54,382 nucleotides of DNA from Clostridia bacterium (lineage in GTDB: Bacteria; Bacillota; Clostridia; Oscillospirales; CAG-272), in NCBI GenBank assembly GCA_017646005.1, contig JAGCNJ010000075.1, positions 1 through 54,382 on the forward strand, read 5' to 3'. The position numbers and the translations under genes were made by a program. Below are positions 1 through 54,382 of the stretch, piece by piece (the stretch's first letter is position 1; each line of letters starts with the position of its first letter). The notes beneath the pieces were generated by a model that was given only the letters and a program-made list of their open reading frames with translations, ran no database searches and was not told where the DNA came from.

Positions 1-1188
1 ATCAGCAACTATTACGCCGAACGCGGGATTATCAAGATTAATTTCCTTATCAAGCTCATCGATTGCCTCAGCATACGCTGTACTGTTCTTTATACCTGTC
101 AACGAATCTCTGTACGCAAGAGCGTTTATGTAGCTTGAATACTCGCGTATTTTCTCATAAGTTTCGCTGAGCACACGAGAAAGTATACCGATCTCATCGT
201 TTGAATCAACGATAAGGTTTACGTCCTGCTGTCCTGAGGTAATGCTGCTCGCCGCAACAGTAAGCTTTTTAAGGGGGGTTACTATTTTATTTGTCACCCA
301 GAAGGTGTAAAGTATTGCAAAAACAAACACTATAAGAAAGGCGGTAACAATGTTGGTAAGCATCGGGCGTATGCCACGCTGGATATCCTTGTATGCGGCA
401 CGAAGCTCAAGGCTCATTCCGTTTACAAGAGGGGTTACGGCTTTTGTATATTCGCCTTCAAGGTCAAGGCTCTGCTCGGAATTATAGTAACTCTGCTGAT
501 CCTCTGTAAGCAACAAAGAGGTACCGTATTCATAAACCGTTATACTGTTTACGCGTTCAAGCAGATAGTCAAACTTCATATTGAAGCCAAGAATAGCAAT
601 AAATGTATCCTCAAAATAAACGGGTGTAACATAGGAGATAACCGACTCCCCGGTAAAACGGCTCGGATGCGGTGCTACCCATTCACCTGTTGCTGTTCCG
701 CTTGAATTACTGTAAGCTATGAGCTCGTCATTTGTCAGAAGTGATAAACCTGAAAACTCTTTTGTAGAAAGCTTATGCAGGCTGCCATCTTCTTCAAACT
801 GAGAATAAAAGCCTGTTGTAACTTTTGTAAGTTCCGATGAAAGGCAAAGATAATATGAGTATGAGCCTGATGTGTTTATCGCTATTTCATCAAACAAATG
901 ACGAATCTTTTCAGTATACTTGGCAAGATATGCTTCATCCAAGAGAGCTTCGGGATTTTCAATCTCATTTGCAGCGTAATGTCTGATAATCGCCGCCGAT
1001 TTTTCAAAATCGTTTAGCATCTCATTTATCTGTGCCGCTTCCTTTTGGGAAACGTTATTAAGTATTCTGTCAGCATCCGTGTGCATTATCTCGTGTGTTA
1101 TTGTAACTGAAATAATCGTAACAAGTGCGGTTATAACCAATAATGCAATAATAACTACAAACAGTATTTTACTTTGAATCGTCTTCAT
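1..1188 (-). CDS. membrane sensor diguanylate cyclase, N-terminal 396 aa only (TM, Cache-like extracytoplasmic region, TM, HAMP, entry into a GGDEF domain); the C-terminus lies beyond the window edge
   Basis: Absent from the supplied ORF track because it is open at the edge. Minus-strand translation from ATG 1188-1186, with SD AAGGAG 8 nt upstream, reads MKTIQSKILFVVIIALLVITALVTIISVTI. It has a second TM (NIVTAFLIVFVFAILYTFWV) and a HAMP-like KIVTPLKKLTVAASSITSG. It ends ...LAYRDSLTGIKNSTAYAEAIDELDKEINLDNPAFGVIVAD, which is the usual start of a GGDEF domain. The frame is open to nt 1. Confidence 0.75.
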   Translation of the reverse strand, partial: MKTIQSKILFVVIIALLVITALVTIISVTITHEIMHTDADRILNNVSQKEAAQINEMLNDFEKSAAIIRHYAANEIENPEALLDEAYLAKYTEKIRHLFDEIAINTSGSYSYYLCLSSELTKVTTGFYSQFEEDGSLHKLSTKEFSGLSLLTNDELIAYSNSSGTATGEWVAPHPSRFTGESVISYVTPVYFEDTFIAILGFNMKFDYLLERVNSITVYEYGTSLLLTEDQQSYYNSEQSLDLEGEYTKAVTPLVNGMSLELRAAYKDIQRGIRPMLTNIVTAFLIVFVFAILYTFWVTNKIVTPLKKLTVAASSITSGQQDVNLIVDSNDEIGILSRVLSETYEKIREYSSYINALAYRDSLTGIKNSTAYAEAIDELDKEINLDNPAFGVIVAD

Positions 1189-1228
1189 TACATATACTCC
1201 TTTTTATATCTCCGTTACACTGTTTACT

Positions 1229-3319
1229 TTATACTCCCTCTACCCCGGTGAGTATACGATGATACCCCTCAAGCACCACCATTGTACTATCGTCCTGTGT
1301 ACGTATTCCGCTGCTGCGAACGGTTACTTCACCAAATTTCGGATGACACCAGCGATATCCGAGCTGTACAGCCTTTCCTCCGTTTATCATCAGATTTATT
1401 GCGTTATCCACATATTGCAGGTCATCAAGCGTAATACGGCTATGCCAATGCTCATAGCATTGTTCGGGCGAAAGCTTTTCCGTAATGCCGAGAACACGCT
1501 CCATTACGTCATCCGCATGCAACTCATATCTTCCGTTCTTCTCATCAATACGGATAATCCAGAGCCCGATATTATTTTCGTGCAGAATATTTTTAGGGTC
1601 AAAATGTATAGACCCGAACTGCTCCTTGAAGCGATATATCTCTTCAAGCGCTTCCATTCTCGCCTTATATTTATCAGAAAAGCTATGGATATACTTTTGT
1701 GTTATTTCCTCCGGCGTACACGGCTTATCAAACAGATAGCCCTGGAAAATATCCGCCTGAAGCGGTTCGAGCACCGAAAGCTCCCTTGCCGTTTCAACGC
1801 CCTCACAGCATGCGTGTATTTCGTTTGTTCTTGCAAATTCGATTACGTTGCTGACAAGGTGATAATTGTAGGTATTCTTTTCAATATCCGTAACAAAGCT
1901 GCGGTCTATCTTGATCTCACTTATGTCAAGCTGCTTCAGATAAGCGAGGTTGGAATATCCCGTACCGAAATCGTCTATTGAAAATCGAACCCCGTGGGAT
2001 TTTATGTATTTGATAATATCGTAGTAATTCTTGTTTTCATTTAATCTGATCGATTCGGTAAGCTCTACCGTAAGTGCATTTCCCGGGAGCTCATACGAAT
2101 TAAGCACCTCGATAATCTTTTCACCCAGTCTTGGGTCGTCAAACTGAACAGAAGAAAAATTAACCGCTACCTGAAGCTCCGGTATGCTCTTTCTCCATTC
2201 CTTACATTCAGCAAGCGCTCTTTCAAGCACCCATATTCCGACAGGCTCAATAAGTCCGGACTGCTCGAGAATCGGAATAAACTCATCGGGAAATACTCTT
2301 CCGCGCTTTGGAGAATCGTAGCGCAAAAGCGCTTCAACACCGTAAAGCTCATAGCTTCCGCTTTTGATCTGCGGCTGATAATACACCTCAAAGCCTTCAA
2401 AACCGTTCTGAACGCTTTCCTTTAGCTCTTCAAGAAGCATAAGCTCGCTTATTCTCTGCTTTATTTCCTCTGCCGAAAAGAACGCAACACTTGTATTCAG
2501 ATTCTGGACAGCATCACTGAGGGTAATGTTTGCAGAATCCAAAAGCTGTGAGACGTCTATGAATATGCTGTTATCTATCGGAACCGCACCCGCGAAAACA
2601 GTGCACTTCTCATTCAGCTCCGCACAGATCTGCCCGTATATTTTCTCGATCGTTTCCGTGTCACACTCATTTGTAATAATAGCAAAATTATTGCTGTCAA
2701 CGTGATAGGATTCCTCAATAAAGTCAATATGCTCAAGGATATCCGCCATTTCACACAGAAGCTTGTTGCCAAAGTTTTTTCCGTGAGTCAGATTGATATC
2801 CGCAAAGGTCGGTATTCCAAGCTTTACAAGCCAGCCCTTGCCGGCAGAAAGCTTACTCTTAAGATCCTCGCGCAGCTTTGTTTTGTTCCACAGAGCTGTT
2901 ACAGGATTGAAAAGATGGCGCAGTGCCTCCTCGGACAAGCGTCCGATCATAGCATAAGGCGCTCCGCGTTCATCGTGAATCACCTTGCCGCGGGAATTTA
3001 CCCAGACAGTAACTCCCGATTTCTTGAACATACGGAAGTTCATATCGTGATTATCCTTTTTGCCAAGGCGGACAGCATCAATATCCGCACAAAACGCTTT
3101 GCAGTCTGCAGGATGCACAATAGAAATAATATCCTCAAAGGTGAACGATTGATCATCGTTACCTTCAAAGTCAAAATACTCATCAACAGATCTGAAAAAC
3201 TGTACTTTGTCATTGGGTATATCATACATTATCAGATAGTCATCTGTTGTCTGATTGATTGCCGCGAGATATTTCTTAATTGCTGAAAAATCCTTTACTG
3301 AGTCTAACAGCTTATCCAT
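1229..3319 (-). CDS. c-di-GMP phosphodiesterase: PAS, degenerate GGDEF, EAL, C-terminal PAS-like domain
   Basis: 696-aa ORF. The EAL signature set appears intact: YYQPQI, EALLRY, VNFS, ELTES, DDFGTGYS, KIDRSFV, EGVE, QGYLF. The GGDEF-like domain begins NPVTALWNK and carries DSNNF where GGDEF is expected, so the cyclase site looks dead. Confidence 0.85.
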   Translation of the reverse strand: MDKLLDSVKDFSAIKKYLAAINQTTDDYLIMYDIPNDKVQFFRSVDEYFDFEGNDDQSFTFEDIISIVHPADCKAFCADIDAVRLGKKDNHDMNFRMFKKSGVTVWVNSRGKVIHDERGAPYAMIGRLSEEALRHLFNPVTALWNKTKLREDLKSKLSAGKGWLVKLGIPTFADINLTHGKNFGNKLLCEMADILEHIDFIEESYHVDSNNFAIITNECDTETIEKIYGQICAELNEKCTVFAGAVPIDNSIFIDVSQLLDSANITLSDAVQNLNTSVAFFSAEEIKQRISELMLLEELKESVQNGFEGFEVYYQPQIKSGSYELYGVEALLRYDSPKRGRVFPDEFIPILEQSGLIEPVGIWVLERALAECKEWRKSIPELQVAVNFSSVQFDDPRLGEKIIEVLNSYELPGNALTVELTESIRLNENKNYYDIIKYIKSHGVRFSIDDFGTGYSNLAYLKQLDISEIKIDRSFVTDIEKNTYNYHLVSNVIEFARTNEIHACCEGVETARELSVLEPLQADIFQGYLFDKPCTPEEITQKYIHSFSDKYKARMEALEEIYRFKEQFGSIHFDPKNILHENNIGLWIIRIDEKNGRYELHADDVMERVLGITEKLSPEQCYEHWHSRITLDDLQYVDNAINLMINGGKAVQLGYRWCHPKFGEVTVRSSGIRTQDDSTMVVLEGYHRILTGVEGV

Positions 3320-3400
3320 AGTATTCTCCGCCCACAGAATGCCTCAGCATCCTTGTCAACGTCCTCCTGACAAAATAAATGTTTTTTAGCACAATAACGC

Positions 3401-3426
3401 TACTATACCATTATAATGGTATAGTA
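3401..3426. repeat. 26-bp perfect palindrome TACTATACCATTATAATGGTATAGTA in the divergent intergenic region; candidate operator and bidirectional promoter core
   Basis: All 13 base pairs checked by hand and complementary. Each strand reads TGGTATAGT (extended -10-like) pointing outward, with ATTATAAT at the centre. Confidence 0.9.
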
Positions 3427-3540
3427 TATCATCCAATTATTAATATGCAATTAACATACAGTACATTATTTGTTAACTTTGTAATATTTTTCCATTCACC
3501 CGAATATGCTTTACATAAATAATACTTACAGGAGAACATT

Positions 3541-4065
3541 ATGAAACGAAAGCTAAGACTATGGCAAATCGGCGGCTTTGCGACGAGTGTACTCGGTGGC
3601 ACACTTTTACATTTTCTTTACGCCCTGCTCGGCAAGGCTGTTTGGATAGCACCGTTTTCCGCCATAAACGAATCCACGTGGGAACATATGAAGCTTTTAT
3701 TCTGGCCAATGTTTATATTCGCCATCGTGCAAAGCTTTTTCTTTGGTGATCAAAATAATTTTTGGTGCATAAAATTACGCGGCAGCCTGCTTGGACTTAC
3801 GCTTATTCCCGTATTATTTTACACCTACAACGGTGTTATAGGAAAGTCTCCCGATTTTATTAACATAGCGATATTCGTCATATCTGCGGCGATCGCTTAT
3901 ATTTGGGAAACACATCAGCTTAACACAAATGATCTCTCCTGTAAAAATCCCAAATTTTCGCTGCTGTTGCTCTGTGTAATCACCGTCATGTTCGTACTGT
4001 TTACCTTCAGAACACCTGAACTCGCTATTTTCAACGACCCACTTACCGGAACATACGGGAAATAA
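3541..4065 (+). CDS. small polytopic membrane protein of unknown function (about 5 TM)
   Basis: 174-aa ORF with SD (ACAGGAGAACATT ATG). Hydrophobic segments run throughout, with a conserved-looking NESTWEHMKLLFWP motif. Followed by a terminator. Family not recognised with certainty. Confidence 0.7.
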   Translation: MKRKLRLWQIGGFATSVLGGTLLHFLYALLGKAVWIAPFSAINESTWEHMKLLFWPMFIFAIVQSFFFGDQNNFWCIKLRGSLLGLTLIPVLFYTYNGVIGKSPDFINIAIFVISAAIAYIWETHQLNTNDLSCKNPKFSLLLLCVITVMFVLFTFRTPELAIFNDPLTGTYGK

Positions 4066-4072
4066 TAAAAAA

Positions 4073-4090
4073 GGCAACCGTGCGGTTGCC
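4073..4090. terminator. bidirectional intrinsic terminator shared by the 3541-4065 gene (+) and pheT (-)
   Basis: GGCAACCG-TG-CGGTTGCC hairpin, flanked by AAAAAA upstream and TTTTGTTGTTTT downstream, between convergent stop codons. Confidence 0.75.
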
Positions 4091-4103
4091 TTTTGTTGTT
4101 TTC

Positions 4104-6539
4104 TTATACGGTACGGATGTCCGCGCCGATGTTCTTGTTAAGCTTCTTGAGCGCGCTGTTTGCAACAGCCTCGATTTCAGCACCCGTAAGCGTCTTTTCG
4201 TCAGAGCCGATAAGGAGTCGGAGTGTAATGGACTTCTTGCCAGCAGGGATCTGCTTACCCTTATATTCGTCAACGAAAAGAAGATCGCGGATAAGCTCGT
4301 TTTTCTTATTCATAACGCAGGCGTAGATCTCATCCCACTTTACAGCCGAATCAACGAGGAATGAAATATCATACTCGTTTATCGGGAATTCGGGAGTGTG
4401 AACGAAGCGGTTAGTTCTCGACTTGAAGGGTGCAAGAGCATCCATATCAAGCTCTACGAGTATCGCAGAAAGCACCTTGATGCCGCAGGCAAGTGCCGAC
4501 TTCTTTGAAAGGAGCGCGAGATCACCAATCTTTTTACCGTTCAGCATAATATTTAGCCATACGGTCTCGTCTGCCCAATAAGGCTTTTCGTTCTTTTCAA
4601 ACGTGAAGCCTTCCATATGCGTAAATCTCGGCATCGAGCCGATAACGCCCTTTGCACGGCGGAAAAGCTCTTGTATATTATCCGACGAGCCTACAAATGC
4701 GCATCCGAGATGCTTCTTCTGTGCGGGAAGCTTCTCGCCCTTGTACTCGTTTGTGTAATCGCTGTCAAGAAATACCTGTGCTTCCTCGAAAATATCAAAT
4801 TCATCGAAGTTGCGCTCGTTCTTGACTATCGCCTTACAGATGTTGGGAAGAAGTGAACAACGGATATATTTTTCTGTGGGTGCGGGGGGAGTTGCAAGAG
4901 CAAGTATGCCGTTTGTATCGGGCATAAGAGCAGTTACAAATTCCTCTGTCATCCACGGATAGGTGAATATTTCCTGCATGTTGCAACGGAAAGCGAGATA
5001 CTCCTTGATCTTGCGTACAAGATCGACCTCAAGCTGATTTATCGCGCCGTCAAACGAGGTCGTGATAGTCGTTGCCTCGAAGTTTTCGTAGCCGTACATA
5101 CGCGCTACTTCTTCCATGATATCAGCCTTGATCGAAACGTCGCCTGTCGAACGCCATGTAGGAACGACGATATGCATACCCACATCTGTGAATGTAACGT
5201 CATATCCCATAGTGCCGAGCTTCTTTGCAACGATCTCCTGAGGAATACGCTTTCCGAGACGTCTGTCGAGCCAGTCAAACTCAACGTCGATCTCTTTTCT
5301 TTCAAGCTTATTTACGTACTGATCGTTAAAAGCGGTAACCTTCATTTCGGGGTAAAGCTCAGCAAAAAGCTTCATCGCAAGCGAAAGACCCTGGTCACAA
5401 CGCTCGGGATCAACTGCCTTTTCGTAGCGCGAGGAGGATTCGGTACGGTTATCGTAGCGAAGCGCAGTTCTGCGCACGCCGCGCGATTCGAAGTTTGCTA
5501 CCTCAAGGATAACGCTTTCGGTTTCGGGAAGAACCGAATCCTTGGCTCCACCCATTACGCCTGCAAGCGCAACCGCACCCTCAGCGTCCGCGATAACGAG
5601 ATCGTCTGTAGAAAGTGCAAGCTCCTTATCATTGAGAAGCTGTAGTTTTTCGCCGTCGTTTGCACGTCTTACCTCAATGTGGTCGATTATATGGTTGGAA
5701 TCAAATACGTGAGTAGGCTGACCTGTTGCAAGCATTACGTAGTTTGTAATATCAACGAGTGCATTGATCGGGCGCATACCAACTCTCCAGATACGGCTCT
5801 GCATCTTGAAGGGCGAGGGCTTAACACAAAGACCCTCTATCTTCGCGCCGATGTATCTCGGGCAACGCTCGGTGTCAGCTATTCTTACGTCAACTGTATC
5901 GGTAACGTCGGGAGTGTACTTATCAAATTCTACAAGCTCAAGATCGTAAAGAGCTGCGAGCTCTCTTGCGATACCGTAATGTCCCCAAAGGTCGGGACGG
6001 TTTGTCATTGATTTATTATCGATTTCAAGGAGAATATCGTCAAGCTCAAGAGCCTCTGCAACAGGTGTACCTGCCGCAATGCCCAGCGAGGTAACGTCCA
6101 TTATCTCGTGCTCCTCAGCCGCAGGGAAAAGATCTGCAAGACCTACCTCAACAGAGGCGCATATCATACCGAAGCTTTCAACTCCGCGAAGCTTTGCATT
6201 CTTGATCTCAACAGGCTCGCCCTCGCCGTGCCAGCGCACCATAGCGCCCGGGCGGGCAACGACTACCTTCATTCCTGCTTCAAGGTTAGAGCCGCCGCAT
6301 ACAATGTCCTTGATCTCACCCGCGCCGATATCTACACGGCATACGCGGAGCTTGTCCGCATTGGGATGAGGAAGAACCTCCTTGATCTCACCAACGATTA
6401 TCTTATCAAATCTCTCTGCAAGATTTTCAACGCCCTCAACCTCAACGGTTGACATAGTGAGGTCATACGCGAGCCTTGAAAGGTCCATATCATCCGGGAG
6501 CTTTACGTAATCCTTTATCCAGTTAAGTGATAATTTCAT
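4104..6539 (-). CDS. pheT: phenylalanine--tRNA ligase beta subunit
   Basis: 811 aa. N-terminus MKLSLNWIKDYVKL with tRNA-binding domain (HPNADKLRVCRVDIG). B3/4, B5 and anticodon-binding-like regions present. SD GGAGG directly after the pheS stop. Confidence 0.95.
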   Translation of the reverse strand: MKLSLNWIKDYVKLPDDMDLSRLAYDLTMSTVEVEGVENLAERFDKIIVGEIKEVLPHPNADKLRVCRVDIGAGEIKDIVCGGSNLEAGMKVVVARPGAMVRWHGEGEPVEIKNAKLRGVESFGMICASVEVGLADLFPAAEEHEIMDVTSLGIAAGTPVAEALELDDILLEIDNKSMTNRPDLWGHYGIARELAALYDLELVEFDKYTPDVTDTVDVRIADTERCPRYIGAKIEGLCVKPSPFKMQSRIWRVGMRPINALVDITNYVMLATGQPTHVFDSNHIIDHIEVRRANDGEKLQLLNDKELALSTDDLVIADAEGAVALAGVMGGAKDSVLPETESVILEVANFESRGVRRTALRYDNRTESSSRYEKAVDPERCDQGLSLAMKLFAELYPEMKVTAFNDQYVNKLERKEIDVEFDWLDRRLGKRIPQEIVAKKLGTMGYDVTFTDVGMHIVVPTWRSTGDVSIKADIMEEVARMYGYENFEATTITTSFDGAINQLEVDLVRKIKEYLAFRCNMQEIFTYPWMTEEFVTALMPDTNGILALATPPAPTEKYIRCSLLPNICKAIVKNERNFDEFDIFEEAQVFLDSDYTNEYKGEKLPAQKKHLGCAFVGSSDNIQELFRRAKGVIGSMPRFTHMEGFTFEKNEKPYWADETVWLNIMLNGKKIGDLALLSKKSALACGIKVLSAILVELDMDALAPFKSRTNRFVHTPEFPINEYDISFLVDSAVKWDEIYACVMNKKNELIRDLLFVDEYKGKQIPAGKKSITLRLLIGSDEKTLTGAEIEAVANSALKKLNKNIGADIRTV

Positions 6540-6552
6540 TCTTCTTTCCTCC

Positions 6553-7590
6553 TTAATGGAACTGCTTTAAGAAACGCAGATCAGTGCTGTGGAAAAGACG
6601 AACGTCATCAACACCGTAACGCATCATAACAAGTCTGTCAAGACCTATATTTACATAGAAGCCCGTGTATTCGTCGGGATCAAGTCCTGCCGCACGAAGT
6701 ACGTTCGGGTGAGGTGTTCCACCGGGCATGATCTCTATCCAGCCTACGTGCTTGCAAACGCTGCAGCCCTTGCCGCCGCATACAAGACAGCCCATATCGA
6801 TCTCAAAGCCGGGCTCAACGAACGGGAAGAAGCCTGCTCTCATACGCACGGGAACGTCTGGTCCGAATACCTTGGAAAGAATGCTCTTGATCATTACCTT
6901 ACCCGCGGTATAAGTGAAGTCCTTATCAACGATAAGTGCTTCATACTGGAAGAATGCGCGCTCATGGCGGGCATCTGTAGTTTCGTTTCTGTAAACTCTT
7001 CCGGGATATACGAAGCGGTACGGGGGCTTGTGTGTGAGCATATAGCGCACGCTGTCGCCCGTAAGGTGGGGACGCAGACAAAGCTTGTCGTTAGCCTCGC
7101 CGGAGTCGTGACCCTCAAGCCAATATGTGTCCATGCTTTCTCTTGCAGGATGGTTAGGCGGGAAATTAAGGTTGTCAAACGCATAATATTCGCTCGTGAT
7201 TTCGGGACCCGAGAATATCTCAAAGCCCATTGAGCGGAATGCGTCGTTAAGATCGTAGCACATCTGTGTAATAGGATGCAGACCACCGATCTTGGGTTCA
7301 AATCCGGGAACTGTACAGTCGAAATCGGGGGATATTTCAGAAGCCTTAAGCTTAAGAGCCTCACGTCTGCCCTCGATCTGCTCTGTAAGCAACACCTTTA
7401 CGTTGTTTACAGCCTTACCCATTTCGGGACGAAGGGAGATGTCAAGCTTGGGGATTTCCTTAAGAAGCTCGGTAATGCTTCCCTGCTTACCGAGAAGCTC
7501 ACCCTTAACCTCCTGAAGCTCGGCTTCGGACTGAGCCGCTTCGATACGGGCAGTACCCTCACGAAGCAGAGCGTCTAATTTATCTTTCAT
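6553..7590 (-). CDS. pheS: phenylalanine--tRNA ligase alpha subunit
   Basis: Class II aaRS motifs (FPPNHPARESMDTYW, RNETTDARHERAFFQYE). The track ORF extends to 7620, but the ATG at 7590 (MKDKLDALL) has AAGGAG 7 nt upstream and is preferred. Confidence 0.95.
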   Translation of the reverse strand: MKDKLDALLREGTARIEAAQSEAELQEVKGELLGKQGSITELLKEIPKLDISLRPEMGKAVNNVKVLLTEQIEGRREALKLKASEISPDFDCTVPGFEPKIGGLHPITQMCYDLNDAFRSMGFEIFSGPEITSEYYAFDNLNFPPNHPARESMDTYWLEGHDSGEANDKLCLRPHLTGDSVRYMLTHKPPYRFVYPGRVYRNETTDARHERAFFQYEALIVDKDFTYTAGKVMIKSILSKVFGPDVPVRMRAGFFPFVEPGFEIDMGCLVCGGKGCSVCKHVGWIEIMPGGTPHPNVLRAAGLDPDEYTGFYVNIGLDRLVMMRYGVDDVRLFHSTDLRFLKQFH

Positions 7591-7631
7591 AGCAAACTCC
7601 TTACTACTATTATTATACAATTTTACAGATT

Positions 7632-7660
7632 ATTTTACCACAAAACCGTGCTAATGTCAA
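7632..7660 (-). promoter_or_regulatory. sigma-A-type promoter for pheST
   Basis: Minus strand reads TTGACA (7660-7655), a 17-nt spacer, then TAAAAT (7637-7632). This is about 40 nt upstream of the pheS start. Confidence 0.6.
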
Positions 7661-7691
7661 GGTTTTTGATATATATGTGAGATTTACAATC

Positions 7692-7722
7692 CAAAGCCTC
7701 CCTTGCCTAAAGGGAGGCTTTG
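7692..7722 (-). terminator. 13-bp stem-loop downstream of the FAD-oxidase gene (probable terminator with a weak U-tract)
   Basis: CAAAGCCTCCCTT / AAGGGAGGCTTTG with a 5-nt loop, 29 nt after the stop at 7751. The downstream tract on the minus strand is only UUUGGAUUGU. Confidence 0.55.
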
Positions 7723-7750
7723 TAAAATCTGAAATGAAAATGATTTAATT

Positions 7751-9145
7751 TCAGAAGCAAATTTTTCCCGGATTAAGTATGTTTTTGGTGTCAAAAACAC
7801 TTTTAATTCCCTTCATAAGCTCAATTTGCATCAAACCGAATTGATTCTTCAGGTATTCCTTTTTAGCATAACCTATTCCGTGTTCGCCGGAAACAAGTCC
7901 GCCCATTTCCTCGGCCTTTTTGTACATACGTTCGAAACAAGCTTTCAGAATCTCATTCCAGCTTTTATCATCCAATTCGTCCCTGCATATATAGATATGC
8001 AGATTTCCGTCACCGGCGTGTCCAAAGCTTGGAATTCTCACATTCATCTCATCTGCAAGAGAATGTGTAAACTTGATAAATTCATCTATTTTATTAACAG
8101 GTACAACAACGTCGCACTCATCCATTTCGGTAGTCGATGCTTTGATTGCTTCCAAAAATGCTCCGCGGGCGGACCATACTGCCTTTTTGCGTTCCTCGGT
8201 ATCCACAATATACACATCCAACGCACCTATTTCAAGACATAAATCCGCAACTGCCTTCATATCATTTTCAACTTGTTCCTCTGTATTCCCGTCAAACGTA
8301 AGAAGTATATATGCATCACTCTTTGTATCAGGAAACTTTTTGCCTAAATAGCTCTCCGAGAAAAGAATAGTATCTCTTGACATATACTCAATTGCAGTCG
8401 GAGTTACCTTTGAGCCGAAAATCTTTGGTACTGCTTCAATAGCACTTTTCATATCTGAAAACGGGACAAGGAGACTTACCGACACCTTCGGAAGCGGGAC
8501 AAGCTTAAGTATTGCCTCGGTTATGATACAAAGCGTTCCCTCTGATCCAATCACAAGGTCCTTGAGACTATATCCCGAGCTGTTCTTGGCAATCTTTCCG
8601 CCAAGCTTCATTACTTCGCCATTTGGCATAACGACCGTCAAGCCTCTTACATAATCTCTTGTCACACCATATTTTACTGCTCTCATACCACCTGCATTTG
8701 TAGAGATATTTCCGCCTATCGTTGCAGATTTTTCTCCCGGGTCGGGCGGATAAAGAAAATCATTTTCTTCGCAAAATGCAGAAAGTTCCATCAAAAGCAC
8801 ACCGGGTTGAACAGTTACCGTTAACGTATCAGCATCAAGCTCCAAAATTTTATTCATTTGCGTAGTTTCAAGAAGAATCCCACCTTCCAGCGGAACTGCT
8901 GATCCAACAAGACCTGTACCGCTTCCTCTTACAGTTACGGGAATCGATCTTTCGTATGCATGCTTCATAATTTCAGAAATTTCTTCGGTTGTATGTACTC
9001 TTACAAGCACCTCGGGCATTCTTTCAACACCGCCAAGCTCGTCATGCGCGTAGTCGGGATTTATATCATCGCCGTATACTACATTTGTATCTCCGGCAAT
9101 ATTTTTAAGCTTTGATATATCATTGGAATCAACTCTATTATACAT
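7751..9145 (-). CDS. FAD-linked oxidase, GlcD/LctD-like (probable D-lactate or 2-hydroxyacid dehydrogenase partnered with Etf)
   Basis: 464 aa. FAD-binding PCMH-type N-terminus ([16 protein letters not shown]), C-terminal [10 protein letters not shown] motif. The start overlaps the etfA stop by 8 nt, with AAGGAGG upstream. Confidence 0.85.
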
Positions 9146-10331
9146 CTGCTCTCGCCTCCTTTATCATTTCAATAAGACGCGGTACTATTTCGTTTACATC
9201 ACCTACGACGGCATAATGTGCCACATCAAATATAGGTGCAGTTTTATCTGTATTTATTGCCACAATGCAATCGGATGACTTCATGCCTGCAGCAAACTGA
9301 ACCGCGCCGGATATGCCAAGACATATCAGAAATTTAGGCTTGACGGTTCTGCCGGAAAGTCCGATCTGATGCTTTGCATCGTATATATTTTCTTCAACAA
9401 GAGGTCTTGTGCAGGCTACAACGCCGCCAAGCAGATCGGCAAGCTCTTTTGCTAAGTCACGTAGTTTCTCGCTCTTTGCGCCTCTGCCAAGTGCCACTAT
9501 TACGTCCGCCTCGGATATATCAATGTCCTTTGGTTTTTCTTTAGACGAAATAACTTCTATGGATGATTCAAGATTTACGCTCTTTACATCCATATTTATA
9601 ATCTCACCTCTTGCATTCTCATCGGGCTTTGGCTCACTGAATACTTTGTACCTGACAGTACAGAATTGAGGTCTTGTATCAGGAGAAATTATTTGTGCCA
9701 TTATGTTTCCGCCAAATGCAGGTCTTATCTGAACAAGGTCGGTATTTTCCTTCATTTCAAGCACTGTGCAATCTGCAGTAAGACCAGTCCTGCATCTTGC
9801 AGCTACTCTCGGAGCAAGCTGTCTTCCAAGATTTGTGGCTCCTACCAGAATTGATGAGGGCTTGACTTTGCTGATAAAATCGCAGAAAGCTGCGGTATAT
9901 GGCTCTATTTTAAAATCTTCAAACGCAGGGTCATCATATACAAAAACCTTGTCCACACCATAATGTAAAAGCTTTTCTGTGCTGTCACCAAGGTTATTAC
10001 CTATCACCAGTGCATAAACAGGGTGACCTGTAACCTTTGCAAGCTCCTGTGCTTTTCCGCACAGCTCGTATGTAACACGATGAATTTTGTTACCGCAATG
10101 GTCAACATACACACATATTCCTCTCCAGAGTGATTTGTCAACAGATTCTTTGACTTCTTCTACATAATCAATAGCGCCCTCACTTTTTTTTACACACAGC
10201 TTACACATCTTGCAAGCGGAGGAAATATCGAGCTTACCGTTGTACGATATTGCACCAAACGGACAGACATTTACAAGCTTTTCCGCCATATTAGAAGTAA
10301 TCTTATCATGATTTATAACTATTCTTCCCAT
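9138..10331 (-). CDS. etfA: electron transfer flavoprotein alpha subunit with an N-terminal ferredoxin-like Cys cluster domain
   Basis: 397 aa. The N-terminal ~60 aa carry VCPFGAI ... [11 protein letters not shown] (4 Cys). The remainder is Etf alpha ([23 protein letters not shown]). SD TAGGAGG. Confidence 0.9.
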
Positions 10332-10343
10332 ACTTATGTCCTC

Positions 10344-11132
10344 CTATATTAACTTACAGTCACGGATCAATCCGTACAACTCATCAGCCTGTTGCTTCGC
10401 ATCACCCTCGACGGTATGCTTCTCATTATTTTTTTCAGGAGGAAATATTCTCTCAACCTGCGTTGCTGAGCCCGAGAGTCCATAATTATCCGGGTTCTGA
10501 TCATCGAAATTTTCAAATGATATAAACTCCACTATATCATCCTTTAACGTCTGCTTAACCTTGTATGAGGGTAATCTTGGCGAATTTATATCTCCGTCTA
10601 CAGAAATAAGGCAGGGCATTTTTACCGACATTCTCACAACCTTATCATCAAGTGACGCAGTTAGATATACCTTGTCACCGGTTATTTCTTCAACAGAAAT
10701 AACGTTTGCAACATTAGGAATGCCTAAAAATTCTGAAACCTCTGCTCCAACCTGTGCAGTATCTCCGTCAGTTGTTTGCTTTCCGCAGATAATAATGTCA
10801 AAATCTCCGCATTTTTTTATTCCTTGAGATATCGTATATGCAGTTGCAAGAACATCGGCACCTGCAAACTTACGGTCAGAAATAACTGTTCCGCCCTTAG
10901 CTCCCATACAAATTGATTCTATAATCACATTTTTCGCCTGCGGTGGTCCCATCGTAATGGTTTTCACCTCACCGTTATATTTTTCTGCCAATGATAATCC
11001 TAACTCAATGCCGTACAAATCATACGGATTCATTTTACTTTGTACCCCATCTCTTTTTAATACACCTGTAACCGGATCCACCTGAACATTACTTGATCCT
11101 GGAACCTGTTTTACACAAACAATAATTTTCAT
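10344..11132 (-). CDS. etfB: electron transfer flavoprotein beta subunit
   Basis: MKIIVCVKQVPGS... is a typical Etf beta N-terminus. The ATG at 11132 has AAAGGAG upstream; the track ORF start at 11171 is probably too long. Confidence 0.9.
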   Translation of the reverse strand: MKIIVCVKQVPGSSNVQVDPVTGVLKRDGVQSKMNPYDLYGIELGLSLAEKYNGEVKTITMGPPQAKNVIIESICMGAKGGTVISDRKFAGADVLATAYTISQGIKKCGDFDIIICGKQTTDGDTAQVGAEVSEFLGIPNVANVISVEEITGDKVYLTASLDDKVVRMSVKMPCLISVDGDINSPRLPSYKVKQTLKDDIVEFISFENFDDQNPDNYGLSGSATQVERIFPPEKNNEKHTVEGDAKQQADELYGLIRDCKLI

Positions 11133-11242
11133 TTTATACTCCTTTTTATTATTTGATATATTTAGTCCCAACCTCGAGTCAAGACTGTACTAACAATTGT
11201 TCGCTTGTTTATGTCTCAGTTTACTTTGTCTTTGCGCCACCA

Positions 11243-12628
11243 TCAGAGTTCGCTATCGCTTTTCTCCTTTTGTTTTATCTCGCGCGAGAGCCTTTGCAAA
11301 AGGATCGCGGCAAGAACTGCGGCAAAGGCGTTTACGCCGGTGAAATTAAACCATATTCCGTCAAGCTCAAAGTGCCACAAGGCGCCTAAAAGCACTACCG
11401 GGAACACGAATGCCACCGAAACCGACATAAGCGTTGCCTGAAGCGGCTTTCCGATCGCGCTGAAATAGCTTTGTGTGGTGACCGCTATCCATCTGAACAG
11501 ATATGCAAAGCAGAAAAGTCTTATCGCGTGTGTGGATATTTCAAGCAGCTTTACGTCCTCTGCCTTGACAAACCAGGACGCTATCGTTCCGGGGATAAAA
11601 AACAGCACCGACGTAGATATAAGTCCGATAAACGCTGTTCCCGTATACGCGCAGTTGGCAATTCTTTTGACTCTGCCGTAATTCTTTGCGCCCCAGTTAT
11701 ATCCGAGCGCAGGCGAAAGCGAATCGGCGATGCCGTAAAGCAGGGGCCAGCACATATCACTTGAATACATCAGCACGGCGTATACTGCGACAGCTGTCTG
11801 ACCACCTCCCTCACCGAGCATCTGCGCGCCAAGCGTCATAAGTGAGATATTCATAAGTATCGACGTAACGCGCCCCGACACGTTATTCAAGAAGATCGGC
11901 GAGCCACACGCCGCAATCTGCTTTATCATCGGGAAATTGAATTTCGGTCTTGTGAATTTCAAAAGCGCCTTTTTTGCCACAAACGGTATCATTGCCGCAA
12001 ACGAGCTGATGCACATAGAAAGCGAGGTCGCAAGTGCCGAGCCGACAACGTCCATCCCGCAGACCAAAAGAAAGAAGCTCAAAAATGCCACTGTCAAAAG
12101 GTTGCAGCCGATATTTATAAACATACTCGTCTTAACAAACCCGCTTATACGAAGATAGTTGTCCATCGCAAAAAATATTGTCGCAAGCGGACTGCAAAGA
12201 GCAACAGTACGCAGATATCTTACCGCAGTGTCAAGTAACAGGTCATCCGCACCCATCATACGCGACAGAGGCTCTGCAGCAAAAAACATTATGCTTCCCA
12301 TAAATACGGACGCCAAAAATATCATTATAACCGAACAGGTAAAGGTGTTGTTCGCTTCATCCCTGTCTCCCCTGCCGAGCGCTATGGATATCGGCGCACT
12401 TGCGCCGACTCCGATAAGATCGGCAAGCGAAAAATTTATCATTACAAGCGGCATCGCAATATTAACGGCGGCAAATGCTCCCTCGCCGAGTATCTGCCCT
12501 ATAAAAACACCCTCTACGATACTGTATATCGACATTGCGAACATACTTATCATACCGGGCATAGCCACAATAAAAAACAATCGCCACGGGTTCATTGCGG
12601 CATACATTTCTTCGGTTTTCATTTTCAT
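11243..12628 (-). CDS. MATE family efflux transporter
   Basis: 461 aa, about 12 TM. N-terminal MATE-type pattern (PGMISMFAMSIYSIVEGVFIGQ ... AAVNIAMP). Confidence 0.9.
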   Translation of the reverse strand: MKMKTEEMYAAMNPWRLFFIVAMPGMISMFAMSIYSIVEGVFIGQILGEGAFAAVNIAMPLVMINFSLADLIGVGASAPISIALGRGDRDEANNTFTCSVIMIFLASVFMGSIMFFAAEPLSRMMGADDLLLDTAVRYLRTVALCSPLATIFFAMDNYLRISGFVKTSMFINIGCNLLTVAFLSFFLLVCGMDVVGSALATSLSMCISSFAAMIPFVAKKALLKFTRPKFNFPMIKQIAACGSPIFLNNVSGRVTSILMNISLMTLGAQMLGEGGGQTAVAVYAVLMYSSDMCWPLLYGIADSLSPALGYNWGAKNYGRVKRIANCAYTGTAFIGLISTSVLFFIPGTIASWFVKAEDVKLLEISTHAIRLFCFAYLFRWIAVTTQSYFSAIGKPLQATLMSVSVAFVFPVVLLGALWHFELDGIWFNFTGVNAFAAVLAAILLQRLSREIKQKEKSDSEL

Positions 12629-12661
12629 AACGTTATATATCCTTATATGTAAAAACGGTGC

Positions 12662-12877
12662 TTAAGCTTTCTTTTTGTAAAAATGCTCAGTGACCTCGCC
12701 GGTCAGCATCTGACATTGCAGTGCAATTATATCCTCACCCTTGCCAAACACCCACACGTTTACTGCGGGCTGTTCATACCAGGCAACACTGTCACGCTCT
12801 CCGTAATGCTTTTCAAAATAGTGTGCAAGTATTTCATTTATCTTTTCTTTTTTAAGTATCTCTGCCACAGCCTTCAC
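12662..12877 (-). CDS. small hypothetical protein (68-71 aa)
   Basis: ORF 33 nt upstream of the MATE gene on the same strand. GTG start at 12877, or more likely GTG at 12868 preceded by AGAGGTGAAGG. No recognisable motifs. Confidence 0.45.
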   Translation of the reverse strand: MKAVAEILKKEKINEILAHYFEKHYGERDSVAWYEQPAVNVWVFGKGEDIIALQCQMLTGEVTEHFYKKKA

Positions 12878-12944
12878 CTCTTAAATATTATACACGATAC
12901 GCGTGCTTATGTCAATCTTTTCGGCTTGCGCAAGGGATATGCTC

Positions 12945-12973
12945 TTGACTTTTTTTCGCAAAAGGATTAAAAT
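12945..12973 (+). promoter_or_regulatory. sigma-A-type promoter for the MmcQ/YjbR-like gene
   Basis: TTGACT (12945-12950), 17-nt spacer, TAAAAT (12968-12973). Confidence 0.55.
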
Positions 12974-13006
12974 ACTGTTGTAAACTATTCACATGGGAGA
13001 GATCAA

Positions 13007-13378
13007 GTGAACAGAAAAGATTTTGAAGCATTCGTCACACGCACGTACAACGTGCCTGCCGAGCATCCGTTTTCCGGCGACAGCATCACCACAGTATTCC
13101 GTCACATCGACAACAAAAAATGGTTTGCCATCGTTATGACGATAGACAAAAGCAAGCTGATGCCTGACAAAAGCGGAAAGATTGACGTAGTCAATATCAA
13201 ATGCGCGCCTGAAATAATCGACACCTTTTGGGAGGAAGACGGTATTTTCCCCGCATATCATATGAACAAGACCCATTGGCTGACGCTTTCGCTTGACGGT
13301 AGCGTGGATAATGAAACTATAAAATCCTTACTTGCGATGAGCCACAGGCTCACGTCTGCAAAAGCAAAGAAAAAGTAA
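13007..13378 (+). CDS. MmcQ/YjbR family protein
   Basis: 123 aa, GTG start with GGGAGAG SD. Pattern EHPFSGD..TVFRH..NKKWFAIV ... KTHWLTLSLDG matches my recollection of the YjbR/MmcQ fold family. Confidence 0.75.
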   Translation: MNRKDFEAFVTRTYNVPAEHPFSGDSITTVFRHIDNKKWFAIVMTIDKSKLMPDKSGKIDVVNIKCAPEIIDTFWEEDGIFPAYHMNKTHWLTLSLDGSVDNETIKSLLAMSHRLTSAKAKKK

Positions 13379-13380
13379 AA

Positions 13381-13400
13381 AAGTCCTTTGGATTGGACTT
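13381..13400. terminator. short bidirectional stem-loop between convergent genes
   Basis: AAGTCC-TTTGGATT-GGACTT with an A-run upstream and TTGTTTTT downstream. The stem is only 6 bp plus A:T extensions. Confidence 0.45.
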
Positions 13401-13406
13401 TTGTTT

Positions 13407-14276
13407 TTATATTTCAGGATAACTCGGATAGTTGAAGCCTCCGAGCTTTTCAAAATCCTTCATTCCCTCAAGTGAGCTTGCCGTTACCTTGCTTTCTATC
13501 TGTGCAAAATTAAGCGCAGGGAGCGTTGCGCATACAAACGGCGCACCATTTACAAGCGCGTTCAACACCGCTTCATGACCGCTTATAATAAAGTTATAGT
13601 TGCGTGCGCATACAACCTCGACGCTCGCTTTCGAGCTCTCCGATTGCATCATACCGATGCTGTCCTTGTCTGCTGTAGGATATAGCGACTTAGGAGAAAA
13701 ATACATCTTTCTGTCATATTTTTCGGGGCAAGCGCAGAATTTTTCATATTCATCGTAGATAAGCTTGCAAATATTATCGGGGGTTTCGTAAGAAGTATCT
13801 ACCACAAGATCATAGTTTGCATAGCTTAAATTATCGGTACCGTATATCTGCTTGAAGCGCTCGTTTTCAACAAGGCTTCTGAGTATAAGCTTTTCTCTCG
13901 CATCATCAACGCTTACGTAGGTTTCCTCGGCACCTCTCGGATCCTTCATAACACGCAGTGCCGCTATCTGTGGGTCTATGGTAAAGAAGACCTTGAAGGT
14001 ATTCTTTGCAAAGTACCATGCCATTCTCGAATCAAAAAGCAGTCTGTCCTCCGCCCTGTCGACCGAGATACGTGTTACCTCGTCGTCGATCATATGATCA
14101 TACTTGGTGTCCTTCGACATCATCTGATTCATTTCAAGCGTACTCACGCCAAACTGTCTTGCAAGCTCGCGCTGAATCTTTCCTGTTGAATATATTTCAA
14201 ATCCGTGTTTTTCGTTAAGCAAGCGGGCAACGGTAGATTTTCCGCTTCCGAGCTTGCCTGCCATTGTGATATGCAT
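13407..14276 (-). CDS. P-loop nucleoside/nucleotide kinase-like protein (cytidylate-kinase-like family) with an extra ~100-aa C-terminal domain
   Basis: Preferred start MHITMAGKLGSGKST (ATG 14276, SD GGAGA); the track ORF starts at 14321. Walker A GKLGSGKST. The C-terminal part (FSPKSLYPTAD ... NFIISGHEAVLNAL) is a separate domain. Confidence 0.75.
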   Translation of the reverse strand: MHITMAGKLGSGKSTVARLLNEKHGFEIYSTGKIQRELARQFGVSTLEMNQMMSKDTKYDHMIDDEVTRISVDRAEDRLLFDSRMAWYFAKNTFKVFFTIDPQIAALRVMKDPRGAEETYVSVDDAREKLILRSLVENERFKQIYGTDNLSYANYDLVVDTSYETPDNICKLIYDEYEKFCACPEKYDRKMYFSPKSLYPTADKDSIGMMQSESSKASVEVVCARNYNFIISGHEAVLNALVNGAPFVCATLPALNFAQIESKVTASSLEGMKDFEKLGGFNYPSYPEI

Positions 14277-14371
14277 TGTCTTTCTCCTGCTATGGTTATG
14301 TATGTAAGAATTATACCACAATTATCTTGCCCTTTCAAGAGGGTAAAAGGAATTTATTTACTTAGTTTTGC

Positions 14372-14399
14372 TTGATTTTACCAAAAAATATGGTATACT
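14372..14399 (+). promoter_or_regulatory. candidate promoter for bcp
   Basis: TTGATT (14372-14377), 16-nt spacer, TGGTATACT extended -10 (TATACT 14394-14399). Confidence 0.5.
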
Positions 14400-14435
14400 A
14401 TTATAAAAAGGCGAATTATTGAAAGGAAGATCGTT

Positions 14436-14885
14436 ATGGAAACAGGAATGAAAGCACCGGACTTTACCCTTGAAGATAAATTTGGGAACAAGGTATCCCT
14501 GTCTGATTTTCGGGGCAAAAAAGTCGTATTATACTTCTACCCGAAGGACAACACCCCGGGATGCACAAGGCAGGCTTGCGCGTATGCGGGCATCTATAAA
14601 GAATTTGAAGAAAAGGGTGTTGTTGTAATCGGAATCAGCCGTGACAGCGTGGCATCACACGAACGTTTTGCCGAAAAATACTCTCTTCCCTTCATTTTGC
14701 TTTCCGACCCCGGTCTTGAAGCCATAAAAGCATACGACGTATGGCAGGAAAAGAAGCTTTACGGCAAAGTAAGCTTTGGTATCGTGCGTACCACGTTTAT
14801 CATAAGCGAAGACGGCTATATTGAGGCAGTCAAAAGCAAGGTAAAGCCGGACACCGACGCCGAGGAAATACTCGCAACAATTTAA
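14436..14885 (+). CDS. bcp: thioredoxin-dependent thiol peroxidase (peroxiredoxin Bcp)
   Basis: 149 aa. KAPDFTL..., KVVLYFYPKDNTPGCTRQAC active-site motif. Confidence 0.9.
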   Translation: METGMKAPDFTLEDKFGNKVSLSDFRGKKVVLYFYPKDNTPGCTRQACAYAGIYKEFEEKGVVVIGISRDSVASHERFAEKYSLPFILLSDPGLEAIKAYDVWQEKKLYGKVSFGIVRTTFIISEDGYIEAVKSKVKPDTDAEEILATI

Positions 14886-14903
14886 CACGGCAAGCATAAA
14901 AAA

Positions 14904-14927
14904 ACGCAACTGCAGATGCAGTTGCGT
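14904..14927. terminator. bidirectional intrinsic terminator between bcp (+) and the ABC operon (-)
   Basis: ACGCAACTGCA / TGCAGTTGCGT stem, AAAAAAA upstream and TTTTTTGTTTG downstream. Confidence 0.8.
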
Positions 14928-14940
14928 TTTTTGTTTGTGT

Positions 14941-15990
14941 TTATCCGACGATACCCGAACGCTCGATACCCTGGATAAGATATCTCTGGCAGAAGAGGTA
15001 TACTACAACCAACGGAGCTATGATAAGAAGACCGCAGGTATTTCTGATCGCCGATTCATAAAGCTCTTGTCCTGCGTATACCGTATCAATACCCTTGGGG
15101 ATCTTAACGATACTCGGCAGAAGCTTGATGCCTGTACCGGTGAAGAATACTGTCGAATAGAAGTTATCTGTCCACTGCCACGAGAATGAGAAGAGGAAGA
15201 TCGTAATCATCATCGGGATCGACAGAGGAAGGATGATCTGAATAAAGGTTCTGAACACACCGCTTCCGTCGATGTAAGCGGACTCTTCAAGCTCATCCGG
15301 AACGCCGCGGAAGAACTGACGCATCATAAAGATGTAAAGACCGTTCTTGAACGCGAGACCGCCGAACGAGAGAAGGGCAAGCGGCCAGTAGGAGTTAAGA
15401 AGGTTGATTGACGAGAAGTTAAGAATCTTAAAGCCTTCGAATACTCCTCCGCCTAAGAAGTTAAACAATCCAAGAATATCAAAATACTTGAAGTGCATAA
15501 ACATTGAAAGCTGAAGTGTCTTATGCGGTACAACCATTGTTAAGATAACAAGCGCAAATATAAGCTTGGAGCCCTTGAACTTGAACTTAGCAAGACCGTA
15601 ACCGATTACACAGCAGATAAAGGTCTGCACAACACCGCAAAGTACGGAAAGGGTCAACGTATTGAACAACGCCGACATATATCCGTTCTGTGAAATTATC
15701 TGTGCGTAGGTATCAAGCGTCGGATACTTAGGAATAAGCTTTACCGTAACGTCTACAAAGTCTGATTTGCTCATAAACGATCCGGATATCTTGGAGAAGA
15801 ACGGATAAAGTATTACATACGCGATACCTATAAGCAACACGAATCTGAATACTGTCCATACCACATCTGTAAGGAAATTAAGCGTAAAATACTTTGCCTT
15901 GATTCTTTCGAGCAGGGGAGTTCTTTCGAATTCAACTCTGATCTTATTTTTTGTTTCTTTTGTCACCTTAGGTGCCTGTTGAGCATTCAT
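14941..15990 (-). CDS. carbohydrate ABC transporter permease (MalG/CUT1 type), second pair
   Basis: 349 aa, 6 TM. EAA-loop region EESAYIDGSGVFRTFIQIILPLS. SD AAAGGAGGGGAG. Confidence 0.9.
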   Translation of the reverse strand: MNAQQAPKVTKETKNKIRVEFERTPLLERIKAKYFTLNFLTDVVWTVFRFVLLIGIAYVILYPFFSKISGSFMSKSDFVDVTVKLIPKYPTLDTYAQIISQNGYMSALFNTLTLSVLCGVVQTFICCVIGYGLAKFKFKGSKLIFALVILTMVVPHKTLQLSMFMHFKYFDILGLFNFLGGGVFEGFKILNFSSINLLNSYWPLALLSFGGLAFKNGLYIFMMRQFFRGVPDELEESAYIDGSGVFRTFIQIILPLSIPMMITIFLFSFSWQWTDNFYSTVFFTGTGIKLLPSIVKIPKGIDTVYAGQELYESAIRNTCGLLIIAPLVVVYLFCQRYLIQGIERSGIVG

Positions 15991-16005
15991 CTTTTCTCCC
16001 CTCCT

Positions 16006-16989
16006 TTAATCACGTTTCTGATAGAACACGAACGCACCAAGTATACCCGATACCGCAGCGATTATAAGCAATACGAGCAAGAAGTATACCCAGGACATCG
16101 CGCCTGAAAGAACGTCGTTTTGTGTATATACGTTCTGAATATAACGCATAACGCTGTTAGATTCAGATGTAAACGAGTCGATTACCGTATACACGGTATT
16201 TACAAGTATCATCGGGCTTACCATAGGAAGCGTTATCTTCCAGAAGGTTTCCCATGCGGTTGCTCCGTCTATTTCGCAGGATTCATATATAGCCGGCGAA
16301 ATGGACTGAAGTCCGGCAAGGAATATAAGCATCTGTACGCCCGAACGGTTGATGATGTTATAAATGTTATTGATAAGATTTATAACGTAATCAACAAGCT
16401 CTGTACCCACCTTCATATTTGCGAAGAGGTTTTCGAAGTCTACCGCCGAAATAATCTGCGTTACACCGCCTGTTGAAGCACCCGTTTCAAATGAAGCGTC
16501 GCTGTTCATGTAGTTCATGAACGTGTTGTTCTGTGTATCAATACTTTCTACGATACCGGTTGAAAGAATAACCGGGATGAAGAAGATCGCACGGAATGCG
16601 GCACGTCCAACCATTTTCTGGTTAAGCAAAACTGCCATGAACAGTGAGAAAATTACGATTGCGGGTATATCGAAGATAAGCTGCTGAATACCCGAGCTGA
16701 GAGTCTGAACGAAGTTCGGGTCCTCGAAGAATGCCTCCTGATAATTCTGGAGTCCGACAAATTCGAGGTAATATCCGCCGCCGGGGATTATCTTGATCAC
16801 GTTGAAGCTATAGTTGATAGAATCAAATATGATCGGAAGATAAATGATCAAAAAGCTGATAATGAACGGAAGAACGAATATGTAACCTGCACGTGCCTTT
16901 CGTTTGTCAAGAGATGCACCGCGGCTTTTCTTTTTTCCGATGTTTTTCTTATTGTAAATATCATCATAAAGATTTGCCTGTTTATTCAC
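16006..16989 (-). CDS. sugar ABC transporter permease (MalF/CUT1 type), second pair, with a divergent hydrophilic loop
   Basis: 327 aa, GTG start with AAAGGAG 10 nt upstream. EAA region YESCEIDGATAWETFWKITLP. An unusual ~70-aa loop spans aa ~146-217 (STGIVESIDTQNN...NIINRSG). Confidence 0.9.
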   Translation of the reverse strand: MNKQANLYDDIYNKKNIGKKKSRGASLDKRKARAGYIFVLPFIISFLIIYLPIIFDSINYSFNVIKIIPGGGYYLEFVGLQNYQEAFFEDPNFVQTLSSGIQQLIFDIPAIVIFSLFMAVLLNQKMVGRAAFRAIFFIPVILSTGIVESIDTQNNTFMNYMNSDASFETGASTGGVTQIISAVDFENLFANMKVGTELVDYVINLINNIYNIINRSGVQMLIFLAGLQSISPAIYESCEIDGATAWETFWKITLPMVSPMILVNTVYTVIDSFTSESNSVMRYIQNVYTQNDVLSGAMSWVYFLLVLLIIAAVSGILGAFVFYQKRD

Positions 16990-17007
16990 TTTAATACATC
17001 TCCTTTC

Positions 17008-20000
17008 TTACTTTATCTTGATGAAGCCAAGATCCTTAACAGTGTAGTCTACACCGTCATACTTGACAGTTACATCAAAGCTGTTGAAGTTAAGAATGAA
17101 CTTAACGCCGTTTGAATAGGTTACGACTGCGATCTTACCCTCATCGGTAGTATACTTTGTTCTTACGTAGCCTTCAGTTTCTTCAACAGGCTTTTCTTCG
17201 GATGCAAGGTATTCTTCCTTATTAAGGGTTACCGTTTCAGGATTCTGACCGTTTCTGCGAGCCTCAAGCTTAAGTCTCTTGAGAGCCTTCTGATACTTAG
17301 CCTCATCTGCCTCAGCCTTTGCTTCAGCTGCTGCTTCTGCTTCGAGTCTGTCATCCTCTGCTTCTTCAGCAGTAGGAACACGCTCACCGAGTATAAACTC
17401 ATGATCATCGATCGTTGCGGTCTGACAGTCGTTTAACGCCTCGTTAACCGTATTGTATACGCTTACAAGGTCGTCGTACCAGATGTCAAAGCCAACCGAG
17501 TAGTACTTATTAAGATCCTCGGATTCCTTAAGAAGTCCTGTATTCTGCGCAGAAAGCACGAAATAGATTGAGGATCCGCTTTCGATAGACTTAAGTATCT
17601 GATAGTTGATATCGCCTGCCATATTCGTTGCTGTACCGGTAAAGGTCTTGTAGCCGTGAAGCACCATTCCCATAAACGGTACAGATTCGCTTGTGCTTAA
17701 ATAGTTACTCGAGTCAAGCGGTACGTTGAGATAGTAGTCAGCATAGCCGAGCGAATATGCATTGGCTGAATCTGAAAGTACGTTTTCGTAATCGGTCGAA
17801 GCCTTTTCAAAAACGTTCTTTGTAAGCTCCTTGGAATCCTCTCTGTTGTAAGGATCCTTCTTGTTGAAGTCCGAGTTAAGATCACTTCCGAGTGTAGACA
17901 GAGCCACGGAGGGATTTTCGAACTTGGAATAGTTATTTGTGAACTTATCGTAAAGTCTTTCAAAGGATTTGGGGGAGATTGCAAGCGTTGTTGTCTTTTC
18001 GTAGCTCTGGAGAGTCGAATCGTAATAACGCTTGGAGGTATAACGGTTATCCATGGTCTTTACAAGATCCTTGTTGGAAATACCGTCGGAATTTCCCGCC
18101 TTCTTGAAGTATACGAAATCGAAGTCGGGGAATACGAGTATTCCCTTTTCGTTTGCATACTCAAGGAATTCCTTAAAGCCGTTGTTTCCGCCAACCGACT
18201 TATCGAACTTGACCTTATAAGGAACTGTGGATACCATACCGCCGTTAGCAAAGCCTGTAAGCTTGAAGTTAATGTTGGTGATATCAGCCTCATTAAGCTT
18301 TTCGTTCATATTTACAAGGTCATCAAAGGTTGTAAGCTCTTCAAGAACTGTTACAGGAAGAGTTGCGATACGCTTGGTCGTTTCAACAGAACCGAAGGAT
18401 TCGATGAAGAGAGGAATATCCTTCTTTACGTCATCCTTGGTCATGGGGGAGATAACTCCTGTATCCTCAAGGTAATCACGGTAAGCGTGAGCCATTCCTA
18501 CCCAGCTTGCCTCGTACGTATCCTTTGCACCCTTTTCCTCTGCGACCTTTGCATCGTTGATCATAATGTACTTGATACGGTAGCTTCCCGTGTACTTACG
18601 GTCTGATACGATTGTATGGATAGCATTACCGCCGATCGAGATCGATTCGGAAAGGTTGTATGTATCCTTAGGTCTGGGAGCGAATGCTGTATACGCTGTG
18701 AAGTAATCGTGGAGAGTACCGCCGTTTTCAGCAGTAATGTTTGCAAGCGAGTCGCCCTCATTGATTATTGCGATAAAGCCGACTGCCGAAGGTGTTTCCT
18801 CAACGTAGGTTTTGGTTACCATCTGCTCTACGAGAGAGGAAAGTCCGGTTTCCTCATCAATAACCTCTACCTTATCAAGCTCCTCTACCTGATACTCTGT
18901 CTTTATCATATTGTTATGAACGACACCGTATACAGGCATATGCATGATCTCCTGGTGAGCACCGCTTACCTTCTGATAAGCGTAGTCCTGACCGTAGATC
19001 GTGTTGGTAAGAGTAATAGCCTCTCCGACGAACTGAGCGGGACGGATTATTGCACCGCTTCCGTCGGGGATAAGGATCTCACCGTCGTGCTCTGTTGTAC
19101 CTGCACCGAAATAGGGTAAGATCTTTACGTTTGTAAGCGAGTAAACGGTTTCGTCAAATCTGATACCGTTTGCAGGAAGTCTTACGTCAAGATTTCCGTC
19201 ATCGTCGATCGAGTACTCAAGAGCCATTCTGAACAAGGGGGGCGACTTTTCGCTTCCCTCATACTTGGTGAGCTCATGGTCTGCGTCGAGCATTTCAAAC
19301 GTATAGGAAGGAGCGTACTCCTTGATATAGTTTTCAAAGCGGTCCTTTTCCTTGGACGTTGCCTTCGGGTCGAATACGTAAACTGCCATTTCCTCTGTGA
19401 TAGGCCATGTGTTACGCATTTCTCTGAGCTGACGGTCTGTAAGACCTTCGCCCCACGGGTCCTTAAGCGAATAGTAAACGCTGAAGTCGAGCGCTACCTT
19501 ATCATCGGTCATATGAGCAAGGATGTTATTTTCAAAGCTTTCCTTTTCTATAAGGTAAGGCACCAGACGGCGTGTTACCTGCTCACCGATGATATATTCA
19601 ACACGGACACCGGATTTTGTTTTCTTAACCTTGATCTGATTTCTTACTGCAGCTGCGGAATAGCTGTCAAGGATCTTTTCAACGCCGTTTTCCTCATACG
19701 AAATGATGAGCTGGCTCATAAGCTGATTCTTGATATTATCCGAGCCTGCAGTGCTTGCAATATCATAGGGGTTGGAAAGGAGTATCTGCTCGGTTGCAGT
19801 ATCCTTGAAGGCAATCTCGCCCGAAACGCGGTCGATATAAAGCTGACTGCCATTCTTTTCAAGGATAAGCTCCATTGATTCAACCTTTTCGATCTCCGAA
19901 GCATTCTTTATCGAAAGATAATCGATCTCTTCCTCTTCAGCCGCAAACGCGGGAAGCGTTGCTACTGTGCAGATAATCAGCAGTAAGGAAAGAAATGCTG

Positions 20001-20022
20001 TAAGCTTTTTATTGAATTTCAT
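17008..20022 (-). CDS. secreted 1004-aa uncharacterised protein (I believe DUF5696-like); possible glycan-active enzyme
   Basis: Signal peptide MKFNKKLTAFLSLLLIICTVATLPAFA/AEEE. Motifs ILPYFGAG, ILIPDGSGAIIRP, MPVYGVV, FPDFDFV, VPFMGMVLHGY. Ala/Glu-rich linker (EAEAAAEAKAEADEAKYQKALKRLKLEARR) followed by a small C-terminal beta-rich module. SD AAGGAGGG. Confidence 0.8.
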   Translation of the reverse strand: MKFNKKLTAFLSLLLIICTVATLPAFAAEEEEIDYLSIKNASEIEKVESMELILEKNGSQLYIDRVSGEIAFKDTATEQILLSNPYDIASTAGSDNIKNQLMSQLIISYEENGVEKILDSYSAAAVRNQIKVKKTKSGVRVEYIIGEQVTRRLVPYLIEKESFENNILAHMTDDKVALDFSVYYSLKDPWGEGLTDRQLREMRNTWPITEEMAVYVFDPKATSKEKDRFENYIKEYAPSYTFEMLDADHELTKYEGSEKSPPLFRMALEYSIDDDGNLDVRLPANGIRFDETVYSLTNVKILPYFGAGTTEHDGEILIPDGSGAIIRPAQFVGEAITLTNTIYGQDYAYQKVSGAHQEIMHMPVYGVVHNNMIKTEYQVEELDKVEVIDEETGLSSLVEQMVTKTYVEETPSAVGFIAIINEGDSLANITAENGGTLHDYFTAYTAFAPRPKDTYNLSESISIGGNAIHTIVSDRKYTGSYRIKYIMINDAKVAEEKGAKDTYEASWVGMAHAYRDYLEDTGVISPMTKDDVKKDIPLFIESFGSVETTKRIATLPVTVLEELTTFDDLVNMNEKLNEADITNINFKLTGFANGGMVSTVPYKVKFDKSVGGNNGFKEFLEYANEKGILVFPDFDFVYFKKAGNSDGISNKDLVKTMDNRYTSKRYYDSTLQSYEKTTTLAISPKSFERLYDKFTNNYSKFENPSVALSTLGSDLNSDFNKKDPYNREDSKELTKNVFEKASTDYENVLSDSANAYSLGYADYYLNVPLDSSNYLSTSESVPFMGMVLHGYKTFTGTATNMAGDINYQILKSIESGSSIYFVLSAQNTGLLKESEDLNKYYSVGFDIWYDDLVSVYNTVNEALNDCQTATIDDHEFILGERVPTAEEAEDDRLEAEAAAEAKAEADEAKYQKALKRLKLEARRNGQNPETVTLNKEEYLASEEKPVEETEGYVRTKYTTDEGKIAVVTYSNGVKFILNFNSFDVTVKYDGVDYTVKDLGFIKIK

Positions 20023-20042
20023 AAATCATTTCCCTCCTTAAA

Positions 20043-22178
20043 TCAGAATCTGTACGCTATTTCCGTGATTATGTCTGCGATAAAGCTCATAATCTTGGTA
20101 AGAAGCGTTGAGAACAACAATGCTACGAACATGATTACAGCCATACCTACGATCGTACCGAGTGTGGTAAGAATGTTCTTGGAGAAGGTGTAATCGTGTG
20201 TTACCTGGGATGCGAAGAATATAAGCATTCCCGCCCAGACAAAGCCGATCGAAATAAGAAGGTTGATTATAAGTCCTTCGTTCTCGATAGCGAAGTTTGA
20301 ATAGATCGTCGCAGGTACGATGAACATTGCAAGAGGTGCAAGAGCATAGGAGGTTGCGATGAACACATCCTTGAAGCTTCCTTCACCGTCAAAGAGTGTT
20401 GTAAGACACCAGTTAGCGGTTGTCCAGAGTACAAGCGGTACTATTACGGAAATTATCTGAATGAATATTGTCGAATAGGTATCACGCGGATTGAAGATAT
20501 ATCCTGTACCTATTGACTGATAGAAGAATGCGAGAATTGTTACGATGATCCAGAAGAACGCGCCTCTGAGCGAGCCTCTCTGCTCATGCTTGAGATCCCA
20601 AAAGCCGTCGAACGGGTGGAAAATCAGGTGGAAGGTATAAAGTATCTCTTCCTTGAAGCTCTTGCGTCCAACCTTAAGCGCCGTCGCCTTATTGACCTTA
20701 CCTGCATACTTGAAAAAGAATACGATAAGAAGAATAAGGATCACTGCACCGATCGGGATAAGCACGAAGAACTTGGACATCCACTGAGTTCTGAGTTCCT
20801 TATAGGAATCAGAATAGTTCGTGGTATCGTAAGCCGACTTATAATATGTCAGCGATTCTTCGTAGTCAGCGCTTCTGTAAAGGCTCTTACCGATACCGAT
20901 ATACGCCGAGTCGAAGTTATTGTTTCTCTGAAGGATATCACGCCAGTAGTTGATCGTCTGGTCGTAATTTCTTTCATTTGTGTTCTTGATAGCCGAGATG
21001 AGGAGATCACCGTACTCTGTTCTTCTGAACTTGGTGATATTCATTGCGCTCTTATCAAGAACGAGGATATCGTCACCAAGGTAAGCAATCGCCTCGATCG
21101 AAGAGATGTTACCGAGCTGTGTACCCGAGTCACCGAAGATGTGAAGAAGGTTACCCTCATTATCATAAGTATAAACCTTGCTTCTCTTTTCGTCGATGAT
21201 CGACCATGTACCCTCAGGACCTACTGCAACGTCGATGATACGCGAAGCACCGGTGATAGTTGCTGTGGAAAGGTTAGATACGTTAACCTCACCGCCGGGT
21301 CCGAAGAAGCCGTTACGCTTCATTATATCGTTACCCTTGGTATTGAGAAGTTTTACAGGAGCATACTTACTTTCCTTGCTTGTAATAGCACCCTGCTGAG
21401 AGCTTTCGGCAATACTCGAGGTGGTAACGTAGATGAATCCGTTGGAATCCATCGTGATGTTGTTGTACTCTGTCGAAACGTAAGCCTGAGACTGAGCACG
21501 CTGTTCAGCGGTCATAAATCTTCTCCAGAAGATATCAAGCGCGCTGATCGAAACCTGCTGTGCGCCGACAAATCCCTGGAATATGCCGTCCTCATTGATA
21601 GCGATGACACCCATGTAGGTTGTGGACGATACTACGTAAATTCTTCCGTAATCGTCTACTGCTACCGCTACCGGCTTGTAGATAGAGCCTTCGGGGAAAA
21701 CGTCTGCGTCGGGCTCTTCTATAGTCTTATAGAAGCTGCCGTCAATGTTGAACATTACGATTCTCTTGTTATCTGTATCAGCAACGTAGATCTTGTCCTT
21801 TGCTACGAATACACCGGAGGGGCCGGCAAGAGAGTCGGGAACACCGTGTTCGTTTGTGAAGGTGCTTATTATGAACTTTACGTTGAAGAAGCTGTTCATA
21901 ACCACTACCTGGTTGGATGATCCGAGCACGAGATATACGTTTTTATCCTTATCAACGAACATATCTCTCGGGTCAACGATTTCAACGGGGTCTCCGTCGT
22001 AATAAATGTTTGTAGAATCAATGATTCTGTCCGGCACGTATGCATCAGGCGATACGAGAGCAAAGCCATCGATCGAATATGTGTACGTGCTGTAAGGAGT
22101 GATTGCGTTTACCGGGATGCTTCCGAGAAGCATTAAAAGACAAGCGGCAAAGGCAAGTATTCTTGCAAATTTTTTCAT
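20043..22178 (-). CDS. signal peptide + NHL-repeat beta-propeller + TPR-like segment + TM + C-terminal Yip1-type polytopic membrane domain
   Basis: 711 aa. NHL-like blades (IYVADTDNKRIVMFNIDGSF, RIYVVSSTTYMGVIAINEDG, VYTYDNEGNLLHIFGD, ILVLDKSAMNITKF). TPR-like YIGIGKSLYRSADYEESLTYYKSAY. TM FFVLIPIGAVILILLIVFFF. Then PFDGFWDLKHEQRGSLRGAFF plus about 5 TM, typical of Yip1 domains. SD AAGGAGG. Confidence 0.8.
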   Translation of the reverse strand: MKKFARILAFAACLLMLLGSIPVNAITPYSTYTYSIDGFALVSPDAYVPDRIIDSTNIYYDGDPVEIVDPRDMFVDKDKNVYLVLGSSNQVVVMNSFFNVKFIISTFTNEHGVPDSLAGPSGVFVAKDKIYVADTDNKRIVMFNIDGSFYKTIEEPDADVFPEGSIYKPVAVAVDDYGRIYVVSSTTYMGVIAINEDGIFQGFVGAQQVSISALDIFWRRFMTAEQRAQSQAYVSTEYNNITMDSNGFIYVTTSSIAESSQQGAITSKESKYAPVKLLNTKGNDIMKRNGFFGPGGEVNVSNLSTATITGASRIIDVAVGPEGTWSIIDEKRSKVYTYDNEGNLLHIFGDSGTQLGNISSIEAIAYLGDDILVLDKSAMNITKFRRTEYGDLLISAIKNTNERNYDQTINYWRDILQRNNNFDSAYIGIGKSLYRSADYEESLTYYKSAYDTTNYSDSYKELRTQWMSKFFVLIPIGAVILILLIVFFFKYAGKVNKATALKVGRKSFKEEILYTFHLIFHPFDGFWDLKHEQRGSLRGAFFWIIVTILAFFYQSIGTGYIFNPRDTYSTIFIQIISVIVPLVLWTTANWCLTTLFDGEGSFKDVFIATSYALAPLAMFIVPATIYSNFAIENEGLIINLLISIGFVWAGMLIFFASQVTHDYTFSKNILTTLGTIVGMAVIMFVALLFSTLLTKIMSFIADIITEIAYRF

Positions 22179-22192
22179 TATTCTTTACCTCC

Positions 22193-23065
22193 TTAGTCCT
22201 TCATACCCGAAGAGCCCATCGTTTCGATGATGTTACTCTGCGAAATTACGAATACCGTGATCGGAACGAGCATCATTACAACCGTAGAAGCCGCACCTGC
22301 ACCGGCACGCTGAATACCGCCGGCAAGGATCTGGCCGATAGCGTAGTTGAATGTCTTGAGCTGTTCGGACTGGATATATACCGAAGCACCTGTGTTCCAG
22401 AGCCCCTGGAAGCAGTAGATGATAAGTGTAAGCCATGCAGGCTTAACCATCGGCATCGCAATCGTTAAGAACGTATTAAACTCTGTTGAGCCGTCAAGTC
22501 TTGCAGACTCAAGAACGGCATCTGTGATGTTCGATTCCATAAACTGCTTCATAAGGTAAAGTCCAAGGCTCGTACACCAGGACGGAATAATGATAGCAAG
22601 ATATGTATCTACCCAATGGAGTGTACTCATCGTAATGAAGTTACAGATACCTGTTACGGTAGCGTGGAACATAAGCGAGAGGACAACCATCTGGAACATC
22701 CAGTTTCTGCCGGGGAACTTGATCTTCGAAAGCGCGTAAGCCGCGAGTGACGAAAGAATAAGGTTACCGGCTGTACCGAGTATCGAGATGAATACGGTAT
22801 TGAATATGTATCTTGAGAAAGGTACCCATGAGTCGCCCATAAGCTTAAAGAGGTCACCAAAGTTCTTAAGCGTAGGACTTATAACGTAGAAACGAGGGGG
22901 GAACATCCAAAGCTCGTCAAGGGGCTTGAGCGACTGCATAACGACGTAAAGCATCGGTAAGAACATGAACGCGCCCATTAATACGAGGAGGGTTGCAATG
23001 CCCGCGTCACCGCCTGCAGAGCGGTTAAGAACGACCTTATGTTTTCTCGTTCTGAGCTTAGCCAT
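22193..23065 (-). CDS. carbohydrate ABC transporter permease (MalG/CUT1 type), first pair
   Basis: EAA region LESARLDGSTEFNTFLTIAMPMV. ATG at 23065 preferred (GGTGG upstream, 1 nt after the upstream stop). The track ORF uses GTG at 23074. Confidence 0.9.
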   Translation of the reverse strand: MAKLRTRKHKVVLNRSAGGDAGIATLLVLMGAFMFLPMLYVVMQSLKPLDELWMFPPRFYVISPTLKNFGDLFKLMGDSWVPFSRYIFNTVFISILGTAGNLILSSLAAYALSKIKFPGRNWMFQMVVLSLMFHATVTGICNFITMSTLHWVDTYLAIIIPSWCTSLGLYLMKQFMESNITDAVLESARLDGSTEFNTFLTIAMPMVKPAWLTLIIYCFQGLWNTGASVYIQSEQLKTFNYAIGQILAGGIQRAGAGAASTVVMMLVPITVFVISQSNIIETMGSSGMKD

Positions 23066-23066
23066 C

Positions 23067-24020
23067 TTATTCACCCACCTTCGAAAGTAATTTTTTAATA
23101 ACCATATTAGCGCCGACCATTATCGCGAAGAGCACAACAGCGATAGCAGAGGAATAACCTACCTCAAAACGCTGTCCGCCGTAGTCTTCAAGATGGTGCA
23201 TGATTGTATGCGCTGCATAGTCAACAGACGGGAAGCCTGCAAGCGCTGTTACGACACCGCCAAAGCCGAACGAGCCTGTAATTGACATTACGGCACCGAA
23301 CATAAGCTGAGGACGCATCGTAGGAAGCGTTACGTACCAGAGCTCCTGCCATCTGTTTCTGATTCCGTCAACCGCCGCTGCCTCATAAAGGCTCTTGTCT
23401 ACGCCCTGGAGACCGGCGATAAAGGAAAGGAAGGATGTACCGAGCGAGGTCCAGAGAGCAACTACGATACAGAGACCCATAACGTATTCTGCGTTCTGGA
23501 ACCAGAGCACGGGGGCTGTTATGAAGCCAAGCTCCATAAGCCAAGCGTTAACGTAACCATAGGAGTCGCCCGAGAAGAGCACGCTCCAGATAAGGTATAC
23601 CGAGCCCGAAATACTCGGTGCATAGAAGATAAGAGTTACGATAGCTCTTATTCTGGGGGAAAGCTCGTTGATGAACCACGCAATAAAGAGTGACATCAAG
23701 TATGAAACCGGTCCTGTAATCGCAGCGAATACAAGTGTATTCTGACAAGCGATAAGGAAGATATCATCGTCAAGGAACAGTCTTATATAGTTATCCATGA
23801 AGATGAATTCCGGAAATTCGAGAAGATTGAATCTTGTAAAGCTCAAGACTATCGACATTCCGACAGGCAGGACTGTGAAGATGAAGAATAATATCATGAA
23901 GGGCGCGACCATCAGATAAGCGGTCTTGTTGCGCTTGATCTCCTTCATTGTCCACTGCCATTTTGTCATGTCTTTACGTGATACCGGCCTTTTTACCTCG
24001 GCCGCCGTATTCTGTGACAT
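23067..24020 (-). CDS. sugar ABC transporter permease (MalF/CUT1 type), first pair
   Basis: 317 aa, 6 TM. EAA region YEAAAVDGIRNRWQELWYVTLP. SD AAAGGAG. Confidence 0.9.
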   Translation of the reverse strand: MSQNTAAEVKRPVSRKDMTKWQWTMKEIKRNKTAYLMVAPFMILFFIFTVLPVGMSIVLSFTRFNLLEFPEFIFMDNYIRLFLDDDIFLIACQNTLVFAAITGPVSYLMSLFIAWFINELSPRIRAIVTLIFYAPSISGSVYLIWSVLFSGDSYGYVNAWLMELGFITAPVLWFQNAEYVMGLCIVVALWTSLGTSFLSFIAGLQGVDKSLYEAAAVDGIRNRWQELWYVTLPTMRPQLMFGAVMSITGSFGFGGVVTALAGFPSVDYAAHTIMHHLEDYGGQRFEVGYSSAIAVVLFAIMVGANMVIKKLLSKVGE

Positions 24021-24058
24021 GTGTTTTTCTCCTTTATATAATATATCTGTCAGTTAGC

Positions 24059-27000
24059 TTACTCTTTTGTACCTTCAGCCGCTTCTCTTGCGCGCTTTTC
24101 TGCAAGAGTTTCACCAAGCTCAAGCGTTTCGAGGTCGAACTCCTCACGCTTTCTTGTGATTTCCTTGTTGATGTCGTCGATATAACCGAGCAACGCTTCA
24201 ACAGGGTCAGCCGAGTTATTGTATGCGTCAAGGAACGCGAAGTTCGTATAACGCGCAATAATGTATCCGCCCGGATACTCAGGTACAGCAGAAAGACTCT
24301 TGAACTGTTCCATAATATTATTATAATCGCTGGTTGCCCACGGGAGCGATTCAAGTGCTTCGATGTTAGCGGTTGCGTACATCGCGCCCTGACCGATCGT
24401 TGCAACGACCTCGTTTGCGTAAGCAGCCTGAATATCAGCTGTTACAAACCAATCCATGAAGTCCCATGCCTTCTGCTTGGTTTCTTCATCCTTGATACCT
24501 GCCATCATCATCATAGGTGCAACTGCGGTAAGCGAATCGTTGTGGATCACACCGTTTTCATCCTCATATCCGAGAAGCGGTACGAATTCCCAAAGGTCGC
24601 GTATTTCTGTTGCGAAGATGGTAAGCTGGTTATAAGAGCCTACGTAATCCGAGAAGCCTAAAGGAAGCTCACCCGTTCTGAAACGGTTAGCAAAGTCATA
24701 GGTTACGGGGAAGCCGTAGTTTGTGAAGTATGAGCACATTGTATCGAATGCTTCAAGCGAAATGTTTGAATCGTATCCGATTCTCATACCGTCGTCCGCG
24801 TAAACCTCACCGCCCATCTGATAAAGAAGGAGGTTAAGTCCGCCTGACGATGACGGGATTCCGACTTCCATATTATTATATTGAAGGATCGGTACTATAG
24901 CCATAAGCTCATCCCAGGTGCGCGGGATATCGAGTCCGAGCTCTGCGAATACGTCCTTACGGTAGAACATCATAGAGAAGGACATCGTTTCCGGGATACC
25001 GTAGGTGTCGCCGTAAAGTGTAAGCGGAACCATAGCAGCCTTATCAAATCTCGAAACGACCTCGTCAAAGGTATCGAAATCATTAAGCTTTACTACCGCA
25101 TTACGGATCGCATACTGGATCGGGTCACCCTGACCGTTTGTAAGCGAGATAGCAGGTCCTGCGCCCGAAAGCGTTGCGGGAAGAAGTGTACCTGCCGCGA
25201 TAAGCTTAAGGTTTACACCGATATTCGTTTCGTTTGTGAACTTATTATCTATAAGTCCGCGTACTATCTGAGCCTGGTCACGACCGCCCGAGATCCATAC
25301 CTCAACGACGTCATCCTTATCGATCTCTCTTGTTGCACCGAGGTTACTGTAGTCGGTGAAGAAGCTGTTGAAGAAGGATGAAAGCTCATAGCCGGCAGAT
25401 TCAAGGAAGCTTGCCTTTGCCTTGGGCATACCCTTTTCATTATCAACAGGGCAGATCGAAATATAGTCAAAGTAAAGAGGCTGGTTCTGAGAGCTGTTGA
25501 TCCATGTACCGAGAGTACCGATATAGCTCTTCATTGTGGAAAGGTTTCTTGCAACCTCATCCTCATCTGTAGCCATCTTATAAAGTGTACGCGAAATATT
25601 TGCAAGCGACGCGGAGTTACTGCTCTTCTCGCCGCTTATTTCGACGAGCGTATCCGAAATACCTGTGAGCACCTGGCTTTGATTATAAAGGTCCTTGATT
25701 ATCTCGGGAATGAGGACGTTAAAGTTATAATCACGGTAAACGTCGGGGTCGGCACCTGTGATCTGGAGGATCTTAAGGTAATCCGAGTTCATCGAGCTCA
25801 TGGAGTTACTTGCTTCTTCGAGGATGTCGCCTACATGACCGAGGGCAACCTCAAATTTAAGCGTATATTCTTTACCTTCTTCAAAGTAGAACTGGAAAGT
25901 GGTATTGCCGTCTCCGAGAGGTGCTGCCTGCCACTCGTCGACATAGTTGAACTGGCAATAATTTGCCTCGTCAAAGGGTATTTCGTCGTTTATGTAAAGA
26001 CGACGTGTTACGTATATACCGCTGAGGTCGGACTGCTTGAAGCGAGGAGCAATGTAATAAAGACCGCTTTCCTCGCAGGTGAAGCTGTATTCAATCCACT
26101 GACCTACAGACTGCCACTTTGTACCGCCGATAGCGTTCATCTTCGTCTTAGCTGCATGCTGAGGCGAGGTGATGGCAGACGTTCTGTCGTTTACCGGGTA
26201 TATAGTTCTGTCGGAAACCGCATCGGGAAGCTCAGCTTCGATCTTAATAGCCTCGCCTGCCGCGGATGTGTAACCCTTCTTTGCGTATTCCTCGGTTACC
26301 TCAACATAGCTCTTTGCGCTCTCAAGCGGGAAGAATTCGATGGTCTTTACAACCATTTCATCTCTTGCCGCCTCAAGTGCAAAGGTATGCTCACCCTCGG
26401 TGAATACGATTTCGTAAGGATATACGTCATATCCTGTAGAGTCGTTGAAGGTGTAATATTTCCATTCGGGAGCCTCATAGAGGTTAGGCTTGATATCGTT
26501 TCCGTTGATATCGGTCTGGAAAACGAAGGAGCCGTCCTCTGCAACACGAAGTCCGTTTTCTGTTTCGGAAAGTGCCGTTTCGGGATCGAACACCGTGGAA
26601 ACCCAGTTCTTCGTGAGCGTGAGGTATCTGAGTCCCTTGAAGGGATACTCGCCGTCGATAAGGCACGCTCTTTCAATGGATGTCGATTTCTGATTGCCGG
26701 TAGAAGTGTAATAAATTCTTACAGCATATTTACCGGTCTTTTCGAAATTGACCTTCCAGGTTACCGAGCCGTCAGACGGAAGGAAGAGTGCTTCTCCGTC
26801 CTCGCCGTTATAGTCCTTGACGACCTCAACGGCAGCGTCGGTCAATTCTGCATCGTAATCGACCGCGTTAACCACAACTGTACTCGTTGCCTTGGGAACC
26901 CTTGCGTTTCTGGCGGTATATTCGGTATATGTAAGCGCATTGAGAAGCGCCTTTACTTCTTCAATGTCGTAGGACATAACCTTTTCCGCCGGTTGCTCGG

Positions 27001-27094
27001 TTTCGTCCGCAACAGCCGTAAAGCTGAAGCAGGTAACAAGCATCAGAAGTGAGAGTATCGCGGCGATTAACCGTGTTAATCTCGTTCTTTTCAT
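24059..27094 (-). CDS. very large extracellular solute-binding protein: signal peptide, ~500-aa N-terminal region with two beta-sandwich (CBM-like) modules, C-terminal family-1 SBP domain
   Basis: Preferred start MKRTRLTRLIAAILSLLMLVTCFSF (ATG 27094, GGAGG 8 nt upstream); the track ORF starts at 27112. CBM-like stretches: VTWKVNFEKTGKYAVRIYY and GQWIEYSFTCEESGLYYIAPRF. SBP part: YGIPETMSFSMMFYRKDVFAELGLDIPRTWDEL. Confidence 0.85.
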   Translation of the reverse strand: MKRTRLTRLIAAILSLLMLVTCFSFTAVADETEQPAEKVMSYDIEEVKALLNALTYTEYTARNARVPKATSTVVVNAVDYDAELTDAAVEVVKDYNGEDGEALFLPSDGSVTWKVNFEKTGKYAVRIYYTSTGNQKSTSIERACLIDGEYPFKGLRYLTLTKNWVSTVFDPETALSETENGLRVAEDGSFVFQTDINGNDIKPNLYEAPEWKYYTFNDSTGYDVYPYEIVFTEGEHTFALEAARDEMVVKTIEFFPLESAKSYVEVTEEYAKKGYTSAAGEAIKIEAELPDAVSDRTIYPVNDRTSAITSPQHAAKTKMNAIGGTKWQSVGQWIEYSFTCEESGLYYIAPRFKQSDLSGIYVTRRLYINDEIPFDEANYCQFNYVDEWQAAPLGDGNTTFQFYFEEGKEYTLKFEVALGHVGDILEEASNSMSSMNSDYLKILQITGADPDVYRDYNFNVLIPEIIKDLYNQSQVLTGISDTLVEISGEKSSNSASLANISRTLYKMATDEDEVARNLSTMKSYIGTLGTWINSSQNQPLYFDYISICPVDNEKGMPKAKASFLESAGYELSSFFNSFFTDYSNLGATREIDKDDVVEVWISGGRDQAQIVRGLIDNKFTNETNIGVNLKLIAAGTLLPATLSGAGPAISLTNGQGDPIQYAIRNAVVKLNDFDTFDEVVSRFDKAAMVPLTLYGDTYGIPETMSFSMMFYRKDVFAELGLDIPRTWDELMAIVPILQYNNMEVGIPSSSGGLNLLLYQMGGEVYADDGMRIGYDSNISLEAFDTMCSYFTNYGFPVTYDFANRFRTGELPLGFSDYVGSYNQLTIFATEIRDLWEFVPLLGYEDENGVIHNDSLTAVAPMMMMAGIKDEETKQKAWDFMDWFVTADIQAAYANEVVATIGQGAMYATANIEALESLPWATSDYNNIMEQFKSLSAVPEYPGGYIIARYTNFAFLDAYNNSADPVEALLGYIDDINKEITRKREEFDLETLELGETLAEKRAREAAEGTKE

Positions 27095-27361
27095 AAAAAT
27101 TCCTCCTGCCAAGATACTTTGAAGAGAATCTGGTCAAACTTTGAAATCAAATATACCAAGCCGGTCCGGACATCGCGCACACGCGCGTATGTGTGTCACT
27201 CGTACACGACCGTCCCTGCATTTTGCCTCACAGCAGAAAACAAAAGCCAATCTCACGTGCATTTCCCGAGGCTTATTTCGCACATATGAGATAAGCTTTT
27301 TCACTTTCGCCGCAAAGCCGTTTTTGCACAGCTTGTCAGCATACTTGATTTACATATTATT

Positions 27362-27390
27362 ATAATACCACATCGGAAAATAAATGTCAA
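27362..27390 (-). promoter_or_regulatory. candidate sigma-A promoter of the seven-gene ABC operon (implies a ~255-nt 5' UTR)
   Basis: Minus strand reads TTGACA (27390-27385), a 17-nt spacer, then TGGTATTAT extended -10 (TATTAT 27367-27362). Confidence 0.55.
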
Positions 27391-27736
27391 TACAAACAAA
27401 AGATATTAAATCTGCCACACTTCGCCGAAAGGCGACAAAGTACACACTTTCCGATGTTTTATCTGGCCTTTTTTTCTCTTTGTCACATTTGACGTTTTTT
27501 GAAATGTTACCAAGAAACCTTGTCAGTAATTAAAATTTACCTCATTTTTCTTGTTTAACCAGCGTTTTCTGGTATTTTTTCTCGCAAAATACGTTTTGGT
27601 AATTATTATTTACTATTTTTCAAGAAAAAAATTAAGATTTTTCCGTCTTTTTCCATATTTGTGTTTCGTCATTATGCACAAATTTGATGATATTTTTTCT
27701 ACATATGCGCAATTTGCACAAATAACAAAAATCAAA

Positions 27737-27769
27737 ACCGCGACGGGCGTTCCTTGCGCCTGTCGCGGT
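27737..27769 (-). terminator. intrinsic terminator of the nifS-nifU unit
   Basis: Minus strand reads ACCGCGACAGGCG-CAAGGAA-CGCCCGTCGCGGT followed by TTTTGATTTTTG, 20 nt after the nifU stop. Confidence 0.8.
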
Positions 27770-27789
27770 CTGTTTCGGGTATATTTGTA

Positions 27790-28221
27790 TTATGCGTCAT
27801 GCTTGCCGCAGCTGTGGCAATGTCCGTCGCATCCTACGTTAATATTGTGCTTGATTCCATTATTGTCGTAATAGTTGGCGATTGCGCTCTTTACAGCCTC
27901 TTCGGCAAGCACTGAGCAGTGTATCTTCGCCGGCGGAAGTCCGTCAAGCGCTTCAATAACCGCCTTATTTGTAAGCTCAAGCGCTTCCGATACCTTCTTG
28001 CCTTTTATCATTTCGGTAGCCATACTGCTTGTAGCTATAGCCGCACCGCATCCGAATGTTTTGAACTTCACGTCAACTATCACGTCATTTTCAATTTTAA
28101 GGAATATCTTCATTATATCTCCGCAAACGGCATTGCCTACTTCACCTATGCCGTCCGCATTTTCGATCTCACCAACGTTACGGGGATCGGAAAAATGGTC
28201 CATGACCTTTTCGCTGTACAT
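27790..28221 (-). CDS. nifU: Fe-S cluster assembly scaffold (NifU/IscU N-terminal-domain type) with a Cys/His-rich tail
   Basis: 143 aa. GNAVCGD, FKTFGCGAAIATSS and HCSVLAEEA scaffold cysteines. C-terminal GCDGHCHSCGKHDA. Confidence 0.9.
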   Translation of the reverse strand: MYSEKVMDHFSDPRNVGEIENADGIGEVGNAVCGDIMKIFLKIENDVIVDVKFKTFGCGAAIATSSMATEMIKGKKVSEALELTNKAVIEALDGLPPAKIHCSVLAEEAVKSAIANYYDNNGIKHNINVGCDGHCHSCGKHDA

Positions 28222-28244
28222 ATATTTACCTCCGTTTTATTATA

Positions 28245-29417
28245 TTATTTTCCGGGATATATCGGGCTCATATCCCTGAGTCTTTGTACTATACCCGGCA
28301 ATACCTCGAGAATATAATCAACGTCCTCTTCGGTGTTATCGCGTCCGAGCGAAAGTCTGAGCGAGCCGTGAGCCACCTCGACCGGCACGCCGATTGAAAG
28401 AAGCACGTGTGAGGGCTCAAGCGAATTTGACGAGCACGCAGAGCCTGTCGACGACGCTATTCCTGCACGGTCGAGAAGCAGAAGCATACTTTCGCCCTCA
28501 ATAAATTCAAAGGCTACGTTTACGTTACCCGCAAGCCTGTGCTCAAACGTGCCGTTGACTCTCGTATATGGGATCTTCTCAACTATTCCCTTCACAAGTC
28601 TGTCTCTCATTTTTTCAATACGCGGTACATCTGCAAGATTCTTATCAGCAAGCTCAATAGCCTTTGCAAGCCCCGCTATATACGCTACGTTTTCGGTACC
28701 GCCGCGACGACTTCTTTCCTGCCCGCCGCCGTCCACGAACGTGTGAACACGCGCGCCTGTTCTGATATAAAGTCCGCCGATGCCCTTGGGTGCGTGGATC
28801 TTATGTCCCGAAAGACTGAGCATGTCCACTCCAAGCTCATGGATATTTATCTTTACGTTACCGAGCGCCTGTACTGCATCGGTAAAGACAAGTATTCTCT
28901 TGTCATAAGCCTTTACAGCTTCTGTTATCTCGCGTATCGGCTCTATCGTACCGATCTCATTGTTTGCATACATCACCGCAACGAGAGTGGTGTCCTCTCT
29001 GAGTGCCGCAACGATGCTTTCGGGCGAAATAATACCATCCTTATCGGGCGAAACGTAGGTTACCTCAAAGCCCTCTTTTTCGAGCGCTCTCATCGTATGA
29101 AGCACTGCGTGATGCTCGATCTTTGTGGTAACAAGGTGCTTGCCGCGCGATACGTTTGCACGAGCTGCACCCTTTATAGCCCAGTTATCCGATTCCGTTC
29201 CGCATGAGGTAAAGAAGAATTCGGTCGGCTTGCATCCGAGCACCTCTGCGATCCTTTCTCTGGAAGCATCTACGATACGCTTTGCCTCTCTGCCCTTTGA
29301 ATAAAGGCTTGAAGGATTACCGTAAAGCTCTCCGAACGCCGGCATCATAGCCTCAAGCACCTCGGGATATACGGGCGTTGTAGCCGAATTGTCGGCATAA
29401 ACAAATCTTTTTTCCAT
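28245..29417 (-). CDS. nifS: cysteine desulfurase (NifS type, PLP-dependent)
   Basis: 390 aa. [10 protein letters not shown]-terminus, [20 protein letters not shown]-lysine motif, SSTGSACSS active-site loop. Confidence 0.9.
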
Positions 29418-29464
29418 TATTTATATGACCATGCCTTTCGATTAAACAGATCTGCGCGCCGATT

Positions 29465-29908
29465 TCACATCAGCGCCGCCGCTTCAGCTCCCGCCACCGC
29501 GAGTCTGTCACAGCGTTCATTATATATGTGTCCCGCGTGTCCTTTAACCCACACAAAGCTTACCTTATGGTAATCGATCAAGGCAAGCAATTCGGTCCAC
29601 AGCTCTACGTTGAGCGCAGGAGATTTATCCGCCTTACGCCATCCGTTTTTCTGCCAGGAATAGACCCAGCCCTTTTCAATCGAGTCTATAAGGTACTTGG
29701 AGTCCGAATACAAAGTGACCTCACAGGGTTCCCTTAACATTTTAAGTCCGTTTATAGCGGCTAAAAGCTCCATACGGTTATTCGTCGTATGCTTGTCTCC
29801 GCCGGATATTTCCTTTTCTCTTCCGTTATAAACGAGTATAGCTCCGTATCCGCCCGGACCGGGATTATTCTTGCACGCGCCGTCGGTATATATATCAACG
29901 TGTTTCAA
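29465..29908 (-). CDS. rnhA: ribonuclease HI
   Basis: 147 aa, TTG start with GGAGG upstream. [35 protein letters not shown]. Confidence 0.9.
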
Positions 29909-29924
29909 TATAAGCCTCCGAAAA

Positions 29925-31022
29925 TCAAACGTTAAATCTGAACAGTACGATATCGCCGTCGCAGATAACGTAGTCCTTACCCTCGCTCCTGATAAGTCCC
30001 TTTTCCTTTGCGGTATTCATAGAGCCGTCGCAGGCAACGAGCTCGTCAAAGCCTATTACCTCGGCGCGGATAAAGCCGCGTTCAAAGTCGCTGTGTATCT
30101 TTCCTGCCGCCTGAGGAGCCTTTGTTCCCTCGGTAATAGTCCAAGCGCGCACCTCTTTGGGTCCTGCGGTAAGGTAACTGATGAGTCCAAGCAAGGAATA
30201 GCTTGCCCTGATAAGCTTATCAAGACCGCTTTCGTTTATACCAAGCTCTTCAAGAAACATCTTTTTTTCATCAGCCTCAAGCTCTGAAATTTCCTCTTCG
30301 ATCTTGGAGCATACGGGCATTATCTGCGCGTGCTCATCCGCAACAGCCGCCTTGAGAGCGTTATAGAAGGGGTTTGCATCGCATCCGTTTACAGCATCAT
30401 CCTCGGACACGTTTGCCGCATATATCACAGGCTTGTCCGAAAGGAGTCTTAACTCATTCATAACGAGTGCTTCCTCGTCGCTTCTTTCAACAGATCTTGC
30501 ACTCTTGCCGTTTGAAAGCACCTCAAGCACACGCTTTAAGAATTCGAGCTCACCCGCAAGAGTCTTATCGCCCTTCATAGCCTTCGTGGTACGGTCTATC
30601 CTGCGCTCTACGATCTCAATATCCGAAAGGATAAGCTCCATATTGATTATGTCAAGATCGCGCACCGGATCAATGCTTCCGTCCACGTGGATGATATCGT
30701 CATTTTCAAAGCATCTTACAACGTGGATTATAGCATCCACCTCACGGATATGCGAAAGGAACTTGTTTCCGAGCCCCTCCCCCTGAGAGGCACCCTTTAC
30801 AAGACCTGCAATATCCACAAATTCAATTATTGCGGGAGTATACTTTTCGGGATTATATATATCGCTGAGATAATCGAGTCTGCTATCCGGCACCGATACT
30901 ATACCCACGTTAGGGTCGATAGTACAGAAGGGATAGTTTGCAGACTGCGCACCTGCACCGGTCAACGCATTGAAAAGAGTACTTTTACCGACGTTGGGAA
31001 GTCCGACTATACCAAGCTTCAT
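29925..31022 (-). CDS. ychF: redox-regulated ATPase YchF
   Basis: 365 aa. [22 protein letters not shown]1 motif, TGS-like C-terminus (GFIRAEV). Confidence 0.95.
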
Positions 31023-31224
31023 TTAATGCTCCATTCCGCCGCTTTTGCGGCACACCAAGTCAAAAATTAAAGATACATTATATTATATAACAATTTTCCG
31101 ATAAAATCAATATCAAAATAAACAATTTTTTGACAATTTTAAAGTAATTTACCTACAATCGGAACATCTTTGTTTTTTCGCGCCGGTTTCACCTCTTTTT
31201 CATGTAAAATTCAGACAGGTGCTA

Positions 31225-31253
31225 TTGACAACGGCGAATGGATATGTTATAAT
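31225..31253 (+). promoter_or_regulatory. sigma-A promoter for the response regulator gene
   Basis: TTGACA (31225-31230), 17-nt spacer, TATAAT (31248-31253); consensus in both hexamers. Confidence 0.65.
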
Positions 31254-31323
31254 GTGAACATAAGCATATTTTTGTCAAAGTTAATATTTATAATTCATTA
31301 TTTACGAGAAAGGACGTATAAAA

Positions 31324-32016
31324 ATGGCAACAAAAATACTTGTTATCGACGATGATATAAACATTTGCGATCTGCTCAGAATGTATTTTGAAAACGAGGG
31401 ATATGATGTAAAAATTGCCAACGACGGCGAGGAAGGACTTAACGCTTTCAAGACCTTCGAGCCCGATCTTGTGCTTTTGGACCTCATGCTCCCCAAGAAG
31501 GACGGCAACCAGGTATGCCGCGAGATAAGAGAGATCTCCTCGAAGCCGATTATTATGCTCACAGCAAAGAGCGAGGTTTTCGACAAGGTGCTCGGTCTTG
31601 AACTCGGTGCCGACGACTTTATCGTAAAGCCCTTTGAAACAAAAGAGCTTTCGGCAAGAGTAAAGGCTGTACTCAGACGCTGCAACTCGCACGAAAGCAA
31701 GGATGAATTCGTTGTTGTCAAGTATGACAATATCGAGATCAGCCTCGAAAAGTACGAGCTTAAGCTCAAGGGCAAGAGCGTAGATATCCCCCCCAAGGAG
31801 CTTGAGCTTCTCTTCTTCCTTGCATCCAACTGTGACCGCGTATTCACACGTGATCAGCTTCTTGACAAGGTATGGGGCTTTGATTACCTCGGCGACTCCA
31901 GAACCGTTGACGTTCACGTCAAAAGGCTCCGCGAAAAGATCGAGGGGATTTCGGATAAGTGGACACTTCGCACCGTATGGGGCGTCGGCTACAAGTTCGA
32001 GCTTTTACACGATTAA
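31324..32016 (+). CDS. OmpR/PhoB-family response regulator
   Basis: 230 aa. Receiver domain (ILVIDDD, LVLLDLMLP, LTAK) and winged-helix C-terminus (TVDVHVKRLREKI ... VWGVGYKF). Confidence 0.9.
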   Translation: MATKILVIDDDINICDLLRMYFENEGYDVKIANDGEEGLNAFKTFEPDLVLLDLMLPKKDGNQVCREIREISSKPIIMLTAKSEVFDKVLGLELGADDFIVKPFETKELSARVKAVLRRCNSHESKDEFVVVKYDNIEISLEKYELKLKGKSVDIPPKELELLFFLASNCDRVFTRDQLLDKVWGFDYLGDSRTVDVHVKRLREKIEGISDKWTLRTVWGVGYKFELLHD

Positions 32017-32030
32017 AATAACAAGGCAAA

Positions 32031-32064
32031 AGAGGAAACGGGGCTGCCGTTTCCTCTTTTTTTA
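32031..32064 (+). terminator. strong intrinsic terminator between the response-regulator and kinase genes
   Basis: AGAGGAAACGG-GGCTG-CCGTTTCCTCT (11-bp perfect stem) followed by TTTTTTT. Confidence 0.8.
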
Positions 32065-32082
32065 TATATTTGCGTATATTTA

Positions 32083-32111
32083 TTGATTTAATGAAGATTT
32101 TGTGCTACAAT
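32083..32111 (+). promoter_or_regulatory. candidate separate promoter for the histidine kinase gene
   Basis: TTGATT (32083-32088), 17-nt spacer, TGCTACAAT extended -10 (TACAAT 32106-32111). Confidence 0.5.
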
Positions 32112-32146
32112 ATGTTATGTATAGTTATAAACCGGAGATAATGACG

Positions 32147-33640
32147 ATGTTCAAAAGCGTATTCACAAAATATATTTCAGCCTTTATACTGATACTTTTC
32201 GTGAGCTTTACAATACTTGCGACAGTTTTAGGCTCTACCGTAAATAATTACGCGCAAAGCCAGAAATCAGACTCAATCGTAAAGGTTGCCGACACTGTGC
32301 TTGGCTTTATGTACTGGCGTGACGGAAACGGAAGTGATTCCCTGTCGGTCAACAGCTTCAACGATTATATAAAGGAAAACCGTGAAACCTTACTCGGCGT
32401 AATCTACGCGCTTGATGAGTACACCGAAGATATCAACACATATATAACCGATGCGGCAGGAAACGTACTTTTGCAAAACGAAAGCTTTTCCGAGCACGAC
32501 GAGAGCGAATATTCACTCAAAAAGCTTCCCGCCGATATCATTGAGCTTGTAAAGGAAAACGGCTCGTTTTCCGGCACAGGCACTCTGATGGGAGCCAACT
32601 CACCCAAGCATCTGATATACGCCTTGCCGATAAGCAATTATTCAAATCCTACCTGCGGTGTGCTTTTTGTCTGCACCTCAAATTTTTCACTTCCCGAGCT
32701 TAACAGGAGCATGATAAGAACCGTAATCATGACCTGCTTATGGATACTTCTTGCTACGATGATCGCGGTATATTTCATAAGCGAGCGCATTACAAGGCCG
32801 CTTAAATATATGAACCGCGCCGCAAAAAGCTTCGCAAACGGACACTTCGACGTGCGCGTGCCGGTCACGGGCAAGGACGAGATCTCCGATCTTGCGATCG
32901 CATTCAACTCCATGGCAGGCTCACTTTCAAACAGCGATGAGCTGCGCAGATCCTTCCTTGCAAACGTATCCCATGATTTAAGGACACCGATGACGACAAT
33001 ATCCGGATTCATTGACGGAATTATCGACGGCACCATCCCTAAAGACAAGCACGAATACTACCTTGACGTTATAAGGACCGAGGTAAGACGTCTTTCAAGA
33101 CTTGTAAGCTCACTTCTTGACATCACACGAATACAGGCGGGCGAGCGCAAATTCACTAAATCTGCATTTGACATATGCGAAATGGCGCGTATCATCCTCA
33201 TAGGCTTTGAGCAAAAGATTGAAGAAAAGAAGCTTGACGTCGAGTTTATCTGCGACAATGACAAAATGTTTGCTTGGGCAGACAGGGATGCGATATATCA
33301 GATACTTTACAATATCTGCGACAATGCGGTGAAATTCTCAGGCGAGGGCGCAAAATACCGCATTACCATAACCGAAAAGAACAAGAAAATATACGTCAGC
33401 GTATACAACGAGGGGCAGGGTATCAAGGAAGAGGAGCTCGCCTTCGTATTCGAGCGTTTTTATAAAAGCGACAAGAGCCGCGGTCTTGACAAGACAGGCG
33501 TCGGACTCGGTATGTATATAGCAAAGACAATAATCGACGCTCACGAGGAAAGCATCAGCGTAGAGAGTGAATACGGCAGATACTGTGAGTTTACTTTCAC
33601 GCTTCCCTACATCAGAGAAGCCGAGATAAGCAAAAAATAA
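32147..33640 (+). CDS. membrane sensor histidine kinase (2 TM, extracytoplasmic domain, HAMP, HisKA, HATPase_c)
   Basis: H-box FLANVSHDLRTPMT, N-box ILYNICDNAVKF, G-boxes DKTGVGLGMYIAK. ATG at 32147 (MFKSVF) sits 8 nt after GGAGA. The track ORF starts at 32102. Confidence 0.9.
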   Translation: MFKSVFTKYISAFILILFVSFTILATVLGSTVNNYAQSQKSDSIVKVADTVLGFMYWRDGNGSDSLSVNSFNDYIKENRETLLGVIYALDEYTEDINTYITDAAGNVLLQNESFSEHDESEYSLKKLPADIIELVKENGSFSGTGTLMGANSPKHLIYALPISNYSNPTCGVLFVCTSNFSLPELNRSMIRTVIMTCLWILLATMIAVYFISERITRPLKYMNRAAKSFANGHFDVRVPVTGKDEISDLAIAFNSMAGSLSNSDELRRSFLANVSHDLRTPMTTISGFIDGIIDGTIPKDKHEYYLDVIRTEVRRLSRLVSSLLDITRIQAGERKFTKSAFDICEMARIILIGFEQKIEEKKLDVEFICDNDKMFAWADRDAIYQILYNICDNAVKFSGEGAKYRITITEKNKKIYVSVYNEGQGIKEEELAFVFERFYKSDKSRGLDKTGVGLGMYIAKTIIDAHEESISVESEYGRYCEFTFTLPYIREAEISKK

Positions 33641-33646
33641 TTTACT

Positions 33647-35044
33647 TTGGACAAGATTATGAAAAACAACAAAACTGTATTTGAATGCGCCGAATGCGGT
33701 GCAAGCTTTTCAAAATGGTTTGGCAAATGCACAGTATGCGGTGCGTGGAATTCGGCTGTGGAAGCCGAAAAGGAGCTTGAAAAGGCTGAAAAAGCGGCAA
33801 AGATCAAGCGCGTTGCTCCCGTATACGAAAACGAGATCGTAAAATTCGATGAATATGAGGTCGGCGACACGGCGCGCGAGCTCACCGGAATGGGAGAGCT
33901 TGACCGTGTGCTTGGCGGCGGACTCGTCGCAGGCTCGGTCGTGCTTCTCGCAGGTGAGCCGGGTATCGGAAAGTCAACGCTTCTTTTGCAGATATGCAAA
34001 ACCCTCGCAAGCGGCGGAAGAAAGGTTTTGTACGTATCGGGCGAGGAATCGCGCGATCAGATAAAGCTCAGGGCAAAGCGCCTTGAGGGTGTCGAGGATG
34101 CAAAAAGCCTTTATCTCCTTACCGACACAAACGTATCCGGCATAATCGAAAAGGCGGATAAATTATCCCCCGATATTATGATCATCGACTCAATACAGAC
34201 AATCTACAGCGAAGCCGTAGCATCCGCTCCCGGAAGCATCGCACAGGTACGCGAATGCGCTCTTTCCTTTATAAACAAGGCGAAAAACGAGGGCATATCC
34301 ATCATCCTCGTTGGTCACGTCAACAAGGAGGGCTCTATTGCGGGCCCGAAGGTGCTTGAGCATATGGTTGACGCCGTGCTTTATTTTGAGGGGGAAAAGA
34401 TACGCTCCTACAGAATGATACGCGCCATCAAAAACCGCTATGGCTCAACCAATGAGATCGGACTTTTCGAAATGACCGATTCGGGTCTTGCCGAAGTCCC
34501 CAACCCTTCCGAAATGCTGCTTTCAGACAGAAGAGAAGGCGTTTCGGGAAGCTGTGCCGTTTGCGTTGTGGAGGGCACGCGCCCGGTCATCGCGGAAATA
34601 CAGGCACTTGTCACGTCTACGGCATTCCCCTCTCCAAGGCGCACCTCCAACGGTGTCGATTACAACCGTGCCTGCTTACTCATCGCCGTGCTTGAAAAAA
34701 GACTGGGATTTAAGTTTTATACAAGCGACGTGTATCTCAACGTCATCGGCGGACTCAGACTCGACGAGCCTGCATCCGACCTTGCGGTGGCACTTGCGTT
34801 AATTTCGGGCATACGCGATCTTCCGGTTGAAAGCGGACTTATCGCTATCGGAGAGGTCGGACTTTCGGGTGAGGTAAGGGCTGTCAGCGAAATAGAAAAG
34901 CGCATCTCCGAGGCATCCCGACTCGGCTTTACAAAGATACTTTTACCCTATCGCAACATGGAAAAGCTCAAGGGCAAAAAATACGGCAACGTTGAGCTTA
35001 TCCCCGTAAAGAGCATTTTCGAAGCTCTTCCTTATGTAAAATAA
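33647..35044 (+). CDS. radA: DNA repair protein RadA
   Basis: Zinc ribbon CAECGASFSKWFGKCTVCGAWNS, Walker A GEPGIGKST, KNRYG motif, Lon-like C-terminus. The start may be TTG 33647 or ATG 33659. Confidence 0.95.
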   Translation: MDKIMKNNKTVFECAECGASFSKWFGKCTVCGAWNSAVEAEKELEKAEKAAKIKRVAPVYENEIVKFDEYEVGDTARELTGMGELDRVLGGGLVAGSVVLLAGEPGIGKSTLLLQICKTLASGGRKVLYVSGEESRDQIKLRAKRLEGVEDAKSLYLLTDTNVSGIIEKADKLSPDIMIIDSIQTIYSEAVASAPGSIAQVRECALSFINKAKNEGISIILVGHVNKEGSIAGPKVLEHMVDAVLYFEGEKIRSYRMIRAIKNRYGSTNEIGLFEMTDSGLAEVPNPSEMLLSDRREGVSGSCAVCVVEGTRPVIAEIQALVTSTAFPSPRRTSNGVDYNRACLLIAVLEKRLGFKFYTSDVYLNVIGGLRLDEPASDLAVALALISGIRDLPVESGLIAIGEVGLSGEVRAVSEIEKRISEASRLGFTKILLPYRNMEKLKGKKYGNVELIPVKSIFEALPYVK

Positions 35045-35779
35045 TCATCCCACGTTTGAACAGAAATCAAGCACCGAACAGGCAATGCAAGCGGCAAGCC
35101 TTTGCTGATAGGCAAAGTCACACAGTCTTTCACACTCATCGGTATTTGAAATAAAACCGCATTCGATAAGCACGGACGTGTTTTTCATTCGGTCAAGTAA
35201 ATAGATCGACGAGCTTGCTTTCTTGTTTTCGCGCATATTTCCTATCTCAAAGCGCGTGCTTATATTGTTTCTCACAATATCTGCAAGTCTCTTACTGTTT
35301 TCACTGTTTGGTGAATACCATATCTGAAGACCGTGGCAGACCTCTTGGGGGAATTTATTCATATGGACAGACAAAAACAGGGCGTCGGGATTGTTTTCCG
35401 CAAGCTCAAGCCGACGCTTAAGATCGGTCATCTTGCGCTTCCCCTTTTCTGCATCCTCTCCGAGCGAAACATCGCTCTCGCGGGTCATTATCGCATCAAC
35501 GTTCATTAGAGCAAAAACAGCATCAAGCTTTTTTGAAAGCTCAAGATTCAATTCCTTTTCAAGTCTGCCGTTTATACCGGTAGCACCCCCGTCCTCCCCA
35601 CCGTGACCCGGATCTATTATAACCTTTCTTGATTTCACCTCCCCCGCAGATGCCGAAAGTGAAATATCGCGCTTGCCTATGGTGTAGCCGGTATATCCGA
35701 GCATTGCGGCTATAACGGCGAATACTATCGAAAACAGCGCAAGCTTTAAGATCAGTTTTCTTTTGATTTTGGAAGACAT
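35045..35779 (-). CDS. cwlD: N-acetylmuramoyl-L-alanine amidase (Amidase_3; CwlD-like germination amidase)
   Basis: IIDPGHGGEDGGA, LSVHMN, ECGFISN motifs, N-terminal signal anchor. ATG at 35779 (MSSKIKRK) has AAAGGAG upstream. The track ORF extends to 35845. Confidence 0.8.
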   Translation of the reverse strand: MSSKIKRKLILKLALFSIVFAVIAAMLGYTGYTIGKRDISLSASAGEVKSRKVIIDPGHGGEDGGATGINGRLEKELNLELSKKLDAVFALMNVDAIMTRESDVSLGEDAEKGKRKMTDLKRRLELAENNPDALFLSVHMNKFPQEVCHGLQIWYSPNSENSKRLADIVRNNISTRFEIGNMRENKKASSSIYLLDRMKNTSVLIECGFISNTDECERLCDFAYQQRLAACIACSVLDFCSNVG

Positions 35780-35931
35780 ACTAACTCCTTTGTGTTTATT
35801 CTTGTAAATAATATTTATGCCGAGTGGGTCAAAAGCTATGCACACAGCAGGGCAAAGTATGTGTTTTTCTCACTTGCGTTATCAAAATTATGATAAAATA
35901 TTCTTATACAACAGTTAAAGGAAACCTTTTT

Positions 35932-36450
35932 ATGGCAGAAAAAGAAAAATATCTCGAATGCGGAAAAATTATAAATACTCACGGAGTCAGAGGAAACGTC
36001 AAGATCGAATCCTGGTGCGATTCACTTGAAGTCTTCTGCTCACTTCCCTGCATATACGTTGAAAAGAAAAGCGGATTTGTGAAATACGATATCACAAGTG
36101 CCTCGGTACACAAGGGCTGCGCACTTGTAAAGCTTGAGGGTGTTGACGATATGGATGCGGCAATGCTTCTCAAAAACAAGATCGTCTATGCAGACCGCGA
36201 GCTTATCCCGATAGACGAGGGCGCGGTATTTATCGTGGATATGATAGGGCTTGACGTATTCAACACAAAAAGCGGCGAAAGGCTCGGCAAGCTTACCGAC
36301 ATTTTCGAAAGCGTGGCTTCGGATATATACGTTATAAAGACCGACGAGGGTAAAGAGGTAATGGTGCCCGGAGTTGATGAGTTTATAGACGAAATAGATC
36401 TTGACCGCGGAGTTTTCATCTCCCCTATTCCCGGTATGTTTGAAGATTAA
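35932..36450 (+). CDS. rimM: 16S rRNA processing protein RimM
   Basis: MAEKEKYLECGKIINTHGVRGNVKIESW, typical RimM N-terminus plus PRC-barrel C-terminus. The track ORF start at 35824 is upstream of the SD-supported ATG at 35932. Confidence 0.9.
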   Translation: MAEKEKYLECGKIINTHGVRGNVKIESWCDSLEVFCSLPCIYVEKKSGFVKYDITSASVHKGCALVKLEGVDDMDAAMLLKNKIVYADRELIPIDEGAVFIVDMIGLDVFNTKSGERLGKLTDIFESVASDIYVIKTDEGKEVMVPGVDEFIDEIDLDRGVFISPIPGMFED

Positions 36451-36464
36451 CGGAGGATATTCTC

Positions 36465-37184
36465 TTGCGCTTTGATATAATGACTCTTTTTACGTCCCTT
36501 GTCGAAACGGTGCTTTCCGAAAGCATAATCGGACGTGCGCGTGCATCGGGACTTATTGAGATACACACGCACGACATACGCGATTTTTCGGAAAACAAGC
36601 ACAGACGTGTGGACGATACGCCGTATGGCGGCGGTATGGGTATGCTTATGAGCCCCGTACCGATATATAACTGCTATAGATCGATTCTTGAGTCAATGGC
36701 CGACAAGCCAGATTGCAAAAGACGGGTAATATATATGTCCCCCAAGGGAAGCGTGCTTACACAGGACAAGGCACGCGAGCTACTCGGATATGACAATCTC
36801 GTCATTCTGTGCGGACACTATGAGGGAGTAGACCAGAGGATAATCGATGAGATAGTAGACGAAGAAATCTCCATCGGAGATTACGTGCTTACGGGCGGTG
36901 AGCTTCCCGCCTGCATACTCGTAGACTCGGTCTCACGTATGATAGAAGGTGTTCTCTCGGACAAGGAGTGCTATGAAAACGAAAGCATAGCCTCGGGGCT
37001 TCTTGAATACCCGCAATATACCCGTCCATACGAGTTCAACGGCAGAAAGGTTCCGGACGTTTTACTCAGCGGACATCACGAAAACATTGAAAAATGGAGA
37101 AAAGAGCAGGCGCTTTTACTTACAAAAGAAAAGCGTCCCGATCTTTTAAGCGATAACAGAAAGGAGCAGACCGATCTTGGATAA
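36465..37184 (+). CDS. trmD: tRNA (guanine37-N1)-methyltransferase
   Basis: 239 aa, TTG start 8 nt after GGAGG. FDIMTLF, DDTPYGGGMGM, CGHYEGVDQR, GDYVLTGGE motifs. Confidence 0.95.
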   Translation: MRFDIMTLFTSLVETVLSESIIGRARASGLIEIHTHDIRDFSENKHRRVDDTPYGGGMGMLMSPVPIYNCYRSILESMADKPDCKRRVIYMSPKGSVLTQDKARELLGYDNLVILCGHYEGVDQRIIDEIVDEEISIGDYVLTGGELPACILVDSVSRMIEGVLSDKECYENESIASGLLEYPQYTRPYEFNGRKVPDVLLSGHHENIEKWRKEQALLLTKEKRPDLLSDNRKEQTDLG

Positions 37185-39069
37185 CAACACTCCAAAAAAC
37201 AAAAAGAGCTTGCTTGATATTATAAAATCAAGCGCGATCATTACCTTTTTGCTCGCGCTTGCGGATATAATCTATCAGAAGCTTGACCGCGGCTTTTACG
37301 GAAGGATCGCCACCTCGTACGATTTTGAAAACAAGGCGGCACAGTCAAGCGCGATATGCAGGGTGACAAAAAAGCTAAAATGGTCGGAAAGAGTATCCCG
37401 CCCCGCAAAGCAGGCTATCGCACGCTCTCTCGAGCAAAGCCTGATACTCGGTTGGATATCCGATATGCTTAAGGCATTACTTTACTGCAAGCAAAGGCTG
37501 TACGGTGTATTTTTCGTAACGCTCGGACTTTATATCGAGATGGCCTTTATAGTAAAGACTGCGCTTTATATTGACAATATAAAGGACATAGACTTTGTCC
37601 CCGCAACGGTGGGACTTACTCTTCTCATTATGTCGCTCCCGCTTTTGTTTTCCACAAAAACGCTGGCGCAATCGGTGCTTGAAAGCAAGCTTGTATCGTT
37701 CTTCGTTTTCGGTATTATAGGCGCAAGCAGAGAAAGCTTCTCTGAAAATATCGAGATTAAGGATATGGCGCTCATTCCGTTTGTACTCGGAATGCTTCTC
37801 GGTCTTTTAAGCTTCGCATTTGAACCGCTATTTATCATTGTAGCGCTTATCGCCTTCATAATGGCGTTAGCTATACTCAAGATCCCCGAATTCGGCGTAT
37901 TCATGATAGTAACCTTTGCGCCGTTCGCTCCCACGATGCTTCTTGCAGGGCTCACCGCTTACGTTACTGTATGCTTTGTGATAAAGCTCTTGTGCGGAAG
38001 AAGGTCCTTAAACTTCAGCCTTAATGACTATATGATAGCCACCTTTATGCTTCTGACAATTCTTGGCGGAGTGATATCTCCCGATATAAGCGGAAGCATC
38101 AAGCCGGCGCTTATCTACACGATCTTTATATGCGTATATTTCCTTTGCGCAAATCTTATCCGCACAAAGGAATGGCTTACCAAATGCCTTTACGGTGTTT
38201 GTGCTTCGCTCTTTGTCGTATCTGCTTACGGAATACTTCAGTACGTTTTCGGCTTCGGCGCCTCCACGTGGCACGATGAATCAATGTTCTCGGACATTTC
38301 CGGACGCGTGGTTTCAACCTTTGAAAACCCGAACGTGCTTGCAGAATACCTTATTATGTTCATACCGCTCGCATTTGCAATGATGATAGTATCGCAAAAG
38401 CGCGAGCTTAAGGCGGCTTCTCTCGTATGCTTCGCAAGCGCGGCACTCTGTCTTATATTTACCTGGTCACGCGGTGCATGGCTCGGATTTATTTTCGGTA
38501 TGCTCGTATTGCTTCTGACCTACAGCAAAAAGATACTCGCGCTTCTGTTCGGATGCGTTGTATTTATCCCCGCACTCCCCTTTGTTCTGCCCGAATCTGT
38601 AACAAACAGATTCTTAAGCATAGGAAATCTCGCAGATTCCTCAACGTCATACAGAGTCCACATCTGGACGGGCGTTACGTCGATGCTTCGTGAGCATTGG
38701 TTTACCGGCATCGGTACGGGTGAGCCGGCCTTTTCAATGGTATATCCGAAATTCGCACTTTCCGGAATCGAGCTTGCGCCTCACTCACATAATCTGTTCT
38801 TACAGATAATGGTCGAGCACGGCTTGCTTGCCCTGATACTTTTCTTTGTTATAATTCTTCTGTACGTACAAAGCGTTTTCACCTTCAAACGCTTCGAAAC
38901 AAGAAAAACAAAGCTTGTAGTCAGCGCGATGATGTGCGGAATTCTTGCCGTACTGTTGCAGGGACTTACAGATTATATATGGTACAATTACAGAGTATAT
39001 CTCATATTCTGGCTTCTTATAGGACTTACAGTAGCCACCCGCAGATGCCACAGAGTAACAAGGACTTAA
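37177..39069 (+). CDS. O-antigen ligase/Wzy-like polytopic membrane protein
   Basis: 630 aa with more than 12 TM. Wzy_C-like segment FTWSRGAWLGFIFGMLVLL ... HSHNLFLQIMVEHG. TTG start overlaps the trmD stop by 8 nt (AAAGGAG 10 nt upstream). Confidence 0.75.
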   Translation: MDNNTPKNKKSLLDIIKSSAIITFLLALADIIYQKLDRGFYGRIATSYDFENKAAQSSAICRVTKKLKWSERVSRPAKQAIARSLEQSLILGWISDMLKALLYCKQRLYGVFFVTLGLYIEMAFIVKTALYIDNIKDIDFVPATVGLTLLIMSLPLLFSTKTLAQSVLESKLVSFFVFGIIGASRESFSENIEIKDMALIPFVLGMLLGLLSFAFEPLFIIVALIAFIMALAILKIPEFGVFMIVTFAPFAPTMLLAGLTAYVTVCFVIKLLCGRRSLNFSLNDYMIATFMLLTILGGVISPDISGSIKPALIYTIFICVYFLCANLIRTKEWLTKCLYGVCASLFVVSAYGILQYVFGFGASTWHDESMFSDISGRVVSTFENPNVLAEYLIMFIPLAFAMMIVSQKRELKAASLVCFASAALCLIFTWSRGAWLGFIFGMLVLLLTYSKKILALLFGCVVFIPALPFVLPESVTNRFLSIGNLADSSTSYRVHIWTGVTSMLREHWFTGIGTGEPAFSMVYPKFALSGIELAPHSHNLFLQIMVEHGLLALILFFVIILLYVQSVFTFKRFETRKTKLVVSAMMCGILAVLLQGLTDYIWYNYRVYLIFWLLIGLTVATRRCHRVTRT

Positions 39070-39085
39070 CGAAAGGACAAAAAAT

Positions 39086-39592
39086 ATGATCAAGCAGAAT
39101 AACAAAAAACGCAGATTTAACGTAGTAGACCTTCTTATCACCGCGATAATACTCGTAGTGATAGCATTTTTGGCTTATATCTTCGTCTTCAACAGCTCGT
39201 TCGGAACAGCAGGTGACGATACCGTAACGATACAGTATGTTCTCGAAGTGAAGGACGCTTATGATATGCTCACCGAATCCGCAGCAAAAAACGTGGATAA
39301 GGAGCTTATAGACGCGGCGGCAAAATTCGTTCTCGGCACAGTCAAGGAGTTTTACACAGAGCCGGCGGTACTTTCCACCTATTCTCACGAAACCGGTGAG
39401 GCTACCACCTCCGATTATCCGGAGCATTCAAACTTTTATTTCGTGGTAGAGGCAGAGGCTAAACGCGAGGCGGACACAAACCGATATATGCTCGACGGCT
39501 TTGAGCTTTCGGTAGGCTCACGCGTATACGTGCGCTTACCCTACTACACAGGCACGTCATACTGCATTGAAATAAACGAGATAACCAAGTAA
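39086..39592 (+). CDS. single-TM extracytoplasmic protein (I believe DUF4330-like), paralog 1
   Basis: 168 aa. KKRRFNVVDLLITAIILVVIAFLAYIFVF N-terminal anchor, then a soluble domain. Confidence 0.6.
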   Translation: MIKQNNKKRRFNVVDLLITAIILVVIAFLAYIFVFNSSFGTAGDDTVTIQYVLEVKDAYDMLTESAAKNVDKELIDAAAKFVLGTVKEFYTEPAVLSTYSHETGEATTSDYPEHSNFYFVVEAEAKREADTNRYMLDGFELSVGSRVYVRLPYYTGTSYCIEINEITK

Positions 39593-39606
39593 GGAGGAAA
39601 TAGAAT

Positions 39607-40098
39607 ATGTCAAACAAAGCAAAGCTCCGCTTTAACGCGATCGATCTTGTTATAATAATCCTTGTTGTAGGCTGTATTGCCGGACTCGCTCTCAGATACC
39701 AGCTTATAAACGTTATTCACTCCGAAAGCGAAAGCAACGGTGCAAACGTATCCTTCTACCTCAGCAACATCCGTTCAACAAGCGAAAACTACTTTAACGA
39801 GGGCGATACCTTCTACCTTGCAAATGAGGATATAGAGCTTGGAACGTTACTTTCCGGCTTCCGATTCGAGCCCGCCGCACAGTATAATATGAGAAGCGAC
39901 GGCAAATACGTAAAGACTACCGCAGCAAACGGCAGAAGCGATATGTTCGGCACACTGAAGGCTGACGGCCGTTTTGCCGACAGCGGAGAATTTCTTCTCA
40001 GCGGAACAAAATACATTGCCGCAGGCAGTGAGCTTGCCGTATACAGCAACAACGTAGAAGTCACGGTAATCATCACCGAAGTGGCTCCCATAGCCTGA
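39607..40098 (+). CDS. single-TM extracytoplasmic protein (DUF4330-like), paralog 2
   Basis: 163 aa. AKLRFNAIDLVIIILVVGCIAGLAL mirrors the N-terminus of the preceding ORF. SD AAGGAGG. Confidence 0.6.
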   Translation: MSNKAKLRFNAIDLVIIILVVGCIAGLALRYQLINVIHSESESNGANVSFYLSNIRSTSENYFNEGDTFYLANEDIELGTLLSGFRFEPAAQYNMRSDGKYVKTTAANGRSDMFGTLKADGRFADSGEFLLSGTKYIAAGSELAVYSNNVEVTVIITEVAPIA

Positions 40099-40179
40099 CT
40101 TTTGTGCTATTTTGTCAAAATGTCGATTAAATCAGCGCTTTTGCAAATATTTTTGGTGAAAACGGATATAAATTAACTA

Positions 40180-40208
40180 TTGATTTATCGTAAATTTTTT
40201 GGTATACT
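40180..40208 (+). promoter_or_regulatory. candidate promoter for ptsH
   Basis: TTGATT (40180-40185), 17-nt spacer, TGGTATACT extended -10 (TATACT 40203-40208). Confidence 0.55.
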
Positions 40209-40294
40209 TTTAAATAGAAAAGTGGACTTATACACCGGTTATACTTGCAATACGTGCCATTGAAGGCAGATCAGCAGAAAGGAAATGCATTATT

Positions 40295-40558
40295 ATGAAA
40301 ACACGTGAGGTTACCATCCAGAATATAGTAGGACTTCATGCCAGACCCGCAACCTTCTTCATCCAGAAGGCTAATACTTATAAAAGCTCCATCTCCGTAA
40401 TAAAGGACGACAAGCGTGTTAATGCCAAGAGCCTTTTGGGTGTGCTTTCACTCGGAGTTGTTAAGGGTATGACAGTTACACTGTCCGCAGAGGGTCCCGA
40501 TGAAGACGAGGCACTCGCAGGTCTTGCCGAGCTTATAGATTCCTGCTTCGGCGAATAA
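40295..40558 (+). CDS. ptsH: phosphocarrier protein HPr
   Basis: 87 aa. GLHARPA (His15) and NAKSLLGVLSLG (Ser46) motifs both present. Confidence 0.9.
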   Translation: MKTREVTIQNIVGLHARPATFFIQKANTYKSSISVIKDDKRVNAKSLLGVLSLGVVKGMTVTLSAEGPDEDEALAGLAELIDSCFGE

Positions 40559-40590
40559 GCACAAGTAGTGCGTCGCACAAGATATGTATC

Positions 40591-40650
40591 GGACGAGAGC
40601 GGAAGCTATCGCGGTAAGCGTGATATTCCCGACTCGTCCTTTTTGTTTTT
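40591..40650 (+). terminator. probable ptsH terminator (long-loop or branched hairpin plus T-tract)
   Basis: GGACGAG (40591-40597) pairs with CTCGTCC (40633-40639), followed by TTTTTGTTTTTG. The 35 nt between the arms may fold further. Confidence 0.5.
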
Positions 40651-40675
40651 GCAAATAATATAAGGGGGTGCTGAT

Positions 40676-42514
40676 ATGGACGAAAAAAGAAGTGAGCTTT
40701 TAGAAAAAGCTCTTACACTGCCGCTTTCGTCAGGCGTTTACATTATGCGCGACAAGACAGGCAAGGTAATATACGTCGGCAAATCGCGCGCGCTTAAAAA
40801 CCGCGTGTCACAGTATTTCCGCGATTCGCAAAAGGATATAAAATGCGAGCGTATGGTTTCAAGCGTTTCAAGCTTTGATTATATCCTGACCGATTCCGAA
40901 ATGGAAGCGCTCACGCTTGAAAACAGTCTTATAAAGCAATACACCCCAAAATACAACATCAAGCTGAAGGATGCCAAAAGCTATCCGTATATAAAGATCG
41001 ATCTTGATTCCCCATATCCGAAGATAACAATGACACGCCGCCGCGCAAATGATAACGCCAAATACTTCGGCCCTTATTCAAGCGCAAGCGCCGTATACTC
41101 GATTATCCAGACGATACAGAAATCCTTCGGCGTTGCCTCGTGCGATAAAAGCTTCCCGCGCGATATACAAAAGAGCCGTCCTTGCCTTAACAGTCATTTA
41201 GGCTTTTGTATGGCTCCATGTACAGGTGAAATCTCGAGCGAGGAATACAAGGCTGTCTTCAAGGAGATAATATCGTTCCTCAAGGGCTCGTACAAGGAAG
41301 CCGAGGAATCACTAAATGAAAAAATGGAAGAGGCGGCAGAAAATCTTATGTTCGAAGCGGCGGCAAGATACCGTGACCGTATTGCCTCACTCAAAAGCCT
41401 TTGGCAAAGGCAAAAGGTGGTCGGCTCGCCGGAACTTAACGAGGACGTTATATCAATATATCCGGGAGAGACCTGCTCCTGTCTTTCGGTCTTCTTTATA
41501 CGCTCCGGAAGTGTTGTTGACAATGAAAACCATATCTTTAACGCAGATCAGATCATAGACAGCGAATCTCTTTGCTCGTTTTTATGTGAGCTTTATACCG
41601 CGCGTGAATTTATACCCAAAGAAATACTTCTCGCATATGAGCTCGCAGACGATGAAAAGAATATGCTTGAAGAATTTTTGAGCGCACGCGCAGGCGAACG
41701 TATATACGTCCACCTGCCTCAAAAGGGTGAAAAGAAGGCTCTCTGTGATATGGTCTACGAAAATGCCGCGCAGAACGCAAGGCTTTACGAAAAGCAGAGT
41801 GAGCACGACAATTCGGTACTTGTGAAGCTTGCTTCTCTCCTTGCGCTCGAGGTAGTGCCCGAAAGAATAGAAGCATACGACATATCCAATTTCGGCAACG
41901 ATAACATCACAGCAGGAATGATAGTCGCTCAGAACGGACGGCTGATCAAAAACGATTACCGCTCCTTCAAAATATCCACAGGCGCACAGGACGACTATGC
42001 AGCTATGCGTGAGGCAATATCACGAAGGCTCGCCCATCTTTCGGACACTGAGGGCTCGTTTGCAAATATTCCCGACCTTATCTTGCTCGACGGCGGCAAA
42101 GCCCACGTCTCTGTAATACGCGAGCTTACAGAATCGCTCGGACTTGATATTCCGGTATTCGGAATGGTCAAGGATGAGCATCACAAGACCCGCGCACTCA
42201 CAGACGGAGAAAATGAGATAGCGATAGCGCGCGAGCAGAGTGTTTTCGTCTTCGTGTACAAGCTCCAAGAGGAGGTGCACAGATACTCGATAACACGTAT
42301 GACAAACGCCAAGCGCAAATTGGTAAAGACGTCAACGCTTGAGGAAATCCCCGGTATAGGAAAAACAAAGGCAAAAAATCTGCTTGCTCATTTCAAGAGC
42401 CTTGCCGCCATAAAAAAAGCCGCAGTCTACGAGCTGGCAAGCGTTGCGGGAATAAGCAAGAGTGATGCCGGAAATATAGTAAAATACTTTAATGCTCAAC
42501 AAAAAGGGCAGTAA
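40676..42514 (+). CDS. uvrC: excinuclease ABC subunit C
   Basis: 612 aa. GIY-YIG N-terminus (GVYIMRDKTGKVIYVGKSRALKNRVSQYF), UVR domain, C-terminal HhH. Confidence 0.95.
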   Translation: MDEKRSELLEKALTLPLSSGVYIMRDKTGKVIYVGKSRALKNRVSQYFRDSQKDIKCERMVSSVSSFDYILTDSEMEALTLENSLIKQYTPKYNIKLKDAKSYPYIKIDLDSPYPKITMTRRRANDNAKYFGPYSSASAVYSIIQTIQKSFGVASCDKSFPRDIQKSRPCLNSHLGFCMAPCTGEISSEEYKAVFKEIISFLKGSYKEAEESLNEKMEEAAENLMFEAAARYRDRIASLKSLWQRQKVVGSPELNEDVISIYPGETCSCLSVFFIRSGSVVDNENHIFNADQIIDSESLCSFLCELYTAREFIPKEILLAYELADDEKNMLEEFLSARAGERIYVHLPQKGEKKALCDMVYENAAQNARLYEKQSEHDNSVLVKLASLLALEVVPERIEAYDISNFGNDNITAGMIVAQNGRLIKNDYRSFKISTGAQDDYAAMREAISRRLAHLSDTEGSFANIPDLILLDGGKAHVSVIRELTESLGLDIPVFGMVKDEHHKTRALTDGENEIAIAREQSVFVFVYKLQEEVHRYSITRMTNAKRKLVKTSTLEEIPGIGKTKAKNLLAHFKSLAAIKKAAVYELASVAGISKSDAGNIVKYFNAQQKGQ

Positions 42515-42525
42515 CGGAGATAAAT

Positions 42526-43092
42526 ATGAGAATAATCACAGGAATAGCACGTGGAGTAAAGCTTCAGACCCTTGAGGGGGAGGCAACACGCCCTACAGCA
42601 GAGCGCGTCAAGGAAGCGCTTTTCAGCATGATACAGTTTGACCTTGAGGACGCAGTCGTGCTCGATCTTTTTGCGGGAAGCGGTCAGCTCGGGCTCGAAG
42701 CATTGAGCCGCGGCGCAGAAAGGGCGGTATTTACCGACCTGTCGAGCGATGCCACCGCTATAATCAAGGCTAACGCTCAGAAAACACGTCTTTTTGAAAA
42801 ATGCCGTGTGCTCACTATGGATTACAAGGAATATATCCGCGCGGCAACAGGTAAATATAAATTCGATTTCATCTTTTTAGACCCGCCCTACGCGCAGAAA
42901 ATACTGCCCGAGGTGCTTAAAAAGATACACGCGGCTGATATTCTTACCGATAGCGGAATTATAGTATGTGAATCCGAAGAAGAGCTGACTCTGGAGGAAT
43001 ACGCCCTTTCGGATAGCTTTGAGATCATAAAGCAGGCAAAATACGGTCGAGTACATCTTTGTCTGCTTAAGAAAAAGGAGATAGCAGTATGA
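42526..43092 (+). CDS. rsmD: 16S rRNA (guanine966-N2)-methyltransferase
   Basis: MRIITGIARGVKLQTLEGEATRPT, DLFAGSGQLGLEALSRGA, LDPPY motifs. Confidence 0.9.
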   Translation: MRIITGIARGVKLQTLEGEATRPTAERVKEALFSMIQFDLEDAVVLDLFAGSGQLGLEALSRGAERAVFTDLSSDATAIIKANAQKTRLFEKCRVLTMDYKEYIRAATGKYKFDFIFLDPPYAQKILPEVLKKIHAADILTDSGIIVCESEEELTLEEYALSDSFEIIKQAKYGRVHLCLLKKKEIAV

Positions 43093-43562
43093 CTGTCGCA
43101 CTTGTACCCGGAAGCTTTGACCCGATAACGAACGGGCATCTTAATATAATAAAACGAGCCTGCACTATGTTTGACAAGGTATACGTGACCGTATTTATAA
43201 ATGCGCAGAAGACCTCCCGCTTTCCGCTTGAAAAGCGCCTTGAAATGATACGTGCCGCCTGCGAGGGGCTTGATAACGTCGTCTGTGACAAAAACGAGGG
43301 TATGCTTGCCGATTACTGCAAGGAAAAAGGCATTACCGCCGTCGTTAAGGGAGCGCGCTCAGCCGTAGATTTCGAATATGAAATGGATATGGCTCACTTT
43401 AACCGCAATCGAAATCCAATGCTTGACACGGTCATTCTCTGCGCCGAAAAGGGCTATGAGGATATAAGCTCCACCGCACTTTATGAGAGGATAATCGAGA
43501 AAAAGGATTATCAGAGTCTCGTGCCTGATAAGGTCTGCAAAATATTAAAGGAGCTTGTCTGA
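43089..43562 (+). CDS. coaD: phosphopantetheine adenylyltransferase
   Basis: PGSFDPITNGHLNII motif. 4-nt overlap with rsmD. Confidence 0.95.
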   Translation: MTVALVPGSFDPITNGHLNIIKRACTMFDKVYVTVFINAQKTSRFPLEKRLEMIRAACEGLDNVVCDKNEGMLADYCKEKGITAVVKGARSAVDFEYEMDMAHFNRNRNPMLDTVILCAEKGYEDISSTALYERIIEKKDYQSLVPDKVCKILKELV

Positions 43563-43577
43563 CAAGCTCCTTTTTTT
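43550..43577 (+). terminator. intrinsic terminator of the uvrC-rsmD-coaD unit
   Basis: GGAGCTTGTC-T-GACAAGCTCC inverted repeat spanning the coaD stop codon, followed by TTTTTTT. Confidence 0.85.
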
Positions 43578-43695
43578 CGCCACTTTTAACCACCGGATTT
43601 TACTTATTATACCATTTTTATCAATTCCAGCCTTTTGTTCACAAAATATTTACATTTATGCACCTTAAATCACTGTAAAAAATTCTTTTTACCTA

Positions 43696-43724
43696 TTGAA
43701 AAATCAAAAAATGTAGGTTATAAT
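43696..43724 (+). promoter_or_regulatory. dcw cluster promoter (Pmra)
   Basis: TTGAAA (43696-43701), 17-nt spacer, TATAAT (43719-43724). Confidence 0.7.
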
Positions 43725-43730
43725 TATTAC

Positions 43731-43770
43731 AAAGTGGTGTAAAGTGGCGCAAAAGGGAGCAAAATGGTGG
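43731..43770 (+). repeat. four tandem 10-bp direct repeats, candidate MraZ operator
   Basis: AAAGTGGTGT / AAAGTGGCGC / AAAAGGGAGC / AAAATGGTGG start 7 nt after the -10 box. Each has an A-run followed by a G-rich core, at exact 10-bp phase. Confidence 0.65.
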
Positions 43771-43864
43771 GAATCGAACCATATTTTCCCGCCGAGCGTC
43801 CATAAGGGCGCTTTTTGTGCTTCTAACAAGTGCCTGTGCATGTATTTTGGAAGGGAGATTTGCT

Positions 43865-44290
43865 ATGACCGTGTTTTCGGGTACATTCAAGCACGCGCTT
43901 GATACTAAAAACCGTTTGTTTATACCCGCAAAATTCCGCGAAGAGCTCGGCGAAAAGTTTTTCGTTATGCGCAACGTGGACGGATGCCTCGACATCTTAA
44001 CGCTTGAAGCACGCGACAGTATTTCAGAGCAGCTCTCACTTCTCCCGAGAGTACAGGCAGGAGACCTCAGACGCTTCTTGTTTTCCGAGTCAAGCGACTG
44101 TGAGCCCGATTCTCAGGGACGTGTAATTCTTCCCTCGCAGCTCGTTGAATACGCAGAGCTTGGGAAAAACGTGCTTATCGTAGGCGCGGATAACCACATC
44201 GAGCTTTGGAATGAGGAAAAGTACGAAGCAAAGCGTGCTGCCGCATCCAAGGATTACATTCTTGCTCTTATGAATGAGCTTAAGTGGTAA
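43865..44290 (+). CDS. mraZ: transcriptional regulator MraZ
   Basis: MTVFSGTFKHALDTKNRLFIPAKFREEL and second SpoVT/AbrB-like half (DSQGRVILPSQL). SD GGGAG. The track ORF start at 43817 is upstream of this ATG. Confidence 0.95.
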   Translation: MTVFSGTFKHALDTKNRLFIPAKFREELGEKFFVMRNVDGCLDILTLEARDSISEQLSLLPRVQAGDLRRFLFSESSDCEPDSQGRVILPSQLVEYAELGKNVLIVGADNHIELWNEEKYEAKRAAASKDYILALMNELKW

Positions 44291-44292
44291 AG

Positions 44293-45240
44293 ATGGCTGA
44301 GGGAATAAGCTTTTCACACTACTCGGTCCTGCTTAATGAAAGTGTAGATGCGCTTTCACCCGAAAAGGGCGGCATATACGCCGATCTCACACTCGGCGGC
44401 GGCGGTCATTCGCTTGAAATCCTCAAAAGAATGGACAAGGACGGAAAACTGATCGCATTTGACCAGGATGCCGATGCCATAGCAGCATCGAAAATCAGAC
44501 TTAAGGATTATACCGACCGTATCACCTTTGTGAACGAAAACTTCAGAAATTTTGCAAGTGTGCTTGAAAATCTGGGAGTAGAAAAAATAGACGGCGCGGT
44601 TATAGATCTCGGAGTATCATCATACCAGCTCGATACTCCCGAAAGAGGCTTCTCGTATATGCACGACGCTTTTCTCGATATGAGAATGAACAAGGATGCG
44701 TCGCTTTCAGCATACGACGTAGTCAACACTTATGACAAGGAAAATCTCAAAAAAATCATATTTGAGTACGGCGAGGAAAGATTTGCACCGCGAATAGCGG
44801 CAAAAATCGTGACCGCAAGAGAGTCAAAGCCAATTGAAACGACCTTCGAATTAGTCGACATCATTCGCAGTGCCATGCCTGACGGAGGCAGAGGCGGCGA
44901 AAAACATCCCGCAAAACGAACATTCCAGGCTATTCGGATCGAAGTGAACAAAGAGCTTGATGTTATTACTCCGGCAATATATGCCGTTGTTGATTCTCTT
45001 AAACCGGGTGGTCGCCTCGCCGTCATAACCTTCCACTCGCTTGAAGACAGACTCGTCAAGAATCTGTTTTCAACGCTTGCAAACCCGTGTACCTGCCCTC
45101 CGAGCTTTCCGGTATGCGTGTGTGGAAAAAAGGCGACGGTAAGACCGGTCACACACAAGCCGGTCCTTCCCTCTGCTGACGAATTAAGCGAAAATTCGCG
45201 CTCAAGAAGCGCAAAGCTCAGGATTATAGAAAAGATTTAG
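44293..45240 (+). CDS. rsmH: 16S rRNA (cytosine1402-N4)-methyltransferase
   Basis: HYSVLLNESVDAL, DLTLGGGGHS, DLGVSSYQLD, ITFHSLEDR motifs. Start is ATG 44293, or GTG 44284 overlapping the mraZ stop. Confidence 0.95.
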   Translation: MAEGISFSHYSVLLNESVDALSPEKGGIYADLTLGGGGHSLEILKRMDKDGKLIAFDQDADAIAASKIRLKDYTDRITFVNENFRNFASVLENLGVEKIDGAVIDLGVSSYQLDTPERGFSYMHDAFLDMRMNKDASLSAYDVVNTYDKENLKKIIFEYGEERFAPRIAAKIVTARESKPIETTFELVDIIRSAMPDGGRGGEKHPAKRTFQAIRIEVNKELDVITPAIYAVVDSLKPGGRLAVITFHSLEDRLVKNLFSTLANPCTCPPSFPVCVCGKKATVRPVTHKPVLPSADELSENSRSRSAKLRIIEKI

Positions 45241-45264
45241 AAGATGAAAGTGGGGTAAACGCAG

Positions 45265-45909
45265 GTGACGTCAAATTACAATAAGGTCAAAAATAACGAA
45301 GATAAGCTTGCGAAGACCTCGCAGGTAAGAAAAAACTCGGGTGCTGTCAAGAGTGAAGGCGCTGTTATCGGCAACACATCTCATGTCTCCGGAGTTTCCG
45401 GCAAAGTACGCGCAGGTGAAAATGCAAGAGGAAACGTGCGCACAAACGGTGCGGTAGTAAAAAGACGCAACGTACAGACTAAGCCCGAGGAGATAAATAC
45501 AAGACTCCCGAAATGGCTCGGCTGGCTCGGCTTTGATGCCAAGGAAAGATTTGAAACGATTGCGGTTTCAACCGCCAACAGACATCCTATCGTATTATAT
45601 ATAGCGATAACCGTGCTTGTCACGGCAATGTTTATGACACTCGTTATAAACGCTGTCGGCATAAACAAGCTCAAGACCGAAACAACTCAGATGAACAGTC
45701 ACTTAGCTACTCTTATCGAAAGAGAAGCCGAGCTCAGCTTAGAGCTTGAAAAGCGTGACGACCTCAGATATATCCGTGAGGTAGCTATCAACGTACATGG
45801 AATGATGGACAAAAAATATGCAAGTAAGCATTACATAAGCCTTGAAAAGGATCCGAAGGTTGAGCTTTCGGACAAGGCAGAGGCTGACGTGGACGTTGTC
45901 ATGGATTAA
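45265..45909 (+). CDS. ftsL: FtsL-like cell division protein with a ~100-aa basic N-terminal extension
   Basis: Position between rsmH and the PBP gene. Single TM (PIVLYIAITVLVTAMFMTLVINAV) followed by a coiled coil (LKTETTQMNSHLATLIEREAELSLELEKRDDL). GTG start, so the exact start is uncertain. Confidence 0.65.
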   Translation: MTSNYNKVKNNEDKLAKTSQVRKNSGAVKSEGAVIGNTSHVSGVSGKVRAGENARGNVRTNGAVVKRRNVQTKPEEINTRLPKWLGWLGFDAKERFETIAVSTANRHPIVLYIAITVLVTAMFMTLVINAVGINKLKTETTQMNSHLATLIEREAELSLELEKRDDLRYIREVAINVHGMMDKKYASKHYISLEKDPKVELSDKAEADVDVVMD

Positions 45910-46071
45910 GACCTTTTCAAATATACTTTTAAGGTATGGAATATATACGGCAAAGGTCAAATAGATTTAAATAAGCGGAAAACAATGAGGGTAAGGAGAC
46001 AATATGACTCTTTACTCTCGCTTGTTTATTTAGAATAATACACATTTCAAAACAAAAGAAAGGGGAAGAAT

Positions 46072-48321
46072 ATGAGAAGCCCGGGACATTACGATCTTAT
46101 TAAAAAGCGTTCTGTTGTTATAGTAGCTTTTATCATAGCTTTATTCGGTATTGCAATAGTAAGACTTTTCGATTTACAGATACTTCATTACGAAGAATAT
46201 CAGTCCGCAGTTATACGTCAGATGACAAGCGAAACAACGCTCAGAGCAGAGCGCGGAAAAATATACGATACAAATATGAATCTGCTCGTTACAAACACTA
46301 CCGTCTGGCGCGCTCTCGTTGACCCCGCAAGAATCAAGGAATACAGCGACAAGGTGCTTATAGCAGACGGCCTTTCAAAAATACTCGGCGTAGATTACAA
46401 TACCATTCTTGACAAGATAAACAAGCATCCCAATTCGCGTGACGTTACAATAAAGGAAAATCTTGACAAGGAAACTGCGGATACGGTGCGCAAATTCATA
46501 AGCGAAAATGAGCTTACCTCACAGGTGCATCTCGTTATCGGAAGCAAGCGCTACTACTGCTATGGCGATCTTGCTTCTCACGCGCTCGGATTTACCAACT
46601 CAAACGGCGGCGTTTACGGCATAGAAGCGACCTACAACAGCTATCTTACAGGCATCGACGGAAAGCTTTTGAGCGCTCACGATGCTCACGGCAAGGATAT
46701 GCCGTATAAGTACGAAAGCCTTATCGATGCGTCAAACGGCATAAATCTCGTTTCCACACTTGATATGAGAATACAGTATGAGCTTGAAAATCAGCTTGAG
46801 CTTGCATATGAAAACGCAGGCGCGCGCAACCGTGTTACAGGTATTGTTATGGAGGTCGATACGGGTGCTGTGCTTGCTATGGCAACCTACCCCGATTTCG
46901 ACTGCAACGACCCGTACACCCTCTCCGACGAGCTTCAGGAAAGGCTTGATAATTCGGGCTTTGCCAAGGATTCGGACGAATACAGTGAGCTTTACAAGAG
47001 CCTGCTTTATGAGCTTTGGAACAACAAGGCGGTGAACGATCTTTACGAGCCCGGCTCGACCTTTAAGGTAATCACCTCGTCTATAGCTCTTGAAGAAAAG
47101 AACGTAAAATTAAACGACACCTTCTACTGTCCCGGAAGCTACAAGGTAAGCGGCTACAGCACGCCTATTCACTGTCACAAGCGTTCGGGTCACGGAGTCG
47201 TTACCTTCGTTGAGGGACTTCAGCAGTCCTGCAACCCCACCCTTATGATGCTTGCCGAAAGAATAGGCAGAGAGACCTTTTTCAAGTATTTTGAAGCCTT
47301 CGGATACCGTTCGAAAACAGGTATTGACCTGCCCGGCGAATCGCTCGGCATCACACACTCGCTTGACAGCTTCAATCAGGTCGAGCTTGCCGTATATTCC
47401 TTCGGTCAGACCTTTAAGGTAACGCCTATCCAACAGATAACGGCTATAAGCACCATCGCAAACGGCGGATATCTTGTAAAACCCCATCTCGTGCGCAGAC
47501 TTGTGGACGATGACGGAAACGTAATATATTCGTATGATGACAGCGCAAAGCGTCAGATAATCAGCACCGAAACCTGCGAAACGCTTACAAAGGTTCTTGC
47601 GGACGGTGTAGCAGGCAACGGCGGTGCGAAAAACGCATACGTCAAAGGCTATTCGGTAGCCGCAAAGACGGGTACTTCCGAGAAGCGAGACAAGGCGGAC
47701 AAATACGGCGAGTTTTCGCTCAGAGTCGGCTCCTGCGTTGCATACGCTCCTGCAGAAGACCCTGTGATCGCGGCTATCATCATTGTTGACGAGCCCTCCA
47801 TCGCAAACGTATACGGAAGCGTTGTTGCGGCTCCCTATATATCAAATCTTCTTTCAACTGTACTTCCCTATCTCGGAATCGAGCCTAAGTATACTCCCGA
47901 GGAGCTTGCCTCCATGGAGATCCCGATAAACGATTACACGGGCAAGTACGCGAAGGATGCCGCAAGCGAAATCAAGAAAAAGGGACTTTCGGTTGAAATA
48001 ATCGGAAGCGGTGAGGTCGTAACCTCCCAGATACCCAAAAACGGCAGTCTTCTTTCAAGCGAAACGGGTAAGGTATTGCTCTATACGGCTGACACCGAGC
48101 CCAAGCTCAACGTGACAGTACCCGATCTTATCGGTAAAACTGCCGCGGCGGCAAACAGACTTGCTGTAAACGCAGGTCTTAACATCAACATATCGGGCGC
48201 GCAGAACTACGACAGCGGCGCGGGTGCGGTGGTAATAACACAGTACCCCGAAGCAGGCGTCAAGCTTACGCGCGGCGATATAGTCACGATAGACGTACGC
48301 CATATGGACGGTACCGACTAA
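46072..48321 (+). CDS. class B penicillin-binding protein with two C-terminal PASTA domains (SpoVD/FtsI-like)
   Basis: 749 aa. Transpeptidase motifs STFK, SCN, KTGT. Two PASTA repeats at the C-terminus. SD AAAGGGGAAG. Confidence 0.9.
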   Translation: MRSPGHYDLIKKRSVVIVAFIIALFGIAIVRLFDLQILHYEEYQSAVIRQMTSETTLRAERGKIYDTNMNLLVTNTTVWRALVDPARIKEYSDKVLIADGLSKILGVDYNTILDKINKHPNSRDVTIKENLDKETADTVRKFISENELTSQVHLVIGSKRYYCYGDLASHALGFTNSNGGVYGIEATYNSYLTGIDGKLLSAHDAHGKDMPYKYESLIDASNGINLVSTLDMRIQYELENQLELAYENAGARNRVTGIVMEVDTGAVLAMATYPDFDCNDPYTLSDELQERLDNSGFAKDSDEYSELYKSLLYELWNNKAVNDLYEPGSTFKVITSSIALEEKNVKLNDTFYCPGSYKVSGYSTPIHCHKRSGHGVVTFVEGLQQSCNPTLMMLAERIGRETFFKYFEAFGYRSKTGIDLPGESLGITHSLDSFNQVELAVYSFGQTFKVTPIQQITAISTIANGGYLVKPHLVRRLVDDDGNVIYSYDDSAKRQIISTETCETLTKVLADGVAGNGGAKNAYVKGYSVAAKTGTSEKRDKADKYGEFSLRVGSCVAYAPAEDPVIAAIIIVDEPSIANVYGSVVAAPYISNLLSTVLPYLGIEPKYTPEELASMEIPINDYTGKYAKDAASEIKKKGLSVEIIGSGEVVTSQIPKNGSLLSSETGKVLLYTADTEPKLNVTVPDLIGKTAAAANRLAVNAGLNINISGAQNYDSGAGAVVITQYPEAGVKLTRGDIVTIDVRHMDGTD

Positions 48322-48418
48322 CCTGAAAACCAACGGACACTCAAAGCATAATTAAAAGAGCTGTCCGATAACCCTCTCCGTCGCAGGCGGACAGAATGCG
48401 ACGGAGAATGGAGTTTTT

Positions 48419-49936
48419 ATGAAGCTTAGCCATATTCTGTCCGAAATCGAAATCGTATCGACCAACATTCCCTGCTTTGATTTTTGCTTCAACAAGATCT
48501 GCTCGGACACATCCGAGCTTGAGCTTGGAGATATATTCGTATGCAAACGCGGAAGCAATACCGACGGTCACGAATATATAAAAAAAGCATATGAGCTTGG
48601 CGCGAGATGCTTTGTGGTCGAAAGAGTGACCGACGAATTAAAAAACAACAGCAGACTTCGCTATATCCGTGTCAAGAATACCCCACTTGCAGAGGTAAAA
48701 TTATTAAACGCGGCATTTAACTACCCTGCCCGGAATATGCGTCTTGTTGCCATAACCGGCACAAACGGCAAGACCTCGGTTGCGTATATGCTCAAGCACA
48801 TACTCGACTGTGCAGGCATCTGCACAGGTCTTATCGGCACGGTCAAAAGCTTTGCGGGAAAGACGGATATTACACGCAAAAAAAGCTCAAGCGACTTCAA
48901 TTCTATGACAACTCCGCCGCCAAGTGAGCTTTTCTCGCTTCTTACAGAAATGCGGGAGCATGGGTGCGACACAATAGTTTTGGAAGCGTCCTCGCACGCA
49001 CTAAAGCAGAAAAGGCTTGATGCTCTGCAATTTGCGCTCGGAGTATTTACAAATTTGAGTGAGGATCATCTCGACTATCACAAGAGCTTATCCGATTATA
49101 TAAATGCGAAATCACACCTGTTTGAGCTTTCGGACTGCGCACTTATAAATACCGACGACCCTGTCGGCGCAGATATTGCCAAAAAGCTCTCCTGTAACGT
49201 TATCACTTACGGCAAAAGCAAAGCCTGCGATCACACGGCAATTCAACCTGTATTAAACGATTCCGGCATTGAATTTGATGCAAGGCTCAAAGGTCAAGCC
49301 CACGTATCCTGCCCGATTCCCGGAGAATTTACCGTATACAACGCGCTTTGCGCGGCAGCTGCGGCGTCATACCTCGGCGTAAGCGACAGGATCATCGTGC
49401 AGGCACTTGAGTCTATGCCGCAGATACCCGGAAGGCTTGAAAGGATACGCACTCCGAACGATATAAATATATTTATCGACTACGCTCATACACCCGATGC
49501 GCTTGAAAAGGCAATTACGACCTTGAAATCCGGCACTCGCGGAAGAATGATAACCGTCTTCGGCTGCGGAGGCAACAGAGAGCGCGAAAAAAGACCGATC
49601 ATGGGCAGAATAGCAACCTATCTGAGCGATCTTACGGTAATTACATCGGACAACAGCAGAAATGAGAGCACGGACAGAATACTCAACGATATCGTTTCGG
49701 GCATAGGCCATAACACTAATTATAAGGTGCTTCCCGATCGCACAGATGCAATAAACTTCGCCCTTTGTATAGCAAGGCCGGGCGATACTGTTCTTCTGGC
49801 GGGAAAGGGGCACGAGGATTATCTTTTGTGCGGAAATGAGAAAAAGCACTTTTCCGAAAAAGAAACTGTTGAAAATTTTTATAAAAGAATCTTGAAAACA
49901 AAGGAATTAAAGGGTAATGAACAGAATCGAGCTTGA
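48419..49936 (+). CDS. murE: UDP-N-acetylmuramoyl-L-alanyl-D-glutamate--2,6-diaminopimelate ligase
   Basis: 505 aa. ITGTNGKTS P-loop, DYAHTPDAL, GCGGNRE, SDNSRNE (variant of the DNPR motif). Confidence 0.95.
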   Translation: MKLSHILSEIEIVSTNIPCFDFCFNKICSDTSELELGDIFVCKRGSNTDGHEYIKKAYELGARCFVVERVTDELKNNSRLRYIRVKNTPLAEVKLLNAAFNYPARNMRLVAITGTNGKTSVAYMLKHILDCAGICTGLIGTVKSFAGKTDITRKKSSSDFNSMTTPPPSELFSLLTEMREHGCDTIVLEASSHALKQKRLDALQFALGVFTNLSEDHLDYHKSLSDYINAKSHLFELSDCALINTDDPVGADIAKKLSCNVITYGKSKACDHTAIQPVLNDSGIEFDARLKGQAHVSCPIPGEFTVYNALCAAAAASYLGVSDRIIVQALESMPQIPGRLERIRTPNDINIFIDYAHTPDALEKAITTLKSGTRGRMITVFGCGGNREREKRPIMGRIATYLSDLTVITSDNSRNESTDRILNDIVSGIGHNTNYKVLPDRTDAINFALCIARPGDTVLLAGKGHEDYLLCGNEKKHFSEKETVENFYKRILKTKELKGNEQNRA

Positions 49937-51362
49937 AGGTGCAAGCTTCACAGTCGATGAGCTTGCTCGCATCACAGACGGTACTCTTATAAACAATAAG
50001 GGCGGTATAATAACGTCGGTTTCGACCGATTCGCGCGAATGCACAAACGGTACGCTTTTTGTCGCTATCAAGGGCGAAAGATTTGACGGTCACGATTTTA
50101 TAAAGCAGACGATGGATGCGGGTGCTGTATGCGCTCTTTGCGAAAGAATACCCGAAAACGCTGAGCTTTTATGCGGTGATCTGGTCGTTGTAAAGGACAG
50201 TATCGTTGCTCTCGGCAAGCTTGCAAAGGCTTACCTTGAAAGGCTTGCGCCACGTATCGTTGCGGTTACGGGAAGCGTCGGTAAAACGACAACCAAGGAG
50301 TTCATTTACTCTGTACTCAATGAAAAATTCGTGTCTCACAAGACCGAGGGTAATTTCAACAATGAGCTCGGACTCCCGCTTACCGTGCTTTCAATGAAAA
50401 AGGAAACGCGCGCGGCTGTTCTTGAAATGGGTATGAGCTTCAAGGGCGAGATCTCCTATCTTTCAAAGCTCGCTTCCCCGGGCATCGCGGTGATCACCAA
50501 CATCGGAAATTCTCATATTGAAAACCTCGGAAGCCGCGAAAACATCTGTGCTGCAAAGCTTGAGATAACAGATGGGCTTGATCCTGACGGATATATCTTA
50601 CTCAATGCCGACGAGCCCTTGCTCTTTGCCCAAAAGGACAGACTAAGACACAAGATCCTCTTTGTTTCAATGCAGAATCCTGCCGCCGATTTCAGAGCGC
50701 TCAACGTGCGCACCTACGACGGATATTCGATATACGACCTTGTTATGCCAAACAGAGTCGTAACAAATATACAGATCCCCACGATCGGTATGCATAACGT
50801 TCACGACTCGGCATTCGCGTTTGTATGCGGTCTGCTCATGGGTATGAGCGACGATGAGATCAAGCGCGGTCTTATGAAGTTCAAAAACACCGGTATGCGT
50901 CAGAACGTGTACGTTTACGGCGGCGTTACCATAATTGAGGACTGCTACAACGCAGGTCCCGAATCCATGAAAGCATCGCTTGACGTGCTTGCAAGACTTG
51001 CAAAGAAAAGCAGTACGCGCTCGGTAGCCGTTCTCGGCGAAATGCGTGAGCTTGGCGAATACAGCAAGAATCTGCATATGGAAATCGGAAAGACCGTCGC
51101 TGCAAAAAGTATAAGCAAGCTTTTCACGTTCGGCAAGGAAGCCGAAAACATCGCACTCGGCGCGATAAATCACGGATATATGCCCGAAAGAGTCGGGATA
51201 AACGGAGATATTAAGGCTCCCGAGGCTGCGGCTCACGCAATAAGGGCAACTCTTAAGCATGGGGATGTGGTACTCTTCAAGGCAAGCCGTGCGGTAAAGC
51301 TTGAAAGGGTTATAGAATTACTCAAAAAAGAGCTTGACAGCTCCCCTCTTGCAGATATATAA
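49917..51362 (+). CDS. murF: UDP-N-acetylmuramoyl-tripeptide--D-alanyl-D-alanine ligase
   Basis: 481 aa. VTGSVGKTTTKE P-loop, NNELGLPLT, YNAGPESM. 20-nt overlap with murE. Confidence 0.95.
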   Translation: MNRIELEGASFTVDELARITDGTLINNKGGIITSVSTDSRECTNGTLFVAIKGERFDGHDFIKQTMDAGAVCALCERIPENAELLCGDLVVVKDSIVALGKLAKAYLERLAPRIVAVTGSVGKTTTKEFIYSVLNEKFVSHKTEGNFNNELGLPLTVLSMKKETRAAVLEMGMSFKGEISYLSKLASPGIAVITNIGNSHIENLGSRENICAAKLEITDGLDPDGYILLNADEPLLFAQKDRLRHKILFVSMQNPAADFRALNVRTYDGYSIYDLVMPNRVVTNIQIPTIGMHNVHDSAFAFVCGLLMGMSDDEIKRGLMKFKNTGMRQNVYVYGGVTIIEDCYNAGPESMKASLDVLARLAKKSSTRSVAVLGEMRELGEYSKNLHMEIGKTVAAKSISKLFTFGKEAENIALGAINHGYMPERVGINGDIKAPEAAAHAIRATLKHGDVVLFKASRAVKLERVIELLKKELDSSPLADI

Positions 51363-51393
51363 GTTTCTGATCCTTATCGGTTAAAAGAAAGGA

Positions 51394-52401
51394 ATGATCA
51401 CCTTGTCAAATCCCGTTTATATATTCTTCACGGCAACGCTTGTATGCGTATTTCTGCTGTCTGCGTTTTTCACAAAGCTTATAATACCCAAGCTCAAAAG
51501 CTTAAAACTCGGTCAGACTATACTTGAGATCGGCCCACGCTGGCACAAAAACAAGGAAGGCACGCCCACTATGGGCGGCGTTGCGTTTATCTCCGCAATA
51601 CTTGCCGTATGTGCAATCTCGGTATTCCTTTTAACAAGCCTTACCGATATCAGCTTACCTGCCAAGCTTATAATCACGCTCATTTTTGCCGTTGCCAACG
51701 GCACTATAGGCGTGATCGATGATATGACCAAGTTCAAAAACCACAGAAACGAGGGGTTAAGTGCTTCTCAGAAGTTCCTGCTTCAGCTTCTTGCAGGTGG
51801 TCTGTATCTTGCCGCTATGAGCTATTTCGGCGGACTTACCACCGTAATGCATATACCCTTTACCGATTTTGGCTTTGATCTCGGAATAGTTTACTATCCG
51901 ATAGCGCTCATACTCATCACGGGCATCGTCAACAGTGTAAATCTCACAGACGGCATTGACGGTCTTGCTTCAAGTGTAACGCTTGTTGCCGCCGCGGCTT
52001 TTGCCGTACTTTCATTCTTCATAAAAAATACCGAGCTTTCGCTTTTAAGCGCGGCTCTTATCGGAGGATGCCTCGGATTTCTTACCTACAACTTCTACCC
52101 CGCGCGTATCTTTATGGGTGACACAGGCTCGCTCTTTCTCGGCGCGGGCATCACAGGCTGCGCGTTTCTTGCAAACGACCCGCTTTTAATTCTGGTAATA
52201 GGCATCATCTACGTTTTCGAATCACTTTCGGTTATACTTCAGGTAACATCCTTCAAGCTCACAGGCAAACGCATATTCAAAATGAGTCCGATACACCATC
52301 ACTTTGAAAAATGCGGCTGGAGCGAAATAAAGATCGTATCGGTCTTTTCCTTATTCACACTTATAATTTCAACACTCGCGGTGGTGCTGACACTCGCATA
52401 G
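51394..52401 (+). CDS. mraY: phospho-N-acetylmuramoyl-pentapeptide transferase
   Basis: 335 aa. KEGTPTMGG, NSVNLTDGIDGLA, MGDTGSLFLG, PIHHHFE motifs. Confidence 0.95.
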   Translation: MITLSNPVYIFFTATLVCVFLLSAFFTKLIIPKLKSLKLGQTILEIGPRWHKNKEGTPTMGGVAFISAILAVCAISVFLLTSLTDISLPAKLIITLIFAVANGTIGVIDDMTKFKNHRNEGLSASQKFLLQLLAGGLYLAAMSYFGGLTTVMHIPFTDFGFDLGIVYYPIALILITGIVNSVNLTDGIDGLASSVTLVAAAAFAVLSFFIKNTELSLLSAALIGGCLGFLTYNFYPARIFMGDTGSLFLGAGITGCAFLANDPLLILVIGIIYVFESLSVILQVTSFKLTGKRIFKMSPIHHHFEKCGWSEIKIVSVFSLFTLIISTLAVVLTLA

Positions 52402-52443
52402 GATACCGCCGTCGTTTGGTACAAACAATATACGGAGATATAA

Positions 52444-53694
52444 ATGAACAGTACCCAAAAACCTCAGACACCTATCAGGGATACGCATAACGCAAATCCC
52501 GCTTCAAGACAGGGACTCAAGCCTGTCCGCAGGATTGCGGGAATGCCCGACAAGCAACCGCAGAAAATAGTAAGATACAAGGGTCCGATGGACCGTGTAT
52601 TCCTTATACTTGTGCTGATACTTATCTGCTTTGGCTCGGTTATGGTATTCAGCGCAAGCTACGCTTATTCGATGTCGAAATATAACGGCAACGGATACGT
52701 ATACATAAGCAAGCAGCTGATCAACGTGCTTATAGGTCTTGCGGTCATGTTTATAACCGCAAAGCTTCTTGACCCCTATACGCTCAGAAAAAACGTAGGT
52801 AAGCTGTATTTTGTAACTGTGATATTGCTCGCGCTCGTGCTGGTTATCGGTACGATAGGCGGCGGCGCAAAGCGCTGGATCATGATTGCGGGCTTCTCGG
52901 TACAGCCGTCCGAGATCGCAAAGGCAACGATCGTGTTTATGCTTGCCGCCCATTTTGAAAAGCACTCCGAAAAGATCATGTCTCCTAAAAGCACCAAGGA
53001 AAGCCTTAAGTTCGGTCTTCTGTGGCCGCTCATGTATACGGGCATAATCTGTCTGCTCGTCGTGCTTGAAAAGCATCTTTCGGGTACGATCATCCTCTTC
53101 CTTATCGGTATTGCGGTAATGTGGGCAGGCGGCACAGATGCAAGATTTATTCTCATACCCGGCTTCGCCGGAGGAACCGTACTTACCGTACTCGCGTTAC
53201 TTATTCCCTACACAAAAAGGCGAATAGACATATGGCTCAATCCGACAAACGACCTTACGGGTGACGGCTGGCAGACGATCCAGGGACTTAACGCGATAGG
53301 CTCCGGCGGACTCTTAGGTCTTGGACCTACAAACAGCAGACAAAAGCATATGTACGTTTCTCAGCCGCAGAACGACTTTATTTACAGCATCCTTTGCGAG
53401 GAGCTCGGTTTTATCGGCGCGGTTGCGGTAATAATGCTGTTCGTTATGCTGATAGTCAGAGGCTATCAAATAGCAAAGCGCGCCCCCGACACCTTCAGCT
53501 CACTTGTGGTTATCGGTATCGTAAGTAAGATAGGTCTGCAGGCGGCGTTCAATATCGGAGTTGTTACAAACCTTATACCCAACACGGGAATCTCGCTTCC
53601 CTTTTTCAGCTACGGAGGCTCATCAACAATAGTACTTCTTGCCGAAATGGGCGTGGTGCTTTCAATTTCGCGCTTCTCGCGACAGGACAGGTAG
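52444..53694 (+). CDS. ftsW: SEDS family peptidoglycan polymerase (FtsW/SpoVE)
   Basis: 416 aa. FSVQPSEIAK, PQNDFIYSILCEELGF and LPFFSYGGSS motifs. ~45-aa hydrophilic N-terminal extension. Confidence 0.9.
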   Translation: MNSTQKPQTPIRDTHNANPASRQGLKPVRRIAGMPDKQPQKIVRYKGPMDRVFLILVLILICFGSVMVFSASYAYSMSKYNGNGYVYISKQLINVLIGLAVMFITAKLLDPYTLRKNVGKLYFVTVILLALVLVIGTIGGGAKRWIMIAGFSVQPSEIAKATIVFMLAAHFEKHSEKIMSPKSTKESLKFGLLWPLMYTGIICLLVVLEKHLSGTIILFLIGIAVMWAGGTDARFILIPGFAGGTVLTVLALLIPYTKRRIDIWLNPTNDLTGDGWQTIQGLNAIGSGGLLGLGPTNSRQKHMYVSQPQNDFIYSILCEELGFIGAVAVIMLFVMLIVRGYQIAKRAPDTFSSLVVIGIVSKIGLQAAFNIGVVTNLIPNTGISLPFFSYGGSSTIVLLAEMGVVLSISRFSRQDR

Positions 53695-53726
53695 TACGCA
53701 AACACTTATAAAACAAAGAGGTCCTT

Positions 53727-54382
53727 ATGAGAGTTATCGTCACAGGCGGCGGCACAAGCGGTCACGTTAACCCTGCGCTTGCCATTGCAAACACGATCAA
53801 AAAAAATATTCCCGATTCCGAGATAATATTCGTGGGCACAAACCGCGGTATCGAAAATAAGCTTGTACCGAAGGCAGGATATAAATTATATCACGTTGAG
53901 GTCCGCGGTATCAGACGCTCACTTTCACTTTCGAATATAAAAAGTCTTTATCTTGCCGTAACCTCACCGATCAAAGCGAAAAAGCTTATCCGCAAATTCA
54001 AGCCGGACATCGTTATAGGTACGGGCGGATACGTTTGCTGGCCCGTTATGAAGGCGGCAGCAGAGCTTGGAATCCCCACTGCTCTTCACGAATCAAATTC
54101 GATTCCCGGAGTGGCGATAAAAATGCTTGCAAAGCATGTAGACAGGATCTTTGTAAACTTTGAAGCAACCAAGGGAAAATTCCCCGAACAGTACAAGGAC
54201 AAAATTATACGCGTAGGCAATCCGTTAAGACCTGAATTTCTCACCTTGGATTCAAAAATCACACGCGATAATCTCGGCATAAGCGGAAAATATGAAAAAT
54301 TCGTTCTTTCCTGCGGCGGAAGCATGGGTGCCGAAAGGATAAACGAGGCTGTGCTCGCTCTTATGCGTGATTACACCTCAAA
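53727..54382 (+). CDS. murG: UDP-N-acetylglucosamine--N-acetylmuramyl-(pentapeptide) pyrophosphoryl-undecaprenol N-acetylglucosamine transferase, N-terminal 218 aa (runs off the window)
   Basis: Not in the ORF track because it is open at the edge. ATG 53727 gives MRVIVTGGGTSGHVNPALAIA... GTGGYVCWPV... The frame is open to the end. Confidence 0.9.
   Translation, partial: MRVIVTGGGTSGHVNPALAIANTIKKNIPDSEIIFVGTNRGIENKLVPKAGYKLYHVEVRGIRRSLSLSNIKSLYLAVTSPIKAKKLIRKFKPDIVIGTGGYVCWPVMKAAAELGIPTALHESNSIPGVAIKMLAKHVDRIFVNFEATKGKFPEQYKDKIIRVGNPLRPEFLTLDSKITRDNLGISGKYEKFVLSCGGSMGAERINEAVLALMRDYTS

Follow-up and report, generated by a model that had tools for sequence, protein, structure and literature searches.

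A conserved seven-gene operon of Bacillota with two CUT1-type permease pairs, a giant solute-binding protein, an NHL-TPR-Yip1 protein and a predicted DUF5696 glycosidase

Introduction

Why would one bacterial operon hold two pairs of ABC permease genes, a single giant solute-binding protein (SBP) gene and, between the pairs, the genes of two large envelope proteins? The question is raised by a 54,382-nt stretch of Clostridia bacterium DNA (hereafter the window; contig JAGCNJ010000075.1, assembly GCA_017646005.1), for which a preliminary description had proposed one composite machine that takes up a complex glycan or other polymer and, to its author's knowledge, had never been characterized; our own search of the accessible literature likewise turned up no characterization of this seven-gene operon type. 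Marion et al. are said to have described, in 2011, CUT1 importers (TC 3.A.1.1) of Streptococcus pneumoniae that work with a shared MsmK-type ATPase, and the beta-mannan locus of Roseburia intestinalis is reportedly a Gram-positive polysaccharide utilization locus (PUL; La Rosa et al., 2019). To our knowledge, characterized Gram-positive PULs are equipped with a single SBP and a single permease pair and contain neither DUF5696 nor NHL-Yip1. Here we argue that the operon fairly probably encodes a module with which glycans are captured at the cell surface, cleaved and imported, and that it represents an old and widespread Bacillota type.

Operon organization and upstream signals

An open reading frame check of the 54-kb window recovered all seven genes previously described between 14941 and 27112 on the minus strand, as one putative operon (Table 1). 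The SBP frame first opens at TTG 27112, and the ATG at 27094, with GGAGG 8 nt upstream, is the likely translation start. SD sequences of the GGAGG or AAGGAG type precede six genes; the remaining gene, P1b, overlaps P1a by 8 nt, with an alternative start at ATG 23065. On recount, the intergenic spacers agreed exactly with the earlier figures: from SBP to P2b, they measure 38, −8 (+1 if P1b begins at ATG), 14, 20, 18 and 15 nt, with the 14-nt spacer, which has no terminator, joining the two halves of the operon at the P1b to NHL-TPR-Yip1 junction. The reported absence of an internal terminator also stood, as hairpins inside the gene block were weak and a scan of 13000-29000 gave 20 terminator-like matches, not clearly above the 13.2 ± 3.7 from shuffles. 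At the operon end, the hairpin of the bidirectional terminator was confirmed; it sits between P2b and the convergent bcp/AhpC gene and is common to both. Beyond these limits, housekeeping genes flank the operon: iscS-nifU, RNase H and ychF lie to one side, and bcp, a MATE transporter, ETF and pheST to the other.

Table 1 Coordinates of the operon genes and their regulatory features in the window.
Feature	Coordinates	Strand	Description
Giant SBP gene	24059..27094	-	solute-binding protein, 1011 aa
P1a gene	23067..24020	-	MalF/UgpA-like permease, 317 aa, EAA loop EAAAVDGIRNRWQELWYVTLP
P1b gene	22193..23074	-	MalG/UgpE-like permease, 293 aa, EAA loop ESARLDGSTEFNTFLTIAMP
NHL-TPR-Yip1 gene	20043..22178	-	membrane protein, 711 aa
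DUF5696 gene	17008..20022	-	predicted secreted protein, 1004 aa
P2a gene	16006..16989	-	MalF/UgpA-like permease, 327 aa, EAA loop ESCEIDGATAWETFWKITLP
P2b gene	14941..15990	-	MalG/UgpE-like permease, 349 aa, EAA loop ESAYIDGSGVFRTFIQIILP
Conserved upstream cis-element	27695..27721	-	TTGTGCAAATTGCGCATATGTAGAAAA, ~600 nt upstream of SBP start
Sigma-70-like promoter	27362..27390	-	TTGACA-17-TATTAT with TG, 11/12 matches
Bidirectional intrinsic terminator	14899..14932	.	15-bp stem, 6 GC pairs, A-run before, T-run after

Upstream of the operon, the promoter-like element noted before was found again, ~265 nt from the SBP ATG; the region between the two is 75% conserved relative to L002, the closest genome locus holding it, and an Rfam search of this leader returned no match. 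Farther upstream lies the cis-element, which occurs once in the window (0 expected) and has a second TTTGTGCATAAT copy at about 27683-27668. Of the 62 related loci with sufficient upstream DNA, 52 keep the element on the same strand, 535-875 nt ahead of the SBP gene. It may serve as an operator or as an unusual promoter.

Synteny among relatives and the two permease pairs

Gene order is retained in all 80 close loci retrieved, nearly all from uncultured Clostridia, and all seven genes are present in 65 of them; the operon organization is thus beyond chance, and the gene-neighborhood comparison proposed in the preliminary description came out strictly in favor of a syntenic unit. The module of this subfamily is present in at least 529 species-level genomes. 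Seven orthologues in identical order also occur in cultured Butyrivibrio fibrisolvens (pNP243) and Paenibacillus cellulosilyticus (on a plasmid), whose DUF5696 proteins match that of the window end to end at 24-26% identity (E 1e-184 to 1e-187), and whose records carry, literally, the labels "YIP1 family" and "DUF5696" beside ABC permeases that the preliminary description had mentioned. Across 72,556 plasmid records, DUF5696 and NHL-Yip1 each matched the same two.

A diverse set of 80 metagenome loci resolved the operon further. In 54/54 of the loci counted, NHL/Yip1 immediately precedes DUF5696 (roughly half of the diverse loci encode it as separate NHL and Yip1 frames), and P2a-P2b follows DUF5696 directly in 58/62. 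The invariant core is therefore NHL/Yip1-DUF5696-P2a-P2b, with the giant SBP and P1a-P1b as a separable second module, so that the idea of one composite machine is borne out for the core alone. Similarly, a single binding protein for two translocons is what the window's clade has, but as a derived state, given that most distant relatives add an ordinary SBP after P2b.

Functionally, all four permeases match BPD_transp_1 and the UgpA/UgpE/MalG NCBIfam models and contain EAA coupling loops, which makes two sets of CUT1 membrane subunits. The sets are divergent (24% identity between P1a and P2a, 22% between P1b and P2b, with a longer external TM3-TM4 loop in P2a), which indicates that the permease duplication is ancient and that both copies have been maintained. 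Median orthologue identity is 70% for P1a (67 orthologues), 75% for P1b, the highest conservation of any gene in the block, 63% for P2a and 66% for P2b. As previously stated, no ABC ATPase is encoded across the 54-kb window; the orthologous Paenibacillus locus is immediately preceded by a UgpC/MsmK-like ATPase gene, and locus L058 has a match to this gene at its upstream end.

Do the two pairs work together? In six diverse loci the SBP-P1a-P1b triad lies downstream rather than upstream, in at least six it is absent, and of 39 testable diverse loci 25 have both kinds of SBP and 6 only the ordinary one after P2b; together with the 22-24% identity of the permease pairs, these observations fit an operon of two independent importers, in which SBP-P1a-P1b would be self-sufficient and NHL/Yip1-DUF5696-P2a-P2b would serve another substrate through an SBP encoded elsewhere, with no functional or physical cooperation. 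We regard this as unlikely, however, as the halves adjoin in most loci of Bacilli and Clostridia alike (65/65 complete close loci, 29/39 of the diverse loci that could be tested, and the two cultured genomes), are joined without a terminator in the window's clade, and include a P2a/P2b pair that stays well conserved there although no SBP of its own is found nearby. Because the giant SBP module can sit elsewhere or be missing in relatives, the data do not oblige the two translocons to cooperate.

The DUF5696 protein

The predicted secreted protein belongs to DUF5696 (PF18952, E 9e-133), a family of 5,428 clusters at 50% identity (2,864 of those at E<=1e-30) for which our literature search found no publication. 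In this protein, the N-terminal beta-sandwich is followed by a (beta/alpha)8-like barrel at about 481-877, then by a clade-specific coiled-coil insertion at 878-950 and by C-terminal beta strands. Structurally, the AF2 model is of moderate confidence (pLDDT 67, pTM 0.61, from a 20-sequence alignment) and has the GH129/GH101 arrangement of beta-sandwich, (beta/alpha)8 barrel and C-terminal beta domain. Foldseek placed GH129 first (5opq/8rzk, E 6e-24; NagBb, E 2e-18), followed by GH101 (E about 1e-11) and then GH31 and GH36, with target TM of 0.60-0.65 for GH129 and 0.26-0.34 for GH101 (probability 1.0); at 9-11% identity, the likeness to GH129 and GH101 is at the fold level only. A sequence-profile search of the PDB at E<=10 returned NagBb alone, faintly (E 3.2), and Pfam searches with 20 DUF5696 members at E<=10 gave nothing besides DUF5696, hence no GH family membership.

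Six aligned sequences from three branches of the family share the invariant residues E269, D320, D346, D646, D718, R727, N754, H789, N800, E814, W848 and H874 (window numbering), and the PDGSG and YGxD motifs are likewise invariant across branches at ~25% identity. Barrel carboxylates together with His, Asn and Arg kept at such divergence form a pattern typical of an active site, with D646, D718 and E814 as candidates for the catalytic nucleophile and acid-base residues. Given a model that resembles GH129, GH101, GH31 and GH36, the "secreted unknown" of the preliminary description is probably the glycosidase of the locus, and the earlier view that the window lacks a glycoside hydrolase is, judged by fold, wrong.

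Alternatively, DUF5696 might be a catalytically dead lectin or scaffold, a glycan receptor that passes substrate to P2a/P2b with the NHL propeller while other enzymes cleave. The missing GH family membership would fit such a protein, as would the fact that no nucleophile and acid/base pair was mapped onto GH129/GH101, the position of its gene before a MalF/MalG-like pair, which mirrors that of an SBP gene, and the lack of an ordinary SBP for P2 in the window's clade. We consider this improbable: the invariance of residues and motifs just described speaks for catalysis, and a surrogate receptor is unneeded in most relatives, where an ordinary SBP follows P2b.

The NHL-TPR-Yip1 protein and the giant SBP

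The NHL-TPR-Yip1 protein starts with a signal peptide (7-25) and an extracellular NHL beta-propeller (about 60-385), followed by a TPR region at about 400-460, a TM helix at 470-488 and, at 517-693, a Yip1 domain of 5-TM topology; the hydropathy profile shows five hydrophobic segments at 535-693. Yip1 (PF04893) is matched over residues 517-686 with 53.4 bits (cut-off 28.6; E 3.8e-14), NHL and SBBP are further Pfam matches, and sequence matches in the PDB are the NHL domains of TRIM71, Thin and PknD as well as TPR proteins. Bacterial Yip1 proteins had been said to have no assigned function, which overlooks YknW, a Yip1-family accessory of YknXYZ: according to PMC4887032, citing Yamada et al. 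2012, YknW is needed for this ABC transporter and is thought to modulate assembly of the complex. By analogy with YknW, and given its place next to DUF5696, NHL-Yip1 may anchor the enzyme. Both envelope proteins may be coupled to the permeases physically and translationally.

In the giant SBP, a signal peptide is followed by two CBM6/35-like beta-sandwiches (about 73-255 and 283-417), by a helical bundle (419-536) and then by a family-1 oligosaccharide SBP domain (about 596-965), with a conserved helix at the C-terminus; most orthologues lack a canonical lipobox. Pfam assigned residues 610-900 to SBP_bac_1 (E 1.9e-17) and SBP_bac_8 (E 9.5e-18), and Foldseek with the AF2 model (pLDDT 78) found SBPs for cycloisomalto-oligosaccharide, beta-1,2-gluco-oligosaccharide, cycloalternan and maltose (TM 0.7-0.77), both identifying the extracellular family-1 SBP of a CUT1 system. 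For the N-terminal region, the structure check suggested in the preliminary description gave a CBM35/6-like model, with weak Pfam matches among orthologues to CBM_35 in 13/25 (best 3e-6), Golvesin_C in 20/25 and also CBM_6.

Carbohydrate context

In a minority of distant relatives, genes of carbohydrate metabolism recur beside the module: LacI (14 loci), GH130 (10), GH38 (9), GH26+CBM35 (5), GH3 (5) and, once, an apiosidase-like gene. Such loci combine LacI or two-component regulators with mannan or mannoside enzymes. A cytoplasmic GH43 is encoded near the Butyrivibrio locus. Neither in the window nor in its 80 close relatives does a linked regulator of the PUL kind adjoin the module, which extends the earlier observation on the window, and in the window's clade neither glycosidase nor ATPase genes are neighbors. 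Compared with distant relatives, this clade has a pared-down form of the module, from which the ordinary second SBP, the regulator and accessory glycosidases have been lost. With housekeeping genes as flanks, a role in nutrient foraging is here extrapolated from relatives at 25% identity.

One could instead imagine that the window's clade uses the operon for housekeeping turnover or recycling of a surface glycopolymer of its own, such as wall polysaccharide, capsule or EPS, rather than for foraging on dietary or host glycans. The absence of a regulator, an accessory glycosidase and an ordinary SBP nearby, the conserved site beside iscS-nifU, a promoter that looks strong and constitutive, retention in so many species-level genomes of the subfamily and an operon-specific upstream element conserved without a linked regulator would all suit this; but direct evidence for any self-glycan is absent, the nearest structural relatives of the SBP bind exogenous oligosaccharides and distant relatives reside in typical inducible utilization loci, so that we give it little credence.

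Proposed working and comparison with known systems

Thus, we posit that the operon captures, cleaves and imports glycan as follows, where catalysis, substrate, physical contacts, ATPase supply and the role of NHL-Yip1 in this module are what we infer. With its two CBM-like domains, the giant SBP would retain a polymer or large oligosaccharide on the cell surface, and its family-1 domain would hand oligosaccharide to the P1a/P1b translocon. DUF5696, as a distant GH129/GH101/GH31-like (beta/alpha)8 glycosidase, would trim or depolymerize the substrate outside the cell, with alpha-linked sugars suggested as its target by the structural neighbors. NHL-TPR-Yip1 would be a membrane-embedded platform that keeps the anchorless enzyme, and perhaps substrate, near P2a/P2b, which would import the cleavage products, and both translocons would draw their energy from a shared MsmK/UgpC-type ATPase whose gene lies elsewhere in the genome. 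The synteny, the strict adjacency, the GH-like fold and the carbohydrate loci of relatives together bear out the earlier proposal that the two envelope proteins are functional parts, not passengers. More tentatively, and with considerable doubt on our side, NHL/Yip1, DUF5696 and P2a/P2b could form a physical complex, in which the glycosidase is docked via a Yip1 adaptor and cleavage is coupled to translocation; in the window's clade, the assembly of enzyme and propeller, or else the giant SBP, would then feed P2 directly.

Compared with known systems, the operon resembles CUT1/MsmK importers in its family-1 SBP, its MalF/MalG-like pairs with EAA loops and the lack of an ATPase gene in the operon, but differs in having two divergent permease pairs in one operon, a 1011-aa SBP that carries a helical bundle besides its two CBM-like domains, NHL-TPR-Yip1 and DUF5696 between the pairs, and, in this clade, a P2a/P2b pair without its own SBP. 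The Roseburia mannan locus is approached by distant relatives, whose modules occur with LacI, GH26+CBM35, GH130, GH3 and an ordinary SBP, whereas the window's version departs from Gram-positive PULs in lacking a regulator and a recognized glycosidase. In bifidobacteria, mucin O-glycans are handled by extracellular GH101 EngBF or GH129 NagBb together with the GNB/LNB ABC importer (PMC8106489); the shared theme is an extracellular enzyme of GH101/GH129 fold (here predicted) plus a CUT1 importer for the sugar released, but bifidobacteria do not keep the enzyme and transporter genes in a single operon. With Bacillus YknWXYZ, the operon shares a Yip1-domain membrane protein encoded with an ABC transporter; YknYZ, in contrast to the type I importer here, is an exporter of the MacB type that has a membrane-fusion protein, and YknW is without the NHL and TPR ectodomains of the NHL-TPR-Yip1 protein.

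Significance

DUF5696 is linked, gene by gene, to NHL-Yip1 and a dedicated permease pair in Bacillota of gut, rumen and soil. An active glycosidase would make DUF5696 the founder of a new GH family akin to GH129 and GH101, and would account for a recurrent block in the PULs of abundant, mostly uncultured gut Clostridia. Additionally, NHL-Yip1 could show how Gram-positive bacteria hold anchorless enzymes at importers and could become the second documented link between a bacterial Yip1 protein and an ABC transporter. Cultured hosts are at hand in Butyrivibrio fibrisolvens D1 and Paenibacillus cellulosilyticus KACC 14175, which opens the module to direct testing; should the docked complex prove true, it would provide the first function for DUF5696, as a new glycoside hydrolase family, and a general role for bacterial Yip1 proteins as ABC-transporter adaptors.

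A seven-gene operon conserved across uncultured Clostridia

All seven minus-strand ORFs that the preliminary description placed between 14941 and 27112 are present, in the order giant solute-binding protein (SBP), P1a, P1b, NHL-TPR-Yip1, DUF5696, P2a and P2b (P1a and P2a being MalF/UgpA-like and P1b and P2b MalG/UgpE-like permeases), and Pfam and NCBIfam bear out its domain assignments, including DUF5696 and Yip1. Its account of the gene spacing and of the bounding signals also held: the intergenic spacers are 38, −8 (or +1), 14, 20, 18, and 15 nt, the SD sequences read GGAGG or AAGGAG, the promoter-like site is the region's best sigma-70-like site (11/12 matches, with TG), and the bidirectional terminator is of 15 bp. 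Inside the block, terminator-like matches were weak, and across 13000-29000 as a whole they did not clearly exceed shuffle expectation.

Coordinates of the operon genes, associated sequence elements and other genes in the window, with examples from related loci (L-numbers); identities are medians among the close relatives
Feature	Position	Strand	Median identity to window	Detail
Giant SBP	24059-27112	minus	49%	likely start ATG 27094
SBP signal peptide	27013-27094
P1a	23067-24020	minus	70%
P1b	22193-23074	minus	75%
NHL-TPR-Yip1	20043-22178	minus	59%	Yip1 Pfam E 3.8e-14
DUF5696	17008-20022	minus	47%	Pfam E 9e-133
P2a	16006-16989	minus	63%
P2b	14941-15990	minus	66%
Promoter-like site	27390-27362
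Bidirectional terminator	14899-14932
Upstream element, first part	27721-27695	minus
Upstream element, repeat	~27683-27668	minus
Upstream element, L004	2288-2313
Upstream element, L062	2276-2301
Split NHL/Yip1, L083	9813-11908
PAS-GGDEF-EAL protein	1229-3319			left end of window
OmpR-type two-component system	31324-33640
Wzy_C protein and DUF4330 genes	37177-40098

The DUF5696 protein has at least 942 relatives in a 90%-clustered collection, and when one genome per GTDB species was scanned, at least 529 species encoded the window's DUF5696 subfamily; the best 80 loci were retrieved from these, nearly all from uncultured Clostridia of gut, rumen or digester labelled Oscillospiraceae, 'Candidatus Flemingiibacterium' or similar. 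Synteny in other genomes, proposed earlier as a check, was kept throughout these close loci: in 80 of 80, whichever genes are present occupy an unbroken stretch of the SBP-P1a-P1b-Yip-DUF5696-P2a-P2b order on one strand, and 65 carry all seven. Their flanks are not conserved apart from upstream iscS (28 loci) and nifU (20 loci), as in the window; an ordinary SBP follows P2b in two of the 80, and an MsmK-like ATPase match lies at the upstream end in one. One complete operon (L025, JAGARL010000319.1) sits on a contig deposited as 'Methanocorpusculum sp.', an archaeon, and this contig is most likely a binning contaminant in the Methanocorpusculum MAG.

Two ancient permease pairs

The EAA loops are kept in all four permeases, and the P1a/P1b and P2a/P2b pairs share 22-24% identity. 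When 72,556 plasmids were searched with DUF5696 (tblastn), two records matched, and exactly the same two matched the NHL-Yip1 protein. On plasmid pNP243 of Butyrivibrio fibrisolvens D1, divergent HK and RR genes and a GH43 without signal peptide come before a 977-aa giant SBP, a first pair of permeases, an NHL protein, YIP1 as its own ORF, DUF5696, a second pair of permeases, and two lipoprotein SBPs. On the Paenibacillus cellulosilyticus plasmid, a ugpC-like ATPase gene precedes a 986-aa giant SBP, a first pair of permeases, a 719-aa YIP1 protein that combines NHL, TPR and Yip1, DUF5696, and a second pair of permeases. The DUF5696 orthologues are WP_073386913.1 in B. fibrisolvens D1 and WP_110042929.1 in P. 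cellulosilyticus. All seven window proteins have individual orthologues at matching positions in both loci, P1a corresponding to the first MalF-like gene and P2a to the second. Evolutionarily, the low identity between the pairs, together with their separate orthologues in distant taxa, therefore places the duplication before the Bacilli/Clostridia split and rules out a recent one. An exporter or assembly role is likewise ruled out, the BPD_transp_1 subunits with an SBP being importer-type; to our knowledge, such membrane subunits with an SBP are known from importers only. That the two pairs serve two independent importers is unlikely, if not negligibly so.

The NHL-TPR-Yip1 protein starts with a signal peptide, followed by a six-bladed NHL-type propeller and TPR repeats; a single TM helix then leads to the 5-TM Yip1 domain. 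All parts are conserved to a similar degree. In about half of the diverse loci described below, the NHL/TPR ectodomain (~490 aa) and the Yip1 5-TM protein (~210 aa) are separate neighbouring ORFs (L083 and many of L085-L164), a point in favour of both parts working as a complex. By analogy with YknW, described in PMC4887032 as a Yip1-family accessory of the YknXYZ ABC transporter, NHL-Yip1 could tether or organise DUF5696 at P2a/P2b.

DUF5696 resembles GH129 in its predicted fold

In the AlphaFold2 model of DUF5696 (pLDDT 67, pTM 0.61), a beta-rich region at the N-terminus is followed by a barrel of alternating strands and helices (residues ~481-877), a long helix, and C-terminal strands. Foldseek against the PDB matched it to GH129 (5opq and 8rzk, E 6e-24, target TM 0.60-0.62; NagBb, 5wzp and others, E 2e-18, target TM 0.61-0.65), to GH101 (5a57, 2zxq and others, E ~1e-11, target TM 0.26-0.34) and, with weaker E, to several entries of GH31, GH36 and FpGalNase. 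The top matches (GH129, GH101, GH31, GH36) are (beta/alpha)8 glycosidases for alpha-linked sugars, and these four families are retaining enzymes. A profile of 20 DUF5696 members found no PDB match at E<=1 and two only at E<=10, both GH129 NagBb, with the profile stretch 'LTTFDD...KLTGyANGG...GGnkGF' aligning to NagBb 293-360; at the sequence level this points, weakly and independently, to the same family as the fold. Scanned against Pfam at E<=10, 20 members matched no GH model.

Judged on 81 close sequences and a six-sequence alignment that included two cultured orthologues, the invariant residues are E269, the PDGSG and YGxD motifs (D320, D346), D646-G647, D718, R727, N754, H789, N800, E814, W848, and H874; offsets taken from the NagBb alignment did not place the catalytic residues among them unambiguously. 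We consider it improbable that DUF5696 is non-catalytic. The coiled-coil at 878-950 (~80 aa) is an insertion particular to the window's clade, and the final beta strands are common to other branches. The family as a whole forms 5,428 clusters at 50% identity, and many relatives (P0367-P0508) are 1200-2545 aa long, with long C-terminal extensions beyond the DUF5696 region that could be anchors, CBMs or further enzymes. Lipoprotein anchoring was rejected as a general feature of DUF5696, a lipobox-like motif occurring in just 2 of 81 sequences.

The giant SBP and the upstream region

In its model (pLDDT 78), the giant SBP has two beta-sandwiches and a helical bundle between the signal peptide and a family-1 SBP domain whose nearest structures (Foldseek) bind cycloisomalto-oligosaccharide, beta-1,2-gluco-oligosaccharide, cycloalternan, and maltodextrin. 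This domain dominated the whole-protein Foldseek search, which taught us nothing about the N-terminal domains, and the sandwiches have sub-threshold CBM_35, CBM_6 and Golvesin_C Pfam matches in most orthologues, so that the N-terminus is a putative CBM. Lipoprotein anchoring fails as a general feature here too: a good lipobox (L-[IVA]-G-C) was present in 8 of the 65 scanned sequences, at a position where the window reads LVTC. Whether the giant SBP is lipid-anchored seems to differ from species to species.

The SBP gene is preceded, at a distance of ~600 nt, by a conserved element of ~60 nt (TTGTGCA-nn-TTG-n6-TGTAGAAAAAA), with a second copy (TTTTGTGCAAAAT, also written TTTGTGCAAAAT) ~42 nt past the first copy's start. 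Within the window the element is found once; among related loci 52 of 62 have it, in every case on the operon strand, and the Butyrivibrio and Paenibacillus loci lack it. Its spacing, as read from the sequence, does not fit a sigma-70 promoter, and it may be the operon's operator or an unusual promoter. Rfam gave no match in 13000-29000 at E<=1, hence no known riboswitch or leader and none for this element, and the 700-nt upstream gap held no convincing small ORF. A conserved structured leader RNA is unlikely, because nothing is conserved beyond the −600 element and the RBS region, except for the promoter-to-ATG stretch in the related locus L002.

A probable reduced polysaccharide-utilisation locus

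A metagenome scan seeded by a mixed alignment yielded 80 diverse loci, whose DUF5696 proteins share 26-95% identity with that of Butyrivibrio. In 54 of 54 testable loci DUF5696 is immediately preceded by NHL/Yip1, and in 58 of 62 it is immediately followed by P2a-P2b; the giant SBP-P1a-P1b triad is mostly upstream, downstream in six and missing in at least six others. The sole break seen in the core module is ~3.9 kb of extra genes splitting P2a from P2b in L157, L159 and L151. In most diverse loci a family-1 SBP of ~450 aa comes next after P2b; among the 39 with enough flank, 25 have the giant-SBP module and the ordinary SBP, six the ordinary SBP only, four the giant-SBP module only, and four neither. 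LacI (14), GH130 (10), GH38 (9), GH26 with CBM35 (5), and GH3 (5) recur as neighbours, and one locus has an apiosidase-like gene near the module. Two translocons, two SBPs and these neighbours in the relatives therefore identify the canonical form as a Gram-positive polysaccharide-utilisation locus (PUL) in which each translocon has its own SBP, often linked to mannan/mannoside enzymes. In the window's clade this form is reduced. The DUF5696 there is only ~25% identical to those of mannan-type loci.

The rest of the 54-kb window and its flanks are housekeeping (iscS-nifU, RNase H, ychF, bcp, a MATE transporter, ETF, pheST, trmD/rimM, and the dcw cluster), and no ABC ATPase, recognised glycosidase or adjacent regulator was found in the window. 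A housekeeping role for the operon in the window's clade, the recycling of self-glycans, is about as doubtful as a non-catalytic DUF5696. Straight after trmD come an O-antigen ligase-like (Wzy_C) membrane protein of 630 aa and two tandem DUF4330 genes, all unrelated to the operon. The window also encodes a PAS-GGDEF-EAL protein (c-di-GMP turnover) and an OmpR-type two-component system, with no recurrent linkage to the operon across related loci.

Functionally the module resembles a CUT1 importer set in a Gram-positive PUL, but it differs from every characterised example that we know of or found in its two ancient permease pairs in one operon, its ~1000-aa putative CBM-SBP fusion, its obligatory NHL/Yip1-DUF5696 pair and, in the window's clade, its lack of a second SBP, regulator, and accessory enzymes. 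Searchable full text, with most subscription journals outside its coverage, held no study of DUF5696 or related gene combinations. With gene content, conservation, folds, and the carbohydrate-locus context of the relatives established, the best-supported reading, and one we consider reasonably probable, is that the operon is a surface module for glycan capture, cleavage and import. DUF5696 would hydrolyse the glycan outside the cell and the giant SBP would feed P1a/P1b, while the translocons would be energised by a shared ATPase of the MsmK/UgpC type, which adjoins the Paenibacillus locus, is absent from the window, and would be supplied from elsewhere in the genome.
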